From: Prosthecobacter sp.
GTDB lineage: Bacteria > Verrucomicrobiota > Verrucomicrobiia > Verrucomicrobiales > Verrucomicrobiaceae
DNA: 64,000 nt
Direction: 5' to 3' (one strand)
Assembly (NCBI GenBank): GCA_044378005.1
Contig: JBILYB010000011.1
Shown here: one piece after another, positions 1 through 64,000 of the stretch
Layout: each line of letters starts with the position of its first letter
Numbering within the stretch: the first letter of the stretch is position 1
Made by a program: the position numbers and the translations under genes
Notes under the pieces: model-generated
Told to the model about the DNA's origin: nothing
The model's database searches: none
What the model saw: the letters and a program-made list of their open reading frames with translations, nothing else

Positions 1-332
1 CCAAGCAAGTGAAGCCGCTGCTCACCAGTCGCTGCATCAACTGCCACAACACGGGCACCCTGCTCGGTGAACTCAGCTTGGAGAATCGTGCGATGGCCTT
101 CAAGAAGCGTGTGAATGGCCCCATTATCCTGCCTGGCAAGCCGGACAGCAGCATGCTCTACATCGTGCTGAAACTTCCTGCGAAGAATCTGAAGGCAATG
201 CCAGCCGCTGGCCATCGGGTCACGGACACGGAGATCAACCTCATCTATGACTGGATCAAGCAGGGGGCTGAATGGCCGGAAGGCAAAGCGGGTGTGATCA
301 AGCCGATGAAGACGAAGTCGGACAACTCGTAA
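1..332 (+). CDS. Planctomycete-type cytochrome c domain protein (5' partial)
   Basis: Frame is open from the window edge (KQVKPLL...). It has the heme motif CINCH and the C-terminal 'EINLIYDWIKQGA' pattern typical of PVC cytochrome C domains. Confidence 0.8.
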   Translation, partial: KQVKPLLTSRCINCHNTGTLLGELSLENRAMAFKKRVNGPIILPGKPDSSMLYIVLKLPAKNLKAMPAAGHRVTDTEINLIYDWIKQGAEWPEGKAGVIKPMKTKSDNS

Positions 333-355
333 GCCCGGCACTCCGACTAATCACC

Positions 356-1135
356 TCACCCACGCACGAGCCAGAAGGCTGCGATCAGGGTGAGGGTGAA
401 AAGCGTCCACTCAAAGGGCTTTTGCGGGATGCGCTTGAGGATCTGCCAGCCAAGCAGGATGCCGATGATGACAAAGGGCAGCAGGGCGAGATTCGTGGCG
501 AGTGATCGTGGATTGATGATCCCGAGATCAGCGGAGAACGGCACTTTGAAAAGATTGATGAAGAGGAAGAAGCGGCTGAAGACACCGAGGTGCTCCTTCT
601 TCTCCAAATGCTGGGAGAGCAGATAGACGGTCATCACCGGCCCCGCGGCATTGGCGAGCATGGTGACGATGCCTGCGCAGAGGCCCATGCTCCAGGAGAA
701 GGCTTTGTGCTGGGTCAGGAGGATGAAGTCCTGCCGCCGAGCATTCAGCAGCAGGTGAAAGGCGAGCAGCCCGATGATCAACCAGCCGATGATGGGGCGC
801 GCGAGGGTGTTGTCGATATGGCCGAGCAGAAACCAACCGATGATCACGCCCACGATGGCGGGTGGAACCATGGGAATGATGCGCCTCCAGGAACCGCCGT
901 GGCGGTTGAGGTAGAAGCCCATGAAGTCGGCCACGATCAACAGAGGCAGCACGAGGCCGACGCTGGCCTTGGCTCCAAAAGCCTGGGCCATGAGCACCAC
1001 ATTCAGCGTCGCGGTGCCAGAGAGTCCGGCTTTGGAAAGGCCGATGCAGACCGCCGCGATGGAGGCCAGGAGGAAAACCTGCGTGTCCGCCGTGAAAAGC
1101 GTGTACTGCGGCAGCCAGTCGGTGAGAAAGTTCAA
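356..1135 (-). CDS. Sulfite exporter TauE/SafE family membrane protein
   Basis: 259 aa and very hydrophobic, with motifs 'GLSKAGLSG' and 'MLANAAGPVMTVYLL'. Confidence 0.85.
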   Translation of the reverse strand: MNFLTDWLPQYTLFTADTQVFLLASIAAVCIGLSKAGLSGTATLNVVLMAQAFGAKASVGLVLPLLIVADFMGFYLNRHGGSWRRIIPMVPPAIVGVIIGWFLLGHIDNTLARPIIGWLIIGLLAFHLLLNARRQDFILLTQHKAFSWSMGLCAGIVTMLANAAGPVMTVYLLSQHLEKKEHLGVFSRFFLFINLFKVPFSADLGIINPRSLATNLALLPFVIIGILLGWQILKRIPQKPFEWTLFTLTLIAAFWLVRG

Positions 1136-1150
1136 TGCGCTGAACTTGGA

Positions 1151-1765
1151 TCAGGGGACGATGGTCACCGGCGTGCCGACTGGCGCGATGGAATACAGCT
1201 TAGTCACCATGTCGTAGGGCATGCGCACACAGCCGTGGGAGGCAGGTGAGCCAGGATTGGGGATATACCCCGCGTGCATGCCGACGCCGTTGCTGGTGAG
1301 ACGCATCCAGTAGGGCATTTTTGCGCCGACAAAACTGCCGCCTGAAGGCACACGATGCATGCCCGCCGTAGCGTTGCTGCGGACGGTGTTGCCATTGGCA
1401 TCGACGATGGTTCCGTAGCGGTTTGAGCGCTTGTTCACGACCTTCTCCGAGATGCGGAAGGTGCCGGTGGGCGTGGGGAAACCACTGCGTCCCGTCGCCA
1501 CATAGGACCAGCCGACGTTCTGACTGTTGCGGAAGATGTAGGCCTTCTGCTGGCTGAGATCGATCGTTACACGAACTGGGCCGGGCTGGCCTGCGCCGTG
1601 CCAGACATAAAGCGGACTATTCGAGGAATCCACGGGCTGCACGACGAGCGGTTTGCGAATCACTTCCTGACGGACGAACGCCGTCGGCAGAAAGTTCGAC
1701 GGCAACTGACAGGCGCTTAGACTGACCAAGGAAAAGGCGGCAAGGAAAAGGCGTGCAGGATTCAT
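1151..1765 (-). CDS. L,D-transpeptidase (YkuD/ErfK family), probable lipoprotein
   Basis: Lipobox LSAC, 'IDLSQQKAY', and catalytic 'GMHAG...ASHGCVRM'. Confidence 0.92.
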   Translation of the reverse strand: MNPARLFLAAFSLVSLSACQLPSNFLPTAFVRQEVIRKPLVVQPVDSSNSPLYVWHGAGQPGPVRVTIDLSQQKAYIFRNSQNVGWSYVATGRSGFPTPTGTFRISEKVVNKRSNRYGTIVDANGNTVRSNATAGMHRVPSGGSFVGAKMPYWMRLTSNGVGMHAGYIPNPGSPASHGCVRMPYDMVTKLYSIAPVGTPVTIVP

Positions 1766-1918
1766 AGCGACTGTGTTTGTAGCAAACTCCGTGTCAGACG
1801 CCAGAGCGTGATGTCAAAAACTTCAAATCACTCACCTCACTCGGTGTGGTAATTACATTATGTTCACTCAATAAATTTGAAGGGACTTATATTCAATAAA
1901 GCTCTCACTCGAGCGACT

Positions 1919-2704
1919 TCATTTTATATTCTTCTGATACGCTTCCGCATAGCGCTTGCCGAGTTCTCGAAAGGAGGCGGAGTCGAAGTGGATCTTGTCC
2001 CCTTTGTGCTTCAGCCCCTCGGCGCTGACAAAGGCTGTGTGCGGCACTTTCTTCACCAGGCTCTGATGAGCGGCATCGACGAGGAGTATCTCCGGCGTCC
2101 AGGGCACTTCCTTAAACTTGCCCATCTGCCCGGCGATGAATGGTACCCTCGGCGCCTTCAGTTCCTGGCGGAGACGTGCGATGAGATCATGAAGCTTGGG
2201 CTCGTAAGCTTGAGCCAATTCGGGCTTGGAATCACTCTCACCCTGATGCCAGAGGATGCCCTTGAGTGTGCCTGCGGACAGAGCAAGAGCCGCACGCTTG
2301 GTCATGTCATCCCAGGGATGGCACTTTGTAGCAGGATAAAAGACACCCGGCTTCCAAGTGTCGATAGGCGAGCCACCGACCGCGCAGGGGATGAGCCCAA
2401 TGGTCACGCCTGGGTTCGCCTCGGCGATGATCTGCCCAAAGGTCTTGCCGAGGCCGACCCCGGCGGCGGGTTTGTCGAAGTGCATGGGATCTACCGCAGG
2501 CACCCACTTGCCTTCCTTGCTCAGCATGAGCACTCGCGGATGCGGCGTCTTGTCCTGCTCTTCCACCACACCTCGGCCAGCCATGTTCGACTGACCCACG
2601 AGCAGGAAGAGGTGGAACTTTTCCTTCGCAGGCAAAGGCGTCTCCTGGGCATGGGCGAAGATGCTGAAGACAAAAGCAAAGAGGGGGATGAGTCGGTTAG
2701 TCAT
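1919..2704 (-). CDS. Sialate O-acetylesterase (SASA, SGNH-like)
   Basis: Signal peptide plus motifs GQSNMAG, WHQGESD and 'DKIHF'. Start moved to ATG 2704. Confidence 0.9.
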   Translation of the reverse strand: MTNRLIPLFAFVFSIFAHAQETPLPAKEKFHLFLLVGQSNMAGRGVVEEQDKTPHPRVLMLSKEGKWVPAVDPMHFDKPAAGVGLGKTFGQIIAEANPGVTIGLIPCAVGGSPIDTWKPGVFYPATKCHPWDDMTKRAALALSAGTLKGILWHQGESDSKPELAQAYEPKLHDLIARLRQELKAPRVPFIAGQMGKFKEVPWTPEILLVDAAHQSLVKKVPHTAFVSAEGLKHKGDKIHFDSASFRELGKRYAEAYQKNIK

Positions 2705-2764
2705 GAGGTGAAGTGAACGCAGCATGAGGACCCCGACTGGCTTTGTCAGCCATATTTTAAAGAC

Positions 2765-3841
2765 TCACCCCACGCGCAGTTCCACCACCGCATTGTGCCC
2801 GCCCATCCCGGAGGCGATTTTCAGGAGAGTGTCGCCAGAATGAAGTTTCGGAAGGACGTCAGGCACCCCCGTGATGCCGGGCAGGTTGCCGGGAACCTCC
2901 GGCAGCGCAGCCGCGATGAGCGCGACATCCAGAAGGCCGCAGGCTCCGAGTGTGTGGCCGGTGAAAGGCTTCAGCAGGAGCAGCGGCGGCATGTCGCCAA
3001 AGGCTGTGCGCATCCCCCGACTCTCCGCCAGGGCATGATTCAGAGTTCCCGTGGCATGAGGGCAAAGCAAAGCCGGGCGCTGAAACTCGCTCAACAACTC
3101 CCCGAGCGGTGCCCCATCCTCCGGGATCATGAGTGAGTCATGCGCGTCACTGTTGGCCGCATAGCGCGTCACTTCCGCGAGACCCTTGTCGGAGATTTCG
3201 AGAGTCACCGCCACGCCTGCCTCACCGAGATGCAATCCCGTGGTCAGCGGCGAGAGCGGATCATTCACGCCATTCGTGGAAAGCAAATGCGTGTCACGAA
3301 ACGCCCGGACCAGCTCGGGCACGAGCGGCAGATCCACGGCGACGACGAGGGCTCGTTTCGTCAAACCCGCACGCAGGGCCATCCAAGCCATGCCGAGAGC
3401 ATCGAGGCCTGACGAGCAACCGCTGGAAAGCATCTGCCACGGACCTCGAATGCCGAGTTCGATACTCACCGCAGCGGCGATCTCGCTGTGGATTGTGTTG
3501 CTGGCACTGAAGCGCGGGGAAGGACGACGCCACGCATGTTGCCCGAGTAACTCGCCCGCATTGCCACGGCTGCTGGCGGCGAAGAGCCAGGCTGTCTTGG
3601 TGTCATCGGCACTCCAGCCTGCACGCTGCACGGCATGGCGCGCGACATGCACGGCGAGGTTCGAGGCCGCCCCATAGCGTCGGCCTTTCAGCACGTTGCG
3701 ATCTGCGATGCGTCCACAAAGCAGACCTTCGTGTTCCGCCAGGCCTGATCTGCCCGCAAGCCAAGTCTCCAGACACTCGGGCATTGAGTCACCGAGGGCG
3801 CAGACGACTTCAGCGGCAGTGATCGAGATAGGTTGACTCAC
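2765..3841 (-). CDS. Stand-alone beta-ketoacyl synthase (FabF/FabB-like)
   Basis: SSGCSSG (active Cys), HATGT and KPFTGHTLGA. The GTG start at 3841 overlaps the upstream TGA (GTGA). Confidence 0.85.
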   Translation of the reverse strand: MSQPISITAAEVVCALGDSMPECLETWLAGRSGLAEHEGLLCGRIADRNVLKGRRYGAASNLAVHVARHAVQRAGWSADDTKTAWLFAASSRGNAGELLGQHAWRRPSPRFSASNTIHSEIAAAVSIELGIRGPWQMLSSGCSSGLDALGMAWMALRAGLTKRALVVAVDLPLVPELVRAFRDTHLLSTNGVNDPLSPLTTGLHLGEAGVAVTLEISDKGLAEVTRYAANSDAHDSLMIPEDGAPLGELLSEFQRPALLCPHATGTLNHALAESRGMRTAFGDMPPLLLLKPFTGHTLGACGLLDVALIAAALPEVPGNLPGITGVPDVLPKLHSGDTLLKIASGMGGHNAVVELRVG

Positions 3842-5226
3842 AGATCGAAAATCTTCCCTGGGTTCATCAGGCACTCGGGGTCGAGTGCGCGCTTGATGGT
3901 GCGCATGAGTTCGTAGCTGGCCTCGCCGAGTTGGCGCTTCACAAAGGCTTTCTTCGCCAAGCCCACGCCATGCTCACCCGTGACCGTGCCACCGAGGCGG
4001 ATGGTTTCATCCACGATCTCCTCCAGCGCGATCTCCACGCGGTGCATCTCCTCGGTGTCGCGTTCGTTCGTGAGGAAAGTGGGGTGCAGATTGCCATCAC
4101 CCAGGTGCCCGAAGGTGCCGACCATCAGACGATGCCGCTCCGCCACCTCGCGGATGAATTTGACCATGTGCGCCAGCTCCGTGCGCGGCACGGTGACGTC
4201 CTCCAGGATGGTCGTTGGCCGCTTGCGGGCAAGCGCGGAGAAGGCACTGCGGCGGGCGGTGGCCAGCCTGCCAGCTTCGGCATCATCGGCGGCGGCGCGG
4301 ACCTCACGGGCTCCATGTGCACGAGCAAGAGCCATCATCTGTGCGGCTTCTTCTTCGACGACGATGGGATGCCCATCGGTCTCCATGAGCACCACGGCCT
4401 CGACTTCAGTCGGCAGGCCGATCTTCGCGTAATCCTCCACGCAGCCGACCGTCATGCGATCGAGGAACTCCAGCGTGCAGGGGATGATCTTCGCCGCGAT
4501 GATGGCGCTGATGGTTTCCGCCGCTGCTTCCATGGAATCATAGAGCGCCAGCATGGTCTTCCGTGCCTTCGGCTTAGGCACGAGCTTCAGCATGACCTCG
4601 GTGATGATGCCGAGTGTGCCTTCACTACCGATGAAAAGATCCTTCATCGAATAGCCAGCCACATCCTTCACGCATTTGTTGCCGAGACGCGTGAGGGTGC
4701 CATCGGGCAAGACAACCTCGATGCCCATGACGTAGTCGCGTGTGACACCATACTTCAGGCCGCGCAGACCGCCGCTGTTCTCCGCCACATTGCCGCCGAT
4801 GGTGCTGATCTTCATGCTGCCGGGATCAGGCGGATAAAACAGGCCCACCTTGTTCGCCGCATCGTCGATCTCCTTCGTGATCACGCCACACTGGGCACGC
4901 AGGGTGAGGTTCTTTTCATCGACTTCGAGGATCTTGTCCATCTGCACCACACAGATCACGAGGCCCCCCTCGATGGGCACGCTGCCACCGCTGAGTCCGG
5001 TGCCCGAACCACGCGTCACGACAGGCACTCTGGCTTCACGCGCCAGCTTCACACATGCGGCCACCTCTTCTCCCGAATGCGGAAACACCACTGCGCCGGG
5101 CTTCACCTTCAGAGCAGCAGTGCCATCGAAACTGTAAGGCAAAATATCCTCCGCCTGCGTGAGGACACGGTCAGGCGAGAGCGCGGAACAAAGGGCGGAG
5201 ACGAGATGAGGAGTGACGGTTGGCAC
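3838..5226 (-). CDS. FAD-linked oxidase, glycolate oxidase GlcD-like
   Basis: RGSGTGLSGG, PPDPGS, TIGGNVAENSGG, HLGDGNLH and GEHGVG. Start is approximate. Confidence 0.92.
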   Translation of the reverse strand: MPTVTPHLVSALCSALSPDRVLTQAEDILPYSFDGTAALKVKPGAVVFPHSGEEVAACVKLAREARVPVVTRGSGTGLSGGSVPIEGGLVICVVQMDKILEVDEKNLTLRAQCGVITKEIDDAANKVGLFYPPDPGSMKISTIGGNVAENSGGLRGLKYGVTRDYVMGIEVVLPDGTLTRLGNKCVKDVAGYSMKDLFIGSEGTLGIITEVMLKLVPKPKARKTMLALYDSMEAAAETISAIIAAKIIPCTLEFLDRMTVGCVEDYAKIGLPTEVEAVVLMETDGHPIVVEEEAAQMMALARAHGAREVRAAADDAEAGRLATARRSAFSALARKRPTTILEDVTVPRTELAHMVKFIREVAERHRLMVGTFGHLGDGNLHPTFLTNERDTEEMHRVEIALEEIVDETIRLGGTVTGEHGVGLAKKAFVKRQLGEASYELMRTIKRALDPECLMNPGKIFDL

Positions 5227-5400
5227 GGCGCGGAGTGTGGGCGGCTGAAGCGATGGCGCAAGGGCGCAGGGACGTTCTAGTTGAGGTTGGATATTCTCGT
5301 CCGGCTGGCGCTGTGCGTTTGGACTGTCCTTGGAAAGATTCTTTGCCACGCCCGGTCTCATGCGGGGCACTTTGAGCGTGACAAAGTGAAGCTCGGCTGA

Positions 5401-5835
5401 TTGGCTGCCTCAATGGGAGGCCATTCCACCACATCTCCTGATGGTCGCTGGACCATCAGTGTCACCGATGAATCCGAGTTTGCGGTTGAAACTTTAAAAC
5501 TGGAAGTCTTCCAGGCAGAGTCTCACGTTTCGATCTCAGGAAAACCACCTGTGCTTACATTCAAGTCGCCCCTTCCGGGTTTTGATGCTCGTGCTTCTAC
5601 CACGAATGACACTTGGAGCTCGGATGGCAGGGAATGCCATTTGCAGTTGGCGACGTATCACGGAGAGGCATCGCTGATTGTAGTTCCTTCAGAATTCCGA
5701 GTGGAGTTCGATCCGCTCTCCTCTTTCGGTTATATTCGGCCCATCGATCCTGTTCCCTGGTTTCTCATGTTTGGAGTTTTACTTTTGGCCTACATTCTTG
5801 GCATGCACAGGCTGAAAGCCAGGAAGCCGCACTGA
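5401..5835 (+). CDS. Hypothetical protein with C-terminal transmembrane helix
   Basis: 144 aa ORF filling the gap between two minus-strand genes, with a hydrophobic C-terminus (PWFLMFGVLLLAYILG) and visibly lower GC. Confidence 0.5.
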   Translation: MAASMGGHSTTSPDGRWTISVTDESEFAVETLKLEVFQAESHVSISGKPPVLTFKSPLPGFDARASTTNDTWSSDGRECHLQLATYHGEASLIVVPSEFRVEFDPLSSFGYIRPIDPVPWFLMFGVLLLAYILGMHRLKARKPH

Positions 5836-5850
5836 TGACACGCCAAGCGA

Positions 5851-6786
5851 TTACTTCCCCCACCTCATCGCCACATCGGGAAAGTCGCTGAAGAGCCCAT
5901 CGACACCGGCCTTTTTGAAAAGCAGCTTCAGGAGATCCTCCGGGGACTTGGCGAACTTCGGCAACTCATCCACGCGCAGGGTGTAAGGGTGGACCTTCAG
6001 GCCGCAGGCGTGGGCGTTTTTCACCAGCGCGGTGGGCTTTCGATCAGCGGCGATCACGCTCTCGATATCGGGGCCGATACCGTCGGCGATCTTGGCGAGT
6101 TCGGCGAGGCCATTGGGTGTGCGCAGGTGGTTAAAGTCGGTGTTGCCGGGGCCGGTGGGGAGGGTGTCGAGCAGCATGACTAGGTTCCCGCGCCAGCGCA
6201 GCGAGCCGCGCAGGCGCTTGAGTTCATCGAGCTCGAAGCACTGGATGTAGCAGGGGTCGTCTTTGCTGCGGTAGCCGTAGCGGCGGAGGATGGCGAGCAC
6301 GATGCGGGTGATGTCGTGCTTCTGCGCGCGATGCCAGGCGGGATCTTTGATTTCGGGGTAGATGCCGGCGATGCGGCCTGTGCTACGGTTCAGGCCCTGG
6401 ATGAGCTGGAGTTCCTCCTCCAGCGTCGCGACCTGGAAGCTCCCCTGCCCTTTCGGGAAGCGTTTCGGGAAAACCTGCTTCCCGGTGGCGGGATCGAAGC
6501 GCTCCATGACACGCAGTGTCTTGAGTTCTGCGAGCGTGAAGTCGAGCGCGTAGTAGCGGCCATCGCTGCGCTTCCGGTTCGGAAACTTCTCCGCCACATC
6601 GGTGACGCTATCCACATGGATGTCATGCAGCACCACGGGCACGTCGTCCTTTGTCAAAACGAGATCCTGCTCGATGTAGTGCGCGCCCTGGGCATGGGCC
6701 ATGGCCTTCGCCTCCAGCGTGTGCTCGGGCAGATAGCCACTCGCGCCGCGATGGGCGATGATCAGGGGAAAGGATTTGCGAGCCAT
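5851..6786 (-). CDS. glpQ: Glycerophosphodiester phosphodiesterase
   Basis: IAHRGASGYLPEHT, IEQDLVLTKD and HPYT motifs. Start is ATG 6786. Confidence 0.93.
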   Translation of the reverse strand: MARKSFPLIIAHRGASGYLPEHTLEAKAMAHAQGAHYIEQDLVLTKDDVPVVLHDIHVDSVTDVAEKFPNRKRSDGRYYALDFTLAELKTLRVMERFDPATGKQVFPKRFPKGQGSFQVATLEEELQLIQGLNRSTGRIAGIYPEIKDPAWHRAQKHDITRIVLAILRRYGYRSKDDPCYIQCFELDELKRLRGSLRWRGNLVMLLDTLPTGPGNTDFNHLRTPNGLAELAKIADGIGPDIESVIAADRKPTALVKNAHACGLKVHPYTLRVDELPKFAKSPEDLLKLLFKKAGVDGLFSDFPDVAMRWGK

Positions 6787-6835
6787 GCTTTCAGGCTGAC
6801 AGACTCCCGCCCTCTCCGTCAAGACTGCTCTCCCC

Positions 6836-7450
6836 ATGAAGCGCTACTCCATCCATCGCACCTCCGGCCCCACGCTCGAATGGAGCCGCGCCGTCTGTCT
6901 CACGGACTTCTCTTTGCCCTGGAATGCGGACCTGACTCCCGCGGCCACGGAGTTCCGCGCGCTCTGGGATGCCGAGGCGCTGCACTTCCGCTTCGACTGC
7001 ATCGACCACGATCTCGTGCTCGATGACTCCGCCACGCTGAAGGAGCGCGTGCTGGATTCCGACCGCGTGGAGATCTTCTTCACGACGGATCTCTCCCTCA
7101 CGCCCTACTACGGTTTTGAAATGAGCCCGCGAGCCGAAGCGCTCATTTATAAAGCCCGCCACTACCGAGAGATCGACTTCGACTGGACCTGCCCGACTTT
7201 GAAACTCGCCGCCGAAATCCAGGGCGAGCACTACACCGTCTCCGGCAGCCTGCCCTGGAGCACCTTGCAGGAAATGGGCGTGATCCAAAAAGATGCCCGC
7301 CAGTTCTTCGCCGGCGTGTATCGCGCCGACTTTTCCCGCGAGGCCGATGGCAGCCTGCGCCGACTTTGGATGCCGTGGGTCGATCCCCAGACTGAGCGCC
7401 CCGACTTCCATGTGCCAGGCTCTTTTGGCCTCTTTGATCTCATGGACTGA
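6836..7450 (+). CDS. Carbohydrate-binding family 9-like (sugar-binding) protein
   Basis: 'FRALWDAEALHFRF', 'DRVEIFF', 'YYGFEMSP' and 'PDFH' resemble the CBM9-like/DOMON family. Confidence 0.7.
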   Translation: MKRYSIHRTSGPTLEWSRAVCLTDFSLPWNADLTPAATEFRALWDAEALHFRFDCIDHDLVLDDSATLKERVLDSDRVEIFFTTDLSLTPYYGFEMSPRAEALIYKARHYREIDFDWTCPTLKLAAEIQGEHYTVSGSLPWSTLQEMGVIQKDARQFFAGVYRADFSREADGSLRRLWMPWVDPQTERPDFHVPGSFGLFDLMD

Positions 7451-7489
7451 GTCTTGACCGCGCCCGCCAGCGGCTGAAGAGAAGCCGCC

Positions 7490-8065
7490 ATGCGCATCGC
7501 CATCTATTGCGGGTCCAGTCGCGGACTCGACCCCGTCTTTCAAACCGCCGCCGCTGACCTCGCGAGGCATCTCGTCAGCCAGGGCATCGGCATCGTCTAT
7601 GGCGGCGGCAATGTCGGCCTCATGGGCGTCATCGCGGATGCGGCGATGTCCGCTGGTGGGGAGGTCATCGGCGTAATCCCCGAGTCCCTGCTGGCCAAGG
7701 AACTCGGCCACGGTGGGGTCACCGAGCTCCGCGTCGTGCGCTCCATGCATGAGCGGAAACAAATGATGGTGGACCTCAGCGATGCCTTCATCGCCCTGCC
7801 CGGTGGCTTTGGCACGCTGGATGAACTCTTCGAGACACTCACCTGGCTCCAGCTTGGCTTTCACGGCAAACCCGTCGGTCTTCTGAACGTCGCGGGCTTC
7901 TTCGATCACCTGCTCACCTTTCTCGATCACATGACGGGCACCGATTTCCTCAAGCCCGAGCACCGCGCCAGTCTGCTGATGGAGACTGATCCCGCCGCAT
8001 TGCTCACCGCCATGCAGGCCTTCCAGCCGCACACCTGCGGGAAGTGGATCAAGGAACTTGTTTGA
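7490..8065 (+). CDS. LOG family protein (TIGR00730-like)
   Basis: YCGSS, VYGGGNVGLMG, MHERK and PGGFGTLDE. Confidence 0.93.
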   Translation: MRIAIYCGSSRGLDPVFQTAAADLARHLVSQGIGIVYGGGNVGLMGVIADAAMSAGGEVIGVIPESLLAKELGHGGVTELRVVRSMHERKQMMVDLSDAFIALPGGFGTLDELFETLTWLQLGFHGKPVGLLNVAGFFDHLLTFLDHMTGTDFLKPEHRASLLMETDPAALLTAMQAFQPHTCGKWIKELV

Positions 8066-8213
8066 AACTCCGGCGACTAAATGTCGCAGAACTCAAAAGC
8101 TTCAGAGCAAAACGGGCGCTTTTAGGTGGGCAGCATTTCTCGTTTCATCGAATCCAGACTTACCTACAGCTTGCCGGAGGGGGGTGGAGGTTTCAGGGTG
8201 GCGGGTGCCGACC

Positions 8214-11039
8214 ATGACTTGCCGCTTTCTTCCGACCTTCTCCGTTTTCTTTGCTCTGGCGTCTGCTGCGCTGATGGGGGCGGACTTCCCTGCCCTCTAC
8301 AATTCCGATCCCGGTGATGCGCAGCCGCCGACGCCGCAGGAGTCCCTGAAGATGCTGAAGCTGCCGCCGGGCTTCAAAGCGACACTCTTTGCAGCGGAGC
8401 CGGACGTGCAGAATCCCATCGCCATGGCCTGGGATGCCAAGGGGCGGATGTGGGTGGCGGAGAACTACACTTACGCAGAGCGGCAGAAGCGCTTCGATCT
8501 GGGGCTGAAGGACCGGGTCATCATCCTGGAGGACAAGGACTGGGACGGCGTGGCGGAGACGCGGAAGGTTTTCACGGAAGAGGTGCAGATGCTGACCAGC
8601 GTGGAGGTCGGGCGCGGCGGCGTGTGGCTGATGTGCCCGCCGCAGGTGCTCTTCATCCCAGATCGCAATGGCGATGACATCCCGGATGGCGAACCCGAGG
8701 TGGTGCTGGATGGCTTCACGGTGGCGAAGGACAACTACCACAATTTCGCTAACGGCCTGCGCTGGGGCCCGGACGGCTGGCTCTACGGTCGATGCGGGCA
8801 CTCCTGCCCCGGACGACTCGGTGTGCCCGGCACGCCGGACGAGCAACGCATCCCGATGAAGGGCGGCATCTGGCGCTTTCATCCCGAGCGGAAGATCGTC
8901 GAGGTGCTGACGCACGGCACCACGAATCCCTGGGGCCATGATTGGGATGAAAACGGCGAGATGTTCTTCATCAACACCGTCACCGGCCATCTCTGGCACC
9001 TCATCCCCGGTGCTCATCTCATGGACTCCAGCACGCTGAATCCGCTCGTGTATGAAAAGCTCGATACCATCGCCGATCACTACCACTACGACCGCAGCGG
9101 GAGCTGGACGGAATCCCGCGATGGCAAGGCCAACAGCCTCGGCGGCGGCCACGCCCACATCGGCATGATGATCTATCAGGGTGACCAATGGCCCGAGCAG
9201 TATCGCAACAAGCTTTTCACCCTGAACATGCACGGTCGCCGTGCGAATGTGGAGCGCCTCGAACGCAACGGCAGCGGCTACGTCGGCAAACATGAGCCCG
9301 ATGTCTTCCTCACCGACGATCCTTGGTTCCGTGGCATCGAAATCAGCACCGGCCCCGACGGCAGCGGTTTTATTTTGGACTGGAGCGACACGGGAGAGTG
9401 CCACGAAAGCACCGGCGTACATCGGACGAGCGGGAGGATTTTCAGGATCAGCTATGGGGAGGTGAAGAAGCTGGAGAAGCCCTTTGCTTGGCGGAAGCCT
9501 TTGCCAAAGCCTGACTTCAAGGGCGATGAGCATCAGCGTGTGCTGGCAATCCGTGAGATGACGCAGTTTTGGCCGATGGATACCATTGAAGGTAGATGTC
9601 AGAATCTAGGATTCAAATGGGCGGCAAGCCCGGAGGTTCCTCGACTGATTGACTTGGCCCGCACCGAAAAATCCAGCTTCGTCCACCTCACACTCGCCAG
9701 CACGCTCCAACGGCTGCCGTTGAGTCGCCGCCCCGAACTCGCCATCGAGCTTCTGAAGCACGCGGAGTATGCCGACGACCCCTTCCTGCCGCACATGGTC
9801 TGGTTTGGCATCAGCCCGCTGGCGAAGCATGACCCGGCAGCGCTGGTGAAGATCGCCCAGCATTGCTCCTGGCCGAAGACGCTGAAGTGGATCGCGCGCA
9901 GTCTCGCCACGCAGCCGGAGCATCTGAATGCGCTGCTGACAAGCGCGAAGCCTGAGCAGGCGGCGAACATCCTGGAAGGGATGTCGGAGGCCTTCAAAGG
10001 TCTGCGCAAGGTGCCGAAGCCGGAGGCTTGGGAGGCGTTCGTAGTTCGGGCTTCAGCCCGTGCTGGGAGTGCCGAAGAACGGGCTGAAGCCCGAACTACG
10101 AACTCAATCCGCGACCTCTCCATCCTCTTCGGCGATGGCCGCGCGCTCGATGACGTGAAGAAGATCGTGCTGGATGCCCAGGCGGAGACTCCCACCCGCG
10201 AGGCGGCTTTGAAGACGCTGATCGAGGCCCGTCCCGCCGACCTGCGCGCCGTTTGTGAAGGCCTGCTCGACGTGCGTGGCCTGAACGTCACCGCCGTGCG
10301 CGGGCTGACGCTCTTTGATGACCCAGCCATCGGCCAAAGACTGGCGAAGGATTACCGCAAGTTCGCCCCCGCCGACCGCCCCGCCGTGCTGGACGCGCTC
10401 GTCTCTCGCCCCACTTGGGCCGCTGCGATGCTGGAGAGTGTGGGCAAGGGCCAGATCACCCGCACGGAGGTGACCGCCTTTCATGCCCGGCAGATTCGCG
10501 GCTACAATGATGAAGCTCTCTCGAAGAAGCTCACCGAAGTCTGGGGCGAACTGCGCGAGTCCGCCGCTGATAAGAAGGAATTGATCGAGAAGCTCAAGAA
10601 ACAGCTCGATGCGCCCACTTTGGCGAAAGCCAACCTCAGCCAGGGGCGCATGCTTTTCACCGCCGTCTGCGGTGCCTGTCATGTCATGTACGGTCAGGGC
10701 GGGAAGCTCGGGCCCGACCTCACGGGCAGCGGGCGGGCGAACATCGACTACCTCCTGGAAAACATCGCCGACCCCAGCGGCGTGGTGCGTGCGGACTTCC
10801 GCATGAGCCTGCTCACCCTCAAAGATGGCCGCAGTCTGAGTGGCGTCATCGCTGAAACCACGGACAAAACCCTGACCCTCCGTACCTTGACCGAAACCCT
10901 GACCCTTGAGCGTGCTGAGATCACGAAAACCGAGACCTCCCCCATGTCGATGATGCCGGAAGGCCTGCTTCTTGCTTTTCAGCCGGAGCAGATCCGCGAC
11001 CTCATCGCCTACCTCATGCACCCGGTGCAGGTGAAGTGA
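8214..11039 (+). CDS. PVC-type heme-binding CxxCH membrane-associated dehydrogenase-like protein
   Basis: Signal peptide, propeller motifs (FAAEPDVQNPIAMAWD, NGLRWGPDGWLY), HEAT-like region and C-terminal CGACH...GPDLT. Start is ATG 8214. Confidence 0.9.
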   Translation: MTCRFLPTFSVFFALASAALMGADFPALYNSDPGDAQPPTPQESLKMLKLPPGFKATLFAAEPDVQNPIAMAWDAKGRMWVAENYTYAERQKRFDLGLKDRVIILEDKDWDGVAETRKVFTEEVQMLTSVEVGRGGVWLMCPPQVLFIPDRNGDDIPDGEPEVVLDGFTVAKDNYHNFANGLRWGPDGWLYGRCGHSCPGRLGVPGTPDEQRIPMKGGIWRFHPERKIVEVLTHGTTNPWGHDWDENGEMFFINTVTGHLWHLIPGAHLMDSSTLNPLVYEKLDTIADHYHYDRSGSWTESRDGKANSLGGGHAHIGMMIYQGDQWPEQYRNKLFTLNMHGRRANVERLERNGSGYVGKHEPDVFLTDDPWFRGIEISTGPDGSGFILDWSDTGECHESTGVHRTSGRIFRISYGEVKKLEKPFAWRKPLPKPDFKGDEHQRVLAIREMTQFWPMDTIEGRCQNLGFKWAASPEVPRLIDLARTEKSSFVHLTLASTLQRLPLSRRPELAIELLKHAEYADDPFLPHMVWFGISPLAKHDPAALVKIAQHCSWPKTLKWIARSLATQPEHLNALLTSAKPEQAANILEGMSEAFKGLRKVPKPEAWEAFVVRASARAGSAEERAEARTTNSIRDLSILFGDGRALDDVKKIVLDAQAETPTREAALKTLIEARPADLRAVCEGLLDVRGLNVTAVRGLTLFDDPAIGQRLAKDYRKFAPADRPAVLDALVSRPTWAAAMLESVGKGQITRTEVTAFHARQIRGYNDEALSKKLTEVWGELRESAADKKELIEKLKKQLDAPTLAKANLSQGRMLFTAVCGACHVMYGQGGKLGPDLTGSGRANIDYLLENIADPSGVVRADFRMSLLTLKDGRSLSGVIAETTDKTLTLRTLTETLTLERAEITKTETSPMSMMPEGLLLAFQPEQIRDLIAYLMHPVQVK
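10037..10103. repeat. GTAG-type REP inverted pair inside a CDS
   Basis: Perfect 24-bp inverted repeat GTTCGTAGTTCGGGCTTCAGCCCG (10037-10060) and its reverse complement (10080-10103), with a 19-nt spacer. Each arm has the internal hairpin CGGGCT-TC-AGCCCG. Confidence 0.85.
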
Positions 11040-11105
11040 CCGCCTCCGCTCTTGACTCCCCCGCCACCTCCGCCGAAGAACTCGCTCCTTTTTCCCTCCC
11101 CAAAA

Positions 11106-12101
11106 ATGCCACGCCGAATCTCCTACCGCGACGCCATCCGTGAAGCCCTCGATGAAGAAATCGCCCGCGACCCCATGGTCGTGGTCATGGGTGAGGAAGT
11201 CGCTCAATACAACGGTGCCTACAAGGTGACCCAGGGTCTGTGGGAAAAGTGGGGCGACAAACGCCTCGTCGATACCCCGATCTCCGAAGCAGGCTTCATC
11301 GGCATGGGCATCGGTGCCTCCATGCTCGGCGTGCGTCCGGTGATGGAGCTGATGTTCTGGAGCTTCTATACCGTGGCCTGGGATCAGATCGTGAATAATG
11401 GCGCGATGGTGCGCTACATGAGCGGCGGCAAGATCAATGTGCCCATCGTCATCCGTGGTCCGGCCAATGGCGGCACCAGCGTCGGCGCCACCCATTCCCA
11501 CACGCCGGAAAACATCATGGCGAACTTCCCCGGCATGAAGTGCGTCTGCCCCAGCAACGCCTACGACGCCAAGGGCCTCATGAAGGCCAGCATCCGCGAC
11601 AATGACCCCGTCATGTTCATGGAGAGCACCGTCCTCTACGGAGCTGAATGGGATGTGCCCTCGAACGACGAAATCCCCGGCGGCGACCTCTTCATCCCGC
11701 TCGGTCTCGCCGACGTGAAGCGCGAGGGCACGGACATCTCCCTCATCGCCCACGGCAAAGCGGTGATCACCTGCCTGGAAGCCGCCCGCATCCTGGAAGA
11801 AGAGCACGGCATCAGCGCCGAGGTCGTTGACCTCCGCAGCATCCGCCCGCTGGATGAAGAGACCATCTTGAACTCCGTCGCCAAGACGCATCGCGCGATC
11901 TACGTCGAGGAAAACAAGCCTTACTGCGGCATCGGTGCCCAGATCGCCTACATGATCCAGGAGCGCATCTTCGATGAACTCGATGCCCCCGTGCAGCGCG
12001 TGTGCAGTCTGGACTCCCCCGCCATCTACAGCCCACCGCTGGAGGCTCTCCAGCTTCCGACAGCGGATGTCGTGGTGGCGAAGGCGCTCGGCATTTGCTG
12101 A
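11106..12101 (+). CDS. pdhB: Pyruvate dehydrogenase E1 beta subunit
   Basis: GEEVAQYNGAYKVT, DTPISEAGF, RGPANG and EVVDLRSIRPLD. Confidence 0.9.
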   Translation: MPRRISYRDAIREALDEEIARDPMVVVMGEEVAQYNGAYKVTQGLWEKWGDKRLVDTPISEAGFIGMGIGASMLGVRPVMELMFWSFYTVAWDQIVNNGAMVRYMSGGKINVPIVIRGPANGGTSVGATHSHTPENIMANFPGMKCVCPSNAYDAKGLMKASIRDNDPVMFMESTVLYGAEWDVPSNDEIPGGDLFIPLGLADVKREGTDISLIAHGKAVITCLEAARILEEEHGISAEVVDLRSIRPLDEETILNSVAKTHRAIYVEENKPYCGIGAQIAYMIQERIFDELDAPVQRVCSLDSPAIYSPPLEALQLPTADVVVAKALGIC

Positions 12102-12187
12102 GATCGCCCAAGCGACACAGGTCGATGCAGTGATGTGATTGCCGCGTGCAAACGTTGGGGCATGATGGGCGTTCACTTCGCTCCACC

Positions 12188-13078
12188 ATGACCAACCGCC
12201 GCTCCTTCCTCTCCTCCGCGCTTCAAGCCAGTGCCTTCGCTCTTTCCATCCCAGCCTGCGGCCAGGAGCCCAAACCGGTGCGCCAGCTCCGCAAGGCCAT
12301 CATGGGTGGCACGCTCGGCATCAAGGGGACGCTGATCGAGAAATACACGGCCGCTAAAGTGGCAGGTTATGAAGGCGTGGAGCCCTCTGGAGGCGCGAAT
12401 CAGCAGGAGATCATCGACGCGCTCGGAGCCTCCGGATTGAAAGCGGCCAGCGTCTGCTGCCACACACACTGGAAACAAACCCTCACCCACAACGATGAGA
12501 AGATGCGCGAGGAAGGCCTGCAAGGCGTGCTGACCACGCTGCGCGATGCGAAGGCTTATGGTGCTGAGTCCATCCTCGTCGTGCCGGGTGTTTGCAATGA
12601 AGAGGTGCCCTACCACCTCGCCTGGGAGCGCTCGATCACGCAGATCAAGAAGGCGGTGCCACTGGCAAAGGAACTCGGCGTCAAGATCAGCATCGAGAAC
12701 GTCTGGAACAACTTCATCCTCAGCCCGCTGGAGGCCGTGCGCTTCCTGGATGAGATCGGCGATCCCATCGTCGGATGGCATTTCGACATCGGCAACGTGC
12801 TGCGCTACGGCTGGCCTGAGCAATGGATCACCGTGCTGGGCAAGCGAATCAACCGCATCCATGTGAAGGAATACAGCACAAAGAAGATGAAGGACGAAGG
12901 TGTCTGGAAGGGCTTCGACTGCGATCTGACGGAGGGCGACAACAACTGGCCTGCCATCATGAAAGCGCTGGATGATGTCAGCTACACCGGCTGGGCCATC
13001 AGCGAACAGCGCGGCGGCATGAATCCAAACGGTCTGAAGATGCTGACCGAGCGGATGGACCGCATCTTCGCGATGTGA
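12188..13078 (+). CDS. Sugar phosphate isomerase/epimerase (xylose isomerase-like TIM barrel) with Tat signal
   Basis: TNRRSFL twin-arginine signal, IENVWN, HFDIGN and IHVKEY. Confidence 0.88.
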   Translation: MTNRRSFLSSALQASAFALSIPACGQEPKPVRQLRKAIMGGTLGIKGTLIEKYTAAKVAGYEGVEPSGGANQQEIIDALGASGLKAASVCCHTHWKQTLTHNDEKMREEGLQGVLTTLRDAKAYGAESILVVPGVCNEEVPYHLAWERSITQIKKAVPLAKELGVKISIENVWNNFILSPLEAVRFLDEIGDPIVGWHFDIGNVLRYGWPEQWITVLGKRINRIHVKEYSTKKMKDEGVWKGFDCDLTEGDNNWPAIMKALDDVSYTGWAISEQRGGMNPNGLKMLTERMDRIFAM

Positions 13079-13108
13079 TCCTCCGCTGATCGTTCGGGCA
13101 GGTGCCGA

Positions 13109-14200
13109 CTAAGCGAGCACCTGCTTCAGAACTTCGATGCATTTCTCATTCTGCGGCATGGTGCCGATGGAGATGCGCACCCATTCAGGCAGCTTGTAGG
13201 CGGCCATGGCACGGACGATGACGCCCTTGTCCATCATGGCTTTGAAGACGGCATTTCCATCACCGACTTTGACGAGGACGAAGTTCGCGTAGCTCGGGAT
13301 GTATTCGAGGCCCATCTCACCGAACTGCGTTTGCAGATAGGTGCGGCCTTCGTCAGTGATGCGCTTGGTTTTGTCCTGATGCTCCTGGTCGATCAGACCT
13401 GCGAGCGCGCCCGCCTGGGCGATGGAGTTGAGATTGAAAGGCTGACGCGTGCGCTGGAGGACGTCGATCAGTTCCTTGTTCGCCACGCCATAGCCGACGC
13501 GGGTTCCTGCAAGACCCTGGATCTTCGAGAAGGTGCGCAGGACGACCACGTTGCGGCCTTCGCGCACATATTTCAAGGTGTCGGGCGGGTTGTCGAGGAA
13601 CTCGTAGTAGGCTTCGTCAAAGACGACGACGACGTGGTCAGGCACCTTGGCCATGAAGCGGTCGATCTGCTCCTGGGTGACGAGTGTGCCTGTTGGGTTG
13701 TTCGGATTGGCGATGAAGACCTCCTTCGTCTCCGGCGTGATGGCCGCAGCCATGGCGTCGAGATCATGCACGTAGCCTGGATCTGGCACCTCGATGGTGC
13801 TGGCACCGAAGACCTTGGCCATGAGTTTATAAACGAGGAAAGCGTGCTCGGCGGTGATGATATTGTCACCCGGCTTGAGGAAGGCGTGACCGATGAACTC
13901 GATGACCTCATTACTGCCGCAACCCATGATGAAGTTGCCCATTTCCAGGTCAAACTTCTCAGCGAGCGCGTTGCGCAGCTTCCAGGAAGCTCCGTCCGGA
14001 TAGATGTGGACTTCCTCGCAGGCTTTCTTCATCGCCTCGATAGCCTTCGGGCTGGGGCCGAGGGGGTTCTCATTGGAGGCCAGTTTGATGATGTCCTCGG
14101 GCCGCAGCCCGCGCTCACGGGCGACATCCTCAATGGGTTTACCGGGTTCGTAGGCGACGAGATCTTTGAGCTGCGGGTTGGCGTAGTTCCAAATGGACAT
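13109..14200 (-). CDS. hisC: Histidinol-phosphate aminotransferase
   Basis: KLASNENPLGPS, NPNNPTG, DEAYYEF and RTFSKIQGLAGTRVGY. Confidence 0.95.
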   Translation of the reverse strand: MSIWNYANPQLKDLVAYEPGKPIEDVARERGLRPEDIIKLASNENPLGPSPKAIEAMKKACEEVHIYPDGASWKLRNALAEKFDLEMGNFIMGCGSNEVIEFIGHAFLKPGDNIITAEHAFLVYKLMAKVFGASTIEVPDPGYVHDLDAMAAAITPETKEVFIANPNNPTGTLVTQEQIDRFMAKVPDHVVVVFDEAYYEFLDNPPDTLKYVREGRNVVVLRTFSKIQGLAGTRVGYGVANKELIDVLQRTRQPFNLNSIAQAGALAGLIDQEHQDKTKRITDEGRTYLQTQFGEMGLEYIPSYANFVLVKVGDGNAVFKAMMDKGVIVRAMAAYKLPEWVRISIGTMPQNEKCIEVLKQVLA

Positions 14201-14371
14201 GGTGGGTGGCGGAAGGGCGGCTCTATCGACTGAATCTAAGAGGCTGGCAAGCCCTAGCGTAGCGGGGATAAGCATCAAAAAAGACGCTAAAATGACTGCC
14301 CAAAACGTTTTCACCTGTGATGTTGCCATCTTGGCTCGATTTGAGCATGGTAAGACTCAGTTTAAGTCCAG

Positions 14372-15565
14372 ATGCCAGCAGCCTCTGTCACATGCCCCCA
14401 CTGCGAAAAGTCTGTCGAGATTCAGGTCACGGCTGTCACTCGTTCACGCCCCTGCCCTGACTGCGGACGCACGATCATGCTTCAAGTGGCGGGCCGCAGC
14501 AGCGGCTTCAAGCACAAGGCGCTGCTGATGAGCCCGACGCCGCCGACAGACTCCCTGGAGAAGCCAGATTTCATCGACGACGCCTCCTTGTTTCCTGGAG
14601 ATGCCTTTGAGCGAATGTGCCTCGACCCGGAGCTCATTCGCACCAGGACTCAGTTCATGGCAGGTGCAGGGGCTGTGATAGCGCTCATCCTTGCAGCCGC
14701 AGTGATCCATTGGACCGATGTTTGGCCAAGACCGGCGCTCAGCATCGAACTGAACAATGTGACCGTGTCTGACACGCCCCAGCTCTCCTCGAAACCATCG
14801 GTCGGAACTCAATCCGTGGTCGCCGTGACTTCAAAACCGATTCAGATCGGCGAGCCCATCAAACGACTCTCCTTCCGACCTGCGAAACCGAGCACCTCAG
14901 AGCAACCCACGGTGAACGAAGATCCGCTTTGGGCTTTGGAGAAATTTCTGGCAGCAGCCACAGTGGATGAAAAGCTGGCCTTTGCGCTGAACGCCACCCA
15001 GGTAGAACCCGCACTTAGAGAGTACTACCTTCATCATCCCGTGGGAGCCCTGCCCTACAGCCACATCGAAAGACATTCCCAGAGCCCGGCCAATTTCACT
15101 GAGTTCCGCGTGGTGCTCCGCGATGGGACCAAAAAATTTGCGGCCGTGATCCCCACCCCCGAGGGGCCTCGTGTGGACTGGGCAAGCTTTGTCGCCCTCG
15201 GAGATCTGGAGTGGGAGCAGATGCGGCAGGCCCGCCCCACACGTCCGGTGCTCATGCGCGTGCTCGCCACGCCTGGATCGCAGTTCAGCGGCCCTTTTAG
15301 CAATAAAGACAAGCTCCGCTGCATCCGGCTCGTCCCTGCGGCAGATCCTGCCGCCATGCCCGTGTTCGGCTATGTGCCCAAGGAAACTGAACTGGCACGC
15401 CAGCTTGACATTTGGCTCGGCCAGGATGCCAGCGGCGGCACACCGCTCACGCTGAGATTGTGTTATCCAGCGCAGACAGTCACCCATGATCAGGCTTGGA
15501 TCGCCGAACTGGTCGTGCCCGGCTGGGTCACCGTGGCGACGAATGGTGCTGGCGAGGGTGAGTGA
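14372..15565 (+). CDS. Hypothetical membrane protein with N-terminal zinc ribbon
   Basis: CPHC...CPDC at the N-terminus, one TM helix (AGAGAVIALILAAAVI), then a large C-terminal domain. Confidence 0.75.
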   Translation: MPAASVTCPHCEKSVEIQVTAVTRSRPCPDCGRTIMLQVAGRSSGFKHKALLMSPTPPTDSLEKPDFIDDASLFPGDAFERMCLDPELIRTRTQFMAGAGAVIALILAAAVIHWTDVWPRPALSIELNNVTVSDTPQLSSKPSVGTQSVVAVTSKPIQIGEPIKRLSFRPAKPSTSEQPTVNEDPLWALEKFLAAATVDEKLAFALNATQVEPALREYYLHHPVGALPYSHIERHSQSPANFTEFRVVLRDGTKKFAAVIPTPEGPRVDWASFVALGDLEWEQMRQARPTRPVLMRVLATPGSQFSGPFSNKDKLRCIRLVPAADPAAMPVFGYVPKETELARQLDIWLGQDASGGTPLTLRLCYPAQTVTHDQAWIAELVVPGWVTVATNGAGEGE

Positions 15566-15574
15566 GCCAATCAC

Positions 15575-16777
15575 TCAAGCGCGAAGAAGCTCCGCGAGAG
15601 CGAGGATATTCATCACGGCTTTTGGCACGAAGCTGTCAGGTTCCACGAACTCAGGCAGCTTGCTCCCGTCCGCGCTGCGTTCGGAGCAGTGTGCATTCCC
15701 ACCGACGGGGCCAAGACCATCAAGCGTGGGACCGAGCGCACAGAGGTAGTTGGCATCACTGAGTCCGCCCCGCTGCTCAGCCACAGCGCTGAAGCCAAGA
15801 CGTGCGGCGGCATTCTCCCAAACATGAAAAAGCGCCTCTGTCGGCATACCACCGGGCCAGGCTTGTGTGCGTCCGAGGCAGTCGATGACGATCTCTCCAT
15901 GCGCCCCAGTGCGTCCGCCGAAAAATCGCAATGCTTCCTCGGCCCGAACGAGCACCGCAGGATCAAAGGCGCGCATCTCCAGATCCGCCACAGCCTCATG
16001 CGGCACACGATTTAACACCGTACCTCCATGTATGGAGGCAATGTTCACCGTCAGAGCCTGACTCACATCCGTGAGCGCACTAATCGGAGGCAGAACACTC
16101 GCGAGTTCGACGACGGCATTGATGCCCGAGGCATGATTGCTCCCCGCGTGCGCCGCACGGCCATGACAGGTGACACGAAATTCGGCCCGCCCCTTCCTCG
16201 CCGTGACGAGATGCCAGCCTGCGGCATCTCTCGGCCCGCCTTCGAACACGAACACAGCACGCACACCGTGTGGACAACGTTCGCGCGTGCAGTTCGCAAA
16301 GTCGGAGCCGATCACCTCCTCCGCCGAGTTCGCAGCGATGAGCCAGTGCGTGGACTCAAAGAGGTCCGGCAAGACTTCGCGCATCACTTTGAGCATGAGC
16401 CAGATCATCGCCGTGCCGCCCTTATTGTCCACCGTGCCGGGACCGTAGATACGCCGCCCGTCAGGCTGCCAGCGGAAGTCATTTGCCAGCTCTTCTTCGG
16501 GTGGGAAAACGGTGTCCAGATGCGTGACGAGCACGATGGGCGGCTGCTCAGCAGGTCCACGCCGAAGAAACAAATGACTGCCGTGCTGCGGATGCGTGGC
16601 AGGCACGAACTCCGGCTCGAACCCCAGCTCAGCAAAGCATTCAGCCGTGAGCTGGCCGAGTGCATTCACTCCCACGATGTTCGTGGTGAAGCTGTTGATC
16701 TCCACCATGTGACGGAGCCAGTCGAGCATCTGAGGCAGAGCGTCTTCGGCGCTTTGATGGAGCGGGCGGAGATCCAT
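15575..16777 (-). CDS. M20/M25/M40 family metallopeptidase
   Basis: THLDTVF, GPGTVDNKGG, EEVIGS, HAG and GGLSDAN motifs. Confidence 0.9.
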   Translation of the reverse strand: MDLRPLHQSAEDALPQMLDWLRHMVEINSFTTNIVGVNALGQLTAECFAELGFEPEFVPATHPQHGSHLFLRRGPAEQPPIVLVTHLDTVFPPEEELANDFRWQPDGRRIYGPGTVDNKGGTAMIWLMLKVMREVLPDLFESTHWLIAANSAEEVIGSDFANCTRERCPHGVRAVFVFEGGPRDAAGWHLVTARKGRAEFRVTCHGRAAHAGSNHASGINAVVELASVLPPISALTDVSQALTVNIASIHGGTVLNRVPHEAVADLEMRAFDPAVLVRAEEALRFFGGRTGAHGEIVIDCLGRTQAWPGGMPTEALFHVWENAAARLGFSAVAEQRGGLSDANYLCALGPTLDGLGPVGGNAHCSERSADGSKLPEFVEPDSFVPKAVMNILALAELLRA

Positions 16778-16791
16778 GGGAGAGGAAAAAA

Positions 16792-17733
16792 CTACTCACG
16801 CTTCCGCCACGGCAGAGAGCCGAGCAGCCGACGTGCGGGTGATCGTGAAACTAGAAGCTGAGTGCCTTCACGCTCGCTGCCGGAAAGGATGTCAGGGTCA
16901 CCAAAATCAAAATCTTCAGCACGCGGCAGTCCGTGGGGCAGCAGCGCTGCGGACTCGGCAAGCACTTCATCCTCTGTCACTGCCAGCGCATCCTCCTCAA
17001 TCGCCACAGATGGCAGGTGAGCATGGATGTCAGGCTTGGTCGCAGGCGCGGCCAGGCGGCTGGGGACGACGAGGCCGCCAGAGAAGATGAGCTTCATCGC
17101 ATCTTCGACGCTCAGTGGAGCATCGGTGAGTTGCTCCAGCGGCACCACGAGGAGAAGGCCCGTCATCGGACTCAGCGCACCAGGGATGAAGACGGCGGCG
17201 AGCACCTTGTTTTGCTGTGGGTCCAGATACTGACCGGTGACGAAACCGAGCATCTTCATGTCACCCGAGGGGTAATCGACATAGACCACACGCTTGAAGT
17301 TCTGTCGTCCACCCAGGCCTTTGAAGCCGTCGATCACCTGCTTCATCGTCTTATAAATGAAGGAAGCGATGGGCACGCGCATGAGCAGGCGATCAATGGC
17401 GCTGACGACGCGCACGCCGAGCACATGAGTGGCCATGACACCAAGAGCCACAAAGACGATCACCGGAATGAGAAAGCCAACGAAGTTGACGACCTGCTTG
17501 TAGGTCTCACCCGCTGGATCGACGACCGTACGGCCTTCGATCTCATTGATCTTCAGGGCCAGGAACTCGATGGCGGGCTCACTCCAGCCATGGAGAAGAT
17601 GGTAGGCACTGGTCAGCACCCAAAAGGTGATCAGCAAAGGCAGCGCCACTGCCAGACCCGCAAAGAATTTGTTCCGCAACCACACGAAGGGGTTACGGAT
17701 CACTGGAGCTGGACTGGACACCGGGGGAGGCAT
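16792..17733 (-). CDS. DUF502 domain membrane protein
   Basis: 'RNKFFAGLAVALPLLIT', 'IYKTMKQVI' and 'MKLIFSGG'. Start is approximate. Confidence 0.85.
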   Translation of the reverse strand: MPPPVSSPAPVIRNPFVWLRNKFFAGLAVALPLLITFWVLTSAYHLLHGWSEPAIEFLALKINEIEGRTVVDPAGETYKQVVNFVGFLIPVIVFVALGVMATHVLGVRVVSAIDRLLMRVPIASFIYKTMKQVIDGFKGLGGRQNFKRVVYVDYPSGDMKMLGFVTGQYLDPQQNKVLAAVFIPGALSPMTGLLLVVPLEQLTDAPLSVEDAMKLIFSGGLVVPSRLAAPATKPDIHAHLPSVAIEEDALAVTEDEVLAESAALLPHGLPRAEDFDFGDPDILSGSEREGTQLLVSRSPARRLLGSLPWRKRE

Positions 17734-17796
17734 AGATGGGATACGATGGTAGTGTCGATGATGTCGCGCCTTGTTCAATCAACATCACCGACGAAC

Positions 17797-18675
17797 TCAC
17801 GCCGCCCGTGAGGTCATCCATTCACGCAGAGCCGCCTGCCAAGATCTCACAGGCTCTCCGAGCAAGCCCGCCAGCCGCTCATTTGACATCAAGGTGTGTC
17901 GCGGACGACGTGCGATGAAGTGGGGAAAATCATCGAGGCGATTGCCCTTCACCACGACCGGATGATCGAGCAAACCCAGCTCATGAGCCAGATCGAGCAC
18001 GGTCTGGGCATAGCTTTGCCAAGAGGCTGTGCCGCTGTTGCAGAGATGCAGCACGCCAGAGACTGCGGGGCTTTTTTGCCAAAGAACCTCCAGCCAGCAG
18101 GCGATGTCATGCATACTCGTCGGCGCGCTCCATTTATCCCCGATGGCCTCCACGTCCCTGCCCTCACGTGCCGTGCGCAGCATCTGCTCAGGAAAGGAAT
18201 TCCCACCGCCAAACAACCATGACACCCGCGCCACAAGTGCTCGGGAACAAGCCGCCATCACCGCCCGTTCACCTTCGAGCTTGGTGGAGCCATAGTGATT
18301 CACCGGCTCTGTTTTCATGTCTTCAGTCAATCTGCCCTCCACCTCGCCACCGAAGACATAGTCTGTGCTGATCTGGATCATTCGCGCCCCGCGCCGCTGA
18401 CATTCCGCAGCCATCACCGCCGGAGATTCAGCATTCACACGCTGCGCCAGCTCAGGCTCACGCGCACAGACATCAGGGCTGGTCATGCCTGCGGAGTTGA
18501 TCAGCAGATCGAAGTCCATCTCACGCAAACCAGCGCTCAATGACTCGGGCCGGGCGAGGTCCAGCATACCACGACCCGGACACATCAATTCATGACGAAG
18601 CGCATAGTGCCTCGCCAGAACTCCCCCGAGTCTGCCGGTGGTTCCCGTGATCAAAAGTTTCATGCGCTCACTCAT
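17797..18675 (-). CDS. rfbD: dTDP-4-dehydrorhamnose reductase
   Basis: GTTGRLG, INSAGMT, ISTDYVF, YGSTK and RVSWLFG. Confidence 0.9.
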   Translation of the reverse strand: MSERMKLLITGTTGRLGGVLARHYALRHELMCPGRGMLDLARPESLSAGLREMDFDLLINSAGMTSPDVCAREPELAQRVNAESPAVMAAECQRRGARMIQISTDYVFGGEVEGRLTEDMKTEPVNHYGSTKLEGERAVMAACSRALVARVSWLFGGGNSFPEQMLRTAREGRDVEAIGDKWSAPTSMHDIACWLEVLWQKSPAVSGVLHLCNSGTASWQSYAQTVLDLAHELGLLDHPVVVKGNRLDDFPHFIARRPRHTLMSNERLAGLLGEPVRSWQAALREWMTSRAA

Positions 18676-18759
18676 GTCCCGCATCCCTGAAGACTCCTCC
18701 GCTGCTTGCAATCACTTTCCTGGCATCCATCATGCGCTAGAACGCCCTCCTAATCACTC

Positions 18760-20007
18760 ATGCCTCAGCCCACCATCGCCATCATCGGAGCCGGATTATC
18801 CGGTCTCGCATGTGCGCGATTACTGGCCAAAGCAGGTGTGCCATTCACCCTCTACGAATCAGCCGATGCCGTCGGCGGACGTGTGCGCTCGGATCGAGTC
18901 GATGGCTTCACCCTTGATCGCGGCTTCCAAGTGCTGCTCCCCGCCTACCCTGAGGCTCGCCGGGTGCTCGACTATGACGGGCTCGATCTCTGTCCGCTCT
19001 ACCGAGGCGCTGAGATCTACTTTAAAAACCGCCTGCATCGCCTTGCCGATCCTTTTCAGCATCCACTCGATGCCTTGAAGAACCTGGGCGATGACTTCAT
19101 CCCCTGGCGTGACAAATGGCAAACCCTTGTCCTTTGGAAGGAATCCGCCGACACCAAAACCATCGAACGCCGGCTGCCGGAAATCGAAACTGAAGACTAC
19201 CTCCACGATTTCGGCTTCAGCGAGGCGATGATCGACCGCTTCTTCCGCCCCTTTTTTGGCGGCGTGTTTCTGGAAAAAGACCTCCGCACCTCAGTGCGCA
19301 TGTTTTTCTTTCTCTACTCCATGTTCCGCCGCAGTGGCGCAGCCATCCCGGCAGCAGGAATGCAGGCCATCCCTGATCAACTCGCCGTCGCCCTGCCCCC
19401 AGGATCACTCAAGCTCAACACTCCCGTCAGTACCGTCCGAAGAGGCGAGATCACCCTTTCCACCGGCGAGATCGTGCGCGCGGATCACATTATCCTAGCC
19501 GTCAGTGAAGACGTCGCACACCGACTCCTTCCGGACACAGGCGTGGAAAAGCCCAAGCCGGGACGCAGCACGACCTGCCTTTATTTCACCACGGATCAGT
19601 CCCTGCCACGCGAAGCCATCCTGTATCTCGATGGCGACAACCGCGGCCCCGTGAACAATGCCTGCGTGCTCAGCAATGCTTCGCCAAGCCTCGCTCCGAA
19701 AGGTCAGCATCTCATCAGCACAAGCATCGTCGGCGCTCCATCGAGCGCCGAACTCGAAGACGTGGTGCGTGATCAAATGACGCGCTGGTTTGGCCCCGGT
19801 GCACGCCAGTGGAAACACCTCCGCACCTACCAGATCCGCAACGCCCAGCCTGAAAGCCGCCAGCTCCAGCTCGGTGATGAATCACTGAGCACCGTGCTCG
19901 AACCGGGTCTGTATCGCTGCGGAGATTATGTGGAGGATGCCTCTATCAACGGCGCTCTCATCAGCGGACGCCATGCAGCCGAAGCCGTGCTCGCGAGTAT
20001 CGTTTGA
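18760..20007 (+). CDS. FAD-dependent oxidoreductase (amine oxidase / protoporphyrinogen oxidase-like)
   Basis: GAGLSGL, GGRVRSD, DRGFQVL and C-terminal CGDY...SINGALISG. Confidence 0.88.
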   Translation: MPQPTIAIIGAGLSGLACARLLAKAGVPFTLYESADAVGGRVRSDRVDGFTLDRGFQVLLPAYPEARRVLDYDGLDLCPLYRGAEIYFKNRLHRLADPFQHPLDALKNLGDDFIPWRDKWQTLVLWKESADTKTIERRLPEIETEDYLHDFGFSEAMIDRFFRPFFGGVFLEKDLRTSVRMFFFLYSMFRRSGAAIPAAGMQAIPDQLAVALPPGSLKLNTPVSTVRRGEITLSTGEIVRADHIILAVSEDVAHRLLPDTGVEKPKPGRSTTCLYFTTDQSLPREAILYLDGDNRGPVNNACVLSNASPSLAPKGQHLISTSIVGAPSSAELEDVVRDQMTRWFGPGARQWKHLRTYQIRNAQPESRQLQLGDESLSTVLEPGLYRCGDYVEDASINGALISGRHAAEAVLASIV

Positions 20008-20042
20008 AAGACCTGCGCTCGGGTTCCCGTCGCAGTCTGGCA

Positions 20043-23000
20043 ATGAATCTCCGACCGCTTTACCTCCTCGCGCTTGTCCTCAGTCCAATCCTGTCCACCG
20101 CGGCCACTTTCCGCGCCGGAGTCGCTACGGTGGATATTTCGCCCACGGAGTTCCCGCGCATCATCGCTGGCGGGTTTCTTGAAGGGCGGGGCGAAAAGCT
20201 CGCGGACAAGCTCTTCGTGCGCAGTTTCGTGCTCGATGACGGGAAGATGAAGATCGCCTTCGCCATCGTGGATACCTGCATGATGGAGCAGTCGCTCATC
20301 GATGAGGCCAAAGGCATCGCGTCGAAGCAGTGCGGCATCCCGGTGGATCGCATGATGGTCAGCGCCACTCACACGCACTCCGCGCCCGCCGCGATGGGCT
20401 GCCTCGGCACGCGAAAGGACACGGTGTATGCGAAGTTCCTCACGCCGAAGATCGCCGAGGCCATCGTGGCGGCGAATGCGGCGCTGCAACCGGCCCGCAT
20501 CGGCTGGGGCTCGTTCGACGACTGGGAGCACACGCACAATCGCCGCTGGATCAGGCTACCGGGCAAAGAAGTCGTCGATCCCTTCGGCCAGCCCACCGGC
20601 CGTGCGAACATGCACCCCGGCTACCTCAGCAAGGACGTCGTCGGCCCCAGCGGCCCCGTCGATCCGCAGCTCAGCGTCATCGCGCTGCAAACGCTCGATG
20701 GCAAACCGCTCGGCGTGCTGGCGAACTACTCGCAGCACTACTTCGGCAGCGGCCCGGTGTCCGCCGACTACTATGGCCACTTCTGCCGACACCTCGCTGC
20801 CAAAATGGGCCAGCAGGGTGATGGCAACGGCCCCTTCGTCTGCGCCATGAGCCAGGGCACCAGCGGCGACCAGATGTGGATGGACTACGGCGCGGAGAAA
20901 AAGACGATCACCATCGACCACTACGCCGCCGAGGTCGCCGACAGCGCCCTGAAGGCCTTGCAAACCGTGAAATATGTCGATCACGCCCCGCTCGGCATGA
21001 TCGAGAAGACGCTGGAGCTCAAGTATCGCGTCCCCGACGAAAAACGCCTCGCCTGGGCACGCCCCATCGCCGCGAAGATCGAAAACGACGTGCCGAAGAA
21101 CAAAGAGGAAGTCTATGCGAGAGAGGCGCTGATTTTGCACGAGCGGCAAAAGACGAGCGTGAAGCTGCAATCGATTCGGATTGGCGACCTGAGCATCGCC
21201 ACGCTGCCGAACGAGGTGTATGCGATCACGGGGTTGAAGCTTCGGGAGATGTCGCCGCTTGGAACGCACTTCAACATCGAGTTGGCGAATGGAGCCACAG
21301 GTTACATTCCACCGCCTGAGCAGCACACACTCGGTGGTTACACGACATGGCCTGCCCGCACCGCAGGTCTCGAAGTAAAGGCCGAACCTTCCATGGTCGA
21401 CACCTTGAGCGAATCCATCGCTCAGATCGCGGGCAAGCCTTCACGCCCCATTCGTCCATCAGACAGCTCTTATTCCAGCGAAACACTCGCTTCGAAGCCA
21501 GCTTCCTATTTCCGCTGCGATGACGCTCGTTCGACACTGACCGACGAAGTGGGGGTAGAGGCCAAATTGATCGGCGGACATGCTTTTTATCTGCCAGGAG
21601 CCGGTTCTGGTCTTGGCTACGATGAAGAGTCTGCCTTGAAGCCCTCGCCTTTCTCCAGTTCTCACACAATCAATCGCTCCATCCACCTCGCTGGCGGCCA
21701 TCTTAAAACTTCCAACCTGAAACTTGGAACTCAGGCTTCCATCGCCCTCTGGTTCTGGCTCGGCCACGAGAGCGGCGCGAGTGATCGCGCGGGCGAGTTG
21801 ATCAATGCGCTGGGGGTTAGCTTGAAGGCGCATCAAGACGCGCAGCATCATGTGAGGCTCACCATTGGCGGTGAAGAGACGAAAGAGGATCTTTTCGCCG
21901 ACGACTGGCATTTCGCCGTGCTCATTCGCAATGGCGAAAACGTGCGCGTGCATCTCGATGGCAGTGAAAAGCCCGTTTTGACCGGAAAGGCCGGGAAAGC
22001 GGAGAGTAAGGTGCTTTTCGGCAAAGGGCTCGACGGACGGCTGGATGAGATCACCGTTTGGGATCGCGTGGTGGAGCCGGAGTTGATCGCGAAGCTTTGG
22101 AACATCTCGAAAGTAGCCGATGACAACGCGCGACATGCCGTCGCACGGAAGGAAAAGGCCGAGCGAGCGCAGGTGCAGACCTCGGCATCGTTGAAGGGGC
22201 ATGAGAACTGGTCGGCGTCGATGCGCTTCCGCAACACGAAGGCGAATAACGTCAGTGCCGTGACGGCTTACCTCATCTCACGCGGGCCAAAGGGCGATTC
22301 GCAGGCTCCGGGGGATCACCTTGGCATCGGCGGCACTTACAAAGATTCGCTGCCAGGCAGGCTGTTTGTCTTCAATGGCAACGCAGCGGATCAAATCGTG
22401 CGCGGGACGACGGTGATCGAGCCTGGCTCGTGGAATGACGTGAAGATGGAACGCATTGGCTCGCGGGTGAAGGTGATGCTGAATGGCAAGGTGGAGATCG
22501 ACGCCGAGTTGCCCGTCACCGCGCCGGGCGCGAAGGAAATGTTCTTTGGGAAGCGCTGCGATGACCTCGCGCCGCTGGAAGGCGCGTTTGAAAAGGTCGA
22601 GGTGGCTGGTTTGGAAAAACCCGCCGCTGCTGCACCTGCGCCGAAGATCGAATTGGCCTCGCAGCCTCTCTCCCCAGAGGAATCCTCGAAGAAGTGGCAT
22701 GTGCGTGAGGGGTATCGCATCGAGCTTGTCGCGGCGGAGCCGGTGGTGCTCGATCCGGTGGCGTTTGATTGGGATGAGCAGGGCCGCCTGTGGGTCATCG
22801 AGATGGCGGACTACCCGCTCGGCATGGATGGCAATGGCAAGGCCGGTGGTCGTGTGGTGCGACTGGAGGACACGGACCGCGACGGTCGCTACGACAAGCG
22901 CAGCGTCATCGTCAGCGATTTGAGCTATCCCACCGGCATCCTCACCTGGCGTGAAGGCGTGATTGTCACCGCCGCGCCGGACATCTTTTTCATTTCGCCG

Positions 23001-25400
23001 GATGGCACGAAGAAGGCGCTCTACACCGGCTTCAGCACCGGCAATCAGCAGCTCCGCGTGAACGGCCTGCGCTGGGGCATGGATGGCTGGGTGTATTGCG
23101 CCGCCGGAGCGCATCACGGCGGCTACAATAAAGGCACTCAAATTGAATGCAAGCTCACCGGCGAGAAGATCGACCTCGGCAGCCGCGATTTCCGTTTCAA
23201 GCCAGACACGGGCGAGTTTGATCCGCAGAGCGGCCCCTCGCAGTTCGGTCGTGCCCGTGACGACTGGGGCCACTGGTTCGGCGTGCAGAACAGTTTCCCG
23301 CTCTGGCACTATGTGTTGCAGGATCACTACCTGCGCCGAAATCCGCACGTCATCCCGCCGGACCCGATCCATCAGCTCTTCCCTCGCAATCCGCCCGTCT
23401 ATCCCGCCAGCAGCATGGAGAAGCGTTTCCACAGCTTCGACCAGGCCGGACGCTTCACCAGCGCCTGCGGCATCGAGGTGTATCGCGATGTCGTGCTGTT
23501 TGATGATGGGAAGACGCATGCCTTCACCTGCGAGCCGTTTGCCAATCTGGTTCAGCATCATGTGCTGGAGGATGATGAAGTAACGTTCAAGGCGACGCGC
23601 GATCCCGCCGAGTCGAAGACGGACTTCCTCGCCAGCGAAGACCGCTGGTGCCGCCCCGTCATGGTCCGCAACGGCCCCGACGGCGCGCTGTGGATCGCTG
23701 ACATGTATCGCTACATGATCGAGCACCCGCAGTGGCTGCCGCAAAACGGCAAAGACGAGCTCCTGCCGCACTACCGCGAAGGAGATGACAAGGGACGGAT
23801 TTGGCGGGTTGTTAAAGACTCTTTTGGATCACAACCAGTCTTCGAATGGGACAACCTCCCTATTAACCTTGATTCTTCCAATGGCTGGCTCAGAGACAAA
23901 GCGCAGATGAAAGCGTTATGGAGCGGAGTCGGCGATGCTTTGATCGCCGGCGCAGCCAACGTCAAAGCTCAAACAGCATGGACGCTTCTCATACAAGGCA
24001 AGCTGAAGACTTCCGACTGCATGAAGCTCCTCGGAGACGAGTCTGCGCATGTTCGGGAACAAGCCCTTCAAATGGCCGAGAAGCTCGAATGGAAGGGCGA
24101 CGACTCGTTGCCACTCCATGCCGCTCTCGCGAAGCTCGTAAACGACAAGTACGAGAAGGTGCGGTTGCAACTGGCGTGCTCGTTGGGGGAGTTGAAGTTT
24201 GAGTGGGCGGCGGATTTGCTGGCGGAGTTTTTGAATGCAGTTCCGGCGGGATCATCGTTGCAAGGGGCGGCGATGAGTTCGGTGCTGCCGCATTTGGAGC
24301 GGGTTTGTGAAAGGTTCCCAGAAGGTGGTGAGCCGGAAAACAACGGGGCGATCGGGAAGCTGTTCCAGTGCGCTTTGGCGGAGAAGAACGAAAAAGCTAT
24401 CGCAGCGCTGATGTCGCATTTGGAGGCTAAAATGCATGCGGTGGAGATTCTGGCTGTCCTCAATGAAAAAGACCTCTCGTTGGCTCAATTCGCGAAGCAG
24501 GTGAGTTCGCCGGAGGCGCAGGCGGGATTGAAGAAGATGGCGGACATGCTCGCAAAGGCGTCGGAGACGGTCAAAACGGCGAAGGAGGCTCCGCCGATGG
24601 CGGAGCTGGCGCTGCTGGCCTCGGATCGCGAGCATCGAGAGATGGTGCGTGAGTTGTTGCCGGAGCTTTGGGCGAAGACGGGCAGCGCGGAGGTGCTTCG
24701 ACTGGTGGGACGACTGCAACCGAGGTATGGGCAGACATTTTTGCTGGAGCGCTTTGAGGAGCGCACGCCGACGGTGCGCGGTCAGATCATCGAGACGCTG
24801 CTCTCGAACGATGCGTGGACGCTAGCGCTGTTGAATCGCCCTGAGGCGAAGGCTTGTGACGCGGCGACGCGGGCACGATTGATGAAGCATCCGAAGAAGA
24901 ACATCGCGCAAATGGCGGAGAAGGTGTTTGCGGACTCGACGAGCGCCACGCGGGCAGCGGTGGTGGAGAAGTTCAAACCGGCGCTGAAGCTGACGGGCGA
25001 TGCTGTGAAGGGGAAGGTCGTTTTCTCGCAGGTGTGCATCAGTTGCCACAAACTCGACGGCATGGGCCTAGAACTCGGCCCTGACCTCCGCAGTGTGGTG
25101 CAGCATGACGCGGAGAAGTTGCTCAACTCCATCCTCGACCCAAGCGCGATCATCGAGCCGGGCTTCATGGCGTATCATTGCACGCTGAAGAATGGCGAGC
25201 AGCTCTATGGCGTCATCGCTACCGAAACGAGCGCGAGTTTGACGCTGAAGATGGCCGGGAACCTGACGAAGTCGGTGCTGCGAAGCGAGATCTCAAGTTT
25301 GAAGAGCACGGGCACGTCACTGATGCCGGAGGGGCTGGAGGTGGTGATGACGCCTCAGTCGCTGGCGGATTTGATCGCTTATCTAAAGGTGGCTCGCTGA
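20043..25400 (+). CDS. Large multidomain protein: ceramidase-like N-terminus, LamG-like domains, PVC propeller and CxxCH heme domain
   Basis: SATHTHSAP (neutral ceramidase-like), LamG-like 'GRLDEITVWDR', AAEPVVLDP and NGLRWGMDGW propeller motifs, and CISCH...GPDLRS. Confidence 0.88.
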   Translation: MNLRPLYLLALVLSPILSTAATFRAGVATVDISPTEFPRIIAGGFLEGRGEKLADKLFVRSFVLDDGKMKIAFAIVDTCMMEQSLIDEAKGIASKQCGIPVDRMMVSATHTHSAPAAMGCLGTRKDTVYAKFLTPKIAEAIVAANAALQPARIGWGSFDDWEHTHNRRWIRLPGKEVVDPFGQPTGRANMHPGYLSKDVVGPSGPVDPQLSVIALQTLDGKPLGVLANYSQHYFGSGPVSADYYGHFCRHLAAKMGQQGDGNGPFVCAMSQGTSGDQMWMDYGAEKKTITIDHYAAEVADSALKALQTVKYVDHAPLGMIEKTLELKYRVPDEKRLAWARPIAAKIENDVPKNKEEVYAREALILHERQKTSVKLQSIRIGDLSIATLPNEVYAITGLKLREMSPLGTHFNIELANGATGYIPPPEQHTLGGYTTWPARTAGLEVKAEPSMVDTLSESIAQIAGKPSRPIRPSDSSYSSETLASKPASYFRCDDARSTLTDEVGVEAKLIGGHAFYLPGAGSGLGYDEESALKPSPFSSSHTINRSIHLAGGHLKTSNLKLGTQASIALWFWLGHESGASDRAGELINALGVSLKAHQDAQHHVRLTIGGEETKEDLFADDWHFAVLIRNGENVRVHLDGSEKPVLTGKAGKAESKVLFGKGLDGRLDEITVWDRVVEPELIAKLWNISKVADDNARHAVARKEKAERAQVQTSASLKGHENWSASMRFRNTKANNVSAVTAYLISRGPKGDSQAPGDHLGIGGTYKDSLPGRLFVFNGNAADQIVRGTTVIEPGSWNDVKMERIGSRVKVMLNGKVEIDAELPVTAPGAKEMFFGKRCDDLAPLEGAFEKVEVAGLEKPAAAAPAPKIELASQPLSPEESSKKWHVREGYRIELVAAEPVVLDPVAFDWDEQGRLWVIEMADYPLGMDGNGKAGGRVVRLEDTDRDGRYDKRSVIVSDLSYPTGILTWREGVIVTAAPDIFFISPDGTKKALYTGFSTGNQQLRVNGLRWGMDGWVYCAAGAHHGGYNKGTQIECKLTGEKIDLGSRDFRFKPDTGEFDPQSGPSQFGRARDDWGHWFGVQNSFPLWHYVLQDHYLRRNPHVIPPDPIHQLFPRNPPVYPASSMEKRFHSFDQAGRFTSACGIEVYRDVVLFDDGKTHAFTCEPFANLVQHHVLEDDEVTFKATRDPAESKTDFLASEDRWCRPVMVRNGPDGALWIADMYRYMIEHPQWLPQNGKDELLPHYREGDDKGRIWRVVKDSFGSQPVFEWDNLPINLDSSNGWLRDKAQMKALWSGVGDALIAGAANVKAQTAWTLLIQGKLKTSDCMKLLGDESAHVREQALQMAEKLEWKGDDSLPLHAALAKLVNDKYEKVRLQLACSLGELKFEWAADLLAEFLNAVPAGSSLQGAAMSSVLPHLERVCERFPEGGEPENNGAIGKLFQCALAEKNEKAIAALMSHLEAKMHAVEILAVLNEKDLSLAQFAKQVSSPEAQAGLKKMADMLAKASETVKTAKEAPPMAELALLASDREHREMVRELLPELWAKTGSAEVLRLVGRLQPRYGQTFLLERFEERTPTVRGQIIETLLSNDAWTLALLNRPEAKACDAATRARLMKHPKKNIAQMAEKVFADSTSATRAAVVEKFKPALKLTGDAVKGKVVFSQVCISCHKLDGMGLELGPDLRSVVQHDAEKLLNSILDPSAIIEPGFMAYHCTLKNGEQLYGVIATETSASLTLKMAGNLTKSVLRSEISSLKSTGTSLMPEGLEVVMTPQSLADLIAYLKVAR

Positions 25401-25406
25401 CCCGCC

Positions 25407-26276
25407 TTACTCTTTGCCGAGCGCGTGCTTCACGATCTGCTCGGCATGTTTGATGGGAAGGGAGTAATGTCCCTCATGCTCGAACCAGTGAGTAGTGGTG
25501 TGAGGCATGAGGGCTGAGATTTGCTCTGTGTACTTCCAGGAGATGTTTCTGTCCTCTTTGCCATGCCAGAAGTGGATGAGTGTTTCGATGCTGCTGACTT
25601 CAAATCCCCATTCGCTGAGGTAGATGTCAGCATCGGCGATGACCATTCGCGGCCCACGGCGAAGTGCCTCAACGATGCCATGACGGACAACATCGAATGT
25701 ATGCGGATCAGAGAGCACACCACGGTCTTCCTTTCCCAGCATGAGCATGAGCCACTTGAGTGGGGCTTTGTCCGGCTTTCCACTGGAGATGACTTTCCCA
25801 AAACGGAGTAATCCGCCGAGCAGCCAGGGACAGAAGGTCCGCAGGCGAATCATGAGACGATAGACCCAGAACATGTGCTGAAAGCCAAGGAACATCAGCG
25901 GCGGTGCACCACAGACCACTGTGGCAGTGAGAATGCGCTCAGGAAATGCCTTGGCTGTGGCTAAAACATAGGGCCCTCCTCCCGACCAGCCCATGAGGTG
26001 GAACTTGTCCGCGCCCACATGGGCTGCGAGTTGCTCCAAAGTCTCCGGCCAGTCGAGCAGTTCGCGTTTGGGCTGAAATTCAGACAGGCCGATGCCCGGT
26101 CTGTCTGGAGCGATGAGTCGAAGGCCGTGACGCTTCGCCACATCATCCATGAGTGCCCCCTGAACCCGCGCACTCGGCCAGCCGTGATAATAAAACATCA
26201 CGGCCCCCTGAGGATCGCCATACTCAGCGTATCCAAGGGTGAGTCCGTTTCTAAGCTGAAAAGAGTGATCCGACAT
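25407..26276 (-). CDS. Alpha/beta hydrolase
   Basis: HGWPS, DRPGIG, GWSGGG nucleophile elbow, WHGKED and EGHYS. Confidence 0.9.
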   Translation of the reverse strand: MSDHSFQLRNGLTLGYAEYGDPQGAVMFYYHGWPSARVQGALMDDVAKRHGLRLIAPDRPGIGLSEFQPKRELLDWPETLEQLAAHVGADKFHLMGWSGGGPYVLATAKAFPERILTATVVCGAPPLMFLGFQHMFWVYRLMIRLRTFCPWLLGGLLRFGKVISSGKPDKAPLKWLMLMLGKEDRGVLSDPHTFDVVRHGIVEALRRGPRMVIADADIYLSEWGFEVSSIETLIHFWHGKEDRNISWKYTEQISALMPHTTTHWFEHEGHYSLPIKHAEQIVKHALGKE

Positions 26277-26336
26277 GAAAGGCGCGGAGACTAGACTGGT
26301 AGAGTGGATGTGCAAGACGTGGTCTTAAGTCACAAA

Positions 26337-27179
26337 TCAGAGACTTTTCTCTCCCAGTAGAACGCTGCTGCTGGGCACAGGCTCATGGCGCAGGCCGAAC
26401 TGCTTCACCGCACGATCCTGGAGATGCGAGATGGCTTCTTCGACACTGTCCGTCCAGCAGATGAGTTCGACATCTTCAGGACTGATCGTCGAGCCTTTGA
26501 GCATGTGGTCCACGAGGTTCTTCATCTCACTCCAGAACTCCGTGCCCATGACCACGACGGGGAAGTTTTTCACTTTCTTCGTTTGGATCAGCGTAAGGGC
26601 TTCAAACATCTCATCCAGAGTGCCGAAGCCGCCGGGCATGATGACAAAACCATAGCTGTATTTCATGAGCAGCACCTTGCGGACAAAGAAGTACTTCATC
26701 GTCACCCAGCGGTCGAGCCAGGGATTGTGCTTCTGCTCAAAGGGCAGCTCGATGTTACAACCGACACTGCGTCCACCGACATCCTTGGCACCACGATTGG
26801 CTGCCTCCATGATGCCTGGGCCGCCGCCTGTCATGACAGTAAAGCCCATCTTCGCGATCTCCGCGCCCAGCTTTCGCGCCAGCTTGTAGTATGGATGGTC
26901 CTCCTCGAAACGCGCCGAGCCGAAGACGGTGATGCACGGTCCCACGAAGTGCAGTGCGCGGACTCCTTTGATGAATTCCCAGGCCACATCCAAGATCTGC
27001 TTGAGTTCCTGAAGACGACGGTTCGGGCCACTTAGCATGGACCGATCCACGAGTTGCTGAATGAAGATCTCTTCCTCCTGCTTTTCTGCGGGAGTTGGCG
27101 GCTGGACAACTGACGTAGGCAGCAGACCGGACACGGACTCTTTTTCTTTCCTCTGCAACGGAGACTGGGGAGCAATCAT
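26337..27179 (-). CDS. LOG family protein (TIGR00730-like, long form)
   Basis: VFGSAR, TGGGPGIMEAANRG, YFFVRK and PGGFGTLDE. Confidence 0.92.
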   Translation of the reverse strand: MIAPQSPLQRKEKESVSGLLPTSVVQPPTPAEKQEEEIFIQQLVDRSMLSGPNRRLQELKQILDVAWEFIKGVRALHFVGPCITVFGSARFEEDHPYYKLARKLGAEIAKMGFTVMTGGGPGIMEAANRGAKDVGGRSVGCNIELPFEQKHNPWLDRWVTMKYFFVRKVLLMKYSYGFVIMPGGFGTLDEMFEALTLIQTKKVKNFPVVVMGTEFWSEMKNLVDHMLKGSTISPEDVELICWTDSVEEAISHLQDRAVKQFGLRHEPVPSSSVLLGEKSL

Positions 27180-27314
27180 GATGATGTCAATATGAGTCAG
27201 AAATAGGCTCATGGATTCAAAAATCATCCATCAGGGTGGCTCTTTTTTTGCTCTGCTGATGTTTCGCTGAGAGCTGATTGACTTGCGTCTCGCACTTCAC
27301 ACCATGAATCCTCT

Positions 27315-27749
27315 ATGGGACTCTTCGACTCTCTCGCCAAACAAGCCATGGGCAGCCTTCTCGGCGGCAACAGCGGCCAACCTTCCGACTTATTAACTTC
27401 ACTTCTCAATCAGGCCGGAGGTCTTCCAGGTCTGAAGCAGAAGTTCAATCAGGCAGGCTTGACGGAAGTCTTTGCCTCCTGGGTTTCCACGGGTGAAAAC
27501 AAGACTGTTCAGCCAGCCCAAATGGAGCAGGCGCTCGGTGCGGACGCTGTGGCTGATCTAGCCCAGAAGCTAGGACTGAATGTGAACATGGTGCTGCCGC
27601 TCATCAGCCAGTTCCTCCCCCAGGTCATCGACAAACTCACACCCAAGGGCGTGGTCGAAGATCAGCAGCCTTCCAGCGATCAACTCCAAAATGTGCTCGC
27701 CAGCGTGATGAAAGGCGGCCTGGGAAGCTTCTTCGGAGGTCGCTCCTAA
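27315..27749 (+). CDS. YidB (DUF937) family protein
   Basis: 'GGLPGLKQKF', 'ASWVSTGEN' and 'LPQVIDKLTPKG'. Confidence 0.9.
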   Translation: MGLFDSLAKQAMGSLLGGNSGQPSDLLTSLLNQAGGLPGLKQKFNQAGLTEVFASWVSTGENKTVQPAQMEQALGADAVADLAQKLGLNVNMVLPLISQFLPQVIDKLTPKGVVEDQQPSSDQLQNVLASVMKGGLGSFFGGRS

Positions 27750-27758
27750 TCCTGCCTC

Positions 27759-28796
27759 ATGGTCACCGACGTCCAGATCACCAAGCGCAAGGAGTTCCTG
27801 CCGCTCACTGATGAACTGGAAACCTACCTCGATCAGTTCGGACGACGCTACTCACTGCCCGCGACTTACCAGGACCTACTGAACTTCACGGAAAGCTACC
27901 CGCTCGACGACAAAAACGGCAATCCCACACACTGGTCCACGGTGCTGTATCCTCGTGAGGTGCAGCAGGATCTCTATCCGCGTCTGACGAGCATCTACTC
28001 CCTCCTACGCACGGGTGATCTCCACGCCGTGCCGCATCTTTACGTGGAGCGACTGGACTACTGTGAGTTTGGCAATTCGCGCCCCTTTCGCGTGCGGGTG
28101 GTCAACCAGTACAACGACAACTACGATCACCTTTATGTGAAACGCGCCGATGCTTCGCGTGTGTATGGCCTGGAACTGGAACATCTGCTTTCCCCAAACC
28201 GGATCAACTACCTCGCGCACAGTGGCACGCTGGTGGAAGAGCACATCGCCGGCATCCCAGGGGATGCCTTCATCCGGGATTACCTGGATCGCCCAGACAT
28301 TAACGAGGTCCGTATCGCCAAAGAGTTCGTGAAGTTCAGCGAGCGTTGCTTCATCCGCCTGCTCGGAGATATGCGCAGCTACAACTACGTCATCGACATC
28401 ACGCCCGACTTCGAGGACTTACAGTATCGCGTCCGCGCCATCGACTTTGACCAGCAGAGCTACGAGGGGCGCCGCACGCTCTATCTCCCGCAGTTTTTCA
28501 AAGAGAACAATCCAGTCGTCAAACTCTGCACCAAGTGCCTGAACGTACCGACCATGCATCAGTATCAGGATGAGGAGCGCACCCTCATCGCCCGCCGATA
28601 CATCAGCGAGCACCAGCGCATCCATAACCTGCTCGACTGCATGAAGGCCAACCCCATGGAACCGCCGGAGAAAATGCAGCAGCTCGCCCGTGAACTCGGC
28701 GAACATCATAACACCGACCGCTTCAAGTCCTGCGCGAGCATGGGCGATGTGGTGGAGCGAAATCTTGAATTCACTCTCGGAAGACATCTGACTTAA
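27759..28796 (+). CDS. Hypothetical protein with atypical kinase-like motifs
   Basis: 345 aa with strong codon bias. Motifs YVK, ELE, GDMRSYN and IDFD. Confidence 0.8.
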   Translation: MVTDVQITKRKEFLPLTDELETYLDQFGRRYSLPATYQDLLNFTESYPLDDKNGNPTHWSTVLYPREVQQDLYPRLTSIYSLLRTGDLHAVPHLYVERLDYCEFGNSRPFRVRVVNQYNDNYDHLYVKRADASRVYGLELEHLLSPNRINYLAHSGTLVEEHIAGIPGDAFIRDYLDRPDINEVRIAKEFVKFSERCFIRLLGDMRSYNYVIDITPDFEDLQYRVRAIDFDQQSYEGRRTLYLPQFFKENNPVVKLCTKCLNVPTMHQYQDEERTLIARRYISEHQRIHNLLDCMKANPMEPPEKMQQLARELGEHHNTDRFKSCASMGDVVERNLEFTLGRHLT

Positions 28797-28797
28797 T

Positions 28798-28822
28798 GTA
28801 GAGGAGAGAAACGCCTCTCCAC
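28798..28822 (+). repeat. Single GTAG-type REP-like hairpin
   Basis: GTAG-A-GGAGAG-aaacgc-CTCTCC-AC, filling the short intergenic gap. Confidence 0.4.
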
Positions 28823-28829
28823 GCTGCAC

Positions 28830-30065
28830 ATGTCCACCCGCCGCTCCTTTCTCCTCTCATCAGGTGCCGCCGCACTCACCGGCTGCCAGATGTCATCTCC
28901 GCAAATCATGCCCACAGCACAGGGCGGCCCCTTCATGCTGGGGATCGATATGCTCGCGGCGCGGAACTTTGACCTGCTTCGCGGACGCCGCGTGGGACTC
29001 ATCACCAATCATACAGCCTACACCAGCCGAGGTGAAATGACGCGAGTCGCGATGAAACGTGCACTAGGTACCGGGCTCGTGGCCCTCTATGGACCGGAGC
29101 ATGGCATCGACGGCCATGTTCCTGCGGGAAAGCACATCGCCACCAAGCGGGATTCCGTCACTGGCCTGATCGTTCACTCCCTCTACGGCCCCACCCGCAA
29201 ACCCACACCACAGCAACTTGCCGCCATCGACACCCTCGTCTTTGACGTGCAGGACATCGGCTGCCGCAGCTACACTTATATTAGCACCATGGTCGTGGCG
29301 ATGGAAGCCGCCGCTGAGCAGGGCAAAACCTTTATCGTGCTTGATCGCCCGAACCCAATGGGTGGCTGGCGCGTCGAAGGCCCTCCTGTCGAATCGCGCT
29401 GGAAGTCCTTCGTCAGCCAGATCCCCATTCCTTATGTTCACGGCATGACCGTCGGCGAACTTGCCATGATGACTGCCGCAAACGGCTGGATCTCACGCTC
29501 TCCAAAGCTCACCGTGGTGAAAATGCAGAGCTGGGGCCGGAACATGGCCTGGGGAAACACCGGACTGCGCTGGCATGCCACCTCCCCCAACATCCCCCAC
29601 GCCACATCGCCGCTCTACTATGTGGCCACCGGAATGCTGGGTGGAGCTGCTGCCGTCGATGTCGGTATCGGCACCGAAAATCCCTTTGGCTATGCAGGCG
29701 GCAGCGGCGTCAATCCTCAGGCCATGCTGGCTGCATGCCGTGGTTTCGGAGCCAGCGGAGTCAGCTTTTCCCCCTATTCACGGAATGGCTTCGGTGGCGT
29801 CCGTCTGAACATCCACCCTCATGCCCAGGCCAATCTTACCGGCCTGGATGTCCAGATGCTGGATGCCGTCAACCGACTCACAAGCGGTCGTGCGCTTGTC
29901 CGAATGAGCGGAGATAAGCTCAACCTTTTCCACAAAGTCTATGGCAGTGAGTCCCTTTACACCCAGCTCCGCCACGGAGTGCCTGCCAGCCGGATCATTG
30001 CCGGATGGGCTGGTTACACCTCATCCTTTCGGAGTGCCCGCCAGAGATACTTGATGTATGCCTGA
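28830..30065 (+). CDS. namZ: Exo-beta-N-acetylmuramidase NamZ (DUF1343)
   Basis: Tat/lipoprotein signal, GLITNHT, GPEHGIDG, FDVQDIGCRSYTYIST, LDRPNP and HGMTVGEL. Confidence 0.9.
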   Translation: MSTRRSFLLSSGAAALTGCQMSSPQIMPTAQGGPFMLGIDMLAARNFDLLRGRRVGLITNHTAYTSRGEMTRVAMKRALGTGLVALYGPEHGIDGHVPAGKHIATKRDSVTGLIVHSLYGPTRKPTPQQLAAIDTLVFDVQDIGCRSYTYISTMVVAMEAAAEQGKTFIVLDRPNPMGGWRVEGPPVESRWKSFVSQIPIPYVHGMTVGELAMMTAANGWISRSPKLTVVKMQSWGRNMAWGNTGLRWHATSPNIPHATSPLYYVATGMLGGAAAVDVGIGTENPFGYAGGSGVNPQAMLAACRGFGASGVSFSPYSRNGFGGVRLNIHPHAQANLTGLDVQMLDAVNRLTSGRALVRMSGDKLNLFHKVYGSESLYTQLRHGVPASRIIAGWAGYTSSFRSARQRYLMYA

Positions 30066-30170
30066 AGAATGAAATCCTTGAATTCATCAGAAACGAAAGC
30101 TCCTGCAATGGCCCGGAAAAGGCTTTGTTCTCTGTGAAATAAAGGTTTCAGAAAAAAGATCACCAGAACA

Positions 30171-30200
30171 TTGACACTCAACACGCAGCCCTCTTATATT
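30171..30200 (+). promoter_or_regulatory. Sigma70-type promoter of the bactofilin operon
   Basis: TTGACA (30171-30176), an 18-nt spacer, then TATATT (30195-30200). Confidence 0.65.
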
Positions 30201-30208
30201 CCATTCCC

Positions 30209-30727
30209 ATGCTCAGGCAAATAATCGGACAACCCAACGAAAGTCAAAAGGACACACGTGCTGAAACACCCGCGCCAGCCTCACCGGCTGAACGCGCTCC
30301 ACTGCTCTCCACCCATGCTCCTGCTGCACAACCTCAACGCGCCACCTCATCTTCTTTCTCTATGACATCCAGCAAAAATGTCCTCGCCAACGACGTCGAA
30401 ATCAAAGGCTCCATCAAATTCTCCCATGACCTCATCATTGACGGTAAAATCGAAGGCGAAGTCGTCTCCGATGGCAGCCTCACCGTCGGTGAAAACGCGC
30501 TGATCAAGGGTGAAGTCAAGACACGCTCGGTCATCATCTTCGGCAAGGTCGAAGGCAATATCACCGTCGCTGAGCGCTGCGAACTCAAGAGCAACGCCAT
30601 CCTCGTCGGAGACATCGCCGCTGGCACTCTCTCCATCGAAGAGGGTGCGACATTCATGGGTCAATCCTCCGTGGGTAAAAAAGCCGATGCTCCCAAACCT
30701 GCTGGCGGCCCCCGCCCCCAACCTTAA
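30209..30727 (+). CDS. Bactofilin (polymer-forming cytoskeletal protein)
   Basis: 'DVEIKGSIKF...IDGKIEGEV...TVGENALIKGEV...IEEGATFMGQS'. Confidence 0.92.
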   Translation: MLRQIIGQPNESQKDTRAETPAPASPAERAPLLSTHAPAAQPQRATSSSFSMTSSKNVLANDVEIKGSIKFSHDLIIDGKIEGEVVSDGSLTVGENALIKGEVKTRSVIIFGKVEGNITVAERCELKSNAILVGDIAAGTLSIEEGATFMGQSSVGKKADAPKPAGGPRPQP

Positions 30728-30742
30728 TTAGCGACTCCCTTC

Positions 30743-31888
30743 GTGTTTCGAAGACTTTTCGGCCCGAAAAGTGATCGCCCGACACCACCTAAAGGACAAA
30801 TTGAGGTGGTGTGTCCGACCTGTGGCGCGGCTCAGTTTGAGCCGCGCCTTGTTGTTTCCACTTTTTGCAAAAAGTGTGGCGTCCATCTCTCCATCACCCG
30901 TGGCAAAGTCTCTGCTTCGGGAGTGAGCCGCGCAGGTGGCAAAATCGATAACAGTGCCTGGGATACCCCGGCTCCGGCGAAGGAACCAACCAGCCAGCCC
31001 ACAGCTCAGGTGCCTCAAACCAGCAGGCGAACACTCACACCGATCAACGCTGCCCACGCCGAGCCAGAGCAGCTCGAGTTCGCGAAGCCCATTTCTCAAG
31101 AAGAAGAGGCCGAGGGTGGTTTCGGGGTCTTCCTCAAACAGCAGGCAGCATCCAGCCCAGAGCCTTTGCCAGCAGCCCAAGTGCCTGAAGTCATCACCGA
31201 AGCACCACCTGAGCCCAGGGTGCTGGAAGCTCCGGTAGCGCGCCGTCCGCAATCCAACTCCCCGCCGCCCACCCCTGCACCGGAGCCCATGTCCGCCAGC
31301 ACGCTGCAAAAAATGCGGGACCAGGGCGTCTATCGAAACGCCTACTTCAAAGACGCGGACTGTTTTGAATGCGGTCATAAATTCAAAGTTAGCCGTTCCT
31401 CCCGCTCCGCCAACTGCCCCCATTGCGGCTCTCTCATCTCCCTCGAAGACATTGAGATCAACATGGCCACCAATCAGGCTATCAAAACGCGTGGAGATGT
31501 CCTCATCCGCAAGCGCGGCCATCTCTCCACCGATCTCATCATCTGCCGGGACATCCGCTGCCAGGGCATCGTCGAGGCCAATATCCAAGCCAGCGGTGAT
31601 GCCGTCTTTCGCACCGTCGGAAACATCATTGGCGAGGTACACTGCAAACGCTTCATCATCGAAAAAGGAGCGGATGTTACCTTCCTAAACCTCATCCATG
31701 CCGAGGAGACAGACATCCAGGCCAAGATCACTGGCACCATCCTTTGCACCGGCCCCCTAACCATCGGCAAAGATGGTGCCGTCTTTGGCGATGTCACCGC
31801 CCGCTCGATCAATATCGAACCCGGCGGCGAACTCAACGGTGCCATGAACATTGTGCGCACCCAGACCATGCCCAGGCCGGCGATTTAG
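30743..31888 (+). CDS. Bactofilin-domain protein with two zinc ribbons
   Basis: CPTC/CKKC and CFEC/CPHC pairs, a Pro-rich linker, and C-terminal bactofilin repeats ending 'IEPGGELNGAMNI'. Confidence 0.85.
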   Translation: MFRRLFGPKSDRPTPPKGQIEVVCPTCGAAQFEPRLVVSTFCKKCGVHLSITRGKVSASGVSRAGGKIDNSAWDTPAPAKEPTSQPTAQVPQTSRRTLTPINAAHAEPEQLEFAKPISQEEEAEGGFGVFLKQQAASSPEPLPAAQVPEVITEAPPEPRVLEAPVARRPQSNSPPPTPAPEPMSASTLQKMRDQGVYRNAYFKDADCFECGHKFKVSRSSRSANCPHCGSLISLEDIEINMATNQAIKTRGDVLIRKRGHLSTDLIICRDIRCQGIVEANIQASGDAVFRTVGNIIGEVHCKRFIIEKGADVTFLNLIHAEETDIQAKITGTILCTGPLTIGKDGAVFGDVTARSINIEPGGELNGAMNIVRTQTMPRPAI

Positions 31889-32490
31889 AGCGTCCGTCTG
31901 CCGTGCAGCGCCTGGTAAAGCGTCAGCTCATCTGCGTGATCCAGCCCGCCACCTGCGGGCAAACCCTGCGCCAGTCGAGTCACCGCCAGTCCCTCCGCTC
32001 GCAGAAGATCGTGGAGATAACTGGCCGTCGCCTCGCCCTCCACGTCCGAGCCCACGGCCAGGATCACCTCCTCCGCCTGCACGCGCTTCACGCGCTCCAG
32101 CAGCGGCTCGATCCGCAGATCCTCCGGCGTCACATTGTCCAGTGGGGAGAGCTTCCCGCCGAGCACATGGTACATTCCGTGAAACGCTCCCGACCTCTCC
32201 AGCCGCAATACGTCCGCCGCCTGCTCAACCACACAGATCAGCCGCTGCTGGCGCTTCGGATTGTGGCACAGCGCACATTCTTCCTCACGCTCGATGAAAA
32301 AGCCGCAGTCATCGCAGGCATGAACCCGCGCCGTGGCCTCTTTTAAAGCATCCACCATCGGCTCGATGCGCCCGCCGTCCTGCATCAGCCAGAGCATCAG
32401 CCGCTCGGCACTGCGCGGGCCCAGGCCTGGCAGCGACTTCAGTTGGGCAATCAGGCGGCGCAGCGGCGGAGGATAGTCGAGGGCGGCCAT
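31885..32490 (-). CDS. recR: Recombination mediator RecR
   Basis: LPGLGPRSAERL, CDDC...CALC, YHVLGGKLSPLD and VEGEATA. Confidence 0.95.
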   Translation of the reverse strand: MAALDYPPPLRRLIAQLKSLPGLGPRSAERLMLWLMQDGGRIEPMVDALKEATARVHACDDCGFFIEREEECALCHNPKRQQRLICVVEQAADVLRLERSGAFHGMYHVLGGKLSPLDNVTPEDLRIEPLLERVKRVQAEEVILAVGSDVEGEATASYLHDLLRAEGLAVTRLAQGLPAGGGLDHADELTLYQALHGRRTL

Positions 32491-32501
32491 GGCAGTGCAG
32501 A

Positions 32502-32921
32502 TCAGGCCTTCTCCAGCATCACCACGCCCGCCTCGGCGGGCATCGCGACCTTGCGGTAAAAACAAGTCGGACGGCTCGTGTGGCAGCAGCCACCACCACG
32601 CTGCTTCACCCGCAGGATCAGCGCATCCTGGTCACAGTCCGTGCGGATCTCGATCACATCCTGAAACTCACCACTCGTAGCACCCTTGTGCCAGCGTTCC
32701 TTCCGACTCCGGCTATAATACACCGCCTGGCCGAGCACCAGCGTCTCACGCAGCGTGTCCGCATTCATGTATGCCAGCATCAGCGGCTCGTTCGTGTCGG
32801 CATCCACCGCCATCGCCGCGATCAGACCATGCTCGTCAAACTTCGGCGCGAAGGCCAGACCTTCTTCGATGGTTTGCTTGGAGTCACGGGGGCCGAACTG
32901 GAGGGAAGACGCTTCTATCAT
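32502..32921 (-). CDS. hisI: Phosphoribosyl-AMP cyclohydrolase
   Basis: YYSRSRKERWHKGATSG, DCDQDAL and CHT...CFYR. Confidence 0.95.
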   Translation of the reverse strand: MIEASSLQFGPRDSKQTIEEGLAFAPKFDEHGLIAAMAVDADTNEPLMLAYMNADTLRETLVLGQAVYYSRSRKERWHKGATSGEFQDVIEIRTDCDQDALILRVKQRGGGCCHTSRPTCFYRKVAMPAEAGVVMLEKA

Positions 32922-33058
32922 GGGACGGCGGAGATAACCCCGCCGCCCGCCTTTGCCAAAACGAAAATGCTTTTGTTCGACATCGCCGGGCCACACGCTA
33001 AAAAGGCCGCTCCACTGCCCTCCGGGCCGTCTTTTCACCCGTGTACGCCGACTCCTCC

Positions 33059-33691
33059 ATGCCCGGTTTCCTGCTCTCCTTCGAAGGCTCCGAAGGTTGT
33101 GGCAAGTCCACCCAAATCCGCCTCCTCCAGCAGCACCTCGAAAGCACCGGCCAGAGCGTCGTGATCCTTCGCGAGCCCGGCGGCACCGAGATCGGCGAGG
33201 AGATCCGCCACCTCCTCCAGCACGCCAAGACCGGCACCGCCATGACCCCGGAGACCGAGCTCCTTCTCTTCGCCGCCAGCCGTGCGCAGATCGTTCGGGA
33301 AAAGGTCCGCCCCCTCCTCGCTTCCGGCACCTTTGTCATCCTGGACCGTTTCCTCGACTCCACCACCGTCTATCAGGGTCTCGCCCGCGGGCTGCCGCTC
33401 GACGCCGTCCGTGCCATCAACACTTTCGCCACCGGCGGCACACTCCCCCAGCTCACCGTCCTGCTCGATCTCGAAACCGACACCGCCTGGCAGCGTATCC
33501 ACGCCACCGGCCGCGAGCTTGACCGCATGGAGAGTCAACCCCGCGAGTTCTACGAAAAAGTCCGCCAGGGCTACCTCACCCTCGCGCGTGCTGAGCCCGC
33601 CCGCATCGCCATCGTCGATGCCTCGCACAGCCCCGAAGCCGTCCATGGCGAAATCCTGAAGCTCGTCGAGACTCACCGCCATGCCGTATAA
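33059..33691 (+). CDS. tmk: Thymidylate kinase
   Basis: FEGSEGCGKST, REPGGT, ELLLFAASRAQ and DRFLDST. Confidence 0.95.
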   Translation: MPGFLLSFEGSEGCGKSTQIRLLQQHLESTGQSVVILREPGGTEIGEEIRHLLQHAKTGTAMTPETELLLFAASRAQIVREKVRPLLASGTFVILDRFLDSTTVYQGLARGLPLDAVRAINTFATGGTLPQLTVLLDLETDTAWQRIHATGRELDRMESQPREFYEKVRQGYLTLARAEPARIAIVDASHSPEAVHGEILKLVETHRHAV

Positions 33692-34676
33692 AGCCGACCA
33701 CGCGCTCAGCCTCCTCACCCGTGCCCAGAAGCTCGGACGCATGGCCCACGCCTACCTCATCAGCGGCCCCCGCGAGGCCGGCTTGGAGGACTTCGCTTCC
33801 TCCGTCCTCAGTCTCGTCAGCCCCGTCCGCCACCGCAGCCTCGACGACTGGGCGCAGGATGGCGCCGTCATCCTTCGCCCCCAAAGCAAATCACGCCGCA
33901 TCTCCGTTGGCGATGACGCCAGCGAGGTCGGCACCATCCGCTTCCTGGAGCGCATGATCCATCGCACCACCGCCCCCGGCGGGCACAAGCTCGGCATCAT
34001 TGTCGATGCCGAGCGCATGACCATCCCCGCGCAAAACGCCTTTCTCAAAACCCTCGAAGAGCCGCCGCCCCGCACCCTCATCCTCCTCATCAGCAACCAT
34101 CCCGAGCAGCTCCTCACCACCATCCTCTCCCGCGTCATCCAGATGCCCCTCCTGCCCCCCGCAGGCGTCCGCCAGTTTGACGAACACGAGATGAAGCTCC
34201 TCGCCGTACTCCAGCAGCTCGCCAACCGCTCCACCGGCGGCATCGGAGCTGCCCTCGGATTAAAGACGGACTTCCAGTCCGTGATCGATGACCTCTACGA
34301 TGAGATCAAAAAGGAGCAGGAGGAGGAGTTCGAAAAGGAGCAGGACCACTACGCCAAAACCACTGACGGCACCTGGCTGAAGCAGCGGGAAGAAGAGGTC
34401 AGCGCCCAGATCGAAGCCCGTTACCTCCAGCGCCGCGATGCCCTCATGGATCTCGTCCTCGCCTGGATGGGCGACGTCGCCCGCCAGCAGGTGGGCGCTG
34501 CGAACCTCGACCTCCCCCAGTTCCAGCACGCCACCGCCCGCCTCGCCGAGCAGTGGAAACCCGAGGAGACAACCCAGCGCCTCCGGGCCATCCGCCAGCT
34601 CGAGCAACACCTGCACACAAACGTCAACGAAGGCCTCGCCCTTGAAGTCGCCTTCATTCAGGCCTTTGGGAAGTAA
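33681..34676 (+). CDS. holB: DNA polymerase III delta' subunit
   Basis: Follows tmk. Motifs 'AHAYLISG', 'AQNAFLKTLEEPP' and 'TILSR'. Confidence 0.9.
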   Translation: MPYKADHALSLLTRAQKLGRMAHAYLISGPREAGLEDFASSVLSLVSPVRHRSLDDWAQDGAVILRPQSKSRRISVGDDASEVGTIRFLERMIHRTTAPGGHKLGIIVDAERMTIPAQNAFLKTLEEPPPRTLILLISNHPEQLLTTILSRVIQMPLLPPAGVRQFDEHEMKLLAVLQQLANRSTGGIGAALGLKTDFQSVIDDLYDEIKKEQEEEFEKEQDHYAKTTDGTWLKQREEEVSAQIEARYLQRRDALMDLVLAWMGDVARQQVGAANLDLPQFQHATARLAEQWKPEETTQRLRAIRQLEQHLHTNVNEGLALEVAFIQAFGK

Positions 34677-34744
34677 GGGATGAGCCTGCTCTGCTGATCC
34701 AGGCTTGCAGCGGATGACAGGTCGTGGGATGGGAGGGGCTGACC

Positions 34745-35392
34745 ATGCCTGACTCACGCCTAGTGCTCGCCATTGATCTCTCCACGCCGCGTGGGGTGTT
34801 GGCCGTGGTGCGCGGTGACCTAGTGCTGTTTGAAGCGACGTTTCAATCGGAGCGCTCGCACAATGCGCAGGTCTTTGCCCCGCTGGGCGAGGCGTTGGAT
34901 GCGATGCCGGCGAACGAAAAAGCCGTCATGGTGGTGGGCACGGGGCCAGGATCATACACGGGCGTGCGGATCAGCATCGCGGCGGCGCAGGGAATTGCCT
35001 TGTCCCGTGGCTGGGAGCTGCTGGGCTGGCCCTCCATCGCCACCTCTGAACTCGCCAGTTACGCTGTGCTGGGAGATGCCCGGCGAGGCCAGTTTTATCA
35101 TGCACTCATCCATGACGGACGCATGACTCATGCTCCAGTCCTCGTCCCGGCGGAAAAAGCCACCGCGCTCGTGGCAGACGGTGGCACCTGGCTGAGCTAC
35201 GATGAGCGTGCGCCTCTTGGCTTGCCAGTGACCATGGCCACGCCTGACGCCGCAGCGCTCGGAAAGTTCATCTCACGTCTGCCTGAAGCGGAGTTTCAGC
35301 AGGGCTGCACAGCCACACTGGAGCCCTTTTATTTGCAGGAAGCATTCATTACCGTAGCCCGAAAAGCAGGCAAGCACGTTCCTCCTGTGTGA
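34745..35392 (+). CDS. tsaB: tRNA threonylcarbamoyladenosine biosynthesis protein TsaB
   Basis: LAIDLST, GTGPGSYTGVRI and DARRGQFY. Confidence 0.92.
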   Translation: MPDSRLVLAIDLSTPRGVLAVVRGDLVLFEATFQSERSHNAQVFAPLGEALDAMPANEKAVMVVGTGPGSYTGVRISIAAAQGIALSRGWELLGWPSIATSELASYAVLGDARRGQFYHALIHDGRMTHAPVLVPAEKATALVADGGTWLSYDERAPLGLPVTMATPDAAALGKFISRLPEAEFQQGCTATLEPFYLQEAFITVARKAGKHVPPV

Positions 35393-35483
35393 GAATCCTG
35401 ACAGCGCAGACAGACATCTCTTTCAGAACGCGTGTTGACGGCGGAGACTCAACCAGCTACGAAAACGACTTCTTTACCGCCAA

Positions 35484-36935
35484 ATGTCATCTCCCCAGGA
35501 TTCCCGCATTCTCATTGTGGACGCCGACTCAGATTTTCTGAGCTGGGCTTGCAGCCATTTGAAAGCGCCAGGCGTGACTGTCGTCACCGCGGAACGTGCG
35601 GAAGAAGCCGTGGCTTCCTACCAGAAGCTCCGTGCAGATCTCGTGCTGGCGGAAGTACGTCTTCCGGGCACGAACGGCATCGAGCTGCTCAAGCGCCTGC
35701 GCATGAATGACCCAAACGCCATGGTCATCCTCTTCAGCGGTCTGGCGAGCAACAGCAATGTGATCGAGGCGATGCGTCTCGGTGCCTACGATGTGCTGGG
35801 CAAGGAAAAGCTGCCCTACGAGCTGCGCACCGTCGTCGAAAGCGCCCTGAGGGCCAATGAGTCCCGCCGCGTGACCCGCGCCCTGGCTGCCGAGGTGCCC
35901 GCCGAGACCATTCAGGAGACCATCATCGGACGCTCGGCCCCAATCCAGGAAGTCTTTAAAATGATCGGCCGCGTCTCCCGCAGTGATGCGCCGGTGATGA
36001 TCACGGGCGAGAGCGGCTGCGGGAAGGAACTCGTGGCCCGTGCAGTCCACAAATTCAGCCCGCGTTCGCCGAAGGAGTTTGTGGGGATCAACATCACCTC
36101 CATCCCGGACAATCTGATGGAGAGCGAGCTCTTCGGGCATGAGAAGGGTAGCTTCACAGGTGCCGTGACCCAGCGTGTGGGCCGCTTTGAGCAGTGCGAT
36201 GGCGGCACTCTTTTTCTCGATGAGATCGGAGACATGCCGCTGGCCGTGCAGAGCAAGCTGCTGCGCGTGCTCCAGGAAGGTGAGTTTTGCCGTGTGGGCA
36301 GCAATCAGACGCTGAAGTGTGATGTGCGCATCCTGGCAGCGACGAACAAGGATCTCGAAACCGAAGTGTCCAAGGGCACCTTCCGAGAAGACCTTTTTTA
36401 CCGCCTGAACGTCGTGCGCATCCACATCCCACCGCTGCGTGAACGCCGCGACGATGTGCGGTTGCTGGCGGAGTTTTTCCTTCAGCGCCAGTCAGCACGC
36501 CGTCGTGGACCGCTCATGCGTTTCACTGAAGATGCACTCGGCCTGCTCGAAGCCTACGACTGGCCGGGCAATGTGCGTGAACTGGAAAACACCATCCAGC
36601 GTGCCTGCGCTCTGGCAAACTCGGACGTGCTCCTGCCCTCGGACATCCCGCTGGGCAGCATCGCGAACAGCCGCTTCACCCATCCGGCAAACACGGTGAC
36701 ACGGATGAAGGACGCACTCTCCATGCTCATCAGCGTGGCGCAGACACAGCCTGACATTGACCTCATTCCCTGGGTGGAAAAAGAACTCTGTCGCCTGGCC
36801 TACCGCCACTACGAAGATGACATCGGCAAGACCGCCAAGTTCCTCGGCATCTCTGCTGAGGATCTACAGACCCAGCTAGATCTGACGCCATCTGGAAAGT
36901 CGCCCAAGAAGCCTGTAGGCAAGAAAGCGGCGTGA
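35484..36935 (+). CDS. Sigma54-dependent transcriptional regulator (NtrC family) with atypical receiver
   Basis: GESGCGKE, ESELFGHEKGSFTGA, LFLDEIGDM, WPGNVREL and a C-terminal HTH. Confidence 0.93.
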   Translation: MSSPQDSRILIVDADSDFLSWACSHLKAPGVTVVTAERAEEAVASYQKLRADLVLAEVRLPGTNGIELLKRLRMNDPNAMVILFSGLASNSNVIEAMRLGAYDVLGKEKLPYELRTVVESALRANESRRVTRALAAEVPAETIQETIIGRSAPIQEVFKMIGRVSRSDAPVMITGESGCGKELVARAVHKFSPRSPKEFVGINITSIPDNLMESELFGHEKGSFTGAVTQRVGRFEQCDGGTLFLDEIGDMPLAVQSKLLRVLQEGEFCRVGSNQTLKCDVRILAATNKDLETEVSKGTFREDLFYRLNVVRIHIPPLRERRDDVRLLAEFFLQRQSARRRGPLMRFTEDALGLLEAYDWPGNVRELENTIQRACALANSDVLLPSDIPLGSIANSRFTHPANTVTRMKDALSMLISVAQTQPDIDLIPWVEKELCRLAYRHYEDDIGKTAKFLGISAEDLQTQLDLTPSGKSPKKPVGKKAA

Positions 36936-36967
36936 GTTGAGCGACTTACGCACTCAAGCGCCAGTTA

Positions 36968-37507
36968 CTAGCGGCTCAGCTTATTGTACTTCTCGACGAG
37001 TTCGTTGAACTCAGTGGTGCGGGCGTTGAGCTTGGTGATGGCTTCATCGCGCTCTTTGGCGAGTTGCTTGAGCTGTGCGTTGGCTTTCTCGATGGCTGTG
37101 TTTTGCTCGGAGACGGTTTCGTTGTGCTTCTTCAGCGCATCGCTGCCCTGGTCGGCGAGCTTTTGATAAGCGGCAAGCTCGCTGGTGGAGCGGATCGTTT
37201 CATTCATGAGGATGGCGATGCTGAAGCCGCGCGCAGTCTGGTCGAGCGTGCGGTCGCGGAGTTCCTCGGTGGTGGTGAGCAGCTTCGCCTCGATCTCACT
37301 GCGCAGGCCGTTGAGGCGCTCGATCTCGATCTCATATTCAGCCACTTTTTGTTCGGCCTGGACGCGCAGCTTGTTCTCAGCTTCGAGATCGTGGACGAGT
37401 CCCACGATGCGTGCGCGGAGCCTGGCCTCACGCTGCCATTGCAGCACGCAGATGCCGCAGAGGCTGAGGGCCACGAGGGCGAGCAGGATCTGGAGGAGGT
37501 GCTTCAT
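36968..37507 (-). CDS. Hypothetical membrane-anchored coiled-coil protein
   Basis: N-terminal TM helix followed by heptad-rich E/K/L/A sequence. The start overlaps the exbD stop. Confidence 0.8.
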   Translation of the reverse strand: MKHLLQILLALVALSLCGICVLQWQREARLRARIVGLVHDLEAENKLRVQAEQKVAEYEIEIERLNGLRSEIEAKLLTTTEELRDRTLDQTARGFSIAILMNETIRSTSELAAYQKLADQGSDALKKHNETVSEQNTAIEKANAQLKQLAKERDEAITKLNARTTEFNELVEKYNKLSR

Positions 37508-37941
37508 CACTTGGCGGTAGCTGGGACCGTGGTGGCGGCGGCTTTGACCTGGAAGGCCACCTGGGTGAAGCCAACACGACGAGCGATGTCGAGCGCGCGG
37601 AGCATGTGACCGGACGGAGCCTCCACATCGGCACTGATATACACAGGCGTTTTCGGGTCTGCGCCATATCGCTCGGCGAGCTTGCGCTCGAGTTCGGGGA
37701 GTGTGGCGCGCTCTTTGTCGTAGTAGATGTCTCCCGCTTTGTTGACGGCGAGGTTGATCATGTCGGGTTTGAAGTCGGACTGCGCGGCAGCGGCGACGGG
37801 TAGATTGACCTTCAGTGTCTGCTGCTTCGTCATGGTGAGGCTCACCATCATGAAGGACGCGAGCAGGAAGAACATCACGTCGATCAACGGGATGATCTCC
37901 AGACGGGTCTTTTTGTGCGGGATGGGGGAGTGGAGCTTCAC
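37507..37941 (-). CDS. exbD: Biopolymer transporter ExbD
   Basis: 'EIIPLIDVMFFLL' and 'VYISAD'. Confidence 0.93.
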   Translation of the reverse strand: MKLHSPIPHKKTRLEIIPLIDVMFFLLASFMMVSLTMTKQQTLKVNLPVAAAAQSDFKPDMINLAVNKAGDIYYDKERATLPELERKLAERYGADPKTPVYISADVEAPSGHMLRALDIARRVGFTQVAFQVKAAATTVPATAK

Positions 37942-37961
37942 GCGTGGTTCTCAGTTCCCGG

Positions 37962-38609
37962 TTACTTCTTTTCCAAACCGTGGCGGCCGGCCAGGATGAG
38001 GACGTTGTTCGCGGCGGCTTCGAGTTCGAACTGGAGCTTGGCGAGACGGCCGTGGAAGTAGTTCATCGGGATCAGCGTGGTGATGGCGATGCCGAGACCC
38101 GCTGCGGTGGCGATGAGGGCCTCGCCGATGCCTCCGGTGACTTTTTCCACCGCGAGTTCGGAGCTGCCGATGGAGGTAAAGGATCCCATGATGCCTGTGA
38201 CGGTGCCGAGCAGGCCGAGCAGTGGCCCGAGCGTGACGATGGTGTCCATGGCACCGAGGAACCGGCCGGCGGCCTGAAGCTCATGCCCGGCGGCGACTTC
38301 GAGAGCGCCCTGCATGGAGGAGTGGTGGTGATTCAGCCCGTGATGGATCATGCGCACGACGGGGTCGGTGCTGTCTTTGGAAAGGCTGACTGCGCGGGGC
38401 AAGTCTCCCTCATCCAGGGCGGTATAGACTTCTTCGATGACCTTTGGCTTGCGGCCCACTCGGAGGCGCAGCCACCAGAAGATGCGCTCGACGACGACGC
38501 AGACCGCCACCACGGCCACCACCAGGATGGGATACATGATGGGGCCGCCTTTAATGATGAACTCGACGACGATGTTGGCGAGAGGGAACTGCGGGGGGGA
38601 GACAAACAT
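37962..38609 (-). CDS. exbB: MotA/TolQ/ExbB proton channel protein
   Basis: 'PLLGLLGTVTGIM' and 'GIGEALIATAAGL'. Confidence 0.93.
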   Translation of the reverse strand: MFVSPPQFPLANIVVEFIIKGGPIMYPILVVAVVAVCVVVERIFWWLRLRVGRKPKVIEEVYTALDEGDLPRAVSLSKDSTDPVVRMIHHGLNHHHSSMQGALEVAAGHELQAAGRFLGAMDTIVTLGPLLGLLGTVTGIMGSFTSIGSSELAVEKVTGGIGEALIATAAGLGIAITTLIPMNYFHGRLAKLQFELEAAANNVLILAGRHGLEKK

Positions 38610-38621
38610 GGGGCGGTGACT

Positions 38622-39473
38622 TTAACGTAGAACAAAGGACAGCGGGGCCGTGAAGGTGCGCACAGTTCCAGGAGGTGCCTTGCCATTGCGGCGCACCCAG
38701 GAGGCGGCGTATTGGTCGAGCGTGGAGTTTCCACTCGTGCCGATGATGGAGACGCTGGTGGCACGCCCGGAAGCACCGACGGTGACTTGCAGACGGACGG
38801 TGCCCTGGATGCCGAGCGACCTCAGTGAGCTGGGATAAGTCGGCTTCGGAATGACAAAGGTCCCCTGCCCCGTGCTGCCCGCACCGGCTCCGCCGCTGCC
38901 GACTCCACTCCCCTGGCCGGTGCCGGTGGTGCTGCGGGCCATGGGGCGGCTTGGGGTGGCTTTGGGGGTCGAACGGGTGACAGGCTTTGGCGGCGCGGGG
39001 TCCACAGCGCGGAGCATCTCTTCCACCTTCGGGGCGGTGGGGACGACGAAAAGGTCCTCTGTCACGAGCGCTTCGGCGAGCTCGGGGAGATCGAGCGCAT
39101 CGGGCACCGCCTCCACCGGCGGGGGCACTTCCAGTACCTCGGGCGGCGTTTCCTGGATGACTTCAGCAGCCTCGGGCTCGGCGGCGAGGTCAGCCATGAG
39201 CATCGCCTCACCTCCAGCGGCAGCGAGTTCGTCCAGCTTGGGCTGATACGAGGTCAGTTTAGGCATCGGTCCCAAGTCGGCGGAGACTCCAGCAATGCCG
39301 ACGGCAAGGAAGCTGGCGGTGATGGCCAAGATCCAAGCCCACTTAGCCCAAGGCTCCGAGCCAGTGAGCGGGAGAATGGAAGACGCCCGGCCTGTCGGCT
39401 CCGACTTGGCAGTCCACGCCATGGCCGCTGGCAGAGCCAGATCAGGCGAGCGGCGGAGGGCTGAGGAGGTCAT
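38622..39473 (-). CDS. tonB: Energy transducer TonB
   Basis: TM anchor, Pro-rich linker, and C-terminal 'PTYP...GIQGTVRLQVTVGASG...SGNSTLDQYA'. Confidence 0.85.
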   Translation of the reverse strand: MTSSALRRSPDLALPAAMAWTAKSEPTGRASSILPLTGSEPWAKWAWILAITASFLAVGIAGVSADLGPMPKLTSYQPKLDELAAAGGEAMLMADLAAEPEAAEVIQETPPEVLEVPPPVEAVPDALDLPELAEALVTEDLFVVPTAPKVEEMLRAVDPAPPKPVTRSTPKATPSRPMARSTTGTGQGSGVGSGGAGAGSTGQGTFVIPKPTYPSSLRSLGIQGTVRLQVTVGASGRATSVSIIGTSGNSTLDQYAASWVRRNGKAPPGTVRTFTAPLSFVLR

Positions 39474-39599
39474 TATAGCGGGGAGGATGGGAGGATGGCG
39501 GGAAAAACCGAGAGGTCAAAGCCTATTGAGACACTATCGCATGAAAGTCTCCTAGCTGCCTTAGCTTTGGCGATTTGGCCCCCAATCCTACGACTCCAC

Positions 39600-40286
39600 T
39601 CAGCGGATCGGCACCCCGATGACGCTTCCGTGGATCACCAGGACCGGATTATGCAAAAAGTCGATGTCATCAAAGTGCCACCACTCCGCTGGCAGCGGCA
39701 TCAGGCCCGCCGAGCGCATGGCACGGTGCAGCAGGGCCAGATTCCGCCGCACGACGGGGTCCGCCGGCGTCTGGCTGCTCGCCGCATGGGCCAGGTTTTC
39801 ATCAAAGTAGGTCGGCATCGGCTGCTCCCGACCCTCCGCGTCCACCAGCGTCGCATCCAGCGAAACCCCGCCGCAGTGGCGCGACCAGCCGACCTTGGGA
39901 TTGAGGAACATCCCCGTCTTCCCGCCATGGGCATGGAGCTTCCCCTGCGCCTCCGCCGGACGCCAGGCATCCCAGATCTTCAAACCGTAGCCCTGAGCCC
40001 GCAGCGCGGCCTGCGCCCTCTTCAGCCGCTCCACCGTCGGACGCAGCAGCAGGCAGGGCATCCGGCTGGGGTAGAGAGGCTGACCCGTCACGTTCTGCCC
40101 CGTCGTGTAGCGCAGATCCACCACGATGCCGGGCACCTCCTTCCGCACATCCAGCATCCCGACCTTCCTGGCCAGCTCCACCGTATGCTTGGGGTGAAAC
40201 GCCCCCTGCTGCCCGGCGCAACCGGCTAGCAGCAGTGGCAAAACATAGGTCGCTGCAATCTTCCTTCCGGCGTGGCTGAATAACAT
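39600..40286 (-). CDS. D-alanyl-D-alanine dipeptidase (M15D, VanX/DdpX-like)
   Basis: DLRYTT, IWDAWRP, SRHCGGVSLD (SxHxxGxxxD) and EWWHF. Confidence 0.9.
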   Translation of the reverse strand: MLFSHAGRKIAATYVLPLLLAGCAGQQGAFHPKHTVELARKVGMLDVRKEVPGIVVDLRYTTGQNVTGQPLYPSRMPCLLLRPTVERLKRAQAALRAQGYGLKIWDAWRPAEAQGKLHAHGGKTGMFLNPKVGWSRHCGGVSLDATLVDAEGREQPMPTYFDENLAHAASSQTPADPVVRRNLALLHRAMRSAGLMPLPAEWWHFDDIDFLHNPVLVIHGSVIGVPIR

Positions 40287-40362
40287 AGAGCCTTTTTTTG
40301 CTTCCGTTGAGCGGCATGGCAAGGCAAGTTTCCGGCCACTTCATCCTTTCCACGCCGTCCGC

Positions 40363-41517
40363 ATGACCAAGTACGACCTCCTCAACGCCCTGCTCCACTT
40401 CCTGTTCTTCTTCATGGGCACCGGCATCGGCTCCTTTTTAAATGTGGTCATCTACCGCCTGCCTCTCGGCATCTCGGTGAACAATCCCCGCCGCTCCTAC
40501 TGCCCGAAATGTAAAAATCAGATCCCCATGTGGCTGAACATCCCCCTGGTGAGCTGGATCATGCTTCGTGGCAAATGCGCCAAGTGCGGCTGCTCCATCT
40601 CCCCGCGTTATCTCGGCGTCGAGCTCCTCACCGGCCTGCTCTTTTACGCCATCTTCTGGAGAGTCGGCGGCGACTGGACCCTCATCAAAGAGTGGGGGCC
40701 CGCCATGCTCGCCCTCTGGGTTTTCACCGCCCTCCTCGTCGCTGGCAGTTTCATCGACATCGAGCACTACATCCTCCCCCATGAGATCACCATGGGCGGA
40801 GCCATCGCCGGACTCATCAGCGCCACGCTCGTGCCCTCCCTCGTCGGCGAGGAATTGCATCTTCGTGGCTTCCTCCTCTCCCTCGCCAGTGGTGCCCTCG
40901 GCCTCGGCGGGCTCTGGCTCGTCGTCGAGCTCGGCAAGCTCGCCTTTGGCCGCAAACGCCTCCGCTTTGAAAAGCCCGCCCCCTGGAGCGTCACCCAGCC
41001 AAACGACGAAGAGCCCCCCATCGTCACCCTCGACGGCGAGCAGACCGGCTGGGCTGACATCTACTCCCGCGCCAGCGACCGCATGATCATCACCTCCCCT
41101 GCCCTCAGCGTGAACGAACTCAGCTTCGAAAACGTCACCGCCGAACTCTGGATGGAGAAACTCAAAGTCCGCAGCGCCGATGGCAGCCTCCAGGAGTTCG
41201 CCCTCGAAGGCGTCACCCACCTCCAGGGCACCACCACCAGCGTCGTCATCCCGCGCGAGGCCATGGGCTTCGGCGATGTCCTCCTGCTCATGATGATCGG
41301 CACCTTCACCGGCTGGAAGTGCGTCCTCTTCACCGTCCTTGCCGCCTCCCTCCTCGGCACCCTCATCGCCGGCATCTCCCGCCTCTTTGGCCGCAGCGAG
41401 TGGGGGCAAAAGATCCCCTTCGGCCCCTACCTCGCCGCCGGGGCCCTCATCTGGGTCTTCTTCGGGACCGAAATCCTCGACTGGTACCTCGGCCTCCTCG
41501 CCCCGCGCGGCCTCTGA
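40363..41517 (+). CDS. pilD: Prepilin peptidase (A24)
   Basis: GSFLNVVIYRLP, CPKC/CAKC, FIDIEH and MGFGDV. Confidence 0.92.
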   Translation: MTKYDLLNALLHFLFFFMGTGIGSFLNVVIYRLPLGISVNNPRRSYCPKCKNQIPMWLNIPLVSWIMLRGKCAKCGCSISPRYLGVELLTGLLFYAIFWRVGGDWTLIKEWGPAMLALWVFTALLVAGSFIDIEHYILPHEITMGGAIAGLISATLVPSLVGEELHLRGFLLSLASGALGLGGLWLVVELGKLAFGRKRLRFEKPAPWSVTQPNDEEPPIVTLDGEQTGWADIYSRASDRMIITSPALSVNELSFENVTAELWMEKLKVRSADGSLQEFALEGVTHLQGTTTSVVIPREAMGFGDVLLLMMIGTFTGWKCVLFTVLAASLLGTLIAGISRLFGRSEWGQKIPFGPYLAAGALIWVFFGTEILDWYLGLLAPRGL

Positions 41518-41589
41518 TCAGGGCCCCCGGATTTCCCCTTGCCGCACCCGCCAGCCGTGCCACTATCGCGGCCCTTTTCCTCCCCCACC

Positions 41590-42816
41590 ATGGCCCTCAT
41601 CGTCCAGAAATATGGCGGCACCTCCGTCGGCAACCCAGAGCGCATCCGCAACTGCGCCCGCCGCATCTTGGAAACCCAGCGCGCTGGGAACCAAGTCGTC
41701 GCCGTCGTCTCCGCCATGTCCGGCGTGACCGACAACCTCATCCGCCTCGCCAAAGAAGTCTCCCCCGAGCGCGACCCCGTCGAGCGTGAGATGGACGTCC
41801 TCCTCGCCACCGGCGAGCAGACCACCATCGCCCTCACCGCCATGGCCATCAACGCCCTCGGCGGCAAGGCCGTCTCCCTCACCGGAGCCCAGGCAGGCAT
41901 CTCCACCGACCGCGTCCACACCAAGGCGCGCATCGTGAATATCACCCCCGATGCCGTGAAGCAGATGCTCGACGAAGGCAACATCGTCATGCTCGCCGGC
42001 TTCCAGGGCGAGACCGCCAGCGGTGAAATCACCACCCTCGGCCGCGGCGGCAGCGACCTCACCGCCATCGCCATGGCCGCCGCCATCAAGGCCGACCTCT
42101 GCCAGATCTTCACCGACGTCGATGGAGTCTATACCTGCGACCCCCGCGTCGTGAAGGTCGCCACCAAGATCGAAGACCTCAGCTACGACGAAATGCTCGA
42201 GATGGCCTCCAGCGGCAGCAAGGTCATGCAGAGCCGCAGCGTCGAGTTTGCCAAAAAATTCGGCGTCCGTTTCGAAGTCCGCAACAGCATGAACAACAAC
42301 CCCGGCACCATCGTGAAAGAAGAAACCCCCGGCATGGAATCCGTCGTCGTCCGCGGCGTCAGCCTCGAGCGCAATCAAGCCAAAGTCACCATCGACGACG
42401 TGCCCGACCGCCCCGGCATCTCCTCCGCCATTTTCGGTGCCATCGCCGGAGCCAACATCATGGTCGATATGATCGTCCAGAACGTGAGCTTCGATGGCGA
42501 AACCGACATCTCCTTTACCCTCAGCGGAGCCGACCTCCCGAAAGCCGAGGCCGCCCTCAAGGCCATCCTCCCCACCCTCGGCGATAAAGTCACCCTCCGC
42601 ACCGAGTCCGGCATCGCCAAGCTCAGCGTCGTCGGCATCGGCATGAGAAGCCACAGCGGCGTCGCCGCCAAGATGTTCAAAGCCCTGGCCGATGTCAGCG
42701 TGAACATCCTCATGATCTCCACCAGCGAGATCAAGACCGCCGTCATCGTCAACGAAGCCGACATCGAGACCGCCGCCCGCGCCGTCCACACCGCCTTCGG
42801 CCTCGACGCCTCGTAA
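41590..42816 (+). CDS. lysC: Aspartate kinase
   Basis: VQKYGGTSV, LGRGGSD, TDVDGVYTCDPR and two ACT domains. Confidence 0.96.
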   Translation: MALIVQKYGGTSVGNPERIRNCARRILETQRAGNQVVAVVSAMSGVTDNLIRLAKEVSPERDPVEREMDVLLATGEQTTIALTAMAINALGGKAVSLTGAQAGISTDRVHTKARIVNITPDAVKQMLDEGNIVMLAGFQGETASGEITTLGRGGSDLTAIAMAAAIKADLCQIFTDVDGVYTCDPRVVKVATKIEDLSYDEMLEMASSGSKVMQSRSVEFAKKFGVRFEVRNSMNNNPGTIVKEETPGMESVVVRGVSLERNQAKVTIDDVPDRPGISSAIFGAIAGANIMVDMIVQNVSFDGETDISFTLSGADLPKAEAALKAILPTLGDKVTLRTESGIAKLSVVGIGMRSHSGVAAKMFKALADVSVNILMISTSEIKTAVIVNEADIETAARAVHTAFGLDAS

Positions 42817-42838
42817 GCGACGCCACCCGCCCATTTTG

Positions 42839-42878
42839 AAGCCTCCAAGCTGCTCGTCGGCTTGGAGGCTTTTTCTTT
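42839..42878 (+). terminator. Rho-independent terminator after lysC
   Basis: Stem AAGCCTCCAAGC (42839-42850), 9-nt loop, GCTTGGAGGCTT (42860-42871), followed by a T-rich tract. Confidence 0.85.
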
Positions 42879-43111
42879 CCTCACAGATGGCTCGGGTCAG
42901 CAAGCCCGCCAGTATTTCTCACCCTCCAGAAAAAAAGCGCGTCACCCTGTTTTGTGGCTCAGCTCTTCATTGCCATGATGATTCGACAACCTCGCGGGTG
43001 AAATCTGGAAAGCTGAAACACATCTGCGTGTCTGTCGCCATTTTAGCTTTACGAACTGGCACCCTGGCTCGCCGAGTCCAAGTTGGGCACAACTCGCTCA
43101 GCCTCACCATC

Positions 43112-44881
43112 ATGATCCGTTTACTCCTCCTCAGAGCTTTCGTCTTCGCTCCCACACTCGCCTGCATGGCAGAGCACTGGCCGCTCAATGCAGTGGATTC
43201 TCAGATCGCTGTCCTCGGCAAGGCGAAGGTGGCGAGTGGTGCTCGTGACACATCGCTCGTGCTTGATGGCGTGTCGTTGCTCGAACTGAAGGAGACGGCG
43301 GCGCTGAATGGCGAGAGCGGGTTCACTTTCTCCGTGTGGTTCAATCCGTATGCGGTGAATGAAGGACAGCAGGTGATCGCGGGGAAGAATCGTTACTCGC
43401 TGAATGAGAGGCAATGGTCGCTCACGGTGGAGCCGGATGGTAGGCTGAAGGCTTATGTGCAGCAGGGCGGTTGGGCCACTGTCACAAGCAAGGAGGTGCT
43501 GAAGCAGGGTCATTGGCATCTGGCGACGCTGACCGTCGGCGCGGGCACTGCGGCGCTGTTTCTCAATGGTCAAAGCCAGGGCGAGGTGAAGCTGAAGAAG
43601 CCGATACCGGCCACACAGGCACCGATCACATTGGGCGGCATTCATGACGCTGGACGACGCACGCAGACCTTCAGCGGGGCGGTGGATGAGGCGCGATACG
43701 TTGCTCAAGTGATGAGCGCAGCGGACATCGCGGCGACGTTTCAGCCGGTGCCGGCCACGCATGAAATCCCGAAGGTCATCGTGGCTGACACGCCGCTGTG
43801 GGATGCCAAAGTGAAGCTGCCGAAAGCCGCTGAACTGCCCGTGCTCGATGGCGTGGAGTTTCACGTCATCAAAGCGAACGAGCCTGAGAAAGACGGCTAC
43901 ATCTGGCTGCATGGCGTGGGCCTTGGCTGGCATAAAGGCAAGCTCTACGCGTCCTTTGGTCACAACCAAGGCGAGGAGAACACACCGGGCGAGCAAGCAC
44001 GCGGTCGCGTGAGCAGCGATGGGGGCAAGACGTGGGGCGAGACCTTCACCATCGGTGCTGGCGACTCGACGGAGCACGCGGTGAGTCACGGCGTGTTCCT
44101 CTCGCATGGCGGCGAGCTGTGGGCCTTTCATGGCAGCTTTTACGGCCACAGTTTGACCGACATCACAAAGTCCAAAGTCCACACGCGTACTTATCGGCTC
44201 AATGAAACCACGAACGTCTGGGAACCGAAAGGCACCGTCATCGAAGGCGGCTTCTGGGCGCTGAATCAGCCGGTGAAGATGGCCGATGGAAACTGGATCA
44301 TGCCCGGCATCAGCGTCGGCAACGGACACTGCGCCGCCGTGGCGATCAGTCGTGGCGATGACTTCCTGAAGTGGGACCTCGTGGTGATCCCCGCCGTCGA
44401 GGGACTCACGATGTGGGGCGAATCAAGCATCATTGTCGATGGCCCAAAGGTGACGAACATCGCCCGCTTGGGAGCCAAGGCACAGGCGCTCATCGCCGTG
44501 AGCAAAGACTACGGCCGCACCTGGATTGCCTACGCGCCGAGCAATCTGCCCATGGCCACCTCCAAGCCAGCCGCTGGCATGCTCAGCACCGGCCAGCGTT
44601 ACCTCATCTGCACCACCACTGCTGACAGCGGCGGACGCCGCACGCCTCTCACCATCGCCATCAGCAAGCCGGGCGAGTCCGTGTTCAGTAAAGTCTTCAT
44701 CATCCGCCCTTCCATCTTCCCCCAAGGCCCCGGCGATGTCGCCGACAAAGCCCCACTCTCCTATCCCTATGCCATCGAGCACGAAGGCAAACTCTACGTC
44801 GGCTACTCCAACGGCGGTGGTCGCCGTGGCAATCACAACAGCGCGGAGTTGGCGGTGATCCCAATTGAGAAGCTAAAGTAG
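43112..44881 (+). CDS. Secreted LamG-like plus BNR/sialidase-like propeller protein
   Basis: Signal peptide, LamG motifs (FTFSVWF, WHLATLT, FSGAVDEARY) and Asp boxes (SSDGGKTW, SKDYGRTW). Confidence 0.85.
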   Translation: MIRLLLLRAFVFAPTLACMAEHWPLNAVDSQIAVLGKAKVASGARDTSLVLDGVSLLELKETAALNGESGFTFSVWFNPYAVNEGQQVIAGKNRYSLNERQWSLTVEPDGRLKAYVQQGGWATVTSKEVLKQGHWHLATLTVGAGTAALFLNGQSQGEVKLKKPIPATQAPITLGGIHDAGRRTQTFSGAVDEARYVAQVMSAADIAATFQPVPATHEIPKVIVADTPLWDAKVKLPKAAELPVLDGVEFHVIKANEPEKDGYIWLHGVGLGWHKGKLYASFGHNQGEENTPGEQARGRVSSDGGKTWGETFTIGAGDSTEHAVSHGVFLSHGGELWAFHGSFYGHSLTDITKSKVHTRTYRLNETTNVWEPKGTVIEGGFWALNQPVKMADGNWIMPGISVGNGHCAAVAISRGDDFLKWDLVVIPAVEGLTMWGESSIIVDGPKVTNIARLGAKAQALIAVSKDYGRTWIAYAPSNLPMATSKPAAGMLSTGQRYLICTTTADSGGRRTPLTIAISKPGESVFSKVFIIRPSIFPQGPGDVADKAPLSYPYAIEHEGKLYVGYSNGGGRRGNHNSAELAVIPIEKLK

Positions 44882-44883
44882 GT

Positions 44884-45375
44884 TTGGGTATTCGCCCCTT
44901 TTCATGTCGCTCAGGGGAAGTCGTGACTCAGCTTTTTAGGGCCGTACGGCCAAGCAAACAAAACTTGGCATCCTTCCCTTTTGAAGCGCTGACACATTTT
45001 CAGACAGCTCCGTTTTTTAAATTCTTCTACAGCAACAGCATGGGAATGATCCGTCGCAGCCTTTGGGAGCGCCACGCCTTCGATGGAACACTCGACACCT
45101 CCGAAGATTACGCCTGGGCCATTCAGCAACTCGACCTCGGTCACATCTGCCGCTGTCTCTCCCTGCCCTTTCGCTACAGCCGAAGCGGCCACAATCGCGA
45201 TTATGAGTTTGCACGGACCGTTTTCCACCTTGCTCGAAAACATCGCCTAAAAGTCACCTGGCTAGGCCTCCGTGCGACTTTCAAAGCATGGTTCAAAACC
45301 CTCTTCCAGCAAGATTCCGTATCCGCCCTCCACCGCGCCCGCCTGCTCGCTTTTTGTCGGGTGCGTCTGACTTAG
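44884..45375 (+). pseudogene. 5'-truncated glycosyltransferase family 2-like fragment
   Basis: 'YSNSMGMIRRSLWERHAFD...SEDYAWA' resembles the C-terminal half of GT2 enzymes. There is no room upstream for the N-terminal nucleotide-binding half. Confidence 0.5.
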
Positions 45376-45725
45376 CTGAAAAAAGTATCCTCGTGCGAGT
45401 ACGGCGGGGCGCAGCAGCATAGAAAGCGCAGCGTCTGCGATGCCGTGATCTGGTGCCAAGCTCCAGGCGGGATGAGGATGGCATCGCCAGGGGTTACTTC
45501 GCGGATTTCTCCGTCGATTTCCATGGTGCCTTCGCCTTCGAGGATGAAGTAGAACTCCTCACTGAGCTTGTGGTAATGGCGCTCGGTGGGCTGGCCGACG
45601 GGGACAGTGGCTTCGGCGAGGGATTGATTTTGCACGGGGGCGTTCGTGCGGTCGAGGATGCTGCGGATGGTGCTGCCGTCCTTGGTGGTGAAGGGAATCT
45701 GTTTGGAAAGCGGGTTGATCGTCAT
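45372..45725 (-). CDS. Cupin domain protein
   Basis: 'HYHKLSEEFYFILEGEG' and 'IPPGAWHQI'. Confidence 0.92.
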   Translation of the reverse strand: MTINPLSKQIPFTTKDGSTIRSILDRTNAPVQNQSLAEATVPVGQPTERHYHKLSEEFYFILEGEGTMEIDGEIREVTPGDAILIPPGAWHQITASQTLRFLCCCAPPYSHEDTFFS

Positions 45726-45774
45726 GACGCTGTCTGCCAGCATCCGGCTCACTCTTCAAGAGACAACCCCAAGC

Positions 45775-46590
45775 ATGAATTTCGACACTCACGACTGCAC
45801 CGCCATCATCACGGGCGCTTCTTCCGGCCTTGGTGCGGAGTTCGCACGACAGCTTGCGCCTACGGCGCGTTGCCTGGTGCTCGTGGCACGACGACTTGAG
45901 GCGCTGGAGTTGGTGAAAGCTGAGCTGCTTGTTTTGAAGCCGACGCTGGAGGTGCATCTCGTCGTGGCAGATCTCGGGAATGAAGCGGGGCGTGCGGTGC
46001 TGGTGGAGTGGGTGCGGCAGTCGGCAGTGAAGCCGGATTTGCTCATCAACAATGCGGGCCTCGGCGACTACGGCGCGCTCGAAGACGCCACGGCGGACAA
46101 GTTGCGGATGCAGATCGAGGTGAATGTGAGTGCCGTGGTGCTTTTGACGCACGCGCTGCTGCCGGTGCTGATCTCGAATGCACCTGCGGGCATCGTGAAT
46201 GTGAGCTCGCTGGCGAGCACCCTGCCGATGCCGGATCTCGCGGTGTATGCGGCCTCGAAGGCGTTTGTCACCAGCTTCAGCGAGGGCATCGCCATCGAGC
46301 TCGAGCCACGCGGCATCCAGGTGACTTATGTTTGCCCAGGGCCGACGCCGACGAACTTCAGCAAGACGGCGAAGCGCACGGATGGCACGGACACGAACCG
46401 CGATGGGCAGGGGCTGCTGCGCATCCCATCGAGCCAGGTCGTGGCGGAGACGCTGGTGGGGCTGCGTGCGGGGAGGACCTGCGTTTTCCCAGGGCTGGGC
46501 GTCTCCCTCGCCGGGCCGCTTTTCCGCCATCTGCCGCGTCGAGTGATGCGCTGGTTCTTGCGTCGCCGCCATGCCAGCGGCAAAGTCTGA
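45775..46590 (+). CDS. Short-chain dehydrogenase/reductase
   Basis: TGASSGLG, NNAGLG and YAASK. Confidence 0.93.
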   Translation: MNFDTHDCTAIITGASSGLGAEFARQLAPTARCLVLVARRLEALELVKAELLVLKPTLEVHLVVADLGNEAGRAVLVEWVRQSAVKPDLLINNAGLGDYGALEDATADKLRMQIEVNVSAVVLLTHALLPVLISNAPAGIVNVSSLASTLPMPDLAVYAASKAFVTSFSEGIAIELEPRGIQVTYVCPGPTPTNFSKTAKRTDGTDTNRDGQGLLRIPSSQVVAETLVGLRAGRTCVFPGLGVSLAGPLFRHLPRRVMRWFLRRRHASGKV

Positions 46591-46596
46591 CCATTC

Positions 46597-48162
46597 ATGA
46601 ATCTTCCGCCCCCTGAGACCACTCCTTTGACCGAGAATCATGGCCCGTCGCCCTGGTCGAAACCGCCGCAGCGTGGCTTCTTCAGTTCGTTGATCCGGGT
46701 GCTCGTGCTCATCATCATCGCGTTGCTGCTGGTGATTCCATTCACGCCCTTTGCTGGAAAGATCAAACAGGGGCTCAAAGAGATCGTCGCTGCTGCACGA
46801 GCCGGGCAGGCTCGGGTGATCACACGCGAGGTCGAGGTGGAAAAGCGGGTCGAGGTGCCGAAGGAGATCATCAAAGAAGTCATCAAGGAAGTGCCCGCCC
46901 CGCCCGTGCCGCTGCCGGACGACTACATCCCGCGCAAGGAGGCTGATGTGGCCACCTTCTTCAACGGCATCACCATCAAGACAAAATTGCAAACCGAGCA
47001 GGGTACCTACGCCAGTCTGGAGCGCCTGAATCCTGAGGCATACAAGGCCGAGTTCCAGCTCAGCGTTCGTGTGCCGAAGGCCAATCAAACCGTCGATGAG
47101 CTCTCCCGCATCAATCCCGCCCTTACCGCGCTGCTGCCGGATCTCAAAGCCATGCTGCCCACCGCGAAGGTCTCCGGCTTCTACCACAAGCTTTACGAAA
47201 ACAAGACCAGCGCCATCCAGCGCGACCTCACCCGGCTGAATAAAATCCTCGATCGTCACAACTTCTTCGACTGCGAGACCATCCTGGAGATGACGCATCC
47301 GGTCTCGAAGCGGAAGGCATTGCTCATCCAGTCCGAGATGGATGTCGTGTGCGATGGCTCTGACGGGGACCGCATGGCCACCCTGGATGAGTACATCTTC
47401 ATGTCCGACTACTACCAGCCCTTTACCAGCTACGCCTGGGCAAAGAAGACCAAGACGCCGAACCCCTTGCTCGCCAGATGGGAAGAGCGGCTGACGAAGG
47501 CAAAGGAGCAGTTCAGCGTGAAGGGACTGCCCGCCGACAAGAACCGCGAACTTAAAGTGCTGATCGACCAGCTCGGTCTGGAGATCAAAGACATGAAGGC
47601 ACGCAGCAGCCTCATCGCGGAGAAAGATCCCTTCATCGTGCTTTCGCTTCTCTTTCGTGGTTACACCGCCACCAACAAGCATACCCCGCAGATGGGTGAT
47701 TACGCCGTCGTGATCTATGGTGACAAGATGTACCCCGCCATCTGTGGAGACTACGGTCCCACACAAAAGATGGGTGAGGCCTCCCTCTTTTTGGCCAAGA
47801 CCATCAATGAGAAAGCCACGCCCTACCGCCGCCCCGAGAGTGATTTAAAGGTCACCTATCTCATCTTCCCCGGCACCGCTGAGAAACCAAACGCACCTCC
47901 CAATCTCGACCAATGGCATGAGAAGTGCAGCGCCTACCTCACCGAGATCGGTGCCCCCGGCCCAGGCCGTGAGCTGCACCGCTGGGAAGACCCGTTCAAG
48001 AAGCCCGAGCCTCCACCCGTCGTCGTCGCCCCTCCTGCCGTCGTCGCTCCAGCAGGTTCGGTCACGGGTGTTCCACCTGCCACCCCACCTGCGGCTCCCT
48101 CCGCTGCTCCTACGGCTCCCACCCCACCGCCTGCCGAGGTGCCGAAGTCAGGTGGGATGTGA
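46597..48162 (+). CDS. Membrane-anchored glycoside hydrolase family 75-like protein
   Basis: N-terminal TM, 'MDVVCDG', 'GDYAVVIY...GDYGP...GEAS' and a Pro/Ala-rich tail. Confidence 0.75.
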   Translation: MNLPPPETTPLTENHGPSPWSKPPQRGFFSSLIRVLVLIIIALLLVIPFTPFAGKIKQGLKEIVAAARAGQARVITREVEVEKRVEVPKEIIKEVIKEVPAPPVPLPDDYIPRKEADVATFFNGITIKTKLQTEQGTYASLERLNPEAYKAEFQLSVRVPKANQTVDELSRINPALTALLPDLKAMLPTAKVSGFYHKLYENKTSAIQRDLTRLNKILDRHNFFDCETILEMTHPVSKRKALLIQSEMDVVCDGSDGDRMATLDEYIFMSDYYQPFTSYAWAKKTKTPNPLLARWEERLTKAKEQFSVKGLPADKNRELKVLIDQLGLEIKDMKARSSLIAEKDPFIVLSLLFRGYTATNKHTPQMGDYAVVIYGDKMYPAICGDYGPTQKMGEASLFLAKTINEKATPYRRPESDLKVTYLIFPGTAEKPNAPPNLDQWHEKCSAYLTEIGAPGPGRELHRWEDPFKKPEPPPVVVAPPAVVAPAGSVTGVPPATPPAAPSAAPTAPTPPPAEVPKSGGM

Positions 48163-48331
48163 AGTGTCGAGTCGTCGAGACAGTCCTCGTTCCTGCTTCA
48201 CCAAACTGAGATCGACGATGCTATAAGGCTGGCACGCAGACTGGAATCAAAGGGAGATCCCATGGCGGGTCGCCCACCTCCGTGCTCAAATTGATCTTGT
48301 CGTTCGCCGGTGATTTTGCCATCATTCTGGT

Positions 48332-48347
48332 TGGCCTGACTTTGGCA
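48332..48347 (+). promoter_or_regulatory. Possible sigma54 promoter
   Basis: TGGCCTGACTTTGGCA keeps GG-N10-GC spacing about 30 nt before ATG 48378, with three mismatches to the consensus. Confidence 0.3.
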
Positions 48348-48377
48348 GGCCTTTCCAACCCAGACAAGGTGCCTCCT

Positions 48378-50651
48378 ATGAAAGCATGCCGCACACGCAA
48401 AACGCTCTCGTCTCACGCCCGAAAAAGCCTCGTGCTGATGGGCCTCTCAGCCTCGCTCTTCGGAGGGCCTGACGCCGGCGCTCAGACTCCGGCACCCGCC
48501 GCACCTGCTCCCGCGAAGCCCGCGAAAAAGGAGGAGCCCTTTGTCCCCGCGCCGACCATCACTCCGGCAGACATGGAGTACGCCACCAGCATCGCACTGG
48601 CCACTGGGGTGAAAAAGCTCAAGGACCTCGCGAATGCCGACCCCCAGGGCTGGATCATCCCGCCCATCCAGCGCGTGCGCATCACAGGCTACAAAGACGT
48701 GCCCCGCAAGTTCCGCCGGATCGAGATTGACCGGGCCATCTATGAGTACACCGACCTCGTCGTGATGGTGCCCAATCCCTCTCCGGGCGAGCCGCCGCTG
48801 CGTCAGGTGCGCAAGGTGCCCACGAAGCAGATCGGCACGAAGAAAGAAACCATCATCCGCTGGGACCCAAACGGCACGGAGGAGATGATCGACAAACAGC
48901 CCATCTATGAGCACGTCGGAGACACCTCCTGGCAGTTCAATCTCATCGGCGACTCCGCAATGGCGCTCACCGCCCTGCGGAATGCGGGCCTGCCAGAGAC
49001 AGATCTCGTCATCTACCGCATGACAGAGAACCTGCTGAACTACCTCGACACCTACGGCGCGCCCGACCACACTTGGAACATCGCCCAGCTCGCCATCGCC
49101 CTCTCCCGCACACCCGGGGAGATGGCGGAGGAATGGACAAACAAGCTCGCCTCCCGGCTGCTCGACGGCCAGATCTCCGATGGCCCAGCGCGCGGCCTGT
49201 GGGGGCCGATGTCCATCCACCCGCGCCTCCTCGCCATCGTCATCCGCGACTTCCTCGCCGGTGAAGCAGAGGTGGAAAGGCTCAAGGCAAAGCATCAAAA
49301 GCAACCCACCCGGGCCAACCAACTGCTCATCGATGTCGCCGAAGGTGGCCGCAACCGCTTGAAGAAATACGCCGACTCCTGGTCGCGCAATGCCCTGCGT
49401 TTTGCCTCCGTCGAGTGGCCCCTCGTGTGGGATGATCAACTGGCTGAAAAGGTGCAGTTCGGCGGAGCCACGGAGTTCTTCTACAATCAGCGCGCCGCAG
49501 ACATGGAGAGCACCTGGATCGCCCTCCACGCGCTCTCCGAATGCGCCGCCGCCGGGCGTCTGCCCAAGGAATCCCTGCGCCCCGAAATCCCACCTTCCTA
49601 CAGCTCCCAGGTGAAGTTTGGCGAGGCACCGAAGCCGCAGGCCGCCGTCAAATCCCAGCTCAACGCCACCACCGTGCCGCCGGAGAACGCCATCGCCGTG
49701 CTCGCTCGTGCCGCCAACGCGCTCGTCACCCTGCTCGGCGATGCCTCCGCCTGGAGCGAGGGCAACATCCACCAGCCCGTGACCGACTTTGACACCTTTG
49801 ACAAATACCTCGCCGTGCCCGTCATCGCCGACAGCTTCCCGCCGCTGAACTCGCCCATCACCCCTGTCAGCGCCGCTCAGGGAGTCGCCGCGCTCGACAG
49901 CATCGGACGCGTCGTCGGCATTGAAAAGATGGGCAAGTTCCTGCCCAAGTATGAAGTCGGTGCCAAAGGCCGCGTGATGCTGATGGCCGAGCATCTGTCC
50001 ACGCTTTGGAAGAAGCAGAACCAGAAGCCCAACGCAGCCGTCGCCAACCCGGCGCTCTTCGAGCTGCTCCTAGCCAGCTCCCGCCCGCTGAAGATGCCCG
50101 CCGCCCTCAGTGCCGGTGGTGAAAACCATGCCGACATCTTCACCCGCATGATCATCCTCGCCGCCGATGCCGACGGCTCCTGGGGAGCCCGCTTCAAGCG
50201 CAGCTACCAGACCAGCAGCATGCGCGAGCGCTGGAAAGCCATGTCCGAGATGCCCGGACGCGTCTGGCGGGACTGGCGGGTGAACCTGCCCGTCGATATC
50301 AACAAAGCCCACGTCGCCTACTGGAATCATGCCAGCAGCGAATACACCGTCAGCCCCGGTACACCCTTTGCCACCGCCATCGCCGTGAATTACCTCGCCT
50401 CACGCCTCAAAGATCCCGCCTCGACGATTCCCCGTCTCATGGATGACTCCCGGCTCCCCGAACAGCGCAAAGGCATCGAGACCGTCCTCATCCCGCCACC
50501 ACCACCCCCTCCGCCGCCGAAGCCCAAAGTCGTGGCACCTCCGCCCCCTGCCGTCGCCAAAGCCGCCGAGCCCAAGAAGGTCGAAATCGTCGTGCCCAAG
50601 ATCGAGGACAAGCCCAAGGACGCCACGCCAAAGAAGGACGAGAGTTTCTGA
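48378..50651 (+). CDS. Large secreted hypothetical protein with prenyltransferase-like helical repeats and Pro-rich ends
   Basis: Signal-like N-terminus. 'GDSAMALTAL', 'DMESTWIALHAL' and 'DADGSWG' resemble alpha/alpha toroid repeats. Strong codon bias. Confidence 0.75.
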   Translation: MKACRTRKTLSSHARKSLVLMGLSASLFGGPDAGAQTPAPAAPAPAKPAKKEEPFVPAPTITPADMEYATSIALATGVKKLKDLANADPQGWIIPPIQRVRITGYKDVPRKFRRIEIDRAIYEYTDLVVMVPNPSPGEPPLRQVRKVPTKQIGTKKETIIRWDPNGTEEMIDKQPIYEHVGDTSWQFNLIGDSAMALTALRNAGLPETDLVIYRMTENLLNYLDTYGAPDHTWNIAQLAIALSRTPGEMAEEWTNKLASRLLDGQISDGPARGLWGPMSIHPRLLAIVIRDFLAGEAEVERLKAKHQKQPTRANQLLIDVAEGGRNRLKKYADSWSRNALRFASVEWPLVWDDQLAEKVQFGGATEFFYNQRAADMESTWIALHALSECAAAGRLPKESLRPEIPPSYSSQVKFGEAPKPQAAVKSQLNATTVPPENAIAVLARAANALVTLLGDASAWSEGNIHQPVTDFDTFDKYLAVPVIADSFPPLNSPITPVSAAQGVAALDSIGRVVGIEKMGKFLPKYEVGAKGRVMLMAEHLSTLWKKQNQKPNAAVANPALFELLLASSRPLKMPAALSAGGENHADIFTRMIILAADADGSWGARFKRSYQTSSMRERWKAMSEMPGRVWRDWRVNLPVDINKAHVAYWNHASSEYTVSPGTPFATAIAVNYLASRLKDPASTIPRLMDDSRLPEQRKGIETVLIPPPPPPPPPKPKVVAPPPPAVAKAAEPKKVEIVVPKIEDKPKDATPKKDESF

Positions 50652-50660
50652 GTCTGCCCT

Positions 50661-50701
50661 GTTCGCAGCCCCGCCCTGCGAGCTACGGGACGGAACTCCG
50701 T
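50661..50701 (-). repeat. GTAG-type REP-like hairpin plus adjacent palindrome
   Basis: On the minus strand GTAG-C-TCGCAG-ggcgggg-CTGCGA-AC. Adjacent hairpin ACGGA-AC-TCCGT at 50690-50701. Confidence 0.45.
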
Positions 50702-50710
50702 TCTCCGAGT

Positions 50711-51253
50711 TTAACCCGCCGGAGGAGGCGCGGGAGGCGTCGGCGACTCTTCCTCACCACCGCCGCCCGTGCTCATCACATGACCGGCGATCTTCCAGGC
50801 ACCCAGTACCGTCGGGTCATTGCGGAAGCGGTTCTTGATGACGGCATCCAGGCATTTCACCATGTCCGCGCCCTGCTTCAGCAGACCGGGCAGCGACGCC
50901 GTCGCGCCGCCCTGCCCCTGGAGGGCACCGCCCTGGGAGCTTTCCGCCTCCTGCACATCCAGCGCTTCAGCATTTAGATCCGCCACAATGTCGCCGTCAT
51001 AACCATGCTCGGTGAAATCGGCGGCCAGATTCAGCTCCGTGATCGCCGTGGCAAAGGCCTGACCGGCGGCCACCAGCAGCGTATCATTCGCCAGCGGCGG
51101 CACCGGAGTTTTTGTGCTTCGGGTGTCCTTCGAGGATTGTCTCGCCCTTTCAGGGCACCGAGCTTTTGGGGCCGCGTTACCCAGGGCGTTGCCCTGGGCT
51201 GAGTTGTTTCGCCCCTTTGGGGCTTGGGCATTTGGCTTCGCGGGTTTCGTCAC
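50711..51253 (-). CDS. Hypothetical protein with a REP-derived N-terminal segment
   Basis: GTG start with an upstream GGAGG. The C-terminal half looks helical and conserved ('LDAVIKNRFRNDPTVLGAWKIAGHV'). Confidence 0.65.
   Translation of the reverse strand: MTKPAKPNAQAPKGRNNSAQGNALGNAAPKARCPERARQSSKDTRSTKTPVPPLANDTLLVAAGQAFATAITELNLAADFTEHGYDGDIVADLNAEALDVQEAESSQGGALQGQGGATASLPGLLKQGADMVKCLDAVIKNRFRNDPTVLGAWKIAGHVMSTGGGGEEESPTPPAPPPAG
51144..51223. repeat. Three-hairpin REP-like element
   Basis: GCCCT-TTC-AGGGC (51144-51156), CCCAGGGC-GTT-GCCCTGGG (51180-51198) and GCCCC-TTT-GGGGC (51211-51223). Confidence 0.8.
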
Positions 51254-51489
51254 GCGGAGGGCTCCTCCCGGTAAAAGTACACATCAAGATCGACACGGTT
51301 TTGGGGCAGCGAAGGCAGCGGGTCGGGCGTGGGCGGCGGCGAGGAGGGGCCGACCGCACCCAGAGTCTCCCGATCCCAAATTCGAGGCTCTGATTCTGCC
51401 TCAGCTAAGCAGTTCAGAGCAAGTGAAGGGGGCCCAAAATAGCACCGCGCCCAGCTCGCGGGTGAGTCTGCCTCCGTGCTCATGATCCA

Positions 51490-51539
51490 CCGCAAAGAGT
51501 ATCGATCCTCAGCCTCTATGATCTCTGCGCTCTTTGCGG
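51490..51539. repeat. Palindromic REP-like element (CCGCAAAGAG type)
   Basis: 10-bp inverted repeat CCGCAAAGAG (51490-51499) and CTCTTTGCGG (51530-51539). Confidence 0.65.
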
Positions 51540-51588
51540 CTCAACTTTTCTAAAACATACCCAGAATGAACCTCAATGAGCGAACACA

Positions 51589-52128
51589 TCAGGCCTTGCC
51601 AGACTTCAGCAGCGCCAGGAAACCGTCGGCTGGGTCGGCATGGCGAGAACGCGTAACCTTCTTGGCGGCGATTTTCTTCTTGGGGGCTTCGAGTTCCTGC
51701 TTCCGCAGGGTGACTTCGACCACATCATAGAGCGAGTACTTGTCCAGAATGTTGGCGATGGCATTGCGGACATCGATCATCAGCATCCGCAGGCCGCAGT
51801 GCTCCTCGTCGGGGCAGGAGCACTTCACATATTCGGTCTCACTGGCGCAACTGATCGGAGCCAGCTTGCCATCAATGAGCCGCACGACATCGCCCATCTT
51901 GATGGACTTCATCGGCTTTGCGAGCTTGGCACCGCCGTATTTGCCGCGAACGCTTTCCACATAGCCCGCGGTGCGCAGTTCCATGAGGATCGCCTCCAGG
52001 AATTTGAAGGGCAGGTGCTCCTGATGCGCGATGTTCGAAACCGAGATGACGCCTTCCTTGTTCCAGTCGGCGATGCCGAGACGAATCATGGTTCTAAGAG
52101 CGTACTCTCCGCGTTTGGTCAGGGTCAT
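51589..52128 (-). CDS. Rrf2 family transcriptional regulator
   Basis: 'TKRGEYALR', 'FLEAILMELR', 'RGKYGG' and a Cys cluster C-x8-C-x-C-x5-C. Start is ATG 52128. Confidence 0.93.
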   Translation of the reverse strand: MTLTKRGEYALRTMIRLGIADWNKEGVISVSNIAHQEHLPFKFLEAILMELRTAGYVESVRGKYGGAKLAKPMKSIKMGDVVRLIDGKLAPISCASETEYVKCSCPDEEHCGLRMLMIDVRNAIANILDKYSLYDVVEVTLRKQELEAPKKKIAAKKVTRSRHADPADGFLALLKSGKA

Positions 52129-52134
52129 GGTGGT

Positions 52135-52220
52135 GGGTGAGAAGATGAATAGCTGCCTATCCCTACGGTGCAAACAGGGATTCGCGACCGTGAAACGACC
52201 CTGGCCTTGTGTTCTCACCC
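52135..52220 (-). promoter_or_regulatory. Candidate structured 5' leader of the Rrf2 gene
   Basis: 9-bp closing inverted repeat GGGTGAGAA/TTCTCACCC enclosing the inner stem ATCCCT/AGGGAT, ending 6 nt before the ATG. Confidence 0.4.
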
Positions 52221-52233
52221 AAAAATGTTGGAT

Positions 52234-52466
52234 TCACTCGGCTCCGCCAGCAGCACGACGGCGCTTTTCCTCCTCATCTTCTTCTTCGTCACTGCCGCCG
52301 CCATAGCCGAGGACTTCGACGGTAATGATGGAGGGTAGCTCTTCTTTGGAGGAGGTGTCGCGGTCTGGGCTGTGGCAGCGGAGTTGGTGGCGGAACTGCT
52401 GCTGTTGGCGGCGCTGATGCCGCTGGTCGGGGCTCCAGTGGTGGCTCCGCCGACGGAGATGTTGAG
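52234..52466 (-). pseudogene. Frameshifted remnant of a filamentous-haemagglutinin family (DUF3739-like) C-terminus
   Basis: Frame A reads LNISVGGATTGAPTSGISAANSSSSATNSAA. Frame B reads SKEELPSIITVEVLGYGGGSDEEEDEEEKRRR-stop. Both resemble the end of these proteins as I recall them. Confidence 0.65.
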
Positions 52467-52658
52467 CGGGGTTCATCCTGATCACCGGCAGAAGCGGGCT
52501 GGTGGTGACACATTATTGACGGGTTGTGCGAATTCACGGCAAAGCCGGATCTCTGACGATGCCTCGTATGGGGTGTAACCCTACCTGGGCAGATAGGCAT
52601 TGCTGCGGCGGGCGAAACTGGGCGATAGCAGATTTTTAGTCCTCATGACGACACTGCG

Positions 52659-54044
52659 ATGAACCCACCTCAAAACATGGAAAGCGCTGGCGTGGCTACC
52701 GCCCCGACCGAGGACAAGCGCACGCGGCTCAAGCGCTGGCTGGACAGTGGCAAGGCGGCGCTGCATCCGCTGACTTTTCCGCAGCGTGAGCTGTGGGAGG
52801 CCTCACCGGTGGCTGTCGCGGATCAGACAAACACGATCTGCTGCTTGATCGAAATCAAAGGTGCGATCACTGAGCAGGACTGCACGGCGGCGATGCAGCG
52901 TGTGGTGAACAGACATGAGGTGCTGCGGCTGTCCTTTCTGCCGAGCAAAGGCCAGGCGGTGCAGATGATCCAGGCGCAGAGCGAGCCGGTGATGCGGTTC
53001 CGTGACCTGCCATCGTCATCGGCGAGATCGGAGGCGGTGGATGCGGCGGCGCAGGAGACCTTCGACGCGCCTTTCGATCTGGTGCAGGGGCCGTTGTATC
53101 GTGTGGAGGTGCTGCGGCGCTCGCCGACGGATCATGTGCTCGTCGTGGCGATTCATCATGCGATTGCCGATGGCTGGTCGCTCGGCGTGCTGGTGCAGGA
53201 TTTGTATTCGGCTTACGCGCAGGGGATGCTGGGCGCGAGCGGCGGACTGCCGCCTGTGCCGCAGTCCTACATGGCCTGGGGGGCGGCTGAGCGCGCGCTT
53301 TGGCAGCCTGCGCTGCTGGAGCAAAGAGCGGCATTTTGGAAAACGCATCTCGCTGGTTCCTCTCGGCTTTGGGATGATCGCGCGGATGCGCTGGATGAGT
53401 CGGATCAATTGCAGCGGCGCATTGCCGGTGTGTCTGCCGAACTGGGCCTCGCGGTGCGTGAATTAGCACGACGCACGAGCGCAACACTGTTCAGCACTTT
53501 GCTCGCGGCCTTTCAAATCACGCTGTCGCGATGGACCGGCGTGACTGACATCGTGGTGGGCACACCAGTGGCAAATCGCGCACGTCAGGAAGTACGCGAG
53601 ACGATGGGCTACTTCTCCAGCATCGTGCCCTTGCGCGGGCAGGTGGATGATAGCCGCTCGTTCTCCGACAGCCTCCGCGCCGTGCATCAATCGACGATGG
53701 ATTGCTTTGCCAATGCCATGCCCTTTGCCGAACTCGTGAGCGCAGTCGATCCACCTCGACTGCCGGGTCGCAATCCCATCTATGAAGTGCGTTTTGCGCT
53801 GCAAAACCAACCTGTACCCGATCTGGCAGTGGCGGGGTTTTCCGTCCAGCTCAAGATCCGTGCCACGGGCACACCGCGATTCGATCTCGCCTGTGAAATC
53901 ACGGAAGAAGGTGATGGCTTGGAAGTCGTCTGGTTGTTCCGCTGGAGCCGCTTTTCTCAATCGGAAATCGAGGAGCTGCATCGTCTCTTTCTCACCGTCC
54001 TCACCGCCGTCTGCGCCTCGCCCGACAGCCGACTTTCGATCTGA
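52659..54044 (+). CDS. Stand-alone NRPS condensation domain protein
   Basis: 'PLTFPQRELW', 'RHEVLRLSF', active-site HHAIADG, 'FDLVQGPLYR', 'VVGTPVANR' and 'PRFDL'. No A or T domain. Confidence 0.92.
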   Translation: MNPPQNMESAGVATAPTEDKRTRLKRWLDSGKAALHPLTFPQRELWEASPVAVADQTNTICCLIEIKGAITEQDCTAAMQRVVNRHEVLRLSFLPSKGQAVQMIQAQSEPVMRFRDLPSSSARSEAVDAAAQETFDAPFDLVQGPLYRVEVLRRSPTDHVLVVAIHHAIADGWSLGVLVQDLYSAYAQGMLGASGGLPPVPQSYMAWGAAERALWQPALLEQRAAFWKTHLAGSSRLWDDRADALDESDQLQRRIAGVSAELGLAVRELARRTSATLFSTLLAAFQITLSRWTGVTDIVVGTPVANRARQEVRETMGYFSSIVPLRGQVDDSRSFSDSLRAVHQSTMDCFANAMPFAELVSAVDPPRLPGRNPIYEVRFALQNQPVPDLAVAGFSVQLKIRATGTPRFDLACEITEEGDGLEVVWLFRWSRFSQSEIEELHRLFLTVLTAVCASPDSRLSI

Positions 54045-54050
54045 TCACCC

Positions 54051-55010
54051 ATGAACAACACAGCAACACCTGAAAATGTGATCGAACTGCCCGGAAGGCA
54101 TTCCGTAGACAGCACGGCCTTCCAGTTGCTCGTGATCGCACTGGCTGTGACGGAGCTGGGGATCATCGCGGCGGTGATGCGAGGCTGGTTTTGGCTCGTG
54201 GTGCCGCTCGCTCTGGTGGCGAGTCATTTCATGCATGGCGTGCTGGTCGGGTTTCATGAAGCGTCACACGGTTTGCTGCGTCGGAACCGGCGCTTCAATG
54301 AGTTCGATGGTGTGCTCACCGGGCTGTTCAGCTTCACGAGTTTCAGCCTGTATCGCGCGGCGCATCAGACGCACCACGCCTTCCTCGCCACGGAGCGCGA
54401 TGAGGAGCTGTGGCCGTTCGTCGATACGACAAAGCCACGCTGGGCCAGGCGGCTCTTCGCGTTCCTCGAACTCAATCTGGGCCTGCTGTTCACGCCGTTT
54501 CTGTTTTTGCGGACATTCTTCCGCCGAGGCTCGCCGATCCGTAACAGAAAGGTGCGTCGGCGCATCTGGGCGGAGATCATCATGATCGTCGTCGTGTGGA
54601 CCAGCGTGCTGTGGGCGGTGACGCACTGGCAGGTGTGGACGTATTTTTTGTGGATGTATGTCGTGCCCGGTGTGCTGGCCGCGAACATGCAGAGCTGGCG
54701 CAAGTACATCGAGCACGTCGGTCTCACAGGCGGCACGGTGAATGGTGCCACGCGCAACATCGTGTCACAGACACCGCTCGGGCGCTTCCTCGCCTACACG
54801 CTGCTGCATGAACCCTACCACGGTGTGCATCACCTGCACTCAGGCATCCCGCATGATGCTCTGCCGCGCTTTTTGCCCGAACTCGATCCCACCCGACCCG
54901 ACGAGCAGCCACTGTATCCGAGCTACTGGAGCGCGGTGAAACACTTGGTCCGCAATCTCGCCGATCCGCGCGTGGGAGCGCAGTGGAACAACGACCCTTT
55001 TCAATCATGA
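54051..55010 (+). CDS. Membrane fatty acid desaturase family protein
   Basis: Three His boxes (HEASH, HQTHH, HGVHH) and several TM helices. Confidence 0.9.
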   Translation: MNNTATPENVIELPGRHSVDSTAFQLLVIALAVTELGIIAAVMRGWFWLVVPLALVASHFMHGVLVGFHEASHGLLRRNRRFNEFDGVLTGLFSFTSFSLYRAAHQTHHAFLATERDEELWPFVDTTKPRWARRLFAFLELNLGLLFTPFLFLRTFFRRGSPIRNRKVRRRIWAEIIMIVVVWTSVLWAVTHWQVWTYFLWMYVVPGVLAANMQSWRKYIEHVGLTGGTVNGATRNIVSQTPLGRFLAYTLLHEPYHGVHHLHSGIPHDALPRFLPELDPTRPDEQPLYPSYWSAVKHLVRNLADPRVGAQWNNDPFQS

Positions 55011-56584
55011 CGCGTCTGCGCTCAGTCATACTCTTCTGCACCTCGATGATGCTTCTCCCTGCATGTCAGGGGCTCACAAGCACATCGGGTTCGCATTTGG
55101 ACAAAGCTCATGCGGCCTGGCAGGTGATGCAGCGGGAGACGCCAGACACTGTGGCGTCGCAGAAAGCGCTGAAGGTGTATGATCGGGCGGTGGTCGCTGT
55201 CGTGAGGTCTCTGCGCCAGCATGAAGGCACCGCCGCATGGGGAAAGGTAGTCCAAATAAGCGGGGCGAAGCCGTGGAAGCTGACTTTTGAAACGGCCACT
55301 CAACGAGACTCAGCGCCGACACTGGCGCTGTCCGAGTTTGCACACTGTTGGGTGGCCTCCGACGTGAAGCTGAGCGGATTTGACCGCGTTGTCGTGCATG
55401 GCGGACTGGGCGTGCCGGTGGTGCTGGCGCAGGATGATCCACTTCGCGCTACGCGGCCTTTTCATCCGCCGAAGGGTGAGTTTCTTCCGGCGACGGCGGT
55501 GCTTGAGTTTCCTGATGCTGCCGAAGCAAGGCTCCGATTTTACGACCCGCTGACTGTGTCAGCCATCAAGGTAGGCAGGCACTCATTGCCCATGGCAGAG
55601 AATCTCACAGCCCCGCTACAGTTCTCTTTAACAGACTCGACCATCGACGAGAACGGTTCGGATCGCCTAGCGCCTTCTGCATCAGGTGAGGATGAGTCGA
55701 AGCTGTTTTTCCTCCATCGCTATGACCGAACCAAAGTGCCGGTGGTGTTCGTGCATGGACTGCGCACGGGGCCGGTCGTCTGGAAGAATACCGTCAATGC
55801 CTTGCTCGCTGATCCTGAACTGCGCCGCCGTTATCAGCCCGTGTGTTTTGTTTATCCATCAGGCCTACCCATTCCAACGTCTGCGGCCCGACTGCGAGAG
55901 TTGCTCAAGGCATCGCGCGAGAAGCTTGATCCTGATCATGGCGATGCTGGATTCGACCGCATGGCACTCGTGGGGCACAGCATGGGCGGCTTGCTGGCGC
56001 GTATGCAGGTCATTGATTCCGGGAAGGATTTCTGGCGCTCCTTCTTTGCAGCCTCACCGGAGAAACTGGCGGGTGAGATCGATCCAAAAACGGAACGCAT
56101 CATGCGAAGTGCGCTGTTCTTCAAACAACTGCCCAATGTAAAGACCGTTGTGTTCATCAGCACGCAGCATCAGGGCAGCGAACTCGCTGACAGCGGTATC
56201 CTCCGGGGCATCGCCAAGCTCATTTTATTCCTGCCCAAAACAGCACGAAGCAGCGTGAAGGCCTTAACCGAGCTGCCGCCCACGTTGATCAATCCGACCT
56301 TGCGTTCATTCCAAGGCTGGGGCGTGGAGGGGGTGGAAAACCTTTCCACCAAGCACCCTTACTTCCATGCACTCACGCAGCACTCCATCGACATCCCGTT
56401 TCATTCGATCATCTCCACACGCAACGAGGATGATTACCTCCATGATACCGACGGCGTCGTGCCCTACTGGAGCGCGCATCTGCCTGGAGCCGAGTCAGAA
56501 ACGATCATCCCCTACCCACACGGATGCTTGGAGAAACCAGGCACCGTGCAGGCGGTGATGACCATCTTGAAAGGCAAATCATGA
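55007..56584 (+). CDS. Lipoprotein alpha/beta hydrolase (esterase/lipase)
   Basis: Lipobox LLPAC, VFVHGL, GHSMGG, DGVVP and a C-terminal His. ATGA overlap with the desaturase. Confidence 0.88.
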   Translation: MTRLRSVILFCTSMMLLPACQGLTSTSGSHLDKAHAAWQVMQRETPDTVASQKALKVYDRAVVAVVRSLRQHEGTAAWGKVVQISGAKPWKLTFETATQRDSAPTLALSEFAHCWVASDVKLSGFDRVVVHGGLGVPVVLAQDDPLRATRPFHPPKGEFLPATAVLEFPDAAEARLRFYDPLTVSAIKVGRHSLPMAENLTAPLQFSLTDSTIDENGSDRLAPSASGEDESKLFFLHRYDRTKVPVVFVHGLRTGPVVWKNTVNALLADPELRRRYQPVCFVYPSGLPIPTSAARLRELLKASREKLDPDHGDAGFDRMALVGHSMGGLLARMQVIDSGKDFWRSFFAASPEKLAGEIDPKTERIMRSALFFKQLPNVKTVVFISTQHQGSELADSGILRGIAKLILFLPKTARSSVKALTELPPTLINPTLRSFQGWGVEGVENLSTKHPYFHALTQHSIDIPFHSIISTRNEDDYLHDTDGVVPYWSAHLPGAESETIIPYPHGCLEKPGTVQAVMTILKGKS

Positions 56585-57306
56585 AACCCTCCGTGCCGGA
56601 CACTCCATCCACGACTTCACCGACCTGCGTCTATGAAGCTGTGGCGCTGAAAAAGAACTACGACGACGGTCAGGTGCAGGCCTTGCGCGGCGTGGACTTC
56701 CACATCGAGCAGGGGGAGTTCGTCGCCATCATCGGCTCCAGTGGTTGCGGCAAAACGACCTTGCTTCAGATGCTCGGTGCGCTCGACAAACCAAGCACCG
56801 GCAGCCTGCACTATCGCGGTGACTCGCTGCCTGATCTGGCAGATCCATCGGCCTATCGTGCGCGTGAGATTGGCTTCATTTTTCAATCGTTTCACCTGCT
56901 ACCGACCTTCACCGCGCTGGAGAACATTCAGATTCCGATGCTGGAAAGCGACCTACCTGCCTCCGAGCGTCGAGGGCGAGCACTCACACTGTTGATGTCG
57001 GTGGGGCTTGAGCATCGCGCGCAGCATTTTCCCTCGAAGCTCTCGGGTGGCGAGCGTCAGCGTGTCGCCATCGCCCGCAGCCTGGCCAACGGCCCGTCGG
57101 TGCTGCTGGCGGACGAACCCACGGGTAATCTCGACAGTGAAAATGCACGGATCATTCTCGATCTCCTGGTGCAACTGCATGAGGAGCAAAAGATGACGCT
57201 CGTGCTGGTCACGCATGACATGATCATCGCCAGCAAGGCCGCGCGCAATTTGCAGATGATGGACGGACGCATCGTCTTTGATGGCACTCCCACTCACACC
57301 CCATGA
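56581..57306 (+). CDS. ABC transporter ATP-binding protein (LolD/MacB-like)
   Basis: GSSGCGKT, LSGGERQRVAIAR, LLADEPTGNLD and VTHD. Confidence 0.95.
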   Translation: MKPSVPDTPSTTSPTCVYEAVALKKNYDDGQVQALRGVDFHIEQGEFVAIIGSSGCGKTTLLQMLGALDKPSTGSLHYRGDSLPDLADPSAYRAREIGFIFQSFHLLPTFTALENIQIPMLESDLPASERRGRALTLLMSVGLEHRAQHFPSKLSGGERQRVAIARSLANGPSVLLADEPTGNLDSENARIILDLLVQLHEEQKMTLVLVTHDMIIASKAARNLQMMDGRIVFDGTPTHTP

Positions 57307-58418
57307 CATTCTTTTCCATCGTTGTCCGCGGTCTCACGCGACGTCCGGTTCGCACCGGCCTTACCTTGGTGGGTATCTCTATTGGTATCGCGGCTGTGGT
57401 GGCGCTTGTCGGCATCTCGCGGGGCTTTGAAAAGAGCTGGGAGACGGGCTTGAAGGCGCGCGGCACCGACATAGTCGTCAGCAAAATGGGCAGCTCGCTG
57501 GCACCGAAGCCGTTCAGCGATGCTGTGGCCGCATTGATCGTGGAGTTGCCGCATGTCGCTGCCATCAGCTCGCAGTTTGTGGAGCTGCTGAGTATCGAAA
57601 GCTCGCAGATGATGATGCTCTCGGGCCGTCAGTGGGATGGCTACGCGTGGAAGAACCTCAAGCTGATCTCAGGACGCATGCCGCTCGATGCCAAAGAGCA
57701 GGCCGTGGTGCTCGGCCAGACGGCGGCAGAAGTACTCAAGAAGAAAATCGGCGACCCGCTGCAAATCGAGACCGCTGAACTGACCGTCGTCGGCATCGTT
57801 GATGGCGGCGCGGTGGTGGAGAATGGCTCGGCCATTCTCGCGCTGCCTTTGCTTCAGGGAATCATGGGCGAGCGGGGCCGGATCAACGTCATCGACGTGC
57901 GCGTCACTCCTGGCACCAGCGAGGCTGAACTGAAGCAGCTTTGCGCGGAAATCGTCCGCGGGGCCCCGGATGTGACCGCGATGGCGGCAGGCGAGCATTT
58001 GAGCAACAGCCAGAGCTTCCGCATGGTGAAAGCCATGAGCTGGGGCACCTCGCTGCTGGCCGTGCTCGTCGGCGTGCTTGGAGTCATGAACACGATGCTT
58101 ATGACCGTCTTCGAGCGCAAACAAGAGATCAGCGTTCTGCTGGCGCTCGGTTGGAAACCCAGCCGCATCGTGCGTATGGTGCTGTGGGAGTCGGCACTCC
58201 TCGGTTTCCTCGGTGGCATCGCAGGAGTGTTGATCGGCGTGGCAGGCATCAAACTGCTGCAAGAAACAGAAGCCATCCGTGGATTGCTCGAACCTGACCT
58301 CGGCATCGGTCTTCTACTCACTTCTATTGTCATCGCTGTCGTCGTTGGCGTCATGAGCGGTCTCTACCCCGCCTGGCGCAGCTCCCGCATCACTCCGGCG
58401 CTGGCGCTGCAAGGCTGA
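57303..58418 (+). CDS. ABC transporter permease (FtsX/MacB/LolC-like)
   Basis: 'RTGLTLVGISIGIAAVV', a periplasmic domain, 'ERKQEISVLLALGW' and 'GLYPAWR'. Confidence 0.93.
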   Translation: MTFFSIVVRGLTRRPVRTGLTLVGISIGIAAVVALVGISRGFEKSWETGLKARGTDIVVSKMGSSLAPKPFSDAVAALIVELPHVAAISSQFVELLSIESSQMMMLSGRQWDGYAWKNLKLISGRMPLDAKEQAVVLGQTAAEVLKKKIGDPLQIETAELTVVGIVDGGAVVENGSAILALPLLQGIMGERGRINVIDVRVTPGTSEAELKQLCAEIVRGAPDVTAMAAGEHLSNSQSFRMVKAMSWGTSLLAVLVGVLGVMNTMLMTVFERKQEISVLLALGWKPSRIVRMVLWESALLGFLGGIAGVLIGVAGIKLLQETEAIRGLLEPDLGIGLLLTSIVIAVVVGVMSGLYPAWRSSRITPALALQG

Positions 58419-58431
58419 ACTTTTTAATCCT

Positions 58432-59184
58432 ATGAAAACTATCCACACACTCATCACCTTCGCGCTGCTCGCCTTGTCCGCGAATGCCGCCGACAGCGCC
58501 ATCGAACTCGCCGCCAAACTGAGCGCTGCGCAGCAGGATGGCGCCTCCCTCGTGCGTTTGAAAATGGAGGTGCGAGGAGTCACGCTGCAACTCCAGATCA
58601 AGCAACGCCGCAGCGCCAGCGCCACCGAGGTCGTCTATCAAATCCTCTGGCCCAAAGAGCGTCTCGGCGAATCCGTGCTGCTGAAAAAAATCGGCAATCA
58701 AGCCGCCATCGGCACCCTTTTCGTGCCACCCGTCACCGTGAGCCAGCTTGACATGAAGGATGCGCTGTTTGGCAGCGACGTGTCCTATGCCGATGTCCTC
58801 GAAAATTTCTTCGCGTGGCCCAATCAGACCATCGTCGGCACCGAAGTCGTGAATCGCGTAAGTTGCCAGATCCTCGAATCCAAACCCGGCAAAGGCCAGC
58901 GTTCCAACTACGCTGCCGTCCGCACCTGGGTGGACCCGAAACGCAACGTACCTTTGCGCATCGAGAAATACAACGCCGCAGGCCAAGTGATGCGCCGCAT
59001 AGACTCTGGTCGCGTCGTCACGGATGACATCGGTCGGCAGGTTCCGACGGGCCTCACTGTGACCGATCCGACCAAAGGTTCATCCACCGATTTGGACGGC
59101 TCCAAACTCAAACACGACGTAACTTTCACCGACGCCGAGTTCACGCCCGAAGGTCTCATACAGGTGACCGTGCCGCAAAGCTGA
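58432..59184 (+). CDS. Outer-membrane lipoprotein-sorting (LolA-like) protein
   Basis: Signal peptide, 'LFGSDVSYAD', 'CQILESKP' and 'PLRIEKYN'. Confidence 0.8.
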   Translation: MKTIHTLITFALLALSANAADSAIELAAKLSAAQQDGASLVRLKMEVRGVTLQLQIKQRRSASATEVVYQILWPKERLGESVLLKKIGNQAAIGTLFVPPVTVSQLDMKDALFGSDVSYADVLENFFAWPNQTIVGTEVVNRVSCQILESKPGKGQRSNYAAVRTWVDPKRNVPLRIEKYNAAGQVMRRIDSGRVVTDDIGRQVPTGLTVTDPTKGSSTDLDGSKLKHDVTFTDAEFTPEGLIQVTVPQS

Positions 59185-59186
59185 GT

Positions 59187-59790
59187 AGCTCACACAAAAT
59201 CGGTGCATGAACGCACGGTGAGGCAGTGGAAGCAGCACCAGAGAGACCACGGCACCGAGGCGCTGCTGCTCGCGGACGCCGGATAGGAGATTGGGGCAAG
59301 CTGACCGCGGCGCAAGAGAAGCAAATCCGAGGACTCATTGCCGACAACCTTCCCGAGCAGTTGAAGCTGTCTTTCGCCCTGTGGATACGCAAGGTGGTGG
59401 ACGAGCTGCTGTAGCAGCAGTTTGGCCTCAAGCTGCCGGTGCGCACATCTCAAGCGCACGGACTTCACACCGCAAATGCCCATTAAAGAAAGCCTATGAG
59501 CAGAACACCAAAAAGGTGAAGGCGCGGCTGGAGCAGGAGTAACCGCAGATTGCGGCAGTATCCAAAGCCGAGGGAGCGGAGATCTACTGGGGCTACCAGA
59601 CTGAAGACAACAATCAGCCCAACGCACCCAGGGATTTTTGCGCCGCGAGGACAAACGCCTGTCATCAAGCAGATATCCAAACGCTTCGGCAGCTCGGTGA
59701 TGAGAGCGGTGAGCGACCGGAGGAGCACTCAGGCTCTGGTTTACAAGGGAGCGCTGGACGCAGTTCTGCTCATTCGCCTAGTTTGTCATA
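59187..59790 (+). mobile_element. Degraded IS630-family transposase remnant
   Basis: 'VHERTVRQWKQ' HTH, 'LPEQLKLSFALW', 'FGLKLPVRT', 'FTPQMPIKKAYEQ', 'AEGAEIYWG' and 'APRGQTPV', spread over several frames with in-frame stops. Confidence 0.85.
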
Positions 59791-59907
59791 CGCCATGGCC
59801 GAAACACTGCGGAATGGCAGGCCGATCTCAGAATGGTGTGCAGCCTCTCCATGGTTCACTGGCAGCGGGGTCAGCGAATAAGGCTGCTTGGAGGTGGTGA
59901 CTCAAAG

Positions 59908-60300
59908 TCACTCTGCAGGCTCGCGACGCTTCATGGTAAAGCGCTCAATGCCTTTGCGCATGACGGGGACATTGAAATTGGCCAGCAGTCCCGACCTTAA
60001 ACCACTCAGACGGAGCAATGTCTCCATCTTCTGGCGATCCAGATCGAGCACGTGCTCACTGGAATACACCTGCACAAGACAGGCATCATCGACGATGAGG
60101 TCCAAACGGGCTGCGCTATTGATGCGATGCCCCTGGTAATCAAAGCTGAGCGCCGCACCACGCTCCACTTTCAATTCGAGACCGCGAAGCTCCACGGCGA
60201 GACATTCTTCATAAGCCTCACGCATCAAACCCGGACCAAGCGTACGATGAACCGTCATGCATGCGCCGACGATGAGATGCGGAAGATCGACCGAAATCAT
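59908..60300 (-). CDS. GxxExxY family protein, degenerate variant
   Basis: 'IVGACMTVHRTLGPGL..AYEECLAVEL', 'RLDLIVDD', 'GLLANFNV' and 'GIERF'. Confidence 0.85.
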   Translation of the reverse strand: MISVDLPHLIVGACMTVHRTLGPGLMREAYEECLAVELRGLELKVERGAALSFDYQGHRINSAARLDLIVDDACLVQVYSSEHVLDLDRQKMETLLRLSGLRSGLLANFNVPVMRKGIERFTMKRREPAE

Positions 60301-60566
60301 GGAAGATAGAAGCAATGCAATTGCATGAGGAAAAGCTGGGTGCGTTAAACCGTATGTATGGAAGTTATCGAAAATAAGCCATTTTTGCAACCCGGGATGC
60401 GTTTGGCTCCAAACTTCCACCCGAACCTTTGAATTCGTGAACGACATTCGGAAAACCGGTCTCCATTTTGCTTATCGAGGGAGTGATCACCTCGCAAACC
60501 ACCACCAAAGATTCCCAATTTGAGAATTGCGTATATATTTAACTTATATTAAGTTTACTCAATTTT

Positions 60567-61391
60567 ATGAACCCTTTTAATACATTCCATGTTCTCTCGG
60601 TGTGCCGAGTTTTGGCTGGGCGAATGGGACTGGCTTTCGTTGCTGTCTTGATCACTTCCTGTGGGTCGGCGCCTAAATCTGAAGTCGTTGTCAGCGTGAA
60701 AGACCAAAAGCTGGGACTCTACGACGCTGGTGTTTTGAAGAGGGAGTTTCCCATCTCGACCTCCAAATTCGGCATCGGTGATCAGCCCAACAGCTACCGC
60801 ACTCCCTTGGGCAAGCATGAGATCATCGCCAAAATCGGTCATGGACTGCCCACGGGGGCTGTTTTGAAGAGCCGCTCTTGGAATGGCGAAGTGCTCAAGC
60901 CGAATGCGCCTGGCCGCGACCCCATCGTCTCTCGCATTCTCTGGCTGCGCGGTATGGAAGGAACGAATCGCAACGCCATGAAGCGTTACATTTACATCCA
61001 CGGCACGACCGAGGAGTGCAACCTCGGTAAACCTGCCAGCTATGGATGCATTCGCATGGGGATGAAGGACGTGGTGGAGATCTTTGAAGTCGTTGGAATA
61101 GGAGCTAAAGTCGTGATCACACGGGATAGACTTCCTGCAGGTAGCAAGGCTGAAGAAGCCAAGCCGACACCCGAGGAGGAATCCATCGTTGCGGAGAAGA
61201 AGCCTGAAGCACCAGCCACGTTTGACACCGTTCCAACAGCAGCAGGTCCGGCAGATCAGGCCAAAGAAAAGGCTGATCAATCGACAACTGCCCCTGTGGC
61301 AAAATCCAAGTCCAAGAAGCCAGCCACCAAGGCCGAAAAAATCACTACCGGCAATCGTCGGAACAGCACAGGCCACCTGGCACACGGCTGA
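60567..61391 (+). CDS. L,D-transpeptidase (second copy) with disordered C-terminal tail
   Basis: Lipobox-like ITSC, 'VSVKDQKL' and catalytic 'YIHGT...ASYGCIRM'. Confidence 0.9.
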   Translation: MNPFNTFHVLSVCRVLAGRMGLAFVAVLITSCGSAPKSEVVVSVKDQKLGLYDAGVLKREFPISTSKFGIGDQPNSYRTPLGKHEIIAKIGHGLPTGAVLKSRSWNGEVLKPNAPGRDPIVSRILWLRGMEGTNRNAMKRYIYIHGTTEECNLGKPASYGCIRMGMKDVVEIFEVVGIGAKVVITRDRLPAGSKAEEAKPTPEEESIVAEKKPEAPATFDTVPTAAGPADQAKEKADQSTTAPVAKSKSKKPATKAEKITTGNRRNSTGHLAHG

Positions 61392-61558
61392 TATTTCCCT
61401 GTGCGAAGTTGGGGCGTCGTCTCAAACAGAGCGGTATCCCTGGGTTTCAGAAGGGAGTCAATGCAGCTTCAAAGTCTCTGAGGAAGCTGTTCTTGCGTAA
61501 ACAAAAGAGCTTCCCATCTTCGACGCTCCTTCCTCTTCCCCTTCTCGACCACATCACC

Positions 61559-62491
61559 ATGGAAAACGTCATCATCATCGGCACCGGCTGCGCAGGTTAC
61601 ACCTCAGCGATCTACACTGGACGCGCGAATCTGAACCCTCTGATCCTCTCCGGTAACCAACCTGGCGGTCAGCTCACAACGACGACTGAAGTGGAGAATT
61701 TCCCAGGCTTCCCGGATGGCATCATGGGCCCCGAGCTAATGATGAACATGCAGACCCAGGCCGAGAAATTTGGTGCACGCATCGAGTACACCCTGGTCAC
61801 CAACGTGGAAAAAGCCCCCGAGGGCCATTTCAATATCACCAGTGAAGACGGCACCGTGCGCCAGACGCGCACGGTCATCGTCGCCACGGGTGCCAGCCCG
61901 CGCCACCTCGGTCTTCCCAACGAAAAAAGCCTCATCGGCCACGGCCTCACGAGCTGCGCCACCTGTGACGGTGCCTTTTACCGCAGCGTGCCCGTCTGCG
62001 TCATCGGCGGTGGCGACAGCGCCTGCGAGGAAGCAAACTTCCTCACCCGCTTCGCCAGCACCGTGTACCTCATTCATCGCCGCGACTCACTCCGCGCCTC
62101 GAAAATCATGGCCGATCGCGCGCTCGCGAATCCAAAGATCAAGCCCGTCTGGAACAGCACCGTGGCCGAGTATCTCACCGACGAAAAAGGCGAGGTCCGC
62201 GCCGTCACGTTGGAAAACCTCATCACCGGCGAGAAGAGCGAACTCGAACTCAAGTGCGTCTTTGTCGCCATCGGTCACGTGCCGAACGCCGGCTTCCTCG
62301 GCGACCTCGTGGACAAGGATGAGAACGGCTACATCCTGCAAACCGAGGGCACTCGCACCAAGACCGAAGGCCTTTTCGCGGCAGGCGACGTGGCCGACCA
62401 TGTCTATCGTCAGGCCATCACTGCCGCCGGACAAGGCTGCGCTTCCGCTCTCGAGGCCGAGCGCTACCTCGCCGATCTCGGCGTGGATTGA
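61559..62491 (+). CDS. trxB: Thioredoxin reductase
   Basis: GGQLTTTTEVENFPGF, CATCDG, GGGDSACEEA and YRQAITAAGQG. Confidence 0.96.
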   Translation: MENVIIIGTGCAGYTSAIYTGRANLNPLILSGNQPGGQLTTTTEVENFPGFPDGIMGPELMMNMQTQAEKFGARIEYTLVTNVEKAPEGHFNITSEDGTVRQTRTVIVATGASPRHLGLPNEKSLIGHGLTSCATCDGAFYRSVPVCVIGGGDSACEEANFLTRFASTVYLIHRRDSLRASKIMADRALANPKIKPVWNSTVAEYLTDEKGEVRAVTLENLITGEKSELELKCVFVAIGHVPNAGFLGDLVDKDENGYILQTEGTRTKTEGLFAAGDVADHVYRQAITAAGQGCASALEAERYLADLGVD

Positions 62492-62497
62492 TTTAGA

Positions 62498-63694
62498 TCA
62501 TAGTCCGATCACCATCGTCGTTTCTCCAGCGGCGATGCATTGCCCTTCCTCCAGCCTGAGCAGCGCGTTCGCCTGACTCAGGGCAAAAAGCGCATGACTT
62601 TGCTGAAGCCCGGCGACGTGGAAGACACCGTCACGCAACACCCCGCGCAAGTAGTGCGGACGATTACCATCGTTGGCTAAGGCCGCTGAAACCGTGGCAG
62701 GCAATCGTGGTGGCGAGACATCAGCGGCCCCCATCCAACGAAGCAGTGCTGGACGCACAAAGAACTGGAAGGTGACGAAGGAAGACACTGGATTTCCCGG
62801 CAGCCCGAAGATGGATACGGATCGCGCATCACTGGCACGCGTCGTTTGGGCAAAGAGGAAAGGTTTACCAGGCTTCACCTTCACACGCCAAAGATCAGGA
62901 GTGATCCCGAGTTCGAGCAACGCGGGCTTGATGTGATCATGATCTCCCACGGATACACCGCCGCTGAGCACGATCATGTCGGAGCTTTCCATCAGCGTGC
63001 GCAGCGTGCTGACAGTATCCGCCAGCGTGTCCCGACAATGCACCGTGCTCGTCTCACGGATACCGAGATCTGCCAGCAGTGCCTGAAGCATGAACCCATT
63101 GCTGTTGTAAATTTGGCCCGACTGGAGCGGGCCACTGCCGGGAGGCACAAGTTCATCTCCAGTGCTTAGCACCGCCACACGCGGCGTTTCATGAACCGCG
63201 ATGCTCGCCAGCCCTTGCGATGCCAGCAGCCCGATACGCCCCGGCGTGATCTTTTCCCCACGCCGCAGCATGATCTGTCCCGGACAAAGATCTGCCCCAG
63301 CGCGACGAACGTTTTCCCCATGCTCCACAGGCTCAAGGCATACGATGACATCGCCTTCGCGAATCACGTCCTCCTGCATGATCACCGCATCCGCACGATC
63401 TGGCATCGGTGCTCCAGTAAAAATGCGGATGGCATGACCGGGCGCACATTGAAGCCGGAGATCGAGCCCCGCAGGCTGCTCGCCGAACACGTCGAGCCTC
63501 CCCTGCCCCACCGTGTCCGCCGCGTGAACGGCATAGCCATCCATCATCGAGTTATCGAATCCAGGAATCGGCACCGAGGCGAGAAAGTCACGCGCGATGC
63601 AGCGCCCCAGCGCCGCTGGCAAAGGCAGATCCACGACAGGACCTGGACTGATACGGGAAAGCACGCGCTCCAGCGCCTCGGCTTCAGTGAGCAT
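62498..63694 (-). CDS. moeA: Molybdopterin molybdotransferase
   Basis: [34 protein letters not shown] and GLPGNPVS. Confidence 0.95.
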
Positions 63695-63703
63695 GAGTCA
63701 AAA

Positions 63704-64000
63704 TCAAGGCTTCCCACCGACGGGTGGCTCGAGATCACCGAAGCCTTTCGCTGGCGCTTCAGTCGTTGGAGGTGTCGCAGGCTTCGTGATGACTGGCAAA
63801 GTCGGCTCCAGCGGAAGAGTCGGCACCGCACTTCCACTCGTCGCGGGCAACATGCCGGGCAAACTTGGCATTGGCTGATAAGCTGACGTGGCCTCTGGAG
63901 GCGTCGTCGGAGTTGTCGCAGGCGCAGCAGTTGGCGTCGTCGCCTCAGGAACCGGTGTGTGCTGCACGAGCACGAGGTTTGTCACCTCAGGCTGCCCTTC
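63704..64000 (-). CDS. Hypothetical Pro/Thr-rich C-terminus (5' partial)
   Basis: Frame stays open to the window end. Low-complexity P/T/A sequence ends 10 nt before moeA. Confidence 0.6.
   Translation of the reverse strand, partial: EGQPEVTNLVLVQHTPVPEATTPTAAPATTPTTPPEATSAYQPMPSLPGMLPATSGSAVPTLPLEPTLPVITKPATPPTTEAPAKGFGDLEPPVGGKP

Follow-up and report, generated by a model that had tools for sequence, protein, structure and literature searches.

The closest described systems are the GTAG-tagged REPs and REPINs with their RAYT transposases (Nunvar et al. 2010, PMC2817692; Bertels & Rainey 2011, PMC3116915). Their unit is a small G+C hairpin tagged at its end by GTAG; units form inverted "HH" dimers around a spacer and accompany a single repeat-flanked RAYT gene, and within a lineage the inheritance is largely vertical. 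Intragenic GTAG REPs have also been reported, with the verrucomicrobium Opitutus terrae carrying the largest number (Di Nocera et al. 2013, BMC Genomics 14:522, PMC3733652). A further comparison is offered by the Rickettsia palindromic elements (RPEs; Ogata et al. 2000, Science 290:347, cited in PMC3184786 and PMC3733652), i.e., palindromic selfish DNA of about 105-146 nt which lies in frame in functional genes of reduced intracellular genomes, is translated as surface or loop segments, and has copies both inside and between genes. Enterobacterial, pneumococcal and other small repeats fused in frame (Delihas 2007; Croucher 2011; reviewed in PMC3184786) have open frames and are joined internally or terminally to coding sequences; these, as tabulated in part in that review, are MITE- or terminator-like, about 100-170 nt long, and mostly extend gene ends.

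Here we describe a palindromic element of Prosthecobacter that shares with the GTAG systems the hairpin, the tag, the inverted pairing and the repeat-flanked RAYT gene, and that differs from those published in its consensus and its host genus. Unlike the small repeats fused in frame, it is a RAYT-associated REP dimer placed in an internal linker. The preliminary description of the locus had drawn an analogy with RPEs, and the element does behave like an RPE in being inserted in frame, yet it is no member of that group, since its half-sites occur almost only in Verrucomicrobiaceae and its copies are shorter (46-97 nt), G+C-rich, GTAG-tagged and provided with a RAYT; no sequence relationship between the two was seen. 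RPEs are A+T-rich, and we know of no transposase for RPE-1. We consider it probable (roughly 85%) that the feature is a non-autonomous REPIN, mobilised in trans by a RAYT, translated in frame within a tolerant inter-helix linker, and inserted there anciently. It is a real and well-supported further case of a phenomenon that was already published in 2013 for related bacteria, and since Opitutus terrae and others were included there, the finding extends rather than overturns existing knowledge. What it provides is a clean, quantified case of a REPIN-RAYT family that is not extragenic and whose copies are decoded as protein.

Table 1. Features of the element, its host gene and the associated RAYT gene (positions are those of the window unless prefixed by C67)
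Feature	Position	Strand	Remarks
Host gene, PVC-type haem-binding protein, 941 aa	8214..11039	+	Pfam domains; product on record P0003
GTAG-REP doublet (REPIN-like), 67 nt	10037..10103	.	Inverted arms; one of the genome's 19 doublets
Left arm	10037..10064	+	Extended end GTTC; GTAG tag 10041-10044; REP hairpin CGGGC-TTCA-GCCCG 10047-10060
Spacer centre	10065..10075	+	Apical loop of the long hairpin; the family's variable part
Right arm	10076..10103	+	REP hairpin CGGGC-TGAA-GCCCG 10080-10093; CTAC 10096-10099; extended end GAAC
RAYT-type gene	C67:66084-66635		Between composite element 65918-66072 and doublet 66691-66769

The element lies in a 64,000-nt stretch of DNA (the window) of the Prosthecobacter genome that we denote G000. 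Its two arms, of 28 nt each, are 96% complementary and stand 11 nt apart, with a perfect stretch of 25 nt (GTTCGTAGTTCGGGCTTCAGCCCGT), so that the perfect 24-bp inverted repeat noted in the preliminary description was essentially right, as were the GTAG ends and internal hairpins noted with it: the GTAG and CTAC ends point outward, and each arm holds one small hairpin (Table 1). A 20-mer of the palindrome occurs in the window in these two arms only, where none is expected (100 shuffles). The strong mRNA hairpin that had been proposed also appears in the computed fold, in which RNA of positions 10022-10118 is predicted to form a single long hairpin (-65.8 kcal/mol, z = -9.1 against shuffles); the pausing, processing or stability role suggested along with it would act through this predicted structure.

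Across G000 the motif is multi-copy, as had been predicted. We found 20 exact and 48 near half-sites (up to 3 mismatches), while a degenerate pattern returned 44 half-sites, vs 0 for a reversed-pattern control; 19 doublets of 46-97 nt have GTAG on the outside, and a few solo and tandem units occur besides. The family unit consists of GTAG, TTC and a 5-bp G+C stem (CGGGC/GCCCG) with a TT(C/T)A loop, and spacers differ among copies in both sequence and length (6-57 nt). The third stem pair covaries over 166 half-sites (G-C in 132, C-G in 31, other in 3). Dispersed copies of a GTAG-tagged stem-loop unit, arranged as inverted pairs with a spacer between them and accompanied by a repeat-flanked RAYT gene, are the properties by which REP families are recognised. 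Exact half-site matches come almost exclusively from Verrucomicrobiaceae genomes, and the family is specific to Prosthecobacter-like members of these. By REP standards it is small.

A RAYT gene had been predicted to exist in this genome, and it came to light on inspection of the 676 nt that separate two copies of the element on C67, with the element on both sides (Table 1). Its product matches NCBIfam NF047646, "REP-associated tyrosine transposase" (E = 3.9e-21, 75.5 bits, just below the cut-off of 80); it has no Pfam match and was missed by a Y1_Tnp (PF01797) profile search of the genome. The only PDB match is a weak one to the E. coli TnpA-REP 4ER8 (E = 0.01), in which HYH aligns with HMH and YLHHNPVRHGYV with YIYINPVKHGWV, i.e., the HUH and catalytic Tyr motifs. 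The Prosthecobacter system thus resembles the E. coli REP/BIME and TnpA-REP system in its GTAG and hairpin, its inverted pairs, and a RAYT that aligns over both motifs. In E. coli, the REPs lie essentially outside genes, and there are far more of them. Seven RAYT-like genes above the Pfam Y1_Tnp cut-off were rejected as the cognate gene, none being flanked by the element and each having its own different flanking repeats. Because the RAYT gene of G000 carries one in-frame premature TAG stop, the family may now be immobile in this genome. Intact orthologues (81-91% identity) are likewise flanked by the element in four to five other genomes (L117, L104, L075, G019 and G035).

Among relatives the number of half-sites ranges from 0 to 65, with some present in 16 of the 25 genomes of the genus. 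The three genomes with a RAYT orthologue of at least 84% identity hold the most (30, 44 and 65), and over 41 genomes half-site number is associated with RAYT presence (Fisher p = 3e-4, Spearman rho = 0.72), though three genomes without a RAYT of this clade have 7-13 half-sites. In the mobilisation that we infer, the RAYT would cleave at GTAG and transpose a single strand; what is seen of this is the correlation of copy number with RAYT presence. A pair of inverted units, GTAG outermost, encloses a variable spacer and constitutes a REPIN, which would be moved in trans, as single-stranded DNA, by its cognate HUH/Y1 RAYT. Each arm is free of stops in two of its three frames, and the copies that persist in genes retain the host frame; the element would therefore be translated, in the copy studied here as an insert in an inter-helix linker that joins the helical-repeat region to the remaining protein.

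The terminal inverted repeats, with a TA at both ends just inside G...C, could instead be read as those of a MITE of a DDE transposon (e.g., IS630/Tc1-like, with TA duplication, gTA|GTTCGGGC...GCCCGAAC|TAc) that is not a RAYT substrate. We regard this as very improbable: the bases outside the TA (GTTCG...CGAAC) belong to the palindrome and are conserved with it, whether a copy is genic or intergenic, so the TA is probably not a target duplication, the solo and tandem half-sites are REP-like, and the one gene that we found enclosed by the element, in five genomes, is a Y1/HUH RAYT.

The host protein comprises a signal peptide, a DUF7133 beta-propeller-like domain, a helical-repeat region and a C-terminal CxxCH cytochrome c domain (Pfam DUF7133, E = 1.8e-69, plus Cytochrom_C, on the open reading frame 8058..11039, + strand, within which the recorded product P0003 begins at 8214). 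We found 2363 homologues of P0003, and orthologues of the gene with 76-87% identity are present in at least 14 genomes of the genus. The doublet contains no stop in the host frame, which confirms that the REP pair is read in frame inside the haem-protein gene, as first noted from the letters; starting with the codon TTC at 10038, codons 10038-10103 encode FVVRASARAGSAEERAEARTTN, in the context ...PEAWEA-FVVRASARAGSAEERAEARTTN-SIRDLSILFGDG..., with the left arm decoded as (F)VVRASAR, the spacer within AGSAEE, and the right arm as ERAEARTTN. The insert thus amounts to 22 residues (FVVRASAR-AGSAEE-RAEARTTN), and in orthologues the linker measures 22-23 aa with the element vs 9-13 aa without it. 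In an AlphaFold2 model the insert forms the lowest-confidence inter-helix loop (residues 617-624 with pLDDT < 50, between helices 606-614 and 622-638), while the rest of the helical-repeat domain has pLDDT 80-97. Of the predicted loop insertion of about 20 aa, the longer linker and the low-confidence loop were found, but not a clean addition, the site being hypervariable. That a palindromic mobile element adds about 22 aa to a flexible linker of a haem protein is well supported, and the insert is probably tolerated because this linker is flexible and hypervariable. The case bears on the contribution of selfish DNA to the evolution of protein linkers.

The location of this copy is not exceptional within the family. 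Twelve of the 19 doublets in G000 are intragenic, i.e., they have at least 100 open codons on both sides, a share (63%) as high as that of random windows (57%); in other genomes this holds for 21 of 46 classifiable doublets. The statement that REPs are normally extragenic, made when the locus was first described, therefore fails for this family, which departs from the extragenic location of REPs; published exceptions (PMC3733652) make this compatible with membership. All 8 host genes scanned encode Pfam domains, among them HsdM, alpha-2-macroglobulin, PSCyt/PSD1, DUF7133-cytochrome c and DMFA2_C. None of the 12 intragenic copies in G000 breaks the frame, and 11 of them are decoded as VVRASAR...GLKPELQ or VVRASAR...ERAEARTT, a phase preference that is statistically unsafe because copies at paralogous sites may be non-independent. 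The peptides VVRASAR, GLKPEL and ERAEARTT are absent from the intragenic-REP list of PMC3733652. For annotation, such inserts are neither frameshifts nor assembly errors.

These reading frames bear on two alternatives at the level of expression. Yeast mitochondrial "byps" are GC-rich palindromic bypass elements, and by analogy with them alone, with nothing direct in its favour, the element could be removed from the message or bypassed by the ribosome and never become peptide. We give this a negligible probability, since the 12 intragenic copies in G000 and the 21 in other genomes are all stop-free and keep the host frame, with exit frames that always match although the spacers differ in length (46-74 nt and longer), and such constraints would be unexpected in sequence that is not decoded. 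The recurrence of VVRASAR and GLKPELQ in many proteins might alternatively indicate a protein-level module, i.e., a conserved peptide to which the DNA palindrome is incidental. This reading, equally negligible, is already refuted by frame usage, the right arm being read in two frames (GLKPELQ or ERAEARTT) according to spacer length and the left occasionally as SSGFSP. Moreover, some 40-50% of copies lie between genes, a transposase gene has copies on its flanks, and compensation takes place at the DNA level (VVRASAR to VVRPSGR via G-C to C-G).

With the element taken as a translated REPIN, its age can be gauged from orthologous sites. Between G000 and L192/L193 the arms are identical at 42 of 42 positions, the spacer at 15-16 of 18, and third codon positions of the flanks at 0.63-0.78; between G000 and L014/L105 the corresponding values are 40 of 42, 9-10 of 18 and 0.44-0.51, with second positions at 0.73-0.87. 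Judged from these alignments, the insertion at the host-gene site is old, being shared, with a related spacer, across synonymous divergence from 22-37% to saturation. Spacers diverge among orthologues at roughly the third-position rate, and the arms are more conserved than flanking second codon positions, a comparison that is partly ascertained because copies were identified through their arms; PSD1 and other hosts show the same contrast between arms, spacer and flanks. Such conservation is not what simple parasitic decay would leave. Selection at the level of the host, short-tract gene conversion between the approximately 40 half-sites, or RAYT activity may keep the arms, and the case bears on the long-term maintenance of intact REPINs.

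One explanation would be that a structure useful to the host keeps the arms, with the REP origin secondary: either an RNA hairpin, which could make ribosomes pause while domains fold, direct processing by RNase III or stabilise the mRNA, or a DNA-level site that could bind gyrase or nucleoid proteins. The excess conservation of the arms while the spacer drifts, the very high predicted stability of the hairpin, and the occupation of the same inter-domain linkers in many paralogues and orthologues all speak for it. We nevertheless consider host use improbable. The host genes are functionally unrelated, intergenic copies have the same arms, and concerted evolution among the half-sites could equally keep the arms alike. 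Moreover, 47 of the 110 orthologues with an alignable linker lack any REP at the site, and in some others the linker contains a decayed copy or a REP from another family, so the site does not depend on any one structure.

The same survey defines the site in the REPIN reading. About half of these 110 orthologues carry REPs in the linker, from four REP families, and the host-gene site is a hypervariable linker that, all through the genus, has contained REPs belonging to several families; in this single linker, REP-derived peptides are thus present in half of one protein's orthologues from a whole bacterial family. A clean empty site, sought at three hosts (the window gene, HsdM and the C202 FG-GAP/DUF7133 protein), was found at none of them, and all three sites are hypervariable linkers with other REP families or remnants. 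In the PSD1 family the element occupies one identical position in 7 scattered paralogues out of 61. A single ancestral insertion followed by duplication was rejected for PSD1, as 7 carriers among 61 need 7 changes, at least 4 of them forced by well-supported branches. Gene conversion between paralogues as the sole route is disfavoured by the C95 PSD1 copy, whose spacer, unlike those of other PSD1 copies, is closest to that of the C143 HsdM copy (TTCTGGAAGCGC in common).

Tentatively, and as a rather unlikely reading, intragenic arms would be actively maintained, whether by host selection or by RAYT or recombination homogenising them, and REP insertion would be directed to particular inter-domain linkers, where the targets are perhaps remnants of earlier REPs. 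Neither linker recurrence nor arm conservation beyond that of flanking codons was found in the passages of PMC3733652 that were searched. If both maintenance and directed insertion hold, the REPIN-RAYT system would, over long times and at particular sites, generate diversity in the linkers of large secreted multidomain proteins of the Planctomycetes-Verrucomicrobia-Chlamydiae (PVC) bacteria, replacing the view of REPs as randomly landing, merely tolerated junk. As a separate observation, the linker FAVLAKGQTNL of the closest element-free orthologues has about 63% nucleotide identity to GTAGTTCGGGCTGAAGCCCGAACTAC by a count made by eye, and its resemblance to a collapsed single hairpin is suggestive.

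The element is a doublet of two GTAG-tagged REP half-sites (single REP units) in inverted orientation, with arms of 28 nt each that are 96% complementary, lie 11 nt apart and include a perfect portion of 25 nt. Each arm contains a 5-bp hairpin, CGGGC-TTCA-GCCCG in one and CGGGC-TGAA-GCCCG in the other, and the 20-mer GTAGTTCGGGCTTCAGCCCG occurs at only two sites across the window, both in the element, where shuffles predict none. As RNA, the region is predicted to form one long hairpin (-65.8 kcal/mol, z=-9.1). In each arm a stop closes one of the three frames (TAG in the left, TGA in the right), and within the host ORF the element is stop-free and reads F-VVRASAR-AGSAEE-RAEARTT-N. Judged by its sequence, this ORF is a real gene, since it contains DUF7133 (E=1.8e-69) and cytochrome c Pfam domains, has a recorded product, and has orthologues of 76-87% identity across the whole genus; its homologues, in their thousands, are named 'PVC-type heme-binding CxxCH protein' or 'membrane-bound dehydrogenase-like'.

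Coordinates of the element, its host gene, its RAYT locus and related features (G000, the window's own genome; G035, a relative's genome; C, contig; L, locus)
Feature	Location	Details
Host ORF	window 8058..11039 (+)	contains the element
Recorded host gene	window 8214..11039 (+)	941 aa
Inverted repeat (element)	window 10037-10103	67 nt
GTAG	window 10041-10044	outward-facing
CTAC	window 10096-10099	outward-facing
Composite element left of RAYT	G000 C67:65918-66072	
The element's own RAYT gene	G000 C67:66084-66635	184 codons; found between two element copies
Doublet right of RAYT	G000 C67:66691-66769	
HsdM loop with unrelated palindromic element	L177 (G035:C73), about 1765-2130	ACGCAAAGCCGCAAAG…CTTTGCGCCTTTGCGT
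Second, unrelated REP family	window 51130-51250 (-)	core CCCAGGGCAACGCCCTGGG, adjoining GCCCnnnnGGGC hairpins
Another RAYT-like gene	G000 C143:3419-3760	core CCCAGGGCAACGCCCTGGG on both flanks; gene has TAA
Hairpin TCGGGCTTTCAGCCC	G000 C324, about 30912-30950	directly 3′ of a different RAYT-like gene's stop codon

In this genome (6.75 Mb, 337 contigs, 60% G+C), our search identified the half-site in 20 exact and 48 near copies. They form 19 inverted doublets, each 46-97 nt long, and a few solo or tandem units. Arms are near-identical among copies, extending to GTTCGTAG...CTACGAAC, and spacers vary in both sequence and length. Among 166 half-sites picked by an anchor that excludes the stem, stem pair 3 is G-C in 132, C-G in 31 and other in 3, and stem pair 1 is G-C in 160 and C-G in 4; this exchange shows a structural constraint on the small REP hairpin. 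Public genomes with exact matches are almost all Prosthecobacter, Verrucomicrobiaceae and Brevifollis assemblies. In the 41 relatives examined, 16 of 25 genus genomes contain 1 to 65 half-sites and one genome from another family of the same order contains a GGAG variant, with the reversed-pattern control giving zero in every genome except one with a single match.

None of the seven Y1_Tnp genes above the Pfam cut-off in G000 is flanked by this element, each having a different repeat on its flanks. The element's own RAYT gene, on contig C67, gave no match in a Pfam scan and falls just below the cut-off of 80 for NCBIfam NF047646, 'REP-associated tyrosine transposase' (75.5 bits, E=3.9e-21). It encodes the HUH (LPNHYHL) and Tyr (VNYIHHNPVRHGYV) motifs, and its sole PDB match, E. 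coli TnpA-REP (4ER8), aligns across both. Intact orthologues (81-91% identity) are likewise flanked in four other genomes, and G035 contains a relative of 53% identity with the GGAG variant on its flanks. Having a RAYT of this clade is associated with at least five half-sites per genome (41 genomes; Fisher p=3e-4, Spearman rho 0.72), and the three highest half-site counts (30, 44 and 65) belong to the three genomes with an orthologue of at least 84% identity. Three genomes have 7-13 half-sites and no RAYT of this clade, as expected of fossil copies. In G000, the RAYT gene contains a single in-frame TAG (…SVADR*IRNEAH…; locus L169/L183) where four orthologues have CAG (Gln), and the family may be immobile here despite 44 remaining half-sites; this TAG could also be an assembly error, since the assembly is fragmented.

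The preliminary description had anticipated many copies and a RAYT gene, both of which were found, and also a normally extragenic placement, which does not hold: in 12 of the 19 doublets the frame is open for at least 100 codons to either side, compared to 57% of random 59-nt windows. Hosts verified with Pfam are a type I restriction-modification HsdM methylase, whose N6_Mtase domain span encloses the element, three DUF7133/cytochrome c proteins, including the window's own, three PSCyt1/PSCyt2/PSD1 proteins, a DMFA2_C protein and an alpha-2-macroglobulin; four other PSD1 carriers were assigned by tblastn with the PSD1 domain, the one on C88 having only a weak NCBIfam match. Eleven of the 12 intragenic doublets are entered as VVRASAR, or as its covarying variant VVRPSGR, and spacer length sets whether the exit reads NGLKPELQ(T) or ERAEARTT(N); the remaining one reads RSSGFSP...ERAEARTT. 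The host frame is kept across every intragenic copy, a pattern that speaks for these copies being decoded, not skipped. Doublets from other genomes behave alike: of 54 non-redundant ones, 21 are intragenic, 25 are not and 8 are undecidable.

Orthologues of the window's gene diverge strongly between 'KPEAWxxF' and 'IRDLSILFGDG'. In the 110 cluster representatives whose anchors could be recognised, this linker is 9-13 aa (e.g., VASSSKSPL, FAVLAKGQTNL) in 47, contains the intact element in 10 and contains remnants of it in 26, often in tandem with a second REP family (…ERAKARTTYPEPAKAGTT…); others contain the second family alone (VVPALAG…PAKAGTT; 11), a third (…PPKGGTPN; 5) or a fourth (FRSLALQSR…; 4). 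In an AlphaFold2 model (70 input sequences, mean pLDDT 68.7; helical-repeat region 80-97), the insert runs from the end of helix 606-614 through a loop (617-624, pLDDT <50) to the start of helix 622-638. This corresponds to the surface loop proposed earlier, for which hypervariable inter-helix linker is the better term.

Insertion recurs at identical sites. A C150 paralogue contains a 74-nt copy in the homologous linker. The PSD1 (DUF1553) domain has approximately 61 paralogues in G000 alone, and 7 of 61 contain the element at one position between TYRQSS and DPxNRLL, where those without it have a 7-11 aa linker, e.g., KVTPALLER. A single ancestral insertion followed by duplication is excluded, because the seven carriers are scattered on the tree of 61 paralogues and require 7 changes, at least 4 of them forced by well-supported branches. 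The spacer of the C95 PSD1 copy most resembles the one in HsdM on C143, which argues that the element moved between unrelated genes and not only by conversion among paralogues. Two element-free PSD1 linkers resemble decayed copies (SSQFSVRSAQLDP, C11:95560; SSQFSVPGSQLS, C207).

HsdM orthologues (83-89% identity; L171, L173-L175, L177) contain a different in-frame insert per genome in the loop between YHAWR and Y(T/A)D(I/V)PGF, the shortest version being 5 residues against 23 in G000; the G035 insert is an unrelated palindromic element and that in the relative G039 a GAAAACT-type short repeat. In orthologues of the protein encoded on C202, the linker that follows 'LVKYLQS' is occupied by this family, by two REP variants joined in a heterodimer (in frame as GTAGTCCCGCCTTCAGGCGG … CCGGCTAAAGCCGGGACTAC), by solo units (such as one translated as GPAKAGTT) or by decayed copies, with the heterodimer or a solo unit in L195 (G015:C7), L198, L199 and L204; distant orthologues contain a Gly/Ala/Ser linker. 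Same-site recurrence may reflect either targeting, e.g., of REP remnants already in place, or simply a strong filter of tolerance. The HsdM, C202-protein and window-gene sites yielded no empty site from which the ends of the element could be defined.

Two metagenomic orthologues, L192 and L193, share the element with G000, with arms 42/42, spacer 15-16/18 and flanking third positions 63-78% identical; for the more distant L014 and L105, arms are 40/42, spacer 9-10/18, and flanking codons 44-51% identical at third and 73-87% at second positions. Orthologous copies in other hosts follow the same pattern, with flanks 79-84% identical, arms 37-40/40 and spacers 5-13/18 at the three PSD1 sites, and spacer identity of 6/6 at site C202a and 26/37 at C239. 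On these identities, the spacer behaves as roughly neutral, vertically inherited sequence. Conservation of the arms exceeds anything explicable by coding for a variable linker, and on these alignments 42/42 against ~70% at neighbouring synonymous sites cannot be chance, despite some ascertainment bias from locating copies via their arms. Candidate causes are a function at the level of the host, gene conversion over short tracts among ~40 half-sites, or the action of the RAYT.

Earlier work has described GTAG-tagged REPs, REPIN dimers and RAYT genes with flanking repeats in detail (PMC2817692, PMC3116915). Passages of Di Nocera et al. 2013 (PMC3733652) report GTAG REPs 'entirely located within ORFs', with dimers coding for 20-30 residues proposed to lie in flexible linkers or loops, and an intragenic count highest in the verrucomicrobium Opitutus terrae; the peptides of the present family are absent from the list there. 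Palindromic DNA in frame within genes is likewise classic in Rickettsia (Ogata 2000, as cited in passages of PMC3184786). The present case is therefore a new REP family and the phenomenon itself is already known. The passages searched contained no description of a random-like intragenic share, multi-family occupation of single linkers across a bacterial family, an identical site in scattered paralogues, or arm-versus-codon conservation.

G000 appears to host many parallel REP-RAYT systems. The second REP family in the window is located at the 5′ end of a minus-strand ORF. Contigs C324, C25, C143, C316, C33, C94 and C69 (L001-L007) contain at least seven further Y1_Tnp/RAYT-like genes, each flanked by its own distinct repeat; the gene on C94, for example, has GGCACTTGCCAAGTGCC hairpins to its left and right. 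The hairpin on C324 is similar to the stem-loop of the present family with one extra T, a similarity that may be chance.

Follow-up and report, generated by a model that had tools for sequence, protein, structure and literature searches.

Among described systems, the mycobacterial Pks/Pap pathways are some of the closest to the locus reported here. The PDIM system comprises Mas, PapA5, DrrABC, MmpL7, and LppX, the sulfolipid system Pks2 and PapA1-2, and the PAT system Pks3/4, PapA3, and Chp2. In these pathways, an iterative type I PKS that is fully reducing and has no thioesterase makes methyl-branched acyl chains. Transfer of the chain to an acceptor is the task of a separate acyltransferase of the HHxxxDG C superfamily, outward transport of the lipid relies on an ABC transporter together with a LolA-fold carrier (LppX), and a periplasmic alpha/beta-hydrolase-type enzyme (Chp2) can remodel the lipid (PMC4183827, PMC11539658). 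We infer that each of the first three activities has a counterpart in the cluster studied here, and a hydrolase of this general type is found in it as well. The parts differ, though. The condensation (C) enzyme of our cluster belongs to the canonical NRPS-type C domains, and the source of methyl branches would be an in-line SAM C-methyltransferase rather than methylmalonyl-CoA. The cluster has neither a FAAL nor an MmpL, uses a MacB-type pump in place of a DrrABC-type one, and contains a membrane desaturase and an AsnB-like amidotransferase in addition; its host is a diderm Verrucomicrobium. A relationship of the C protein to PapA5 was rejected (NF006787, 19.8 bits against a cut-off of 396), leaving a functional analogy only; NF006788, the other model of this group of polyketide-associated acyltransferases, gave 16.4 bits against a cut-off of 539.

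Export through a dedicated carrier is also found in Gram-negative bacteria. Aryl polyene clusters encode carriers of their own, one LolA-like (ApeL) and one LolB-like, along with a transporter that serves outer-membrane localization (PMC8253772), and a dedicated LolA-like carrier and transporter are likewise part of the PDIM cluster (PMC11539658). The aryl polyene, xanthomonadin, and flexirubin clusters thus resemble ours in devoting a LolA-like carrier and a transporter to a lipid or pigment; their biosynthesis relies on type II FAS-like enzymes and on lysophospholipid or glycosyl acyltransferases, their exporter is of the RND/MMPL kind, and, unlike the cluster here, they have no type I PKS, C domain, or MacB-type pump.

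For the C enzyme itself, VibH, SgcC5, and C_T domains such as HtmB2-CT provide precedents, being free-standing or terminal C enzymes that use acceptors not bound to a carrier. SgcC5 and HtmB2-CT share with our protein the stand-alone C fold and an intact HHxxxDG motif and are structural neighbors (TM 0.77-0.81); VibH was not among the top structural matches. As with all of these enzymes, there is no acceptor carrier protein in the cluster, whereas the donor would be a reduced polyketide bound to the ACP of a PKS and not an aminoacyl- or aryl-PCP.

The C enzyme is the first product of six genes that lie on the plus strand of a 64-kb window, the whole 64,000-nucleotide stretch analyzed. ORF calling places it at 52659-54044 and the genes that follow at 54051-55010, 55007-56584, 56581-57306, 57303-58418, and 58432-59184, with a 6-nt gap (reading TGAtcacccATG), three ATGA overlaps, and a 13-nt gap as the successive junctions. 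No A, carrier, KS, or TE gene was found in the operon or the rest of the window. An earlier sequence-only reading had correctly described the six co-oriented genes, their junctions, the HHAIADG motif, and the His boxes, as well as the hydrolase, ATPase, permease, and LolA-like products. Its view of the flanks fared less evenly. Downstream, the IS630 scar that it noted is supported by frameshifted fragments on the plus strand at about 59211-59800 (tblastn E 3e-10, 28% identity to annotated IS630 transposases), broken in frame in at least three places and matching Pfam DDE_3 at E 0.18 only; the genome holds no second copy. Upstream, the proposed pseudogene could not be confirmed; the sequence there has a divergent gene for an Rrf2-family regulator (51589-52128, minus strand; PF02082, E 5.1e-35) and a low-complexity ORF of 83 aa. 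Nor does composition give support for an island, as had been suggested, since the GC content of the operon (0.59-0.62) is no different from that of its flanks.

The C protein, a free-standing enzyme of 461 aa, scores 245 bits against PF00668 (cut-off 30.6; E 1.6e-72), which places it in the Condensation superfamily. Its HHAIADG motif occupies residues 166-172, of which H166, H167, D171, and G172 are invariant across 26 homologues. Its identity to C proteins from 26 loci ranges from 50 to 94%, which places it in the cluster family, taken here as free-standing C proteins of about 450 aa that have HHxxxDG and are at least 50% identical to the family. Its nearest neighbors are the NRPS-type C domains of Txo2, DhbF, and TycC. 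An AF2 model (pLDDT 83.4) gave TM scores of 0.74-0.83 to NRPS C domains, with 6p1j matched by Foldseek at E 1e-34 and TM 0.80 over a two-lobe, CAT-like fold; on this model, the enzyme adopts the canonical C fold. The gene is the only C-domain gene in this genome; in one relative, the C gene contains an in-frame TGA.

The genes downstream would serve lipid modification and export. The second encodes a membrane di-iron desaturase or hydroxylase of 319 aa (54051-55010) with the His boxes HEASH, HQTHH, and HGVHHLH; at 124.6 bits against PF00487 (cut-off 29.7; E 7.8e-36) it belongs to the FA_desaturase family, and its best NCBIfam match is far below cut-off. The third product, a lipoprotein alpha/beta (Ser) hydrolase of 525 aa (55007-56584; Abhydrolase_6, E 4.8e-7), has the lipobox LLPAC and the motif GHSMG. 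Next come a LolD/MacB-like ABC ATPase of 241 aa (56581-57306; PF00005, E 5.7e-34; Walker A GSSGCGKT) and a 371-aa permease of the MacB (FtsX, 4-TM) type with a periplasmic core domain (57303-58418; MacB_PCD PF12704, E 8.8e-22; FtsX PF02687, E 1.8e-20). Last is a secreted LolA-like carrier of 250 aa (58432-59184; PF17131, E 3.2e-22), which has a signal peptide (...LSANA/AD) without Cys and matches PDB 4z48 at E 1.3e-8.

A type VII (MacB-like) ATPase, a 4-TM permease with a periplasmic domain, and a LolA-fold carrier recall both LolCDE-LolA and DevBCA, the heterocyst glycolipid exporter. The LolD- and DevA-like scores of the ATPase are high yet fall below the equivalog cut-offs. Assignment to the LolCDE-LolA sorting system was rejected on TIGR02211 (LolD; 247.7 bits against 307.75) and TIGR02212 (LolC/E; 56.8 against 362.45), and the carrier, which matched no canonical LolA model, fits only PF17131 (LolA_like/TP_0789-like). 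DevBCA was rejected on TIGR02982 (DevA; 183.7 against 295.8) and because the operon has no gene for a DevB-type adaptor. A further difference is the operon's single permease gene.

In relatives, a type I PKS of 2,570-2,590 aa is encoded immediately 5′ of the C gene. This is so for all 12 loci from 11 related genomes and, without exception, for about 20 further MAG loci wherever upstream sequence is available. Its domains run KS-AT-DH-cMT-ER-KR-ACP, with no thioesterase, and its stop codon overlaps the C start, coupling the two genes translationally. A divergent gene for an AsnB-like amidotransferase usually adjoins the PKS gene. The desaturase gene follows the C gene in all homologous loci that extend beyond it, and every locus of sufficient length shares with the window the order C, desaturase, ABC ATPase, MacB-type permease, LolA-like. 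As read from these loci, there is a conserved verrucomicrobial cluster in the order AsnB-like amidotransferase, PKS, C, desaturase, (hydrolase), ABC ATPase, MacB-type permease, LolA-like. The hydrolase is an optional module; outside this genome (G000), it was found only in L004/5, L016, L031, L035, and G012:C8, most relatives lacking it. Metagenomic homologues of the cluster number in the thousands. Within the genus its occurrence is patchy, and because only 11 of 25 genomes carry it, the cluster is dispensable and often lost.

In the window, no PKS gene lies immediately 5′ of the C gene; the Rrf2 gene and 440 bp are there instead. The Rrf2 gene is outside the conserved cluster: no relative has one adjoining the cluster, and the genomic contexts of its orthologues are unrelated to it. 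The genome's one orthologous PKS is found on another contig (C239:9337-17109). It is an open frame of 2,590 aa, 79% identical to a Brevifollis protein, with intact KS, AT, MT, ER, KR, and ACP motifs, and the AsnB-like gene diverges from it at C239:7189-9336, with the GGGGTGAAACCCTACC element in between. A truncated AsnB copy is present on contig C238. The closest relative, G012, aligns unbroken to C239:5072-17102 and then straight to the contig of the C operon (C79:56270-62744). At the codon level, C239 retains the PKS stop and the first 4-5 old C codons, and C79 retains T-E-D-K-R onward. These alignments point to one reciprocal rearrangement, with the break falling after the PKS stop codon and before codon 6 of the C gene, inside the first 5-6 codons of its ancestral form.

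After the break, the C gene gained a new ATG start. Residues 1-16 of the protein are new, with ancestral sequence beginning near T17 (about 52702-52707), the site of the breakpoint, and the new N terminus is disordered in the AF2 model. Elsewhere, gene callers have placed the start at M7 (52677), for a protein of 455 aa. Read from the sequence, a candidate uORF of five codons (MTTLR*) spans 52645-52662 on the plus strand, its TGA overlapping the ATG at 52659. The arrangement is not peculiar to one assembly. In four independent lake-water metagenome runs, each of the two junctions is bridged by contigs, and the depths of the two match (10.1/12.4, 10.4/8.1, 6.7/6.8, and 34.1/34.4); the same split recurs in about 20 lake metagenome runs from 2020 to 2025. 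Metatranscriptome data yielded short contigs only, which match the C and desaturase genes at 98-99% identity and may represent DNA carry-over. Since the PKS and the C enzyme are always separate polypeptides, the split alters gene linkage and not chemistry.

The two halves also have a cis element in common. Boxes 1 and 2 of this cluster-specific element, ATGGGGTGTAACCCTACCTGGGCAGATAGGCATTGC (52568-52603, plus strand), are identical at 35 of 36 positions to the AsnB-proximal copy on C239, and box 3, CGATAGCAGA (52623-52632, plus strand), follows 20 nt after box 2. Box 3 and the spacing are those found 5′ of AsnB in this genome and its close relatives, although the sequence of the 20-nt spacer differs; boxes kept while the spacer diverged argue for selection after the split. 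The core pattern occurs three times in the 6.7-Mb genome, always at the C operon or the AsnB-PKS locus. In relatives the element is conserved 5′ of AsnB, and it is otherwise confined to the AsnB-PKS intergenic region, making the copy at the C operon an extra one. It matched neither the sigma-70 consensus nor any Rfam family. From its distribution, the common element probably keeps the two halves co-regulated.

Taken together, comparison with relatives indicates that the six genes form the distal part of a verrucomicrobial cluster whose front half, the PKS, has been relocated in the genome, and we consider it likely that the locus as a whole is best explained as the distal half of a split cluster with a PKS-fed C enzyme and lipid export. 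For the sequence-only reading, this means that its gene assignments hold, but not its picture of an orphan C domain at the center of a lipid operon, given a PKS always 5′ of C in homologous loci. Its fallback, half of a larger cluster, is borne out by the PKS placed directly 5′ of the C gene there, and its idea of a donor supplied in trans holds as well, the PKS on the other contig being the probable source. It had also allowed for a truncated relic, should homologous loci always carry PKS genes and match a described cluster. They do carry the PKS, but our searches turned up no matching described cluster, and the intact orthologous PKS in the same genome speaks against truncation. Trimming at the outer membrane, another of its proposals, depends on the hydrolase that most homologous clusters lack.

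One can envision other readings of the operon. Some C-type enzymes accept acyl-CoA or acyl-ACP donors, and the operon could be a self-contained tailoring and export unit whose orphan C enzyme uses acyl-CoA or FAS acyl-ACP independently of the PKS; the genome encodes several small stand-alone ACPs, and the lack of carrier, KS, and A genes in operon and window fits this. We find it very unlikely, given the translational coupling of C to the PKS in all relatives, the retained docking helix and PKS tail, the cis element at both loci, and a PKS that has no other release domain and is yet intact in the genome. Alternatively, the rearrangement may have uncoupled the halves and left a nonfunctional pathway whose genes are heading for loss. 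The disordered new N terminus of the C protein, the adjoining IS630 remnant, the AsnB copy on C238, the TGA in one relative's C gene, and the frequent absence of the cluster within the genus could all be read this way. Decay nevertheless seems very unlikely to us: neither the six ORFs nor the 2,590-aa PKS frame is interrupted, their catalytic motifs are intact, the arrangement recurs across years of lake sampling, and the boxes of the cis element were kept despite spacer divergence. It is highly improbable, finally, that 55007-59184 is a private Lol-like pathway with the co-encoded lipoprotein hydrolase as its cargo. The lipobox hydrolase gene does lie directly 5′ of LolD-like, LolC/E-like, and LolA-like genes, but the trio is kept in most homologous clusters, the majority of them without the hydrolase (L001, L002, L017, L021-L023, L026-L029, L032, and L033), and scores are far under the LolCDE equivalog cut-offs.

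In the reading of a split, PKS-fed cluster, the two halves together probably make and export an undescribed envelope lipid. If, as we assume from its architecture, the single-module PKS acts iteratively, the acyl chain that it assembles on its ACP would be reduced and methyl branched. The C enzyme may then use a basic N-terminal helix (EDKRTRLKRWLDSGK) to dock on the acidic tail of the PKS (EDVDLDxxSDDDLDQLLG), both motifs being conserved among the homologues, this genome included, and off-load the chain by forming an amide or ester bond with a free acceptor, the acceptor and bond type being pure conjecture. Because the cluster has no second carrier protein, the acceptor would not be carrier bound; one candidate is an amino compound that the AsnB-like enzyme produces or, at a later stage, amidates. 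Modification of the lipid would fall to the membrane desaturase or hydroxylase. The MacB-type ABC pump would then extract the lipid from the inner membrane and pass it to the LolA-like carrier, which would take it through the periplasm to the outer membrane, with the lipoprotein hydrolase as an optional trimming or transacylating accessory in the periplasm. More tentatively, the cluster family could give Verrucomicrobia of fresh water and soil an undescribed class of outer-envelope lipids, in which a polyketide, methyl branched and either desaturated or hydroxylated, is amide-linked to an amino head group and then amidated; the genome would be a natural example of a divided cluster whose separated part was saved by gaining a start codon and its own copy of the cis element, leaving both halves in one regulon.

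Verrucomicrobia are abundant in lakes and soils, and their envelope lipids are poorly known. Brevifollis gellanilyticus is a cultured carrier of the cluster, so these proposals are directly testable. The short conserved cis element offers a handle for finding the regulator, and the split arrangement suggests that the PKS-C interaction works with proteins encoded apart. The proposed logic, from iterative PKS to trans-acting C enzyme to dedicated ABC/LolA-type export, would parallel that of the mycobacterial virulence-lipid pathways, yet with unrelated parts and in a diderm.

The operon on which the sequence-only reading centred was confirmed in its coordinates, junctions, and named motifs. Six plus-strand genes, all assigned by Pfam, encode a free-standing condensation (C) enzyme (window 52659-54044, with HHAIADG), a desaturase (54051-55010; His boxes HEASH, HQTHH, and HGVHHLH), a hydrolase (55007-56584; lipobox LLPAC with GHSMG), an ABC ATPase (56581-57306; Walker A), a permease (57303-58418), and a LolA-like protein with a Cys-less signal peptide (58432-59184). 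Read from the sequence, the first junction is a 6-nt gap, the next three are ATGA overlaps, and the last is a 13-nt gap. The absence of any adenylation, carrier, KS, or TE gene, claimed for the operon, is true of the whole window. PDB sequence searches with the desaturase and the hydrolase gave no informative match. A 1,798-aa ORF (20004-25400, +) was considered as the missing synthase and ruled out as a DUF7133/ceramidase-like protein. Its unusual, lipid-related architecture combines a neutral ceramidase N-terminal domain with Laminin_G_3, DUF7133 (E 5e-141), and a cytochrome c domain.

What the operon lacks is found next to its homologues. Free-standing C proteins of about 450 aa form a tight family in Verrucomicrobiota, to which this one belongs, with more than 2,200 matches, the top 120 being 61 to 100% identical. 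In Brevifollis gellanilyticus and on long metagenome scaffolds, a gene for a PKS of about 2,570 aa lies immediately 5′ of the C gene, followed 3′ by the desaturase, (hydrolase), ABC ATPase, permease, and LolA-like genes in that order. The PKS has the domain order KS-AT-DH-cMT-ER-KR-ACP, and domain analysis of it found no thioesterase or release domain. Across 11 related genomes, the PKS was directly upstream of the C gene and co-oriented with it, 0 to 60 nt away, at 12 of 12 loci; among 21 further loci from GTDB genomes, every one having upstream sequence showed the PKS-C arrangement. An AsnB-like glutamine amidotransferase gene (TIGR01536) diverges from the PKS in most loci and lies downstream of the LolA-like gene in one, and is therefore a member of the cluster. 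The hydrolase gene occurs in a minority of loci only. A 400-genome sample across the phylum yielded just 3 more carriers.

The window corresponds to C79:3569-67568 of the assembly. In the genome under study (6.7 Mb in 337 contigs), the orthologous PKS is on another contig, at C239:9337-17109, and shares 79% identity with that of Brevifollis. An open frame of 2,590 aa encodes it, and its motifs are intact (KS Cys/His/His, AT GHSVGE/HPFH, MT, ER, KR, and ACP GLDSL); AsnB diverges from it at C239:7189-9177. Genome-wide counts are exactly one C-domain gene and seven carrier domains, the PKS ACP among them.

The point of separation can be placed within a few codons. In the closest relative, G012, whose C protein shares 93% identity, a contiguous stretch matches C239:5072-17102 and, 10 nt on, 56270-62744 of C79, the contig bearing the operon. 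The start codon of the C gene in relatives is GTG or TTG and overlaps the PKS TGA; the protein begins M-S-E-(M/I)-(A/V)-(T/I)-E-D-K-R-T-R-L. C239 has GTGAGGATGGCT, the first four to five codons of the old C gene, right after the PKS stop; C79 takes up the old sequence again at ACC GAG GAC AAG (T17-E-D-K), preceded by 16 new codons with a new ATG. Since one contig keeps the first codons of the old gene and the other the remainder, they are reciprocal products of one break, by this comparison a single event with no sequence duplicated and none lost. Whether it was an inversion or a translocation could not be distinguished from the synteny of the Rrf2 neighborhood in relatives, gene order being too scrambled in the genus.

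The split is real and stable, and not an artefact of assembly or binning. In each of four separate lake-water runs, Logan contigs cross both junctions with 0 to 1 differences and depth matches between the two loci; the C-side junction recurs in about 20 runs from 2020 to 2025.

Of the C start itself, we note that a possible five-codon upstream ORF (52645-52662, +; ATG ACG ACA CTG CGA TGA) overlaps the new start codon by ATGA, resembling the ancestral stop/start coupling of PKS and C. Gene callers elsewhere place the protein start at M7 (52677).

The two halves also share a cis element. A 36-nt block at window 52568-52603, 56 to 91 nt 5′ of the C ATG, matches a block between AsnB and the PKS at 35/36 positions, in the AsnB orientation; 3′ of both lies an unrelated 20-nt spacer and then an identical CGATAGCAGA. 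The core pattern, GGGGTNNAACCCTACCTNGGCA, has three copies genome-wide, a pair in the AsnB-PKS interval and a single one ahead of the C gene. Close relatives carry the same three boxes upstream of AsnB, GGGGTGAAACCCTACC, GATAnnnnTTGC, and CGATAGCAG, the last 4 to 7 nt before the AsnB ATG, and more distant relatives retain them in part. That the boxes are kept while the spacer has diverged in this genome argues for function and against a very recent copy. We infer a putative promoter or operator that may keep both halves co-regulated. An Rfam search of window 50600-60600 found no family at the element, and a sigma-70 scan found no promoter or consensus match there.

As to how the element came to be duplicated, a single deletion predicts the wrong orientation, and a single inversion would part AsnB from its boxes, which are still with it. 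A truncated second AsnB copy outside the window (contig C238:4144-5076; residues about 340 to 647), 87% identical in DNA to the one on C239 and adjoining a short dispersed repeat, may record an earlier, partial duplication of the cluster and hints at such an origin for the element copy.

The C enzyme is predicted to have a complete C fold (pLDDT 83.4; TM 0.74 to 0.83 versus Txo2, DhbF, TycC, HtmB2-CT, TomBC, and SgcC5), and its HHxxxDG is invariant across homologues. At its end the PKS carries a conserved acidic tail, EDVDLD(A/S)ISDDDLDQLLG (tail peptide EDVDLDALSDDDLDQLLG...), and a basic helix, EDKRTRLKRWLDSGK (modelled as helix over 20-30), is conserved at the start of the C enzyme; this genome has kept both. 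The cluster lacks a second carrier protein. We propose that the PKS would act iteratively to build a reduced, SAM-methylated chain, and that the C enzyme would dock onto its tail and release the chain by passing it to a free amine or alcohol, with AsnB supplying or amidating the head group. The di-iron membrane enzyme might then desaturate or hydroxylate the product, and the MacB-type pump and LolA-like carrier could deliver the lipid to the outer membrane, with periplasmic trimming or transacylation by the optional lipoprotein hydrolase. PKS and C have always been separate polypeptides, and thus cluster fission need not affect the chemistry. Metatranscriptomes yielded only short contigs, 98 to 99% identical to the C and desaturase genes, from close relatives.

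That the operon is self-contained and supplied by primary metabolism is unlikely, given the invariable PKS coupling in homologous loci, the docking motifs, and the cis element common to both halves. A decaying relic of the cluster is possible but disfavoured, as the ORFs are fully intact, the arrangement persists in the population, and the element boxes are conserved. The idea that the transport genes are a private Lol pathway serving the lipoprotein hydrolase is contradicted by the clusters themselves, most of which retain the transport trio without the hydrolase. We favor a cluster divided in two, with both parts retained.

The flanks had been taken to be a pseudogene and an IS630 scar. No pseudogene was confirmed upstream, where an Rrf2 regulator gene occupies the opposite strand. 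Downstream, the scar was supported as a probable frameshifted IS630-family remnant (tblastn E 3e-10 against annotated transposases, plasmid copies), although profile support is weak, Pfam and NCBIfam searches giving no significant match; a GxxExxY/PDDEXK_3 gene follows. GC content is level throughout the region. Between the Rrf2 gene and the operon is a putative 83-aa low-complexity ORF (52234-52485, −), Gln/Arg-rich and then acidic, with no family match. A repeat within the minus-strand ORF 50711-51253 may be an Acido-Lenti-1 RNA motif instead of a REP element (Rfam, 51180-51224, +; 43.7 bits against a gathering score of 37, E 2e-7).

Elsewhere in the family, PKS adjacency may be broken in one case only, a Chthoniobacter sp. 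MAG (L002:113-1160; L003), where the C gene instead follows an IS200/IS605 Y1 transposase gene and a 197-aa ORF and the contig ends 1.1 kb away; it may represent a second, independent split. G012 carries two full paralogous PKS-C clusters (contigs C8 and C26), whose C proteins share 93% and 60% identity with the query, and the C gene of another relative (G390:C22) has an in-frame TGA. For window 54051-56584, which spans the desaturase and hydrolase genes, the comparison with loci L016-L032 shows a mosaic: relatives with C, ABC, and permease proteins 90 to 97% identical to those here have a desaturase only about 63% identical, L025 (95%) excepted. Hydrolase presence varies independently, and the best match to the window hydrolase is only 63%. 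Such mosaicism points to recombination among divergent alleles of the cluster.

The mycobacterial Pks/Pap lipid pathways come closest in function, but the C enzyme falls far below the cut-off of PapA5 models and is instead a canonical NRPS-type domain. The transport proteins do not reach the equivalog cut-offs for LolCDE or DevBCA. Parallels exist for the proposed pump and carrier route to the outer membrane in ApeL/M/N of aryl polyene clusters (PMC8253772) and in DrrABC/LppX for PDIM (PMC11539658), and for the possible hydrolase trimming or transacylation in Chp2 for PAT (PMC4183827). No published description of the cluster was found in the literature searched. The biosynthetic logic is familiar, the combination of parts and the product are undescribed, and the natural split is unusual.
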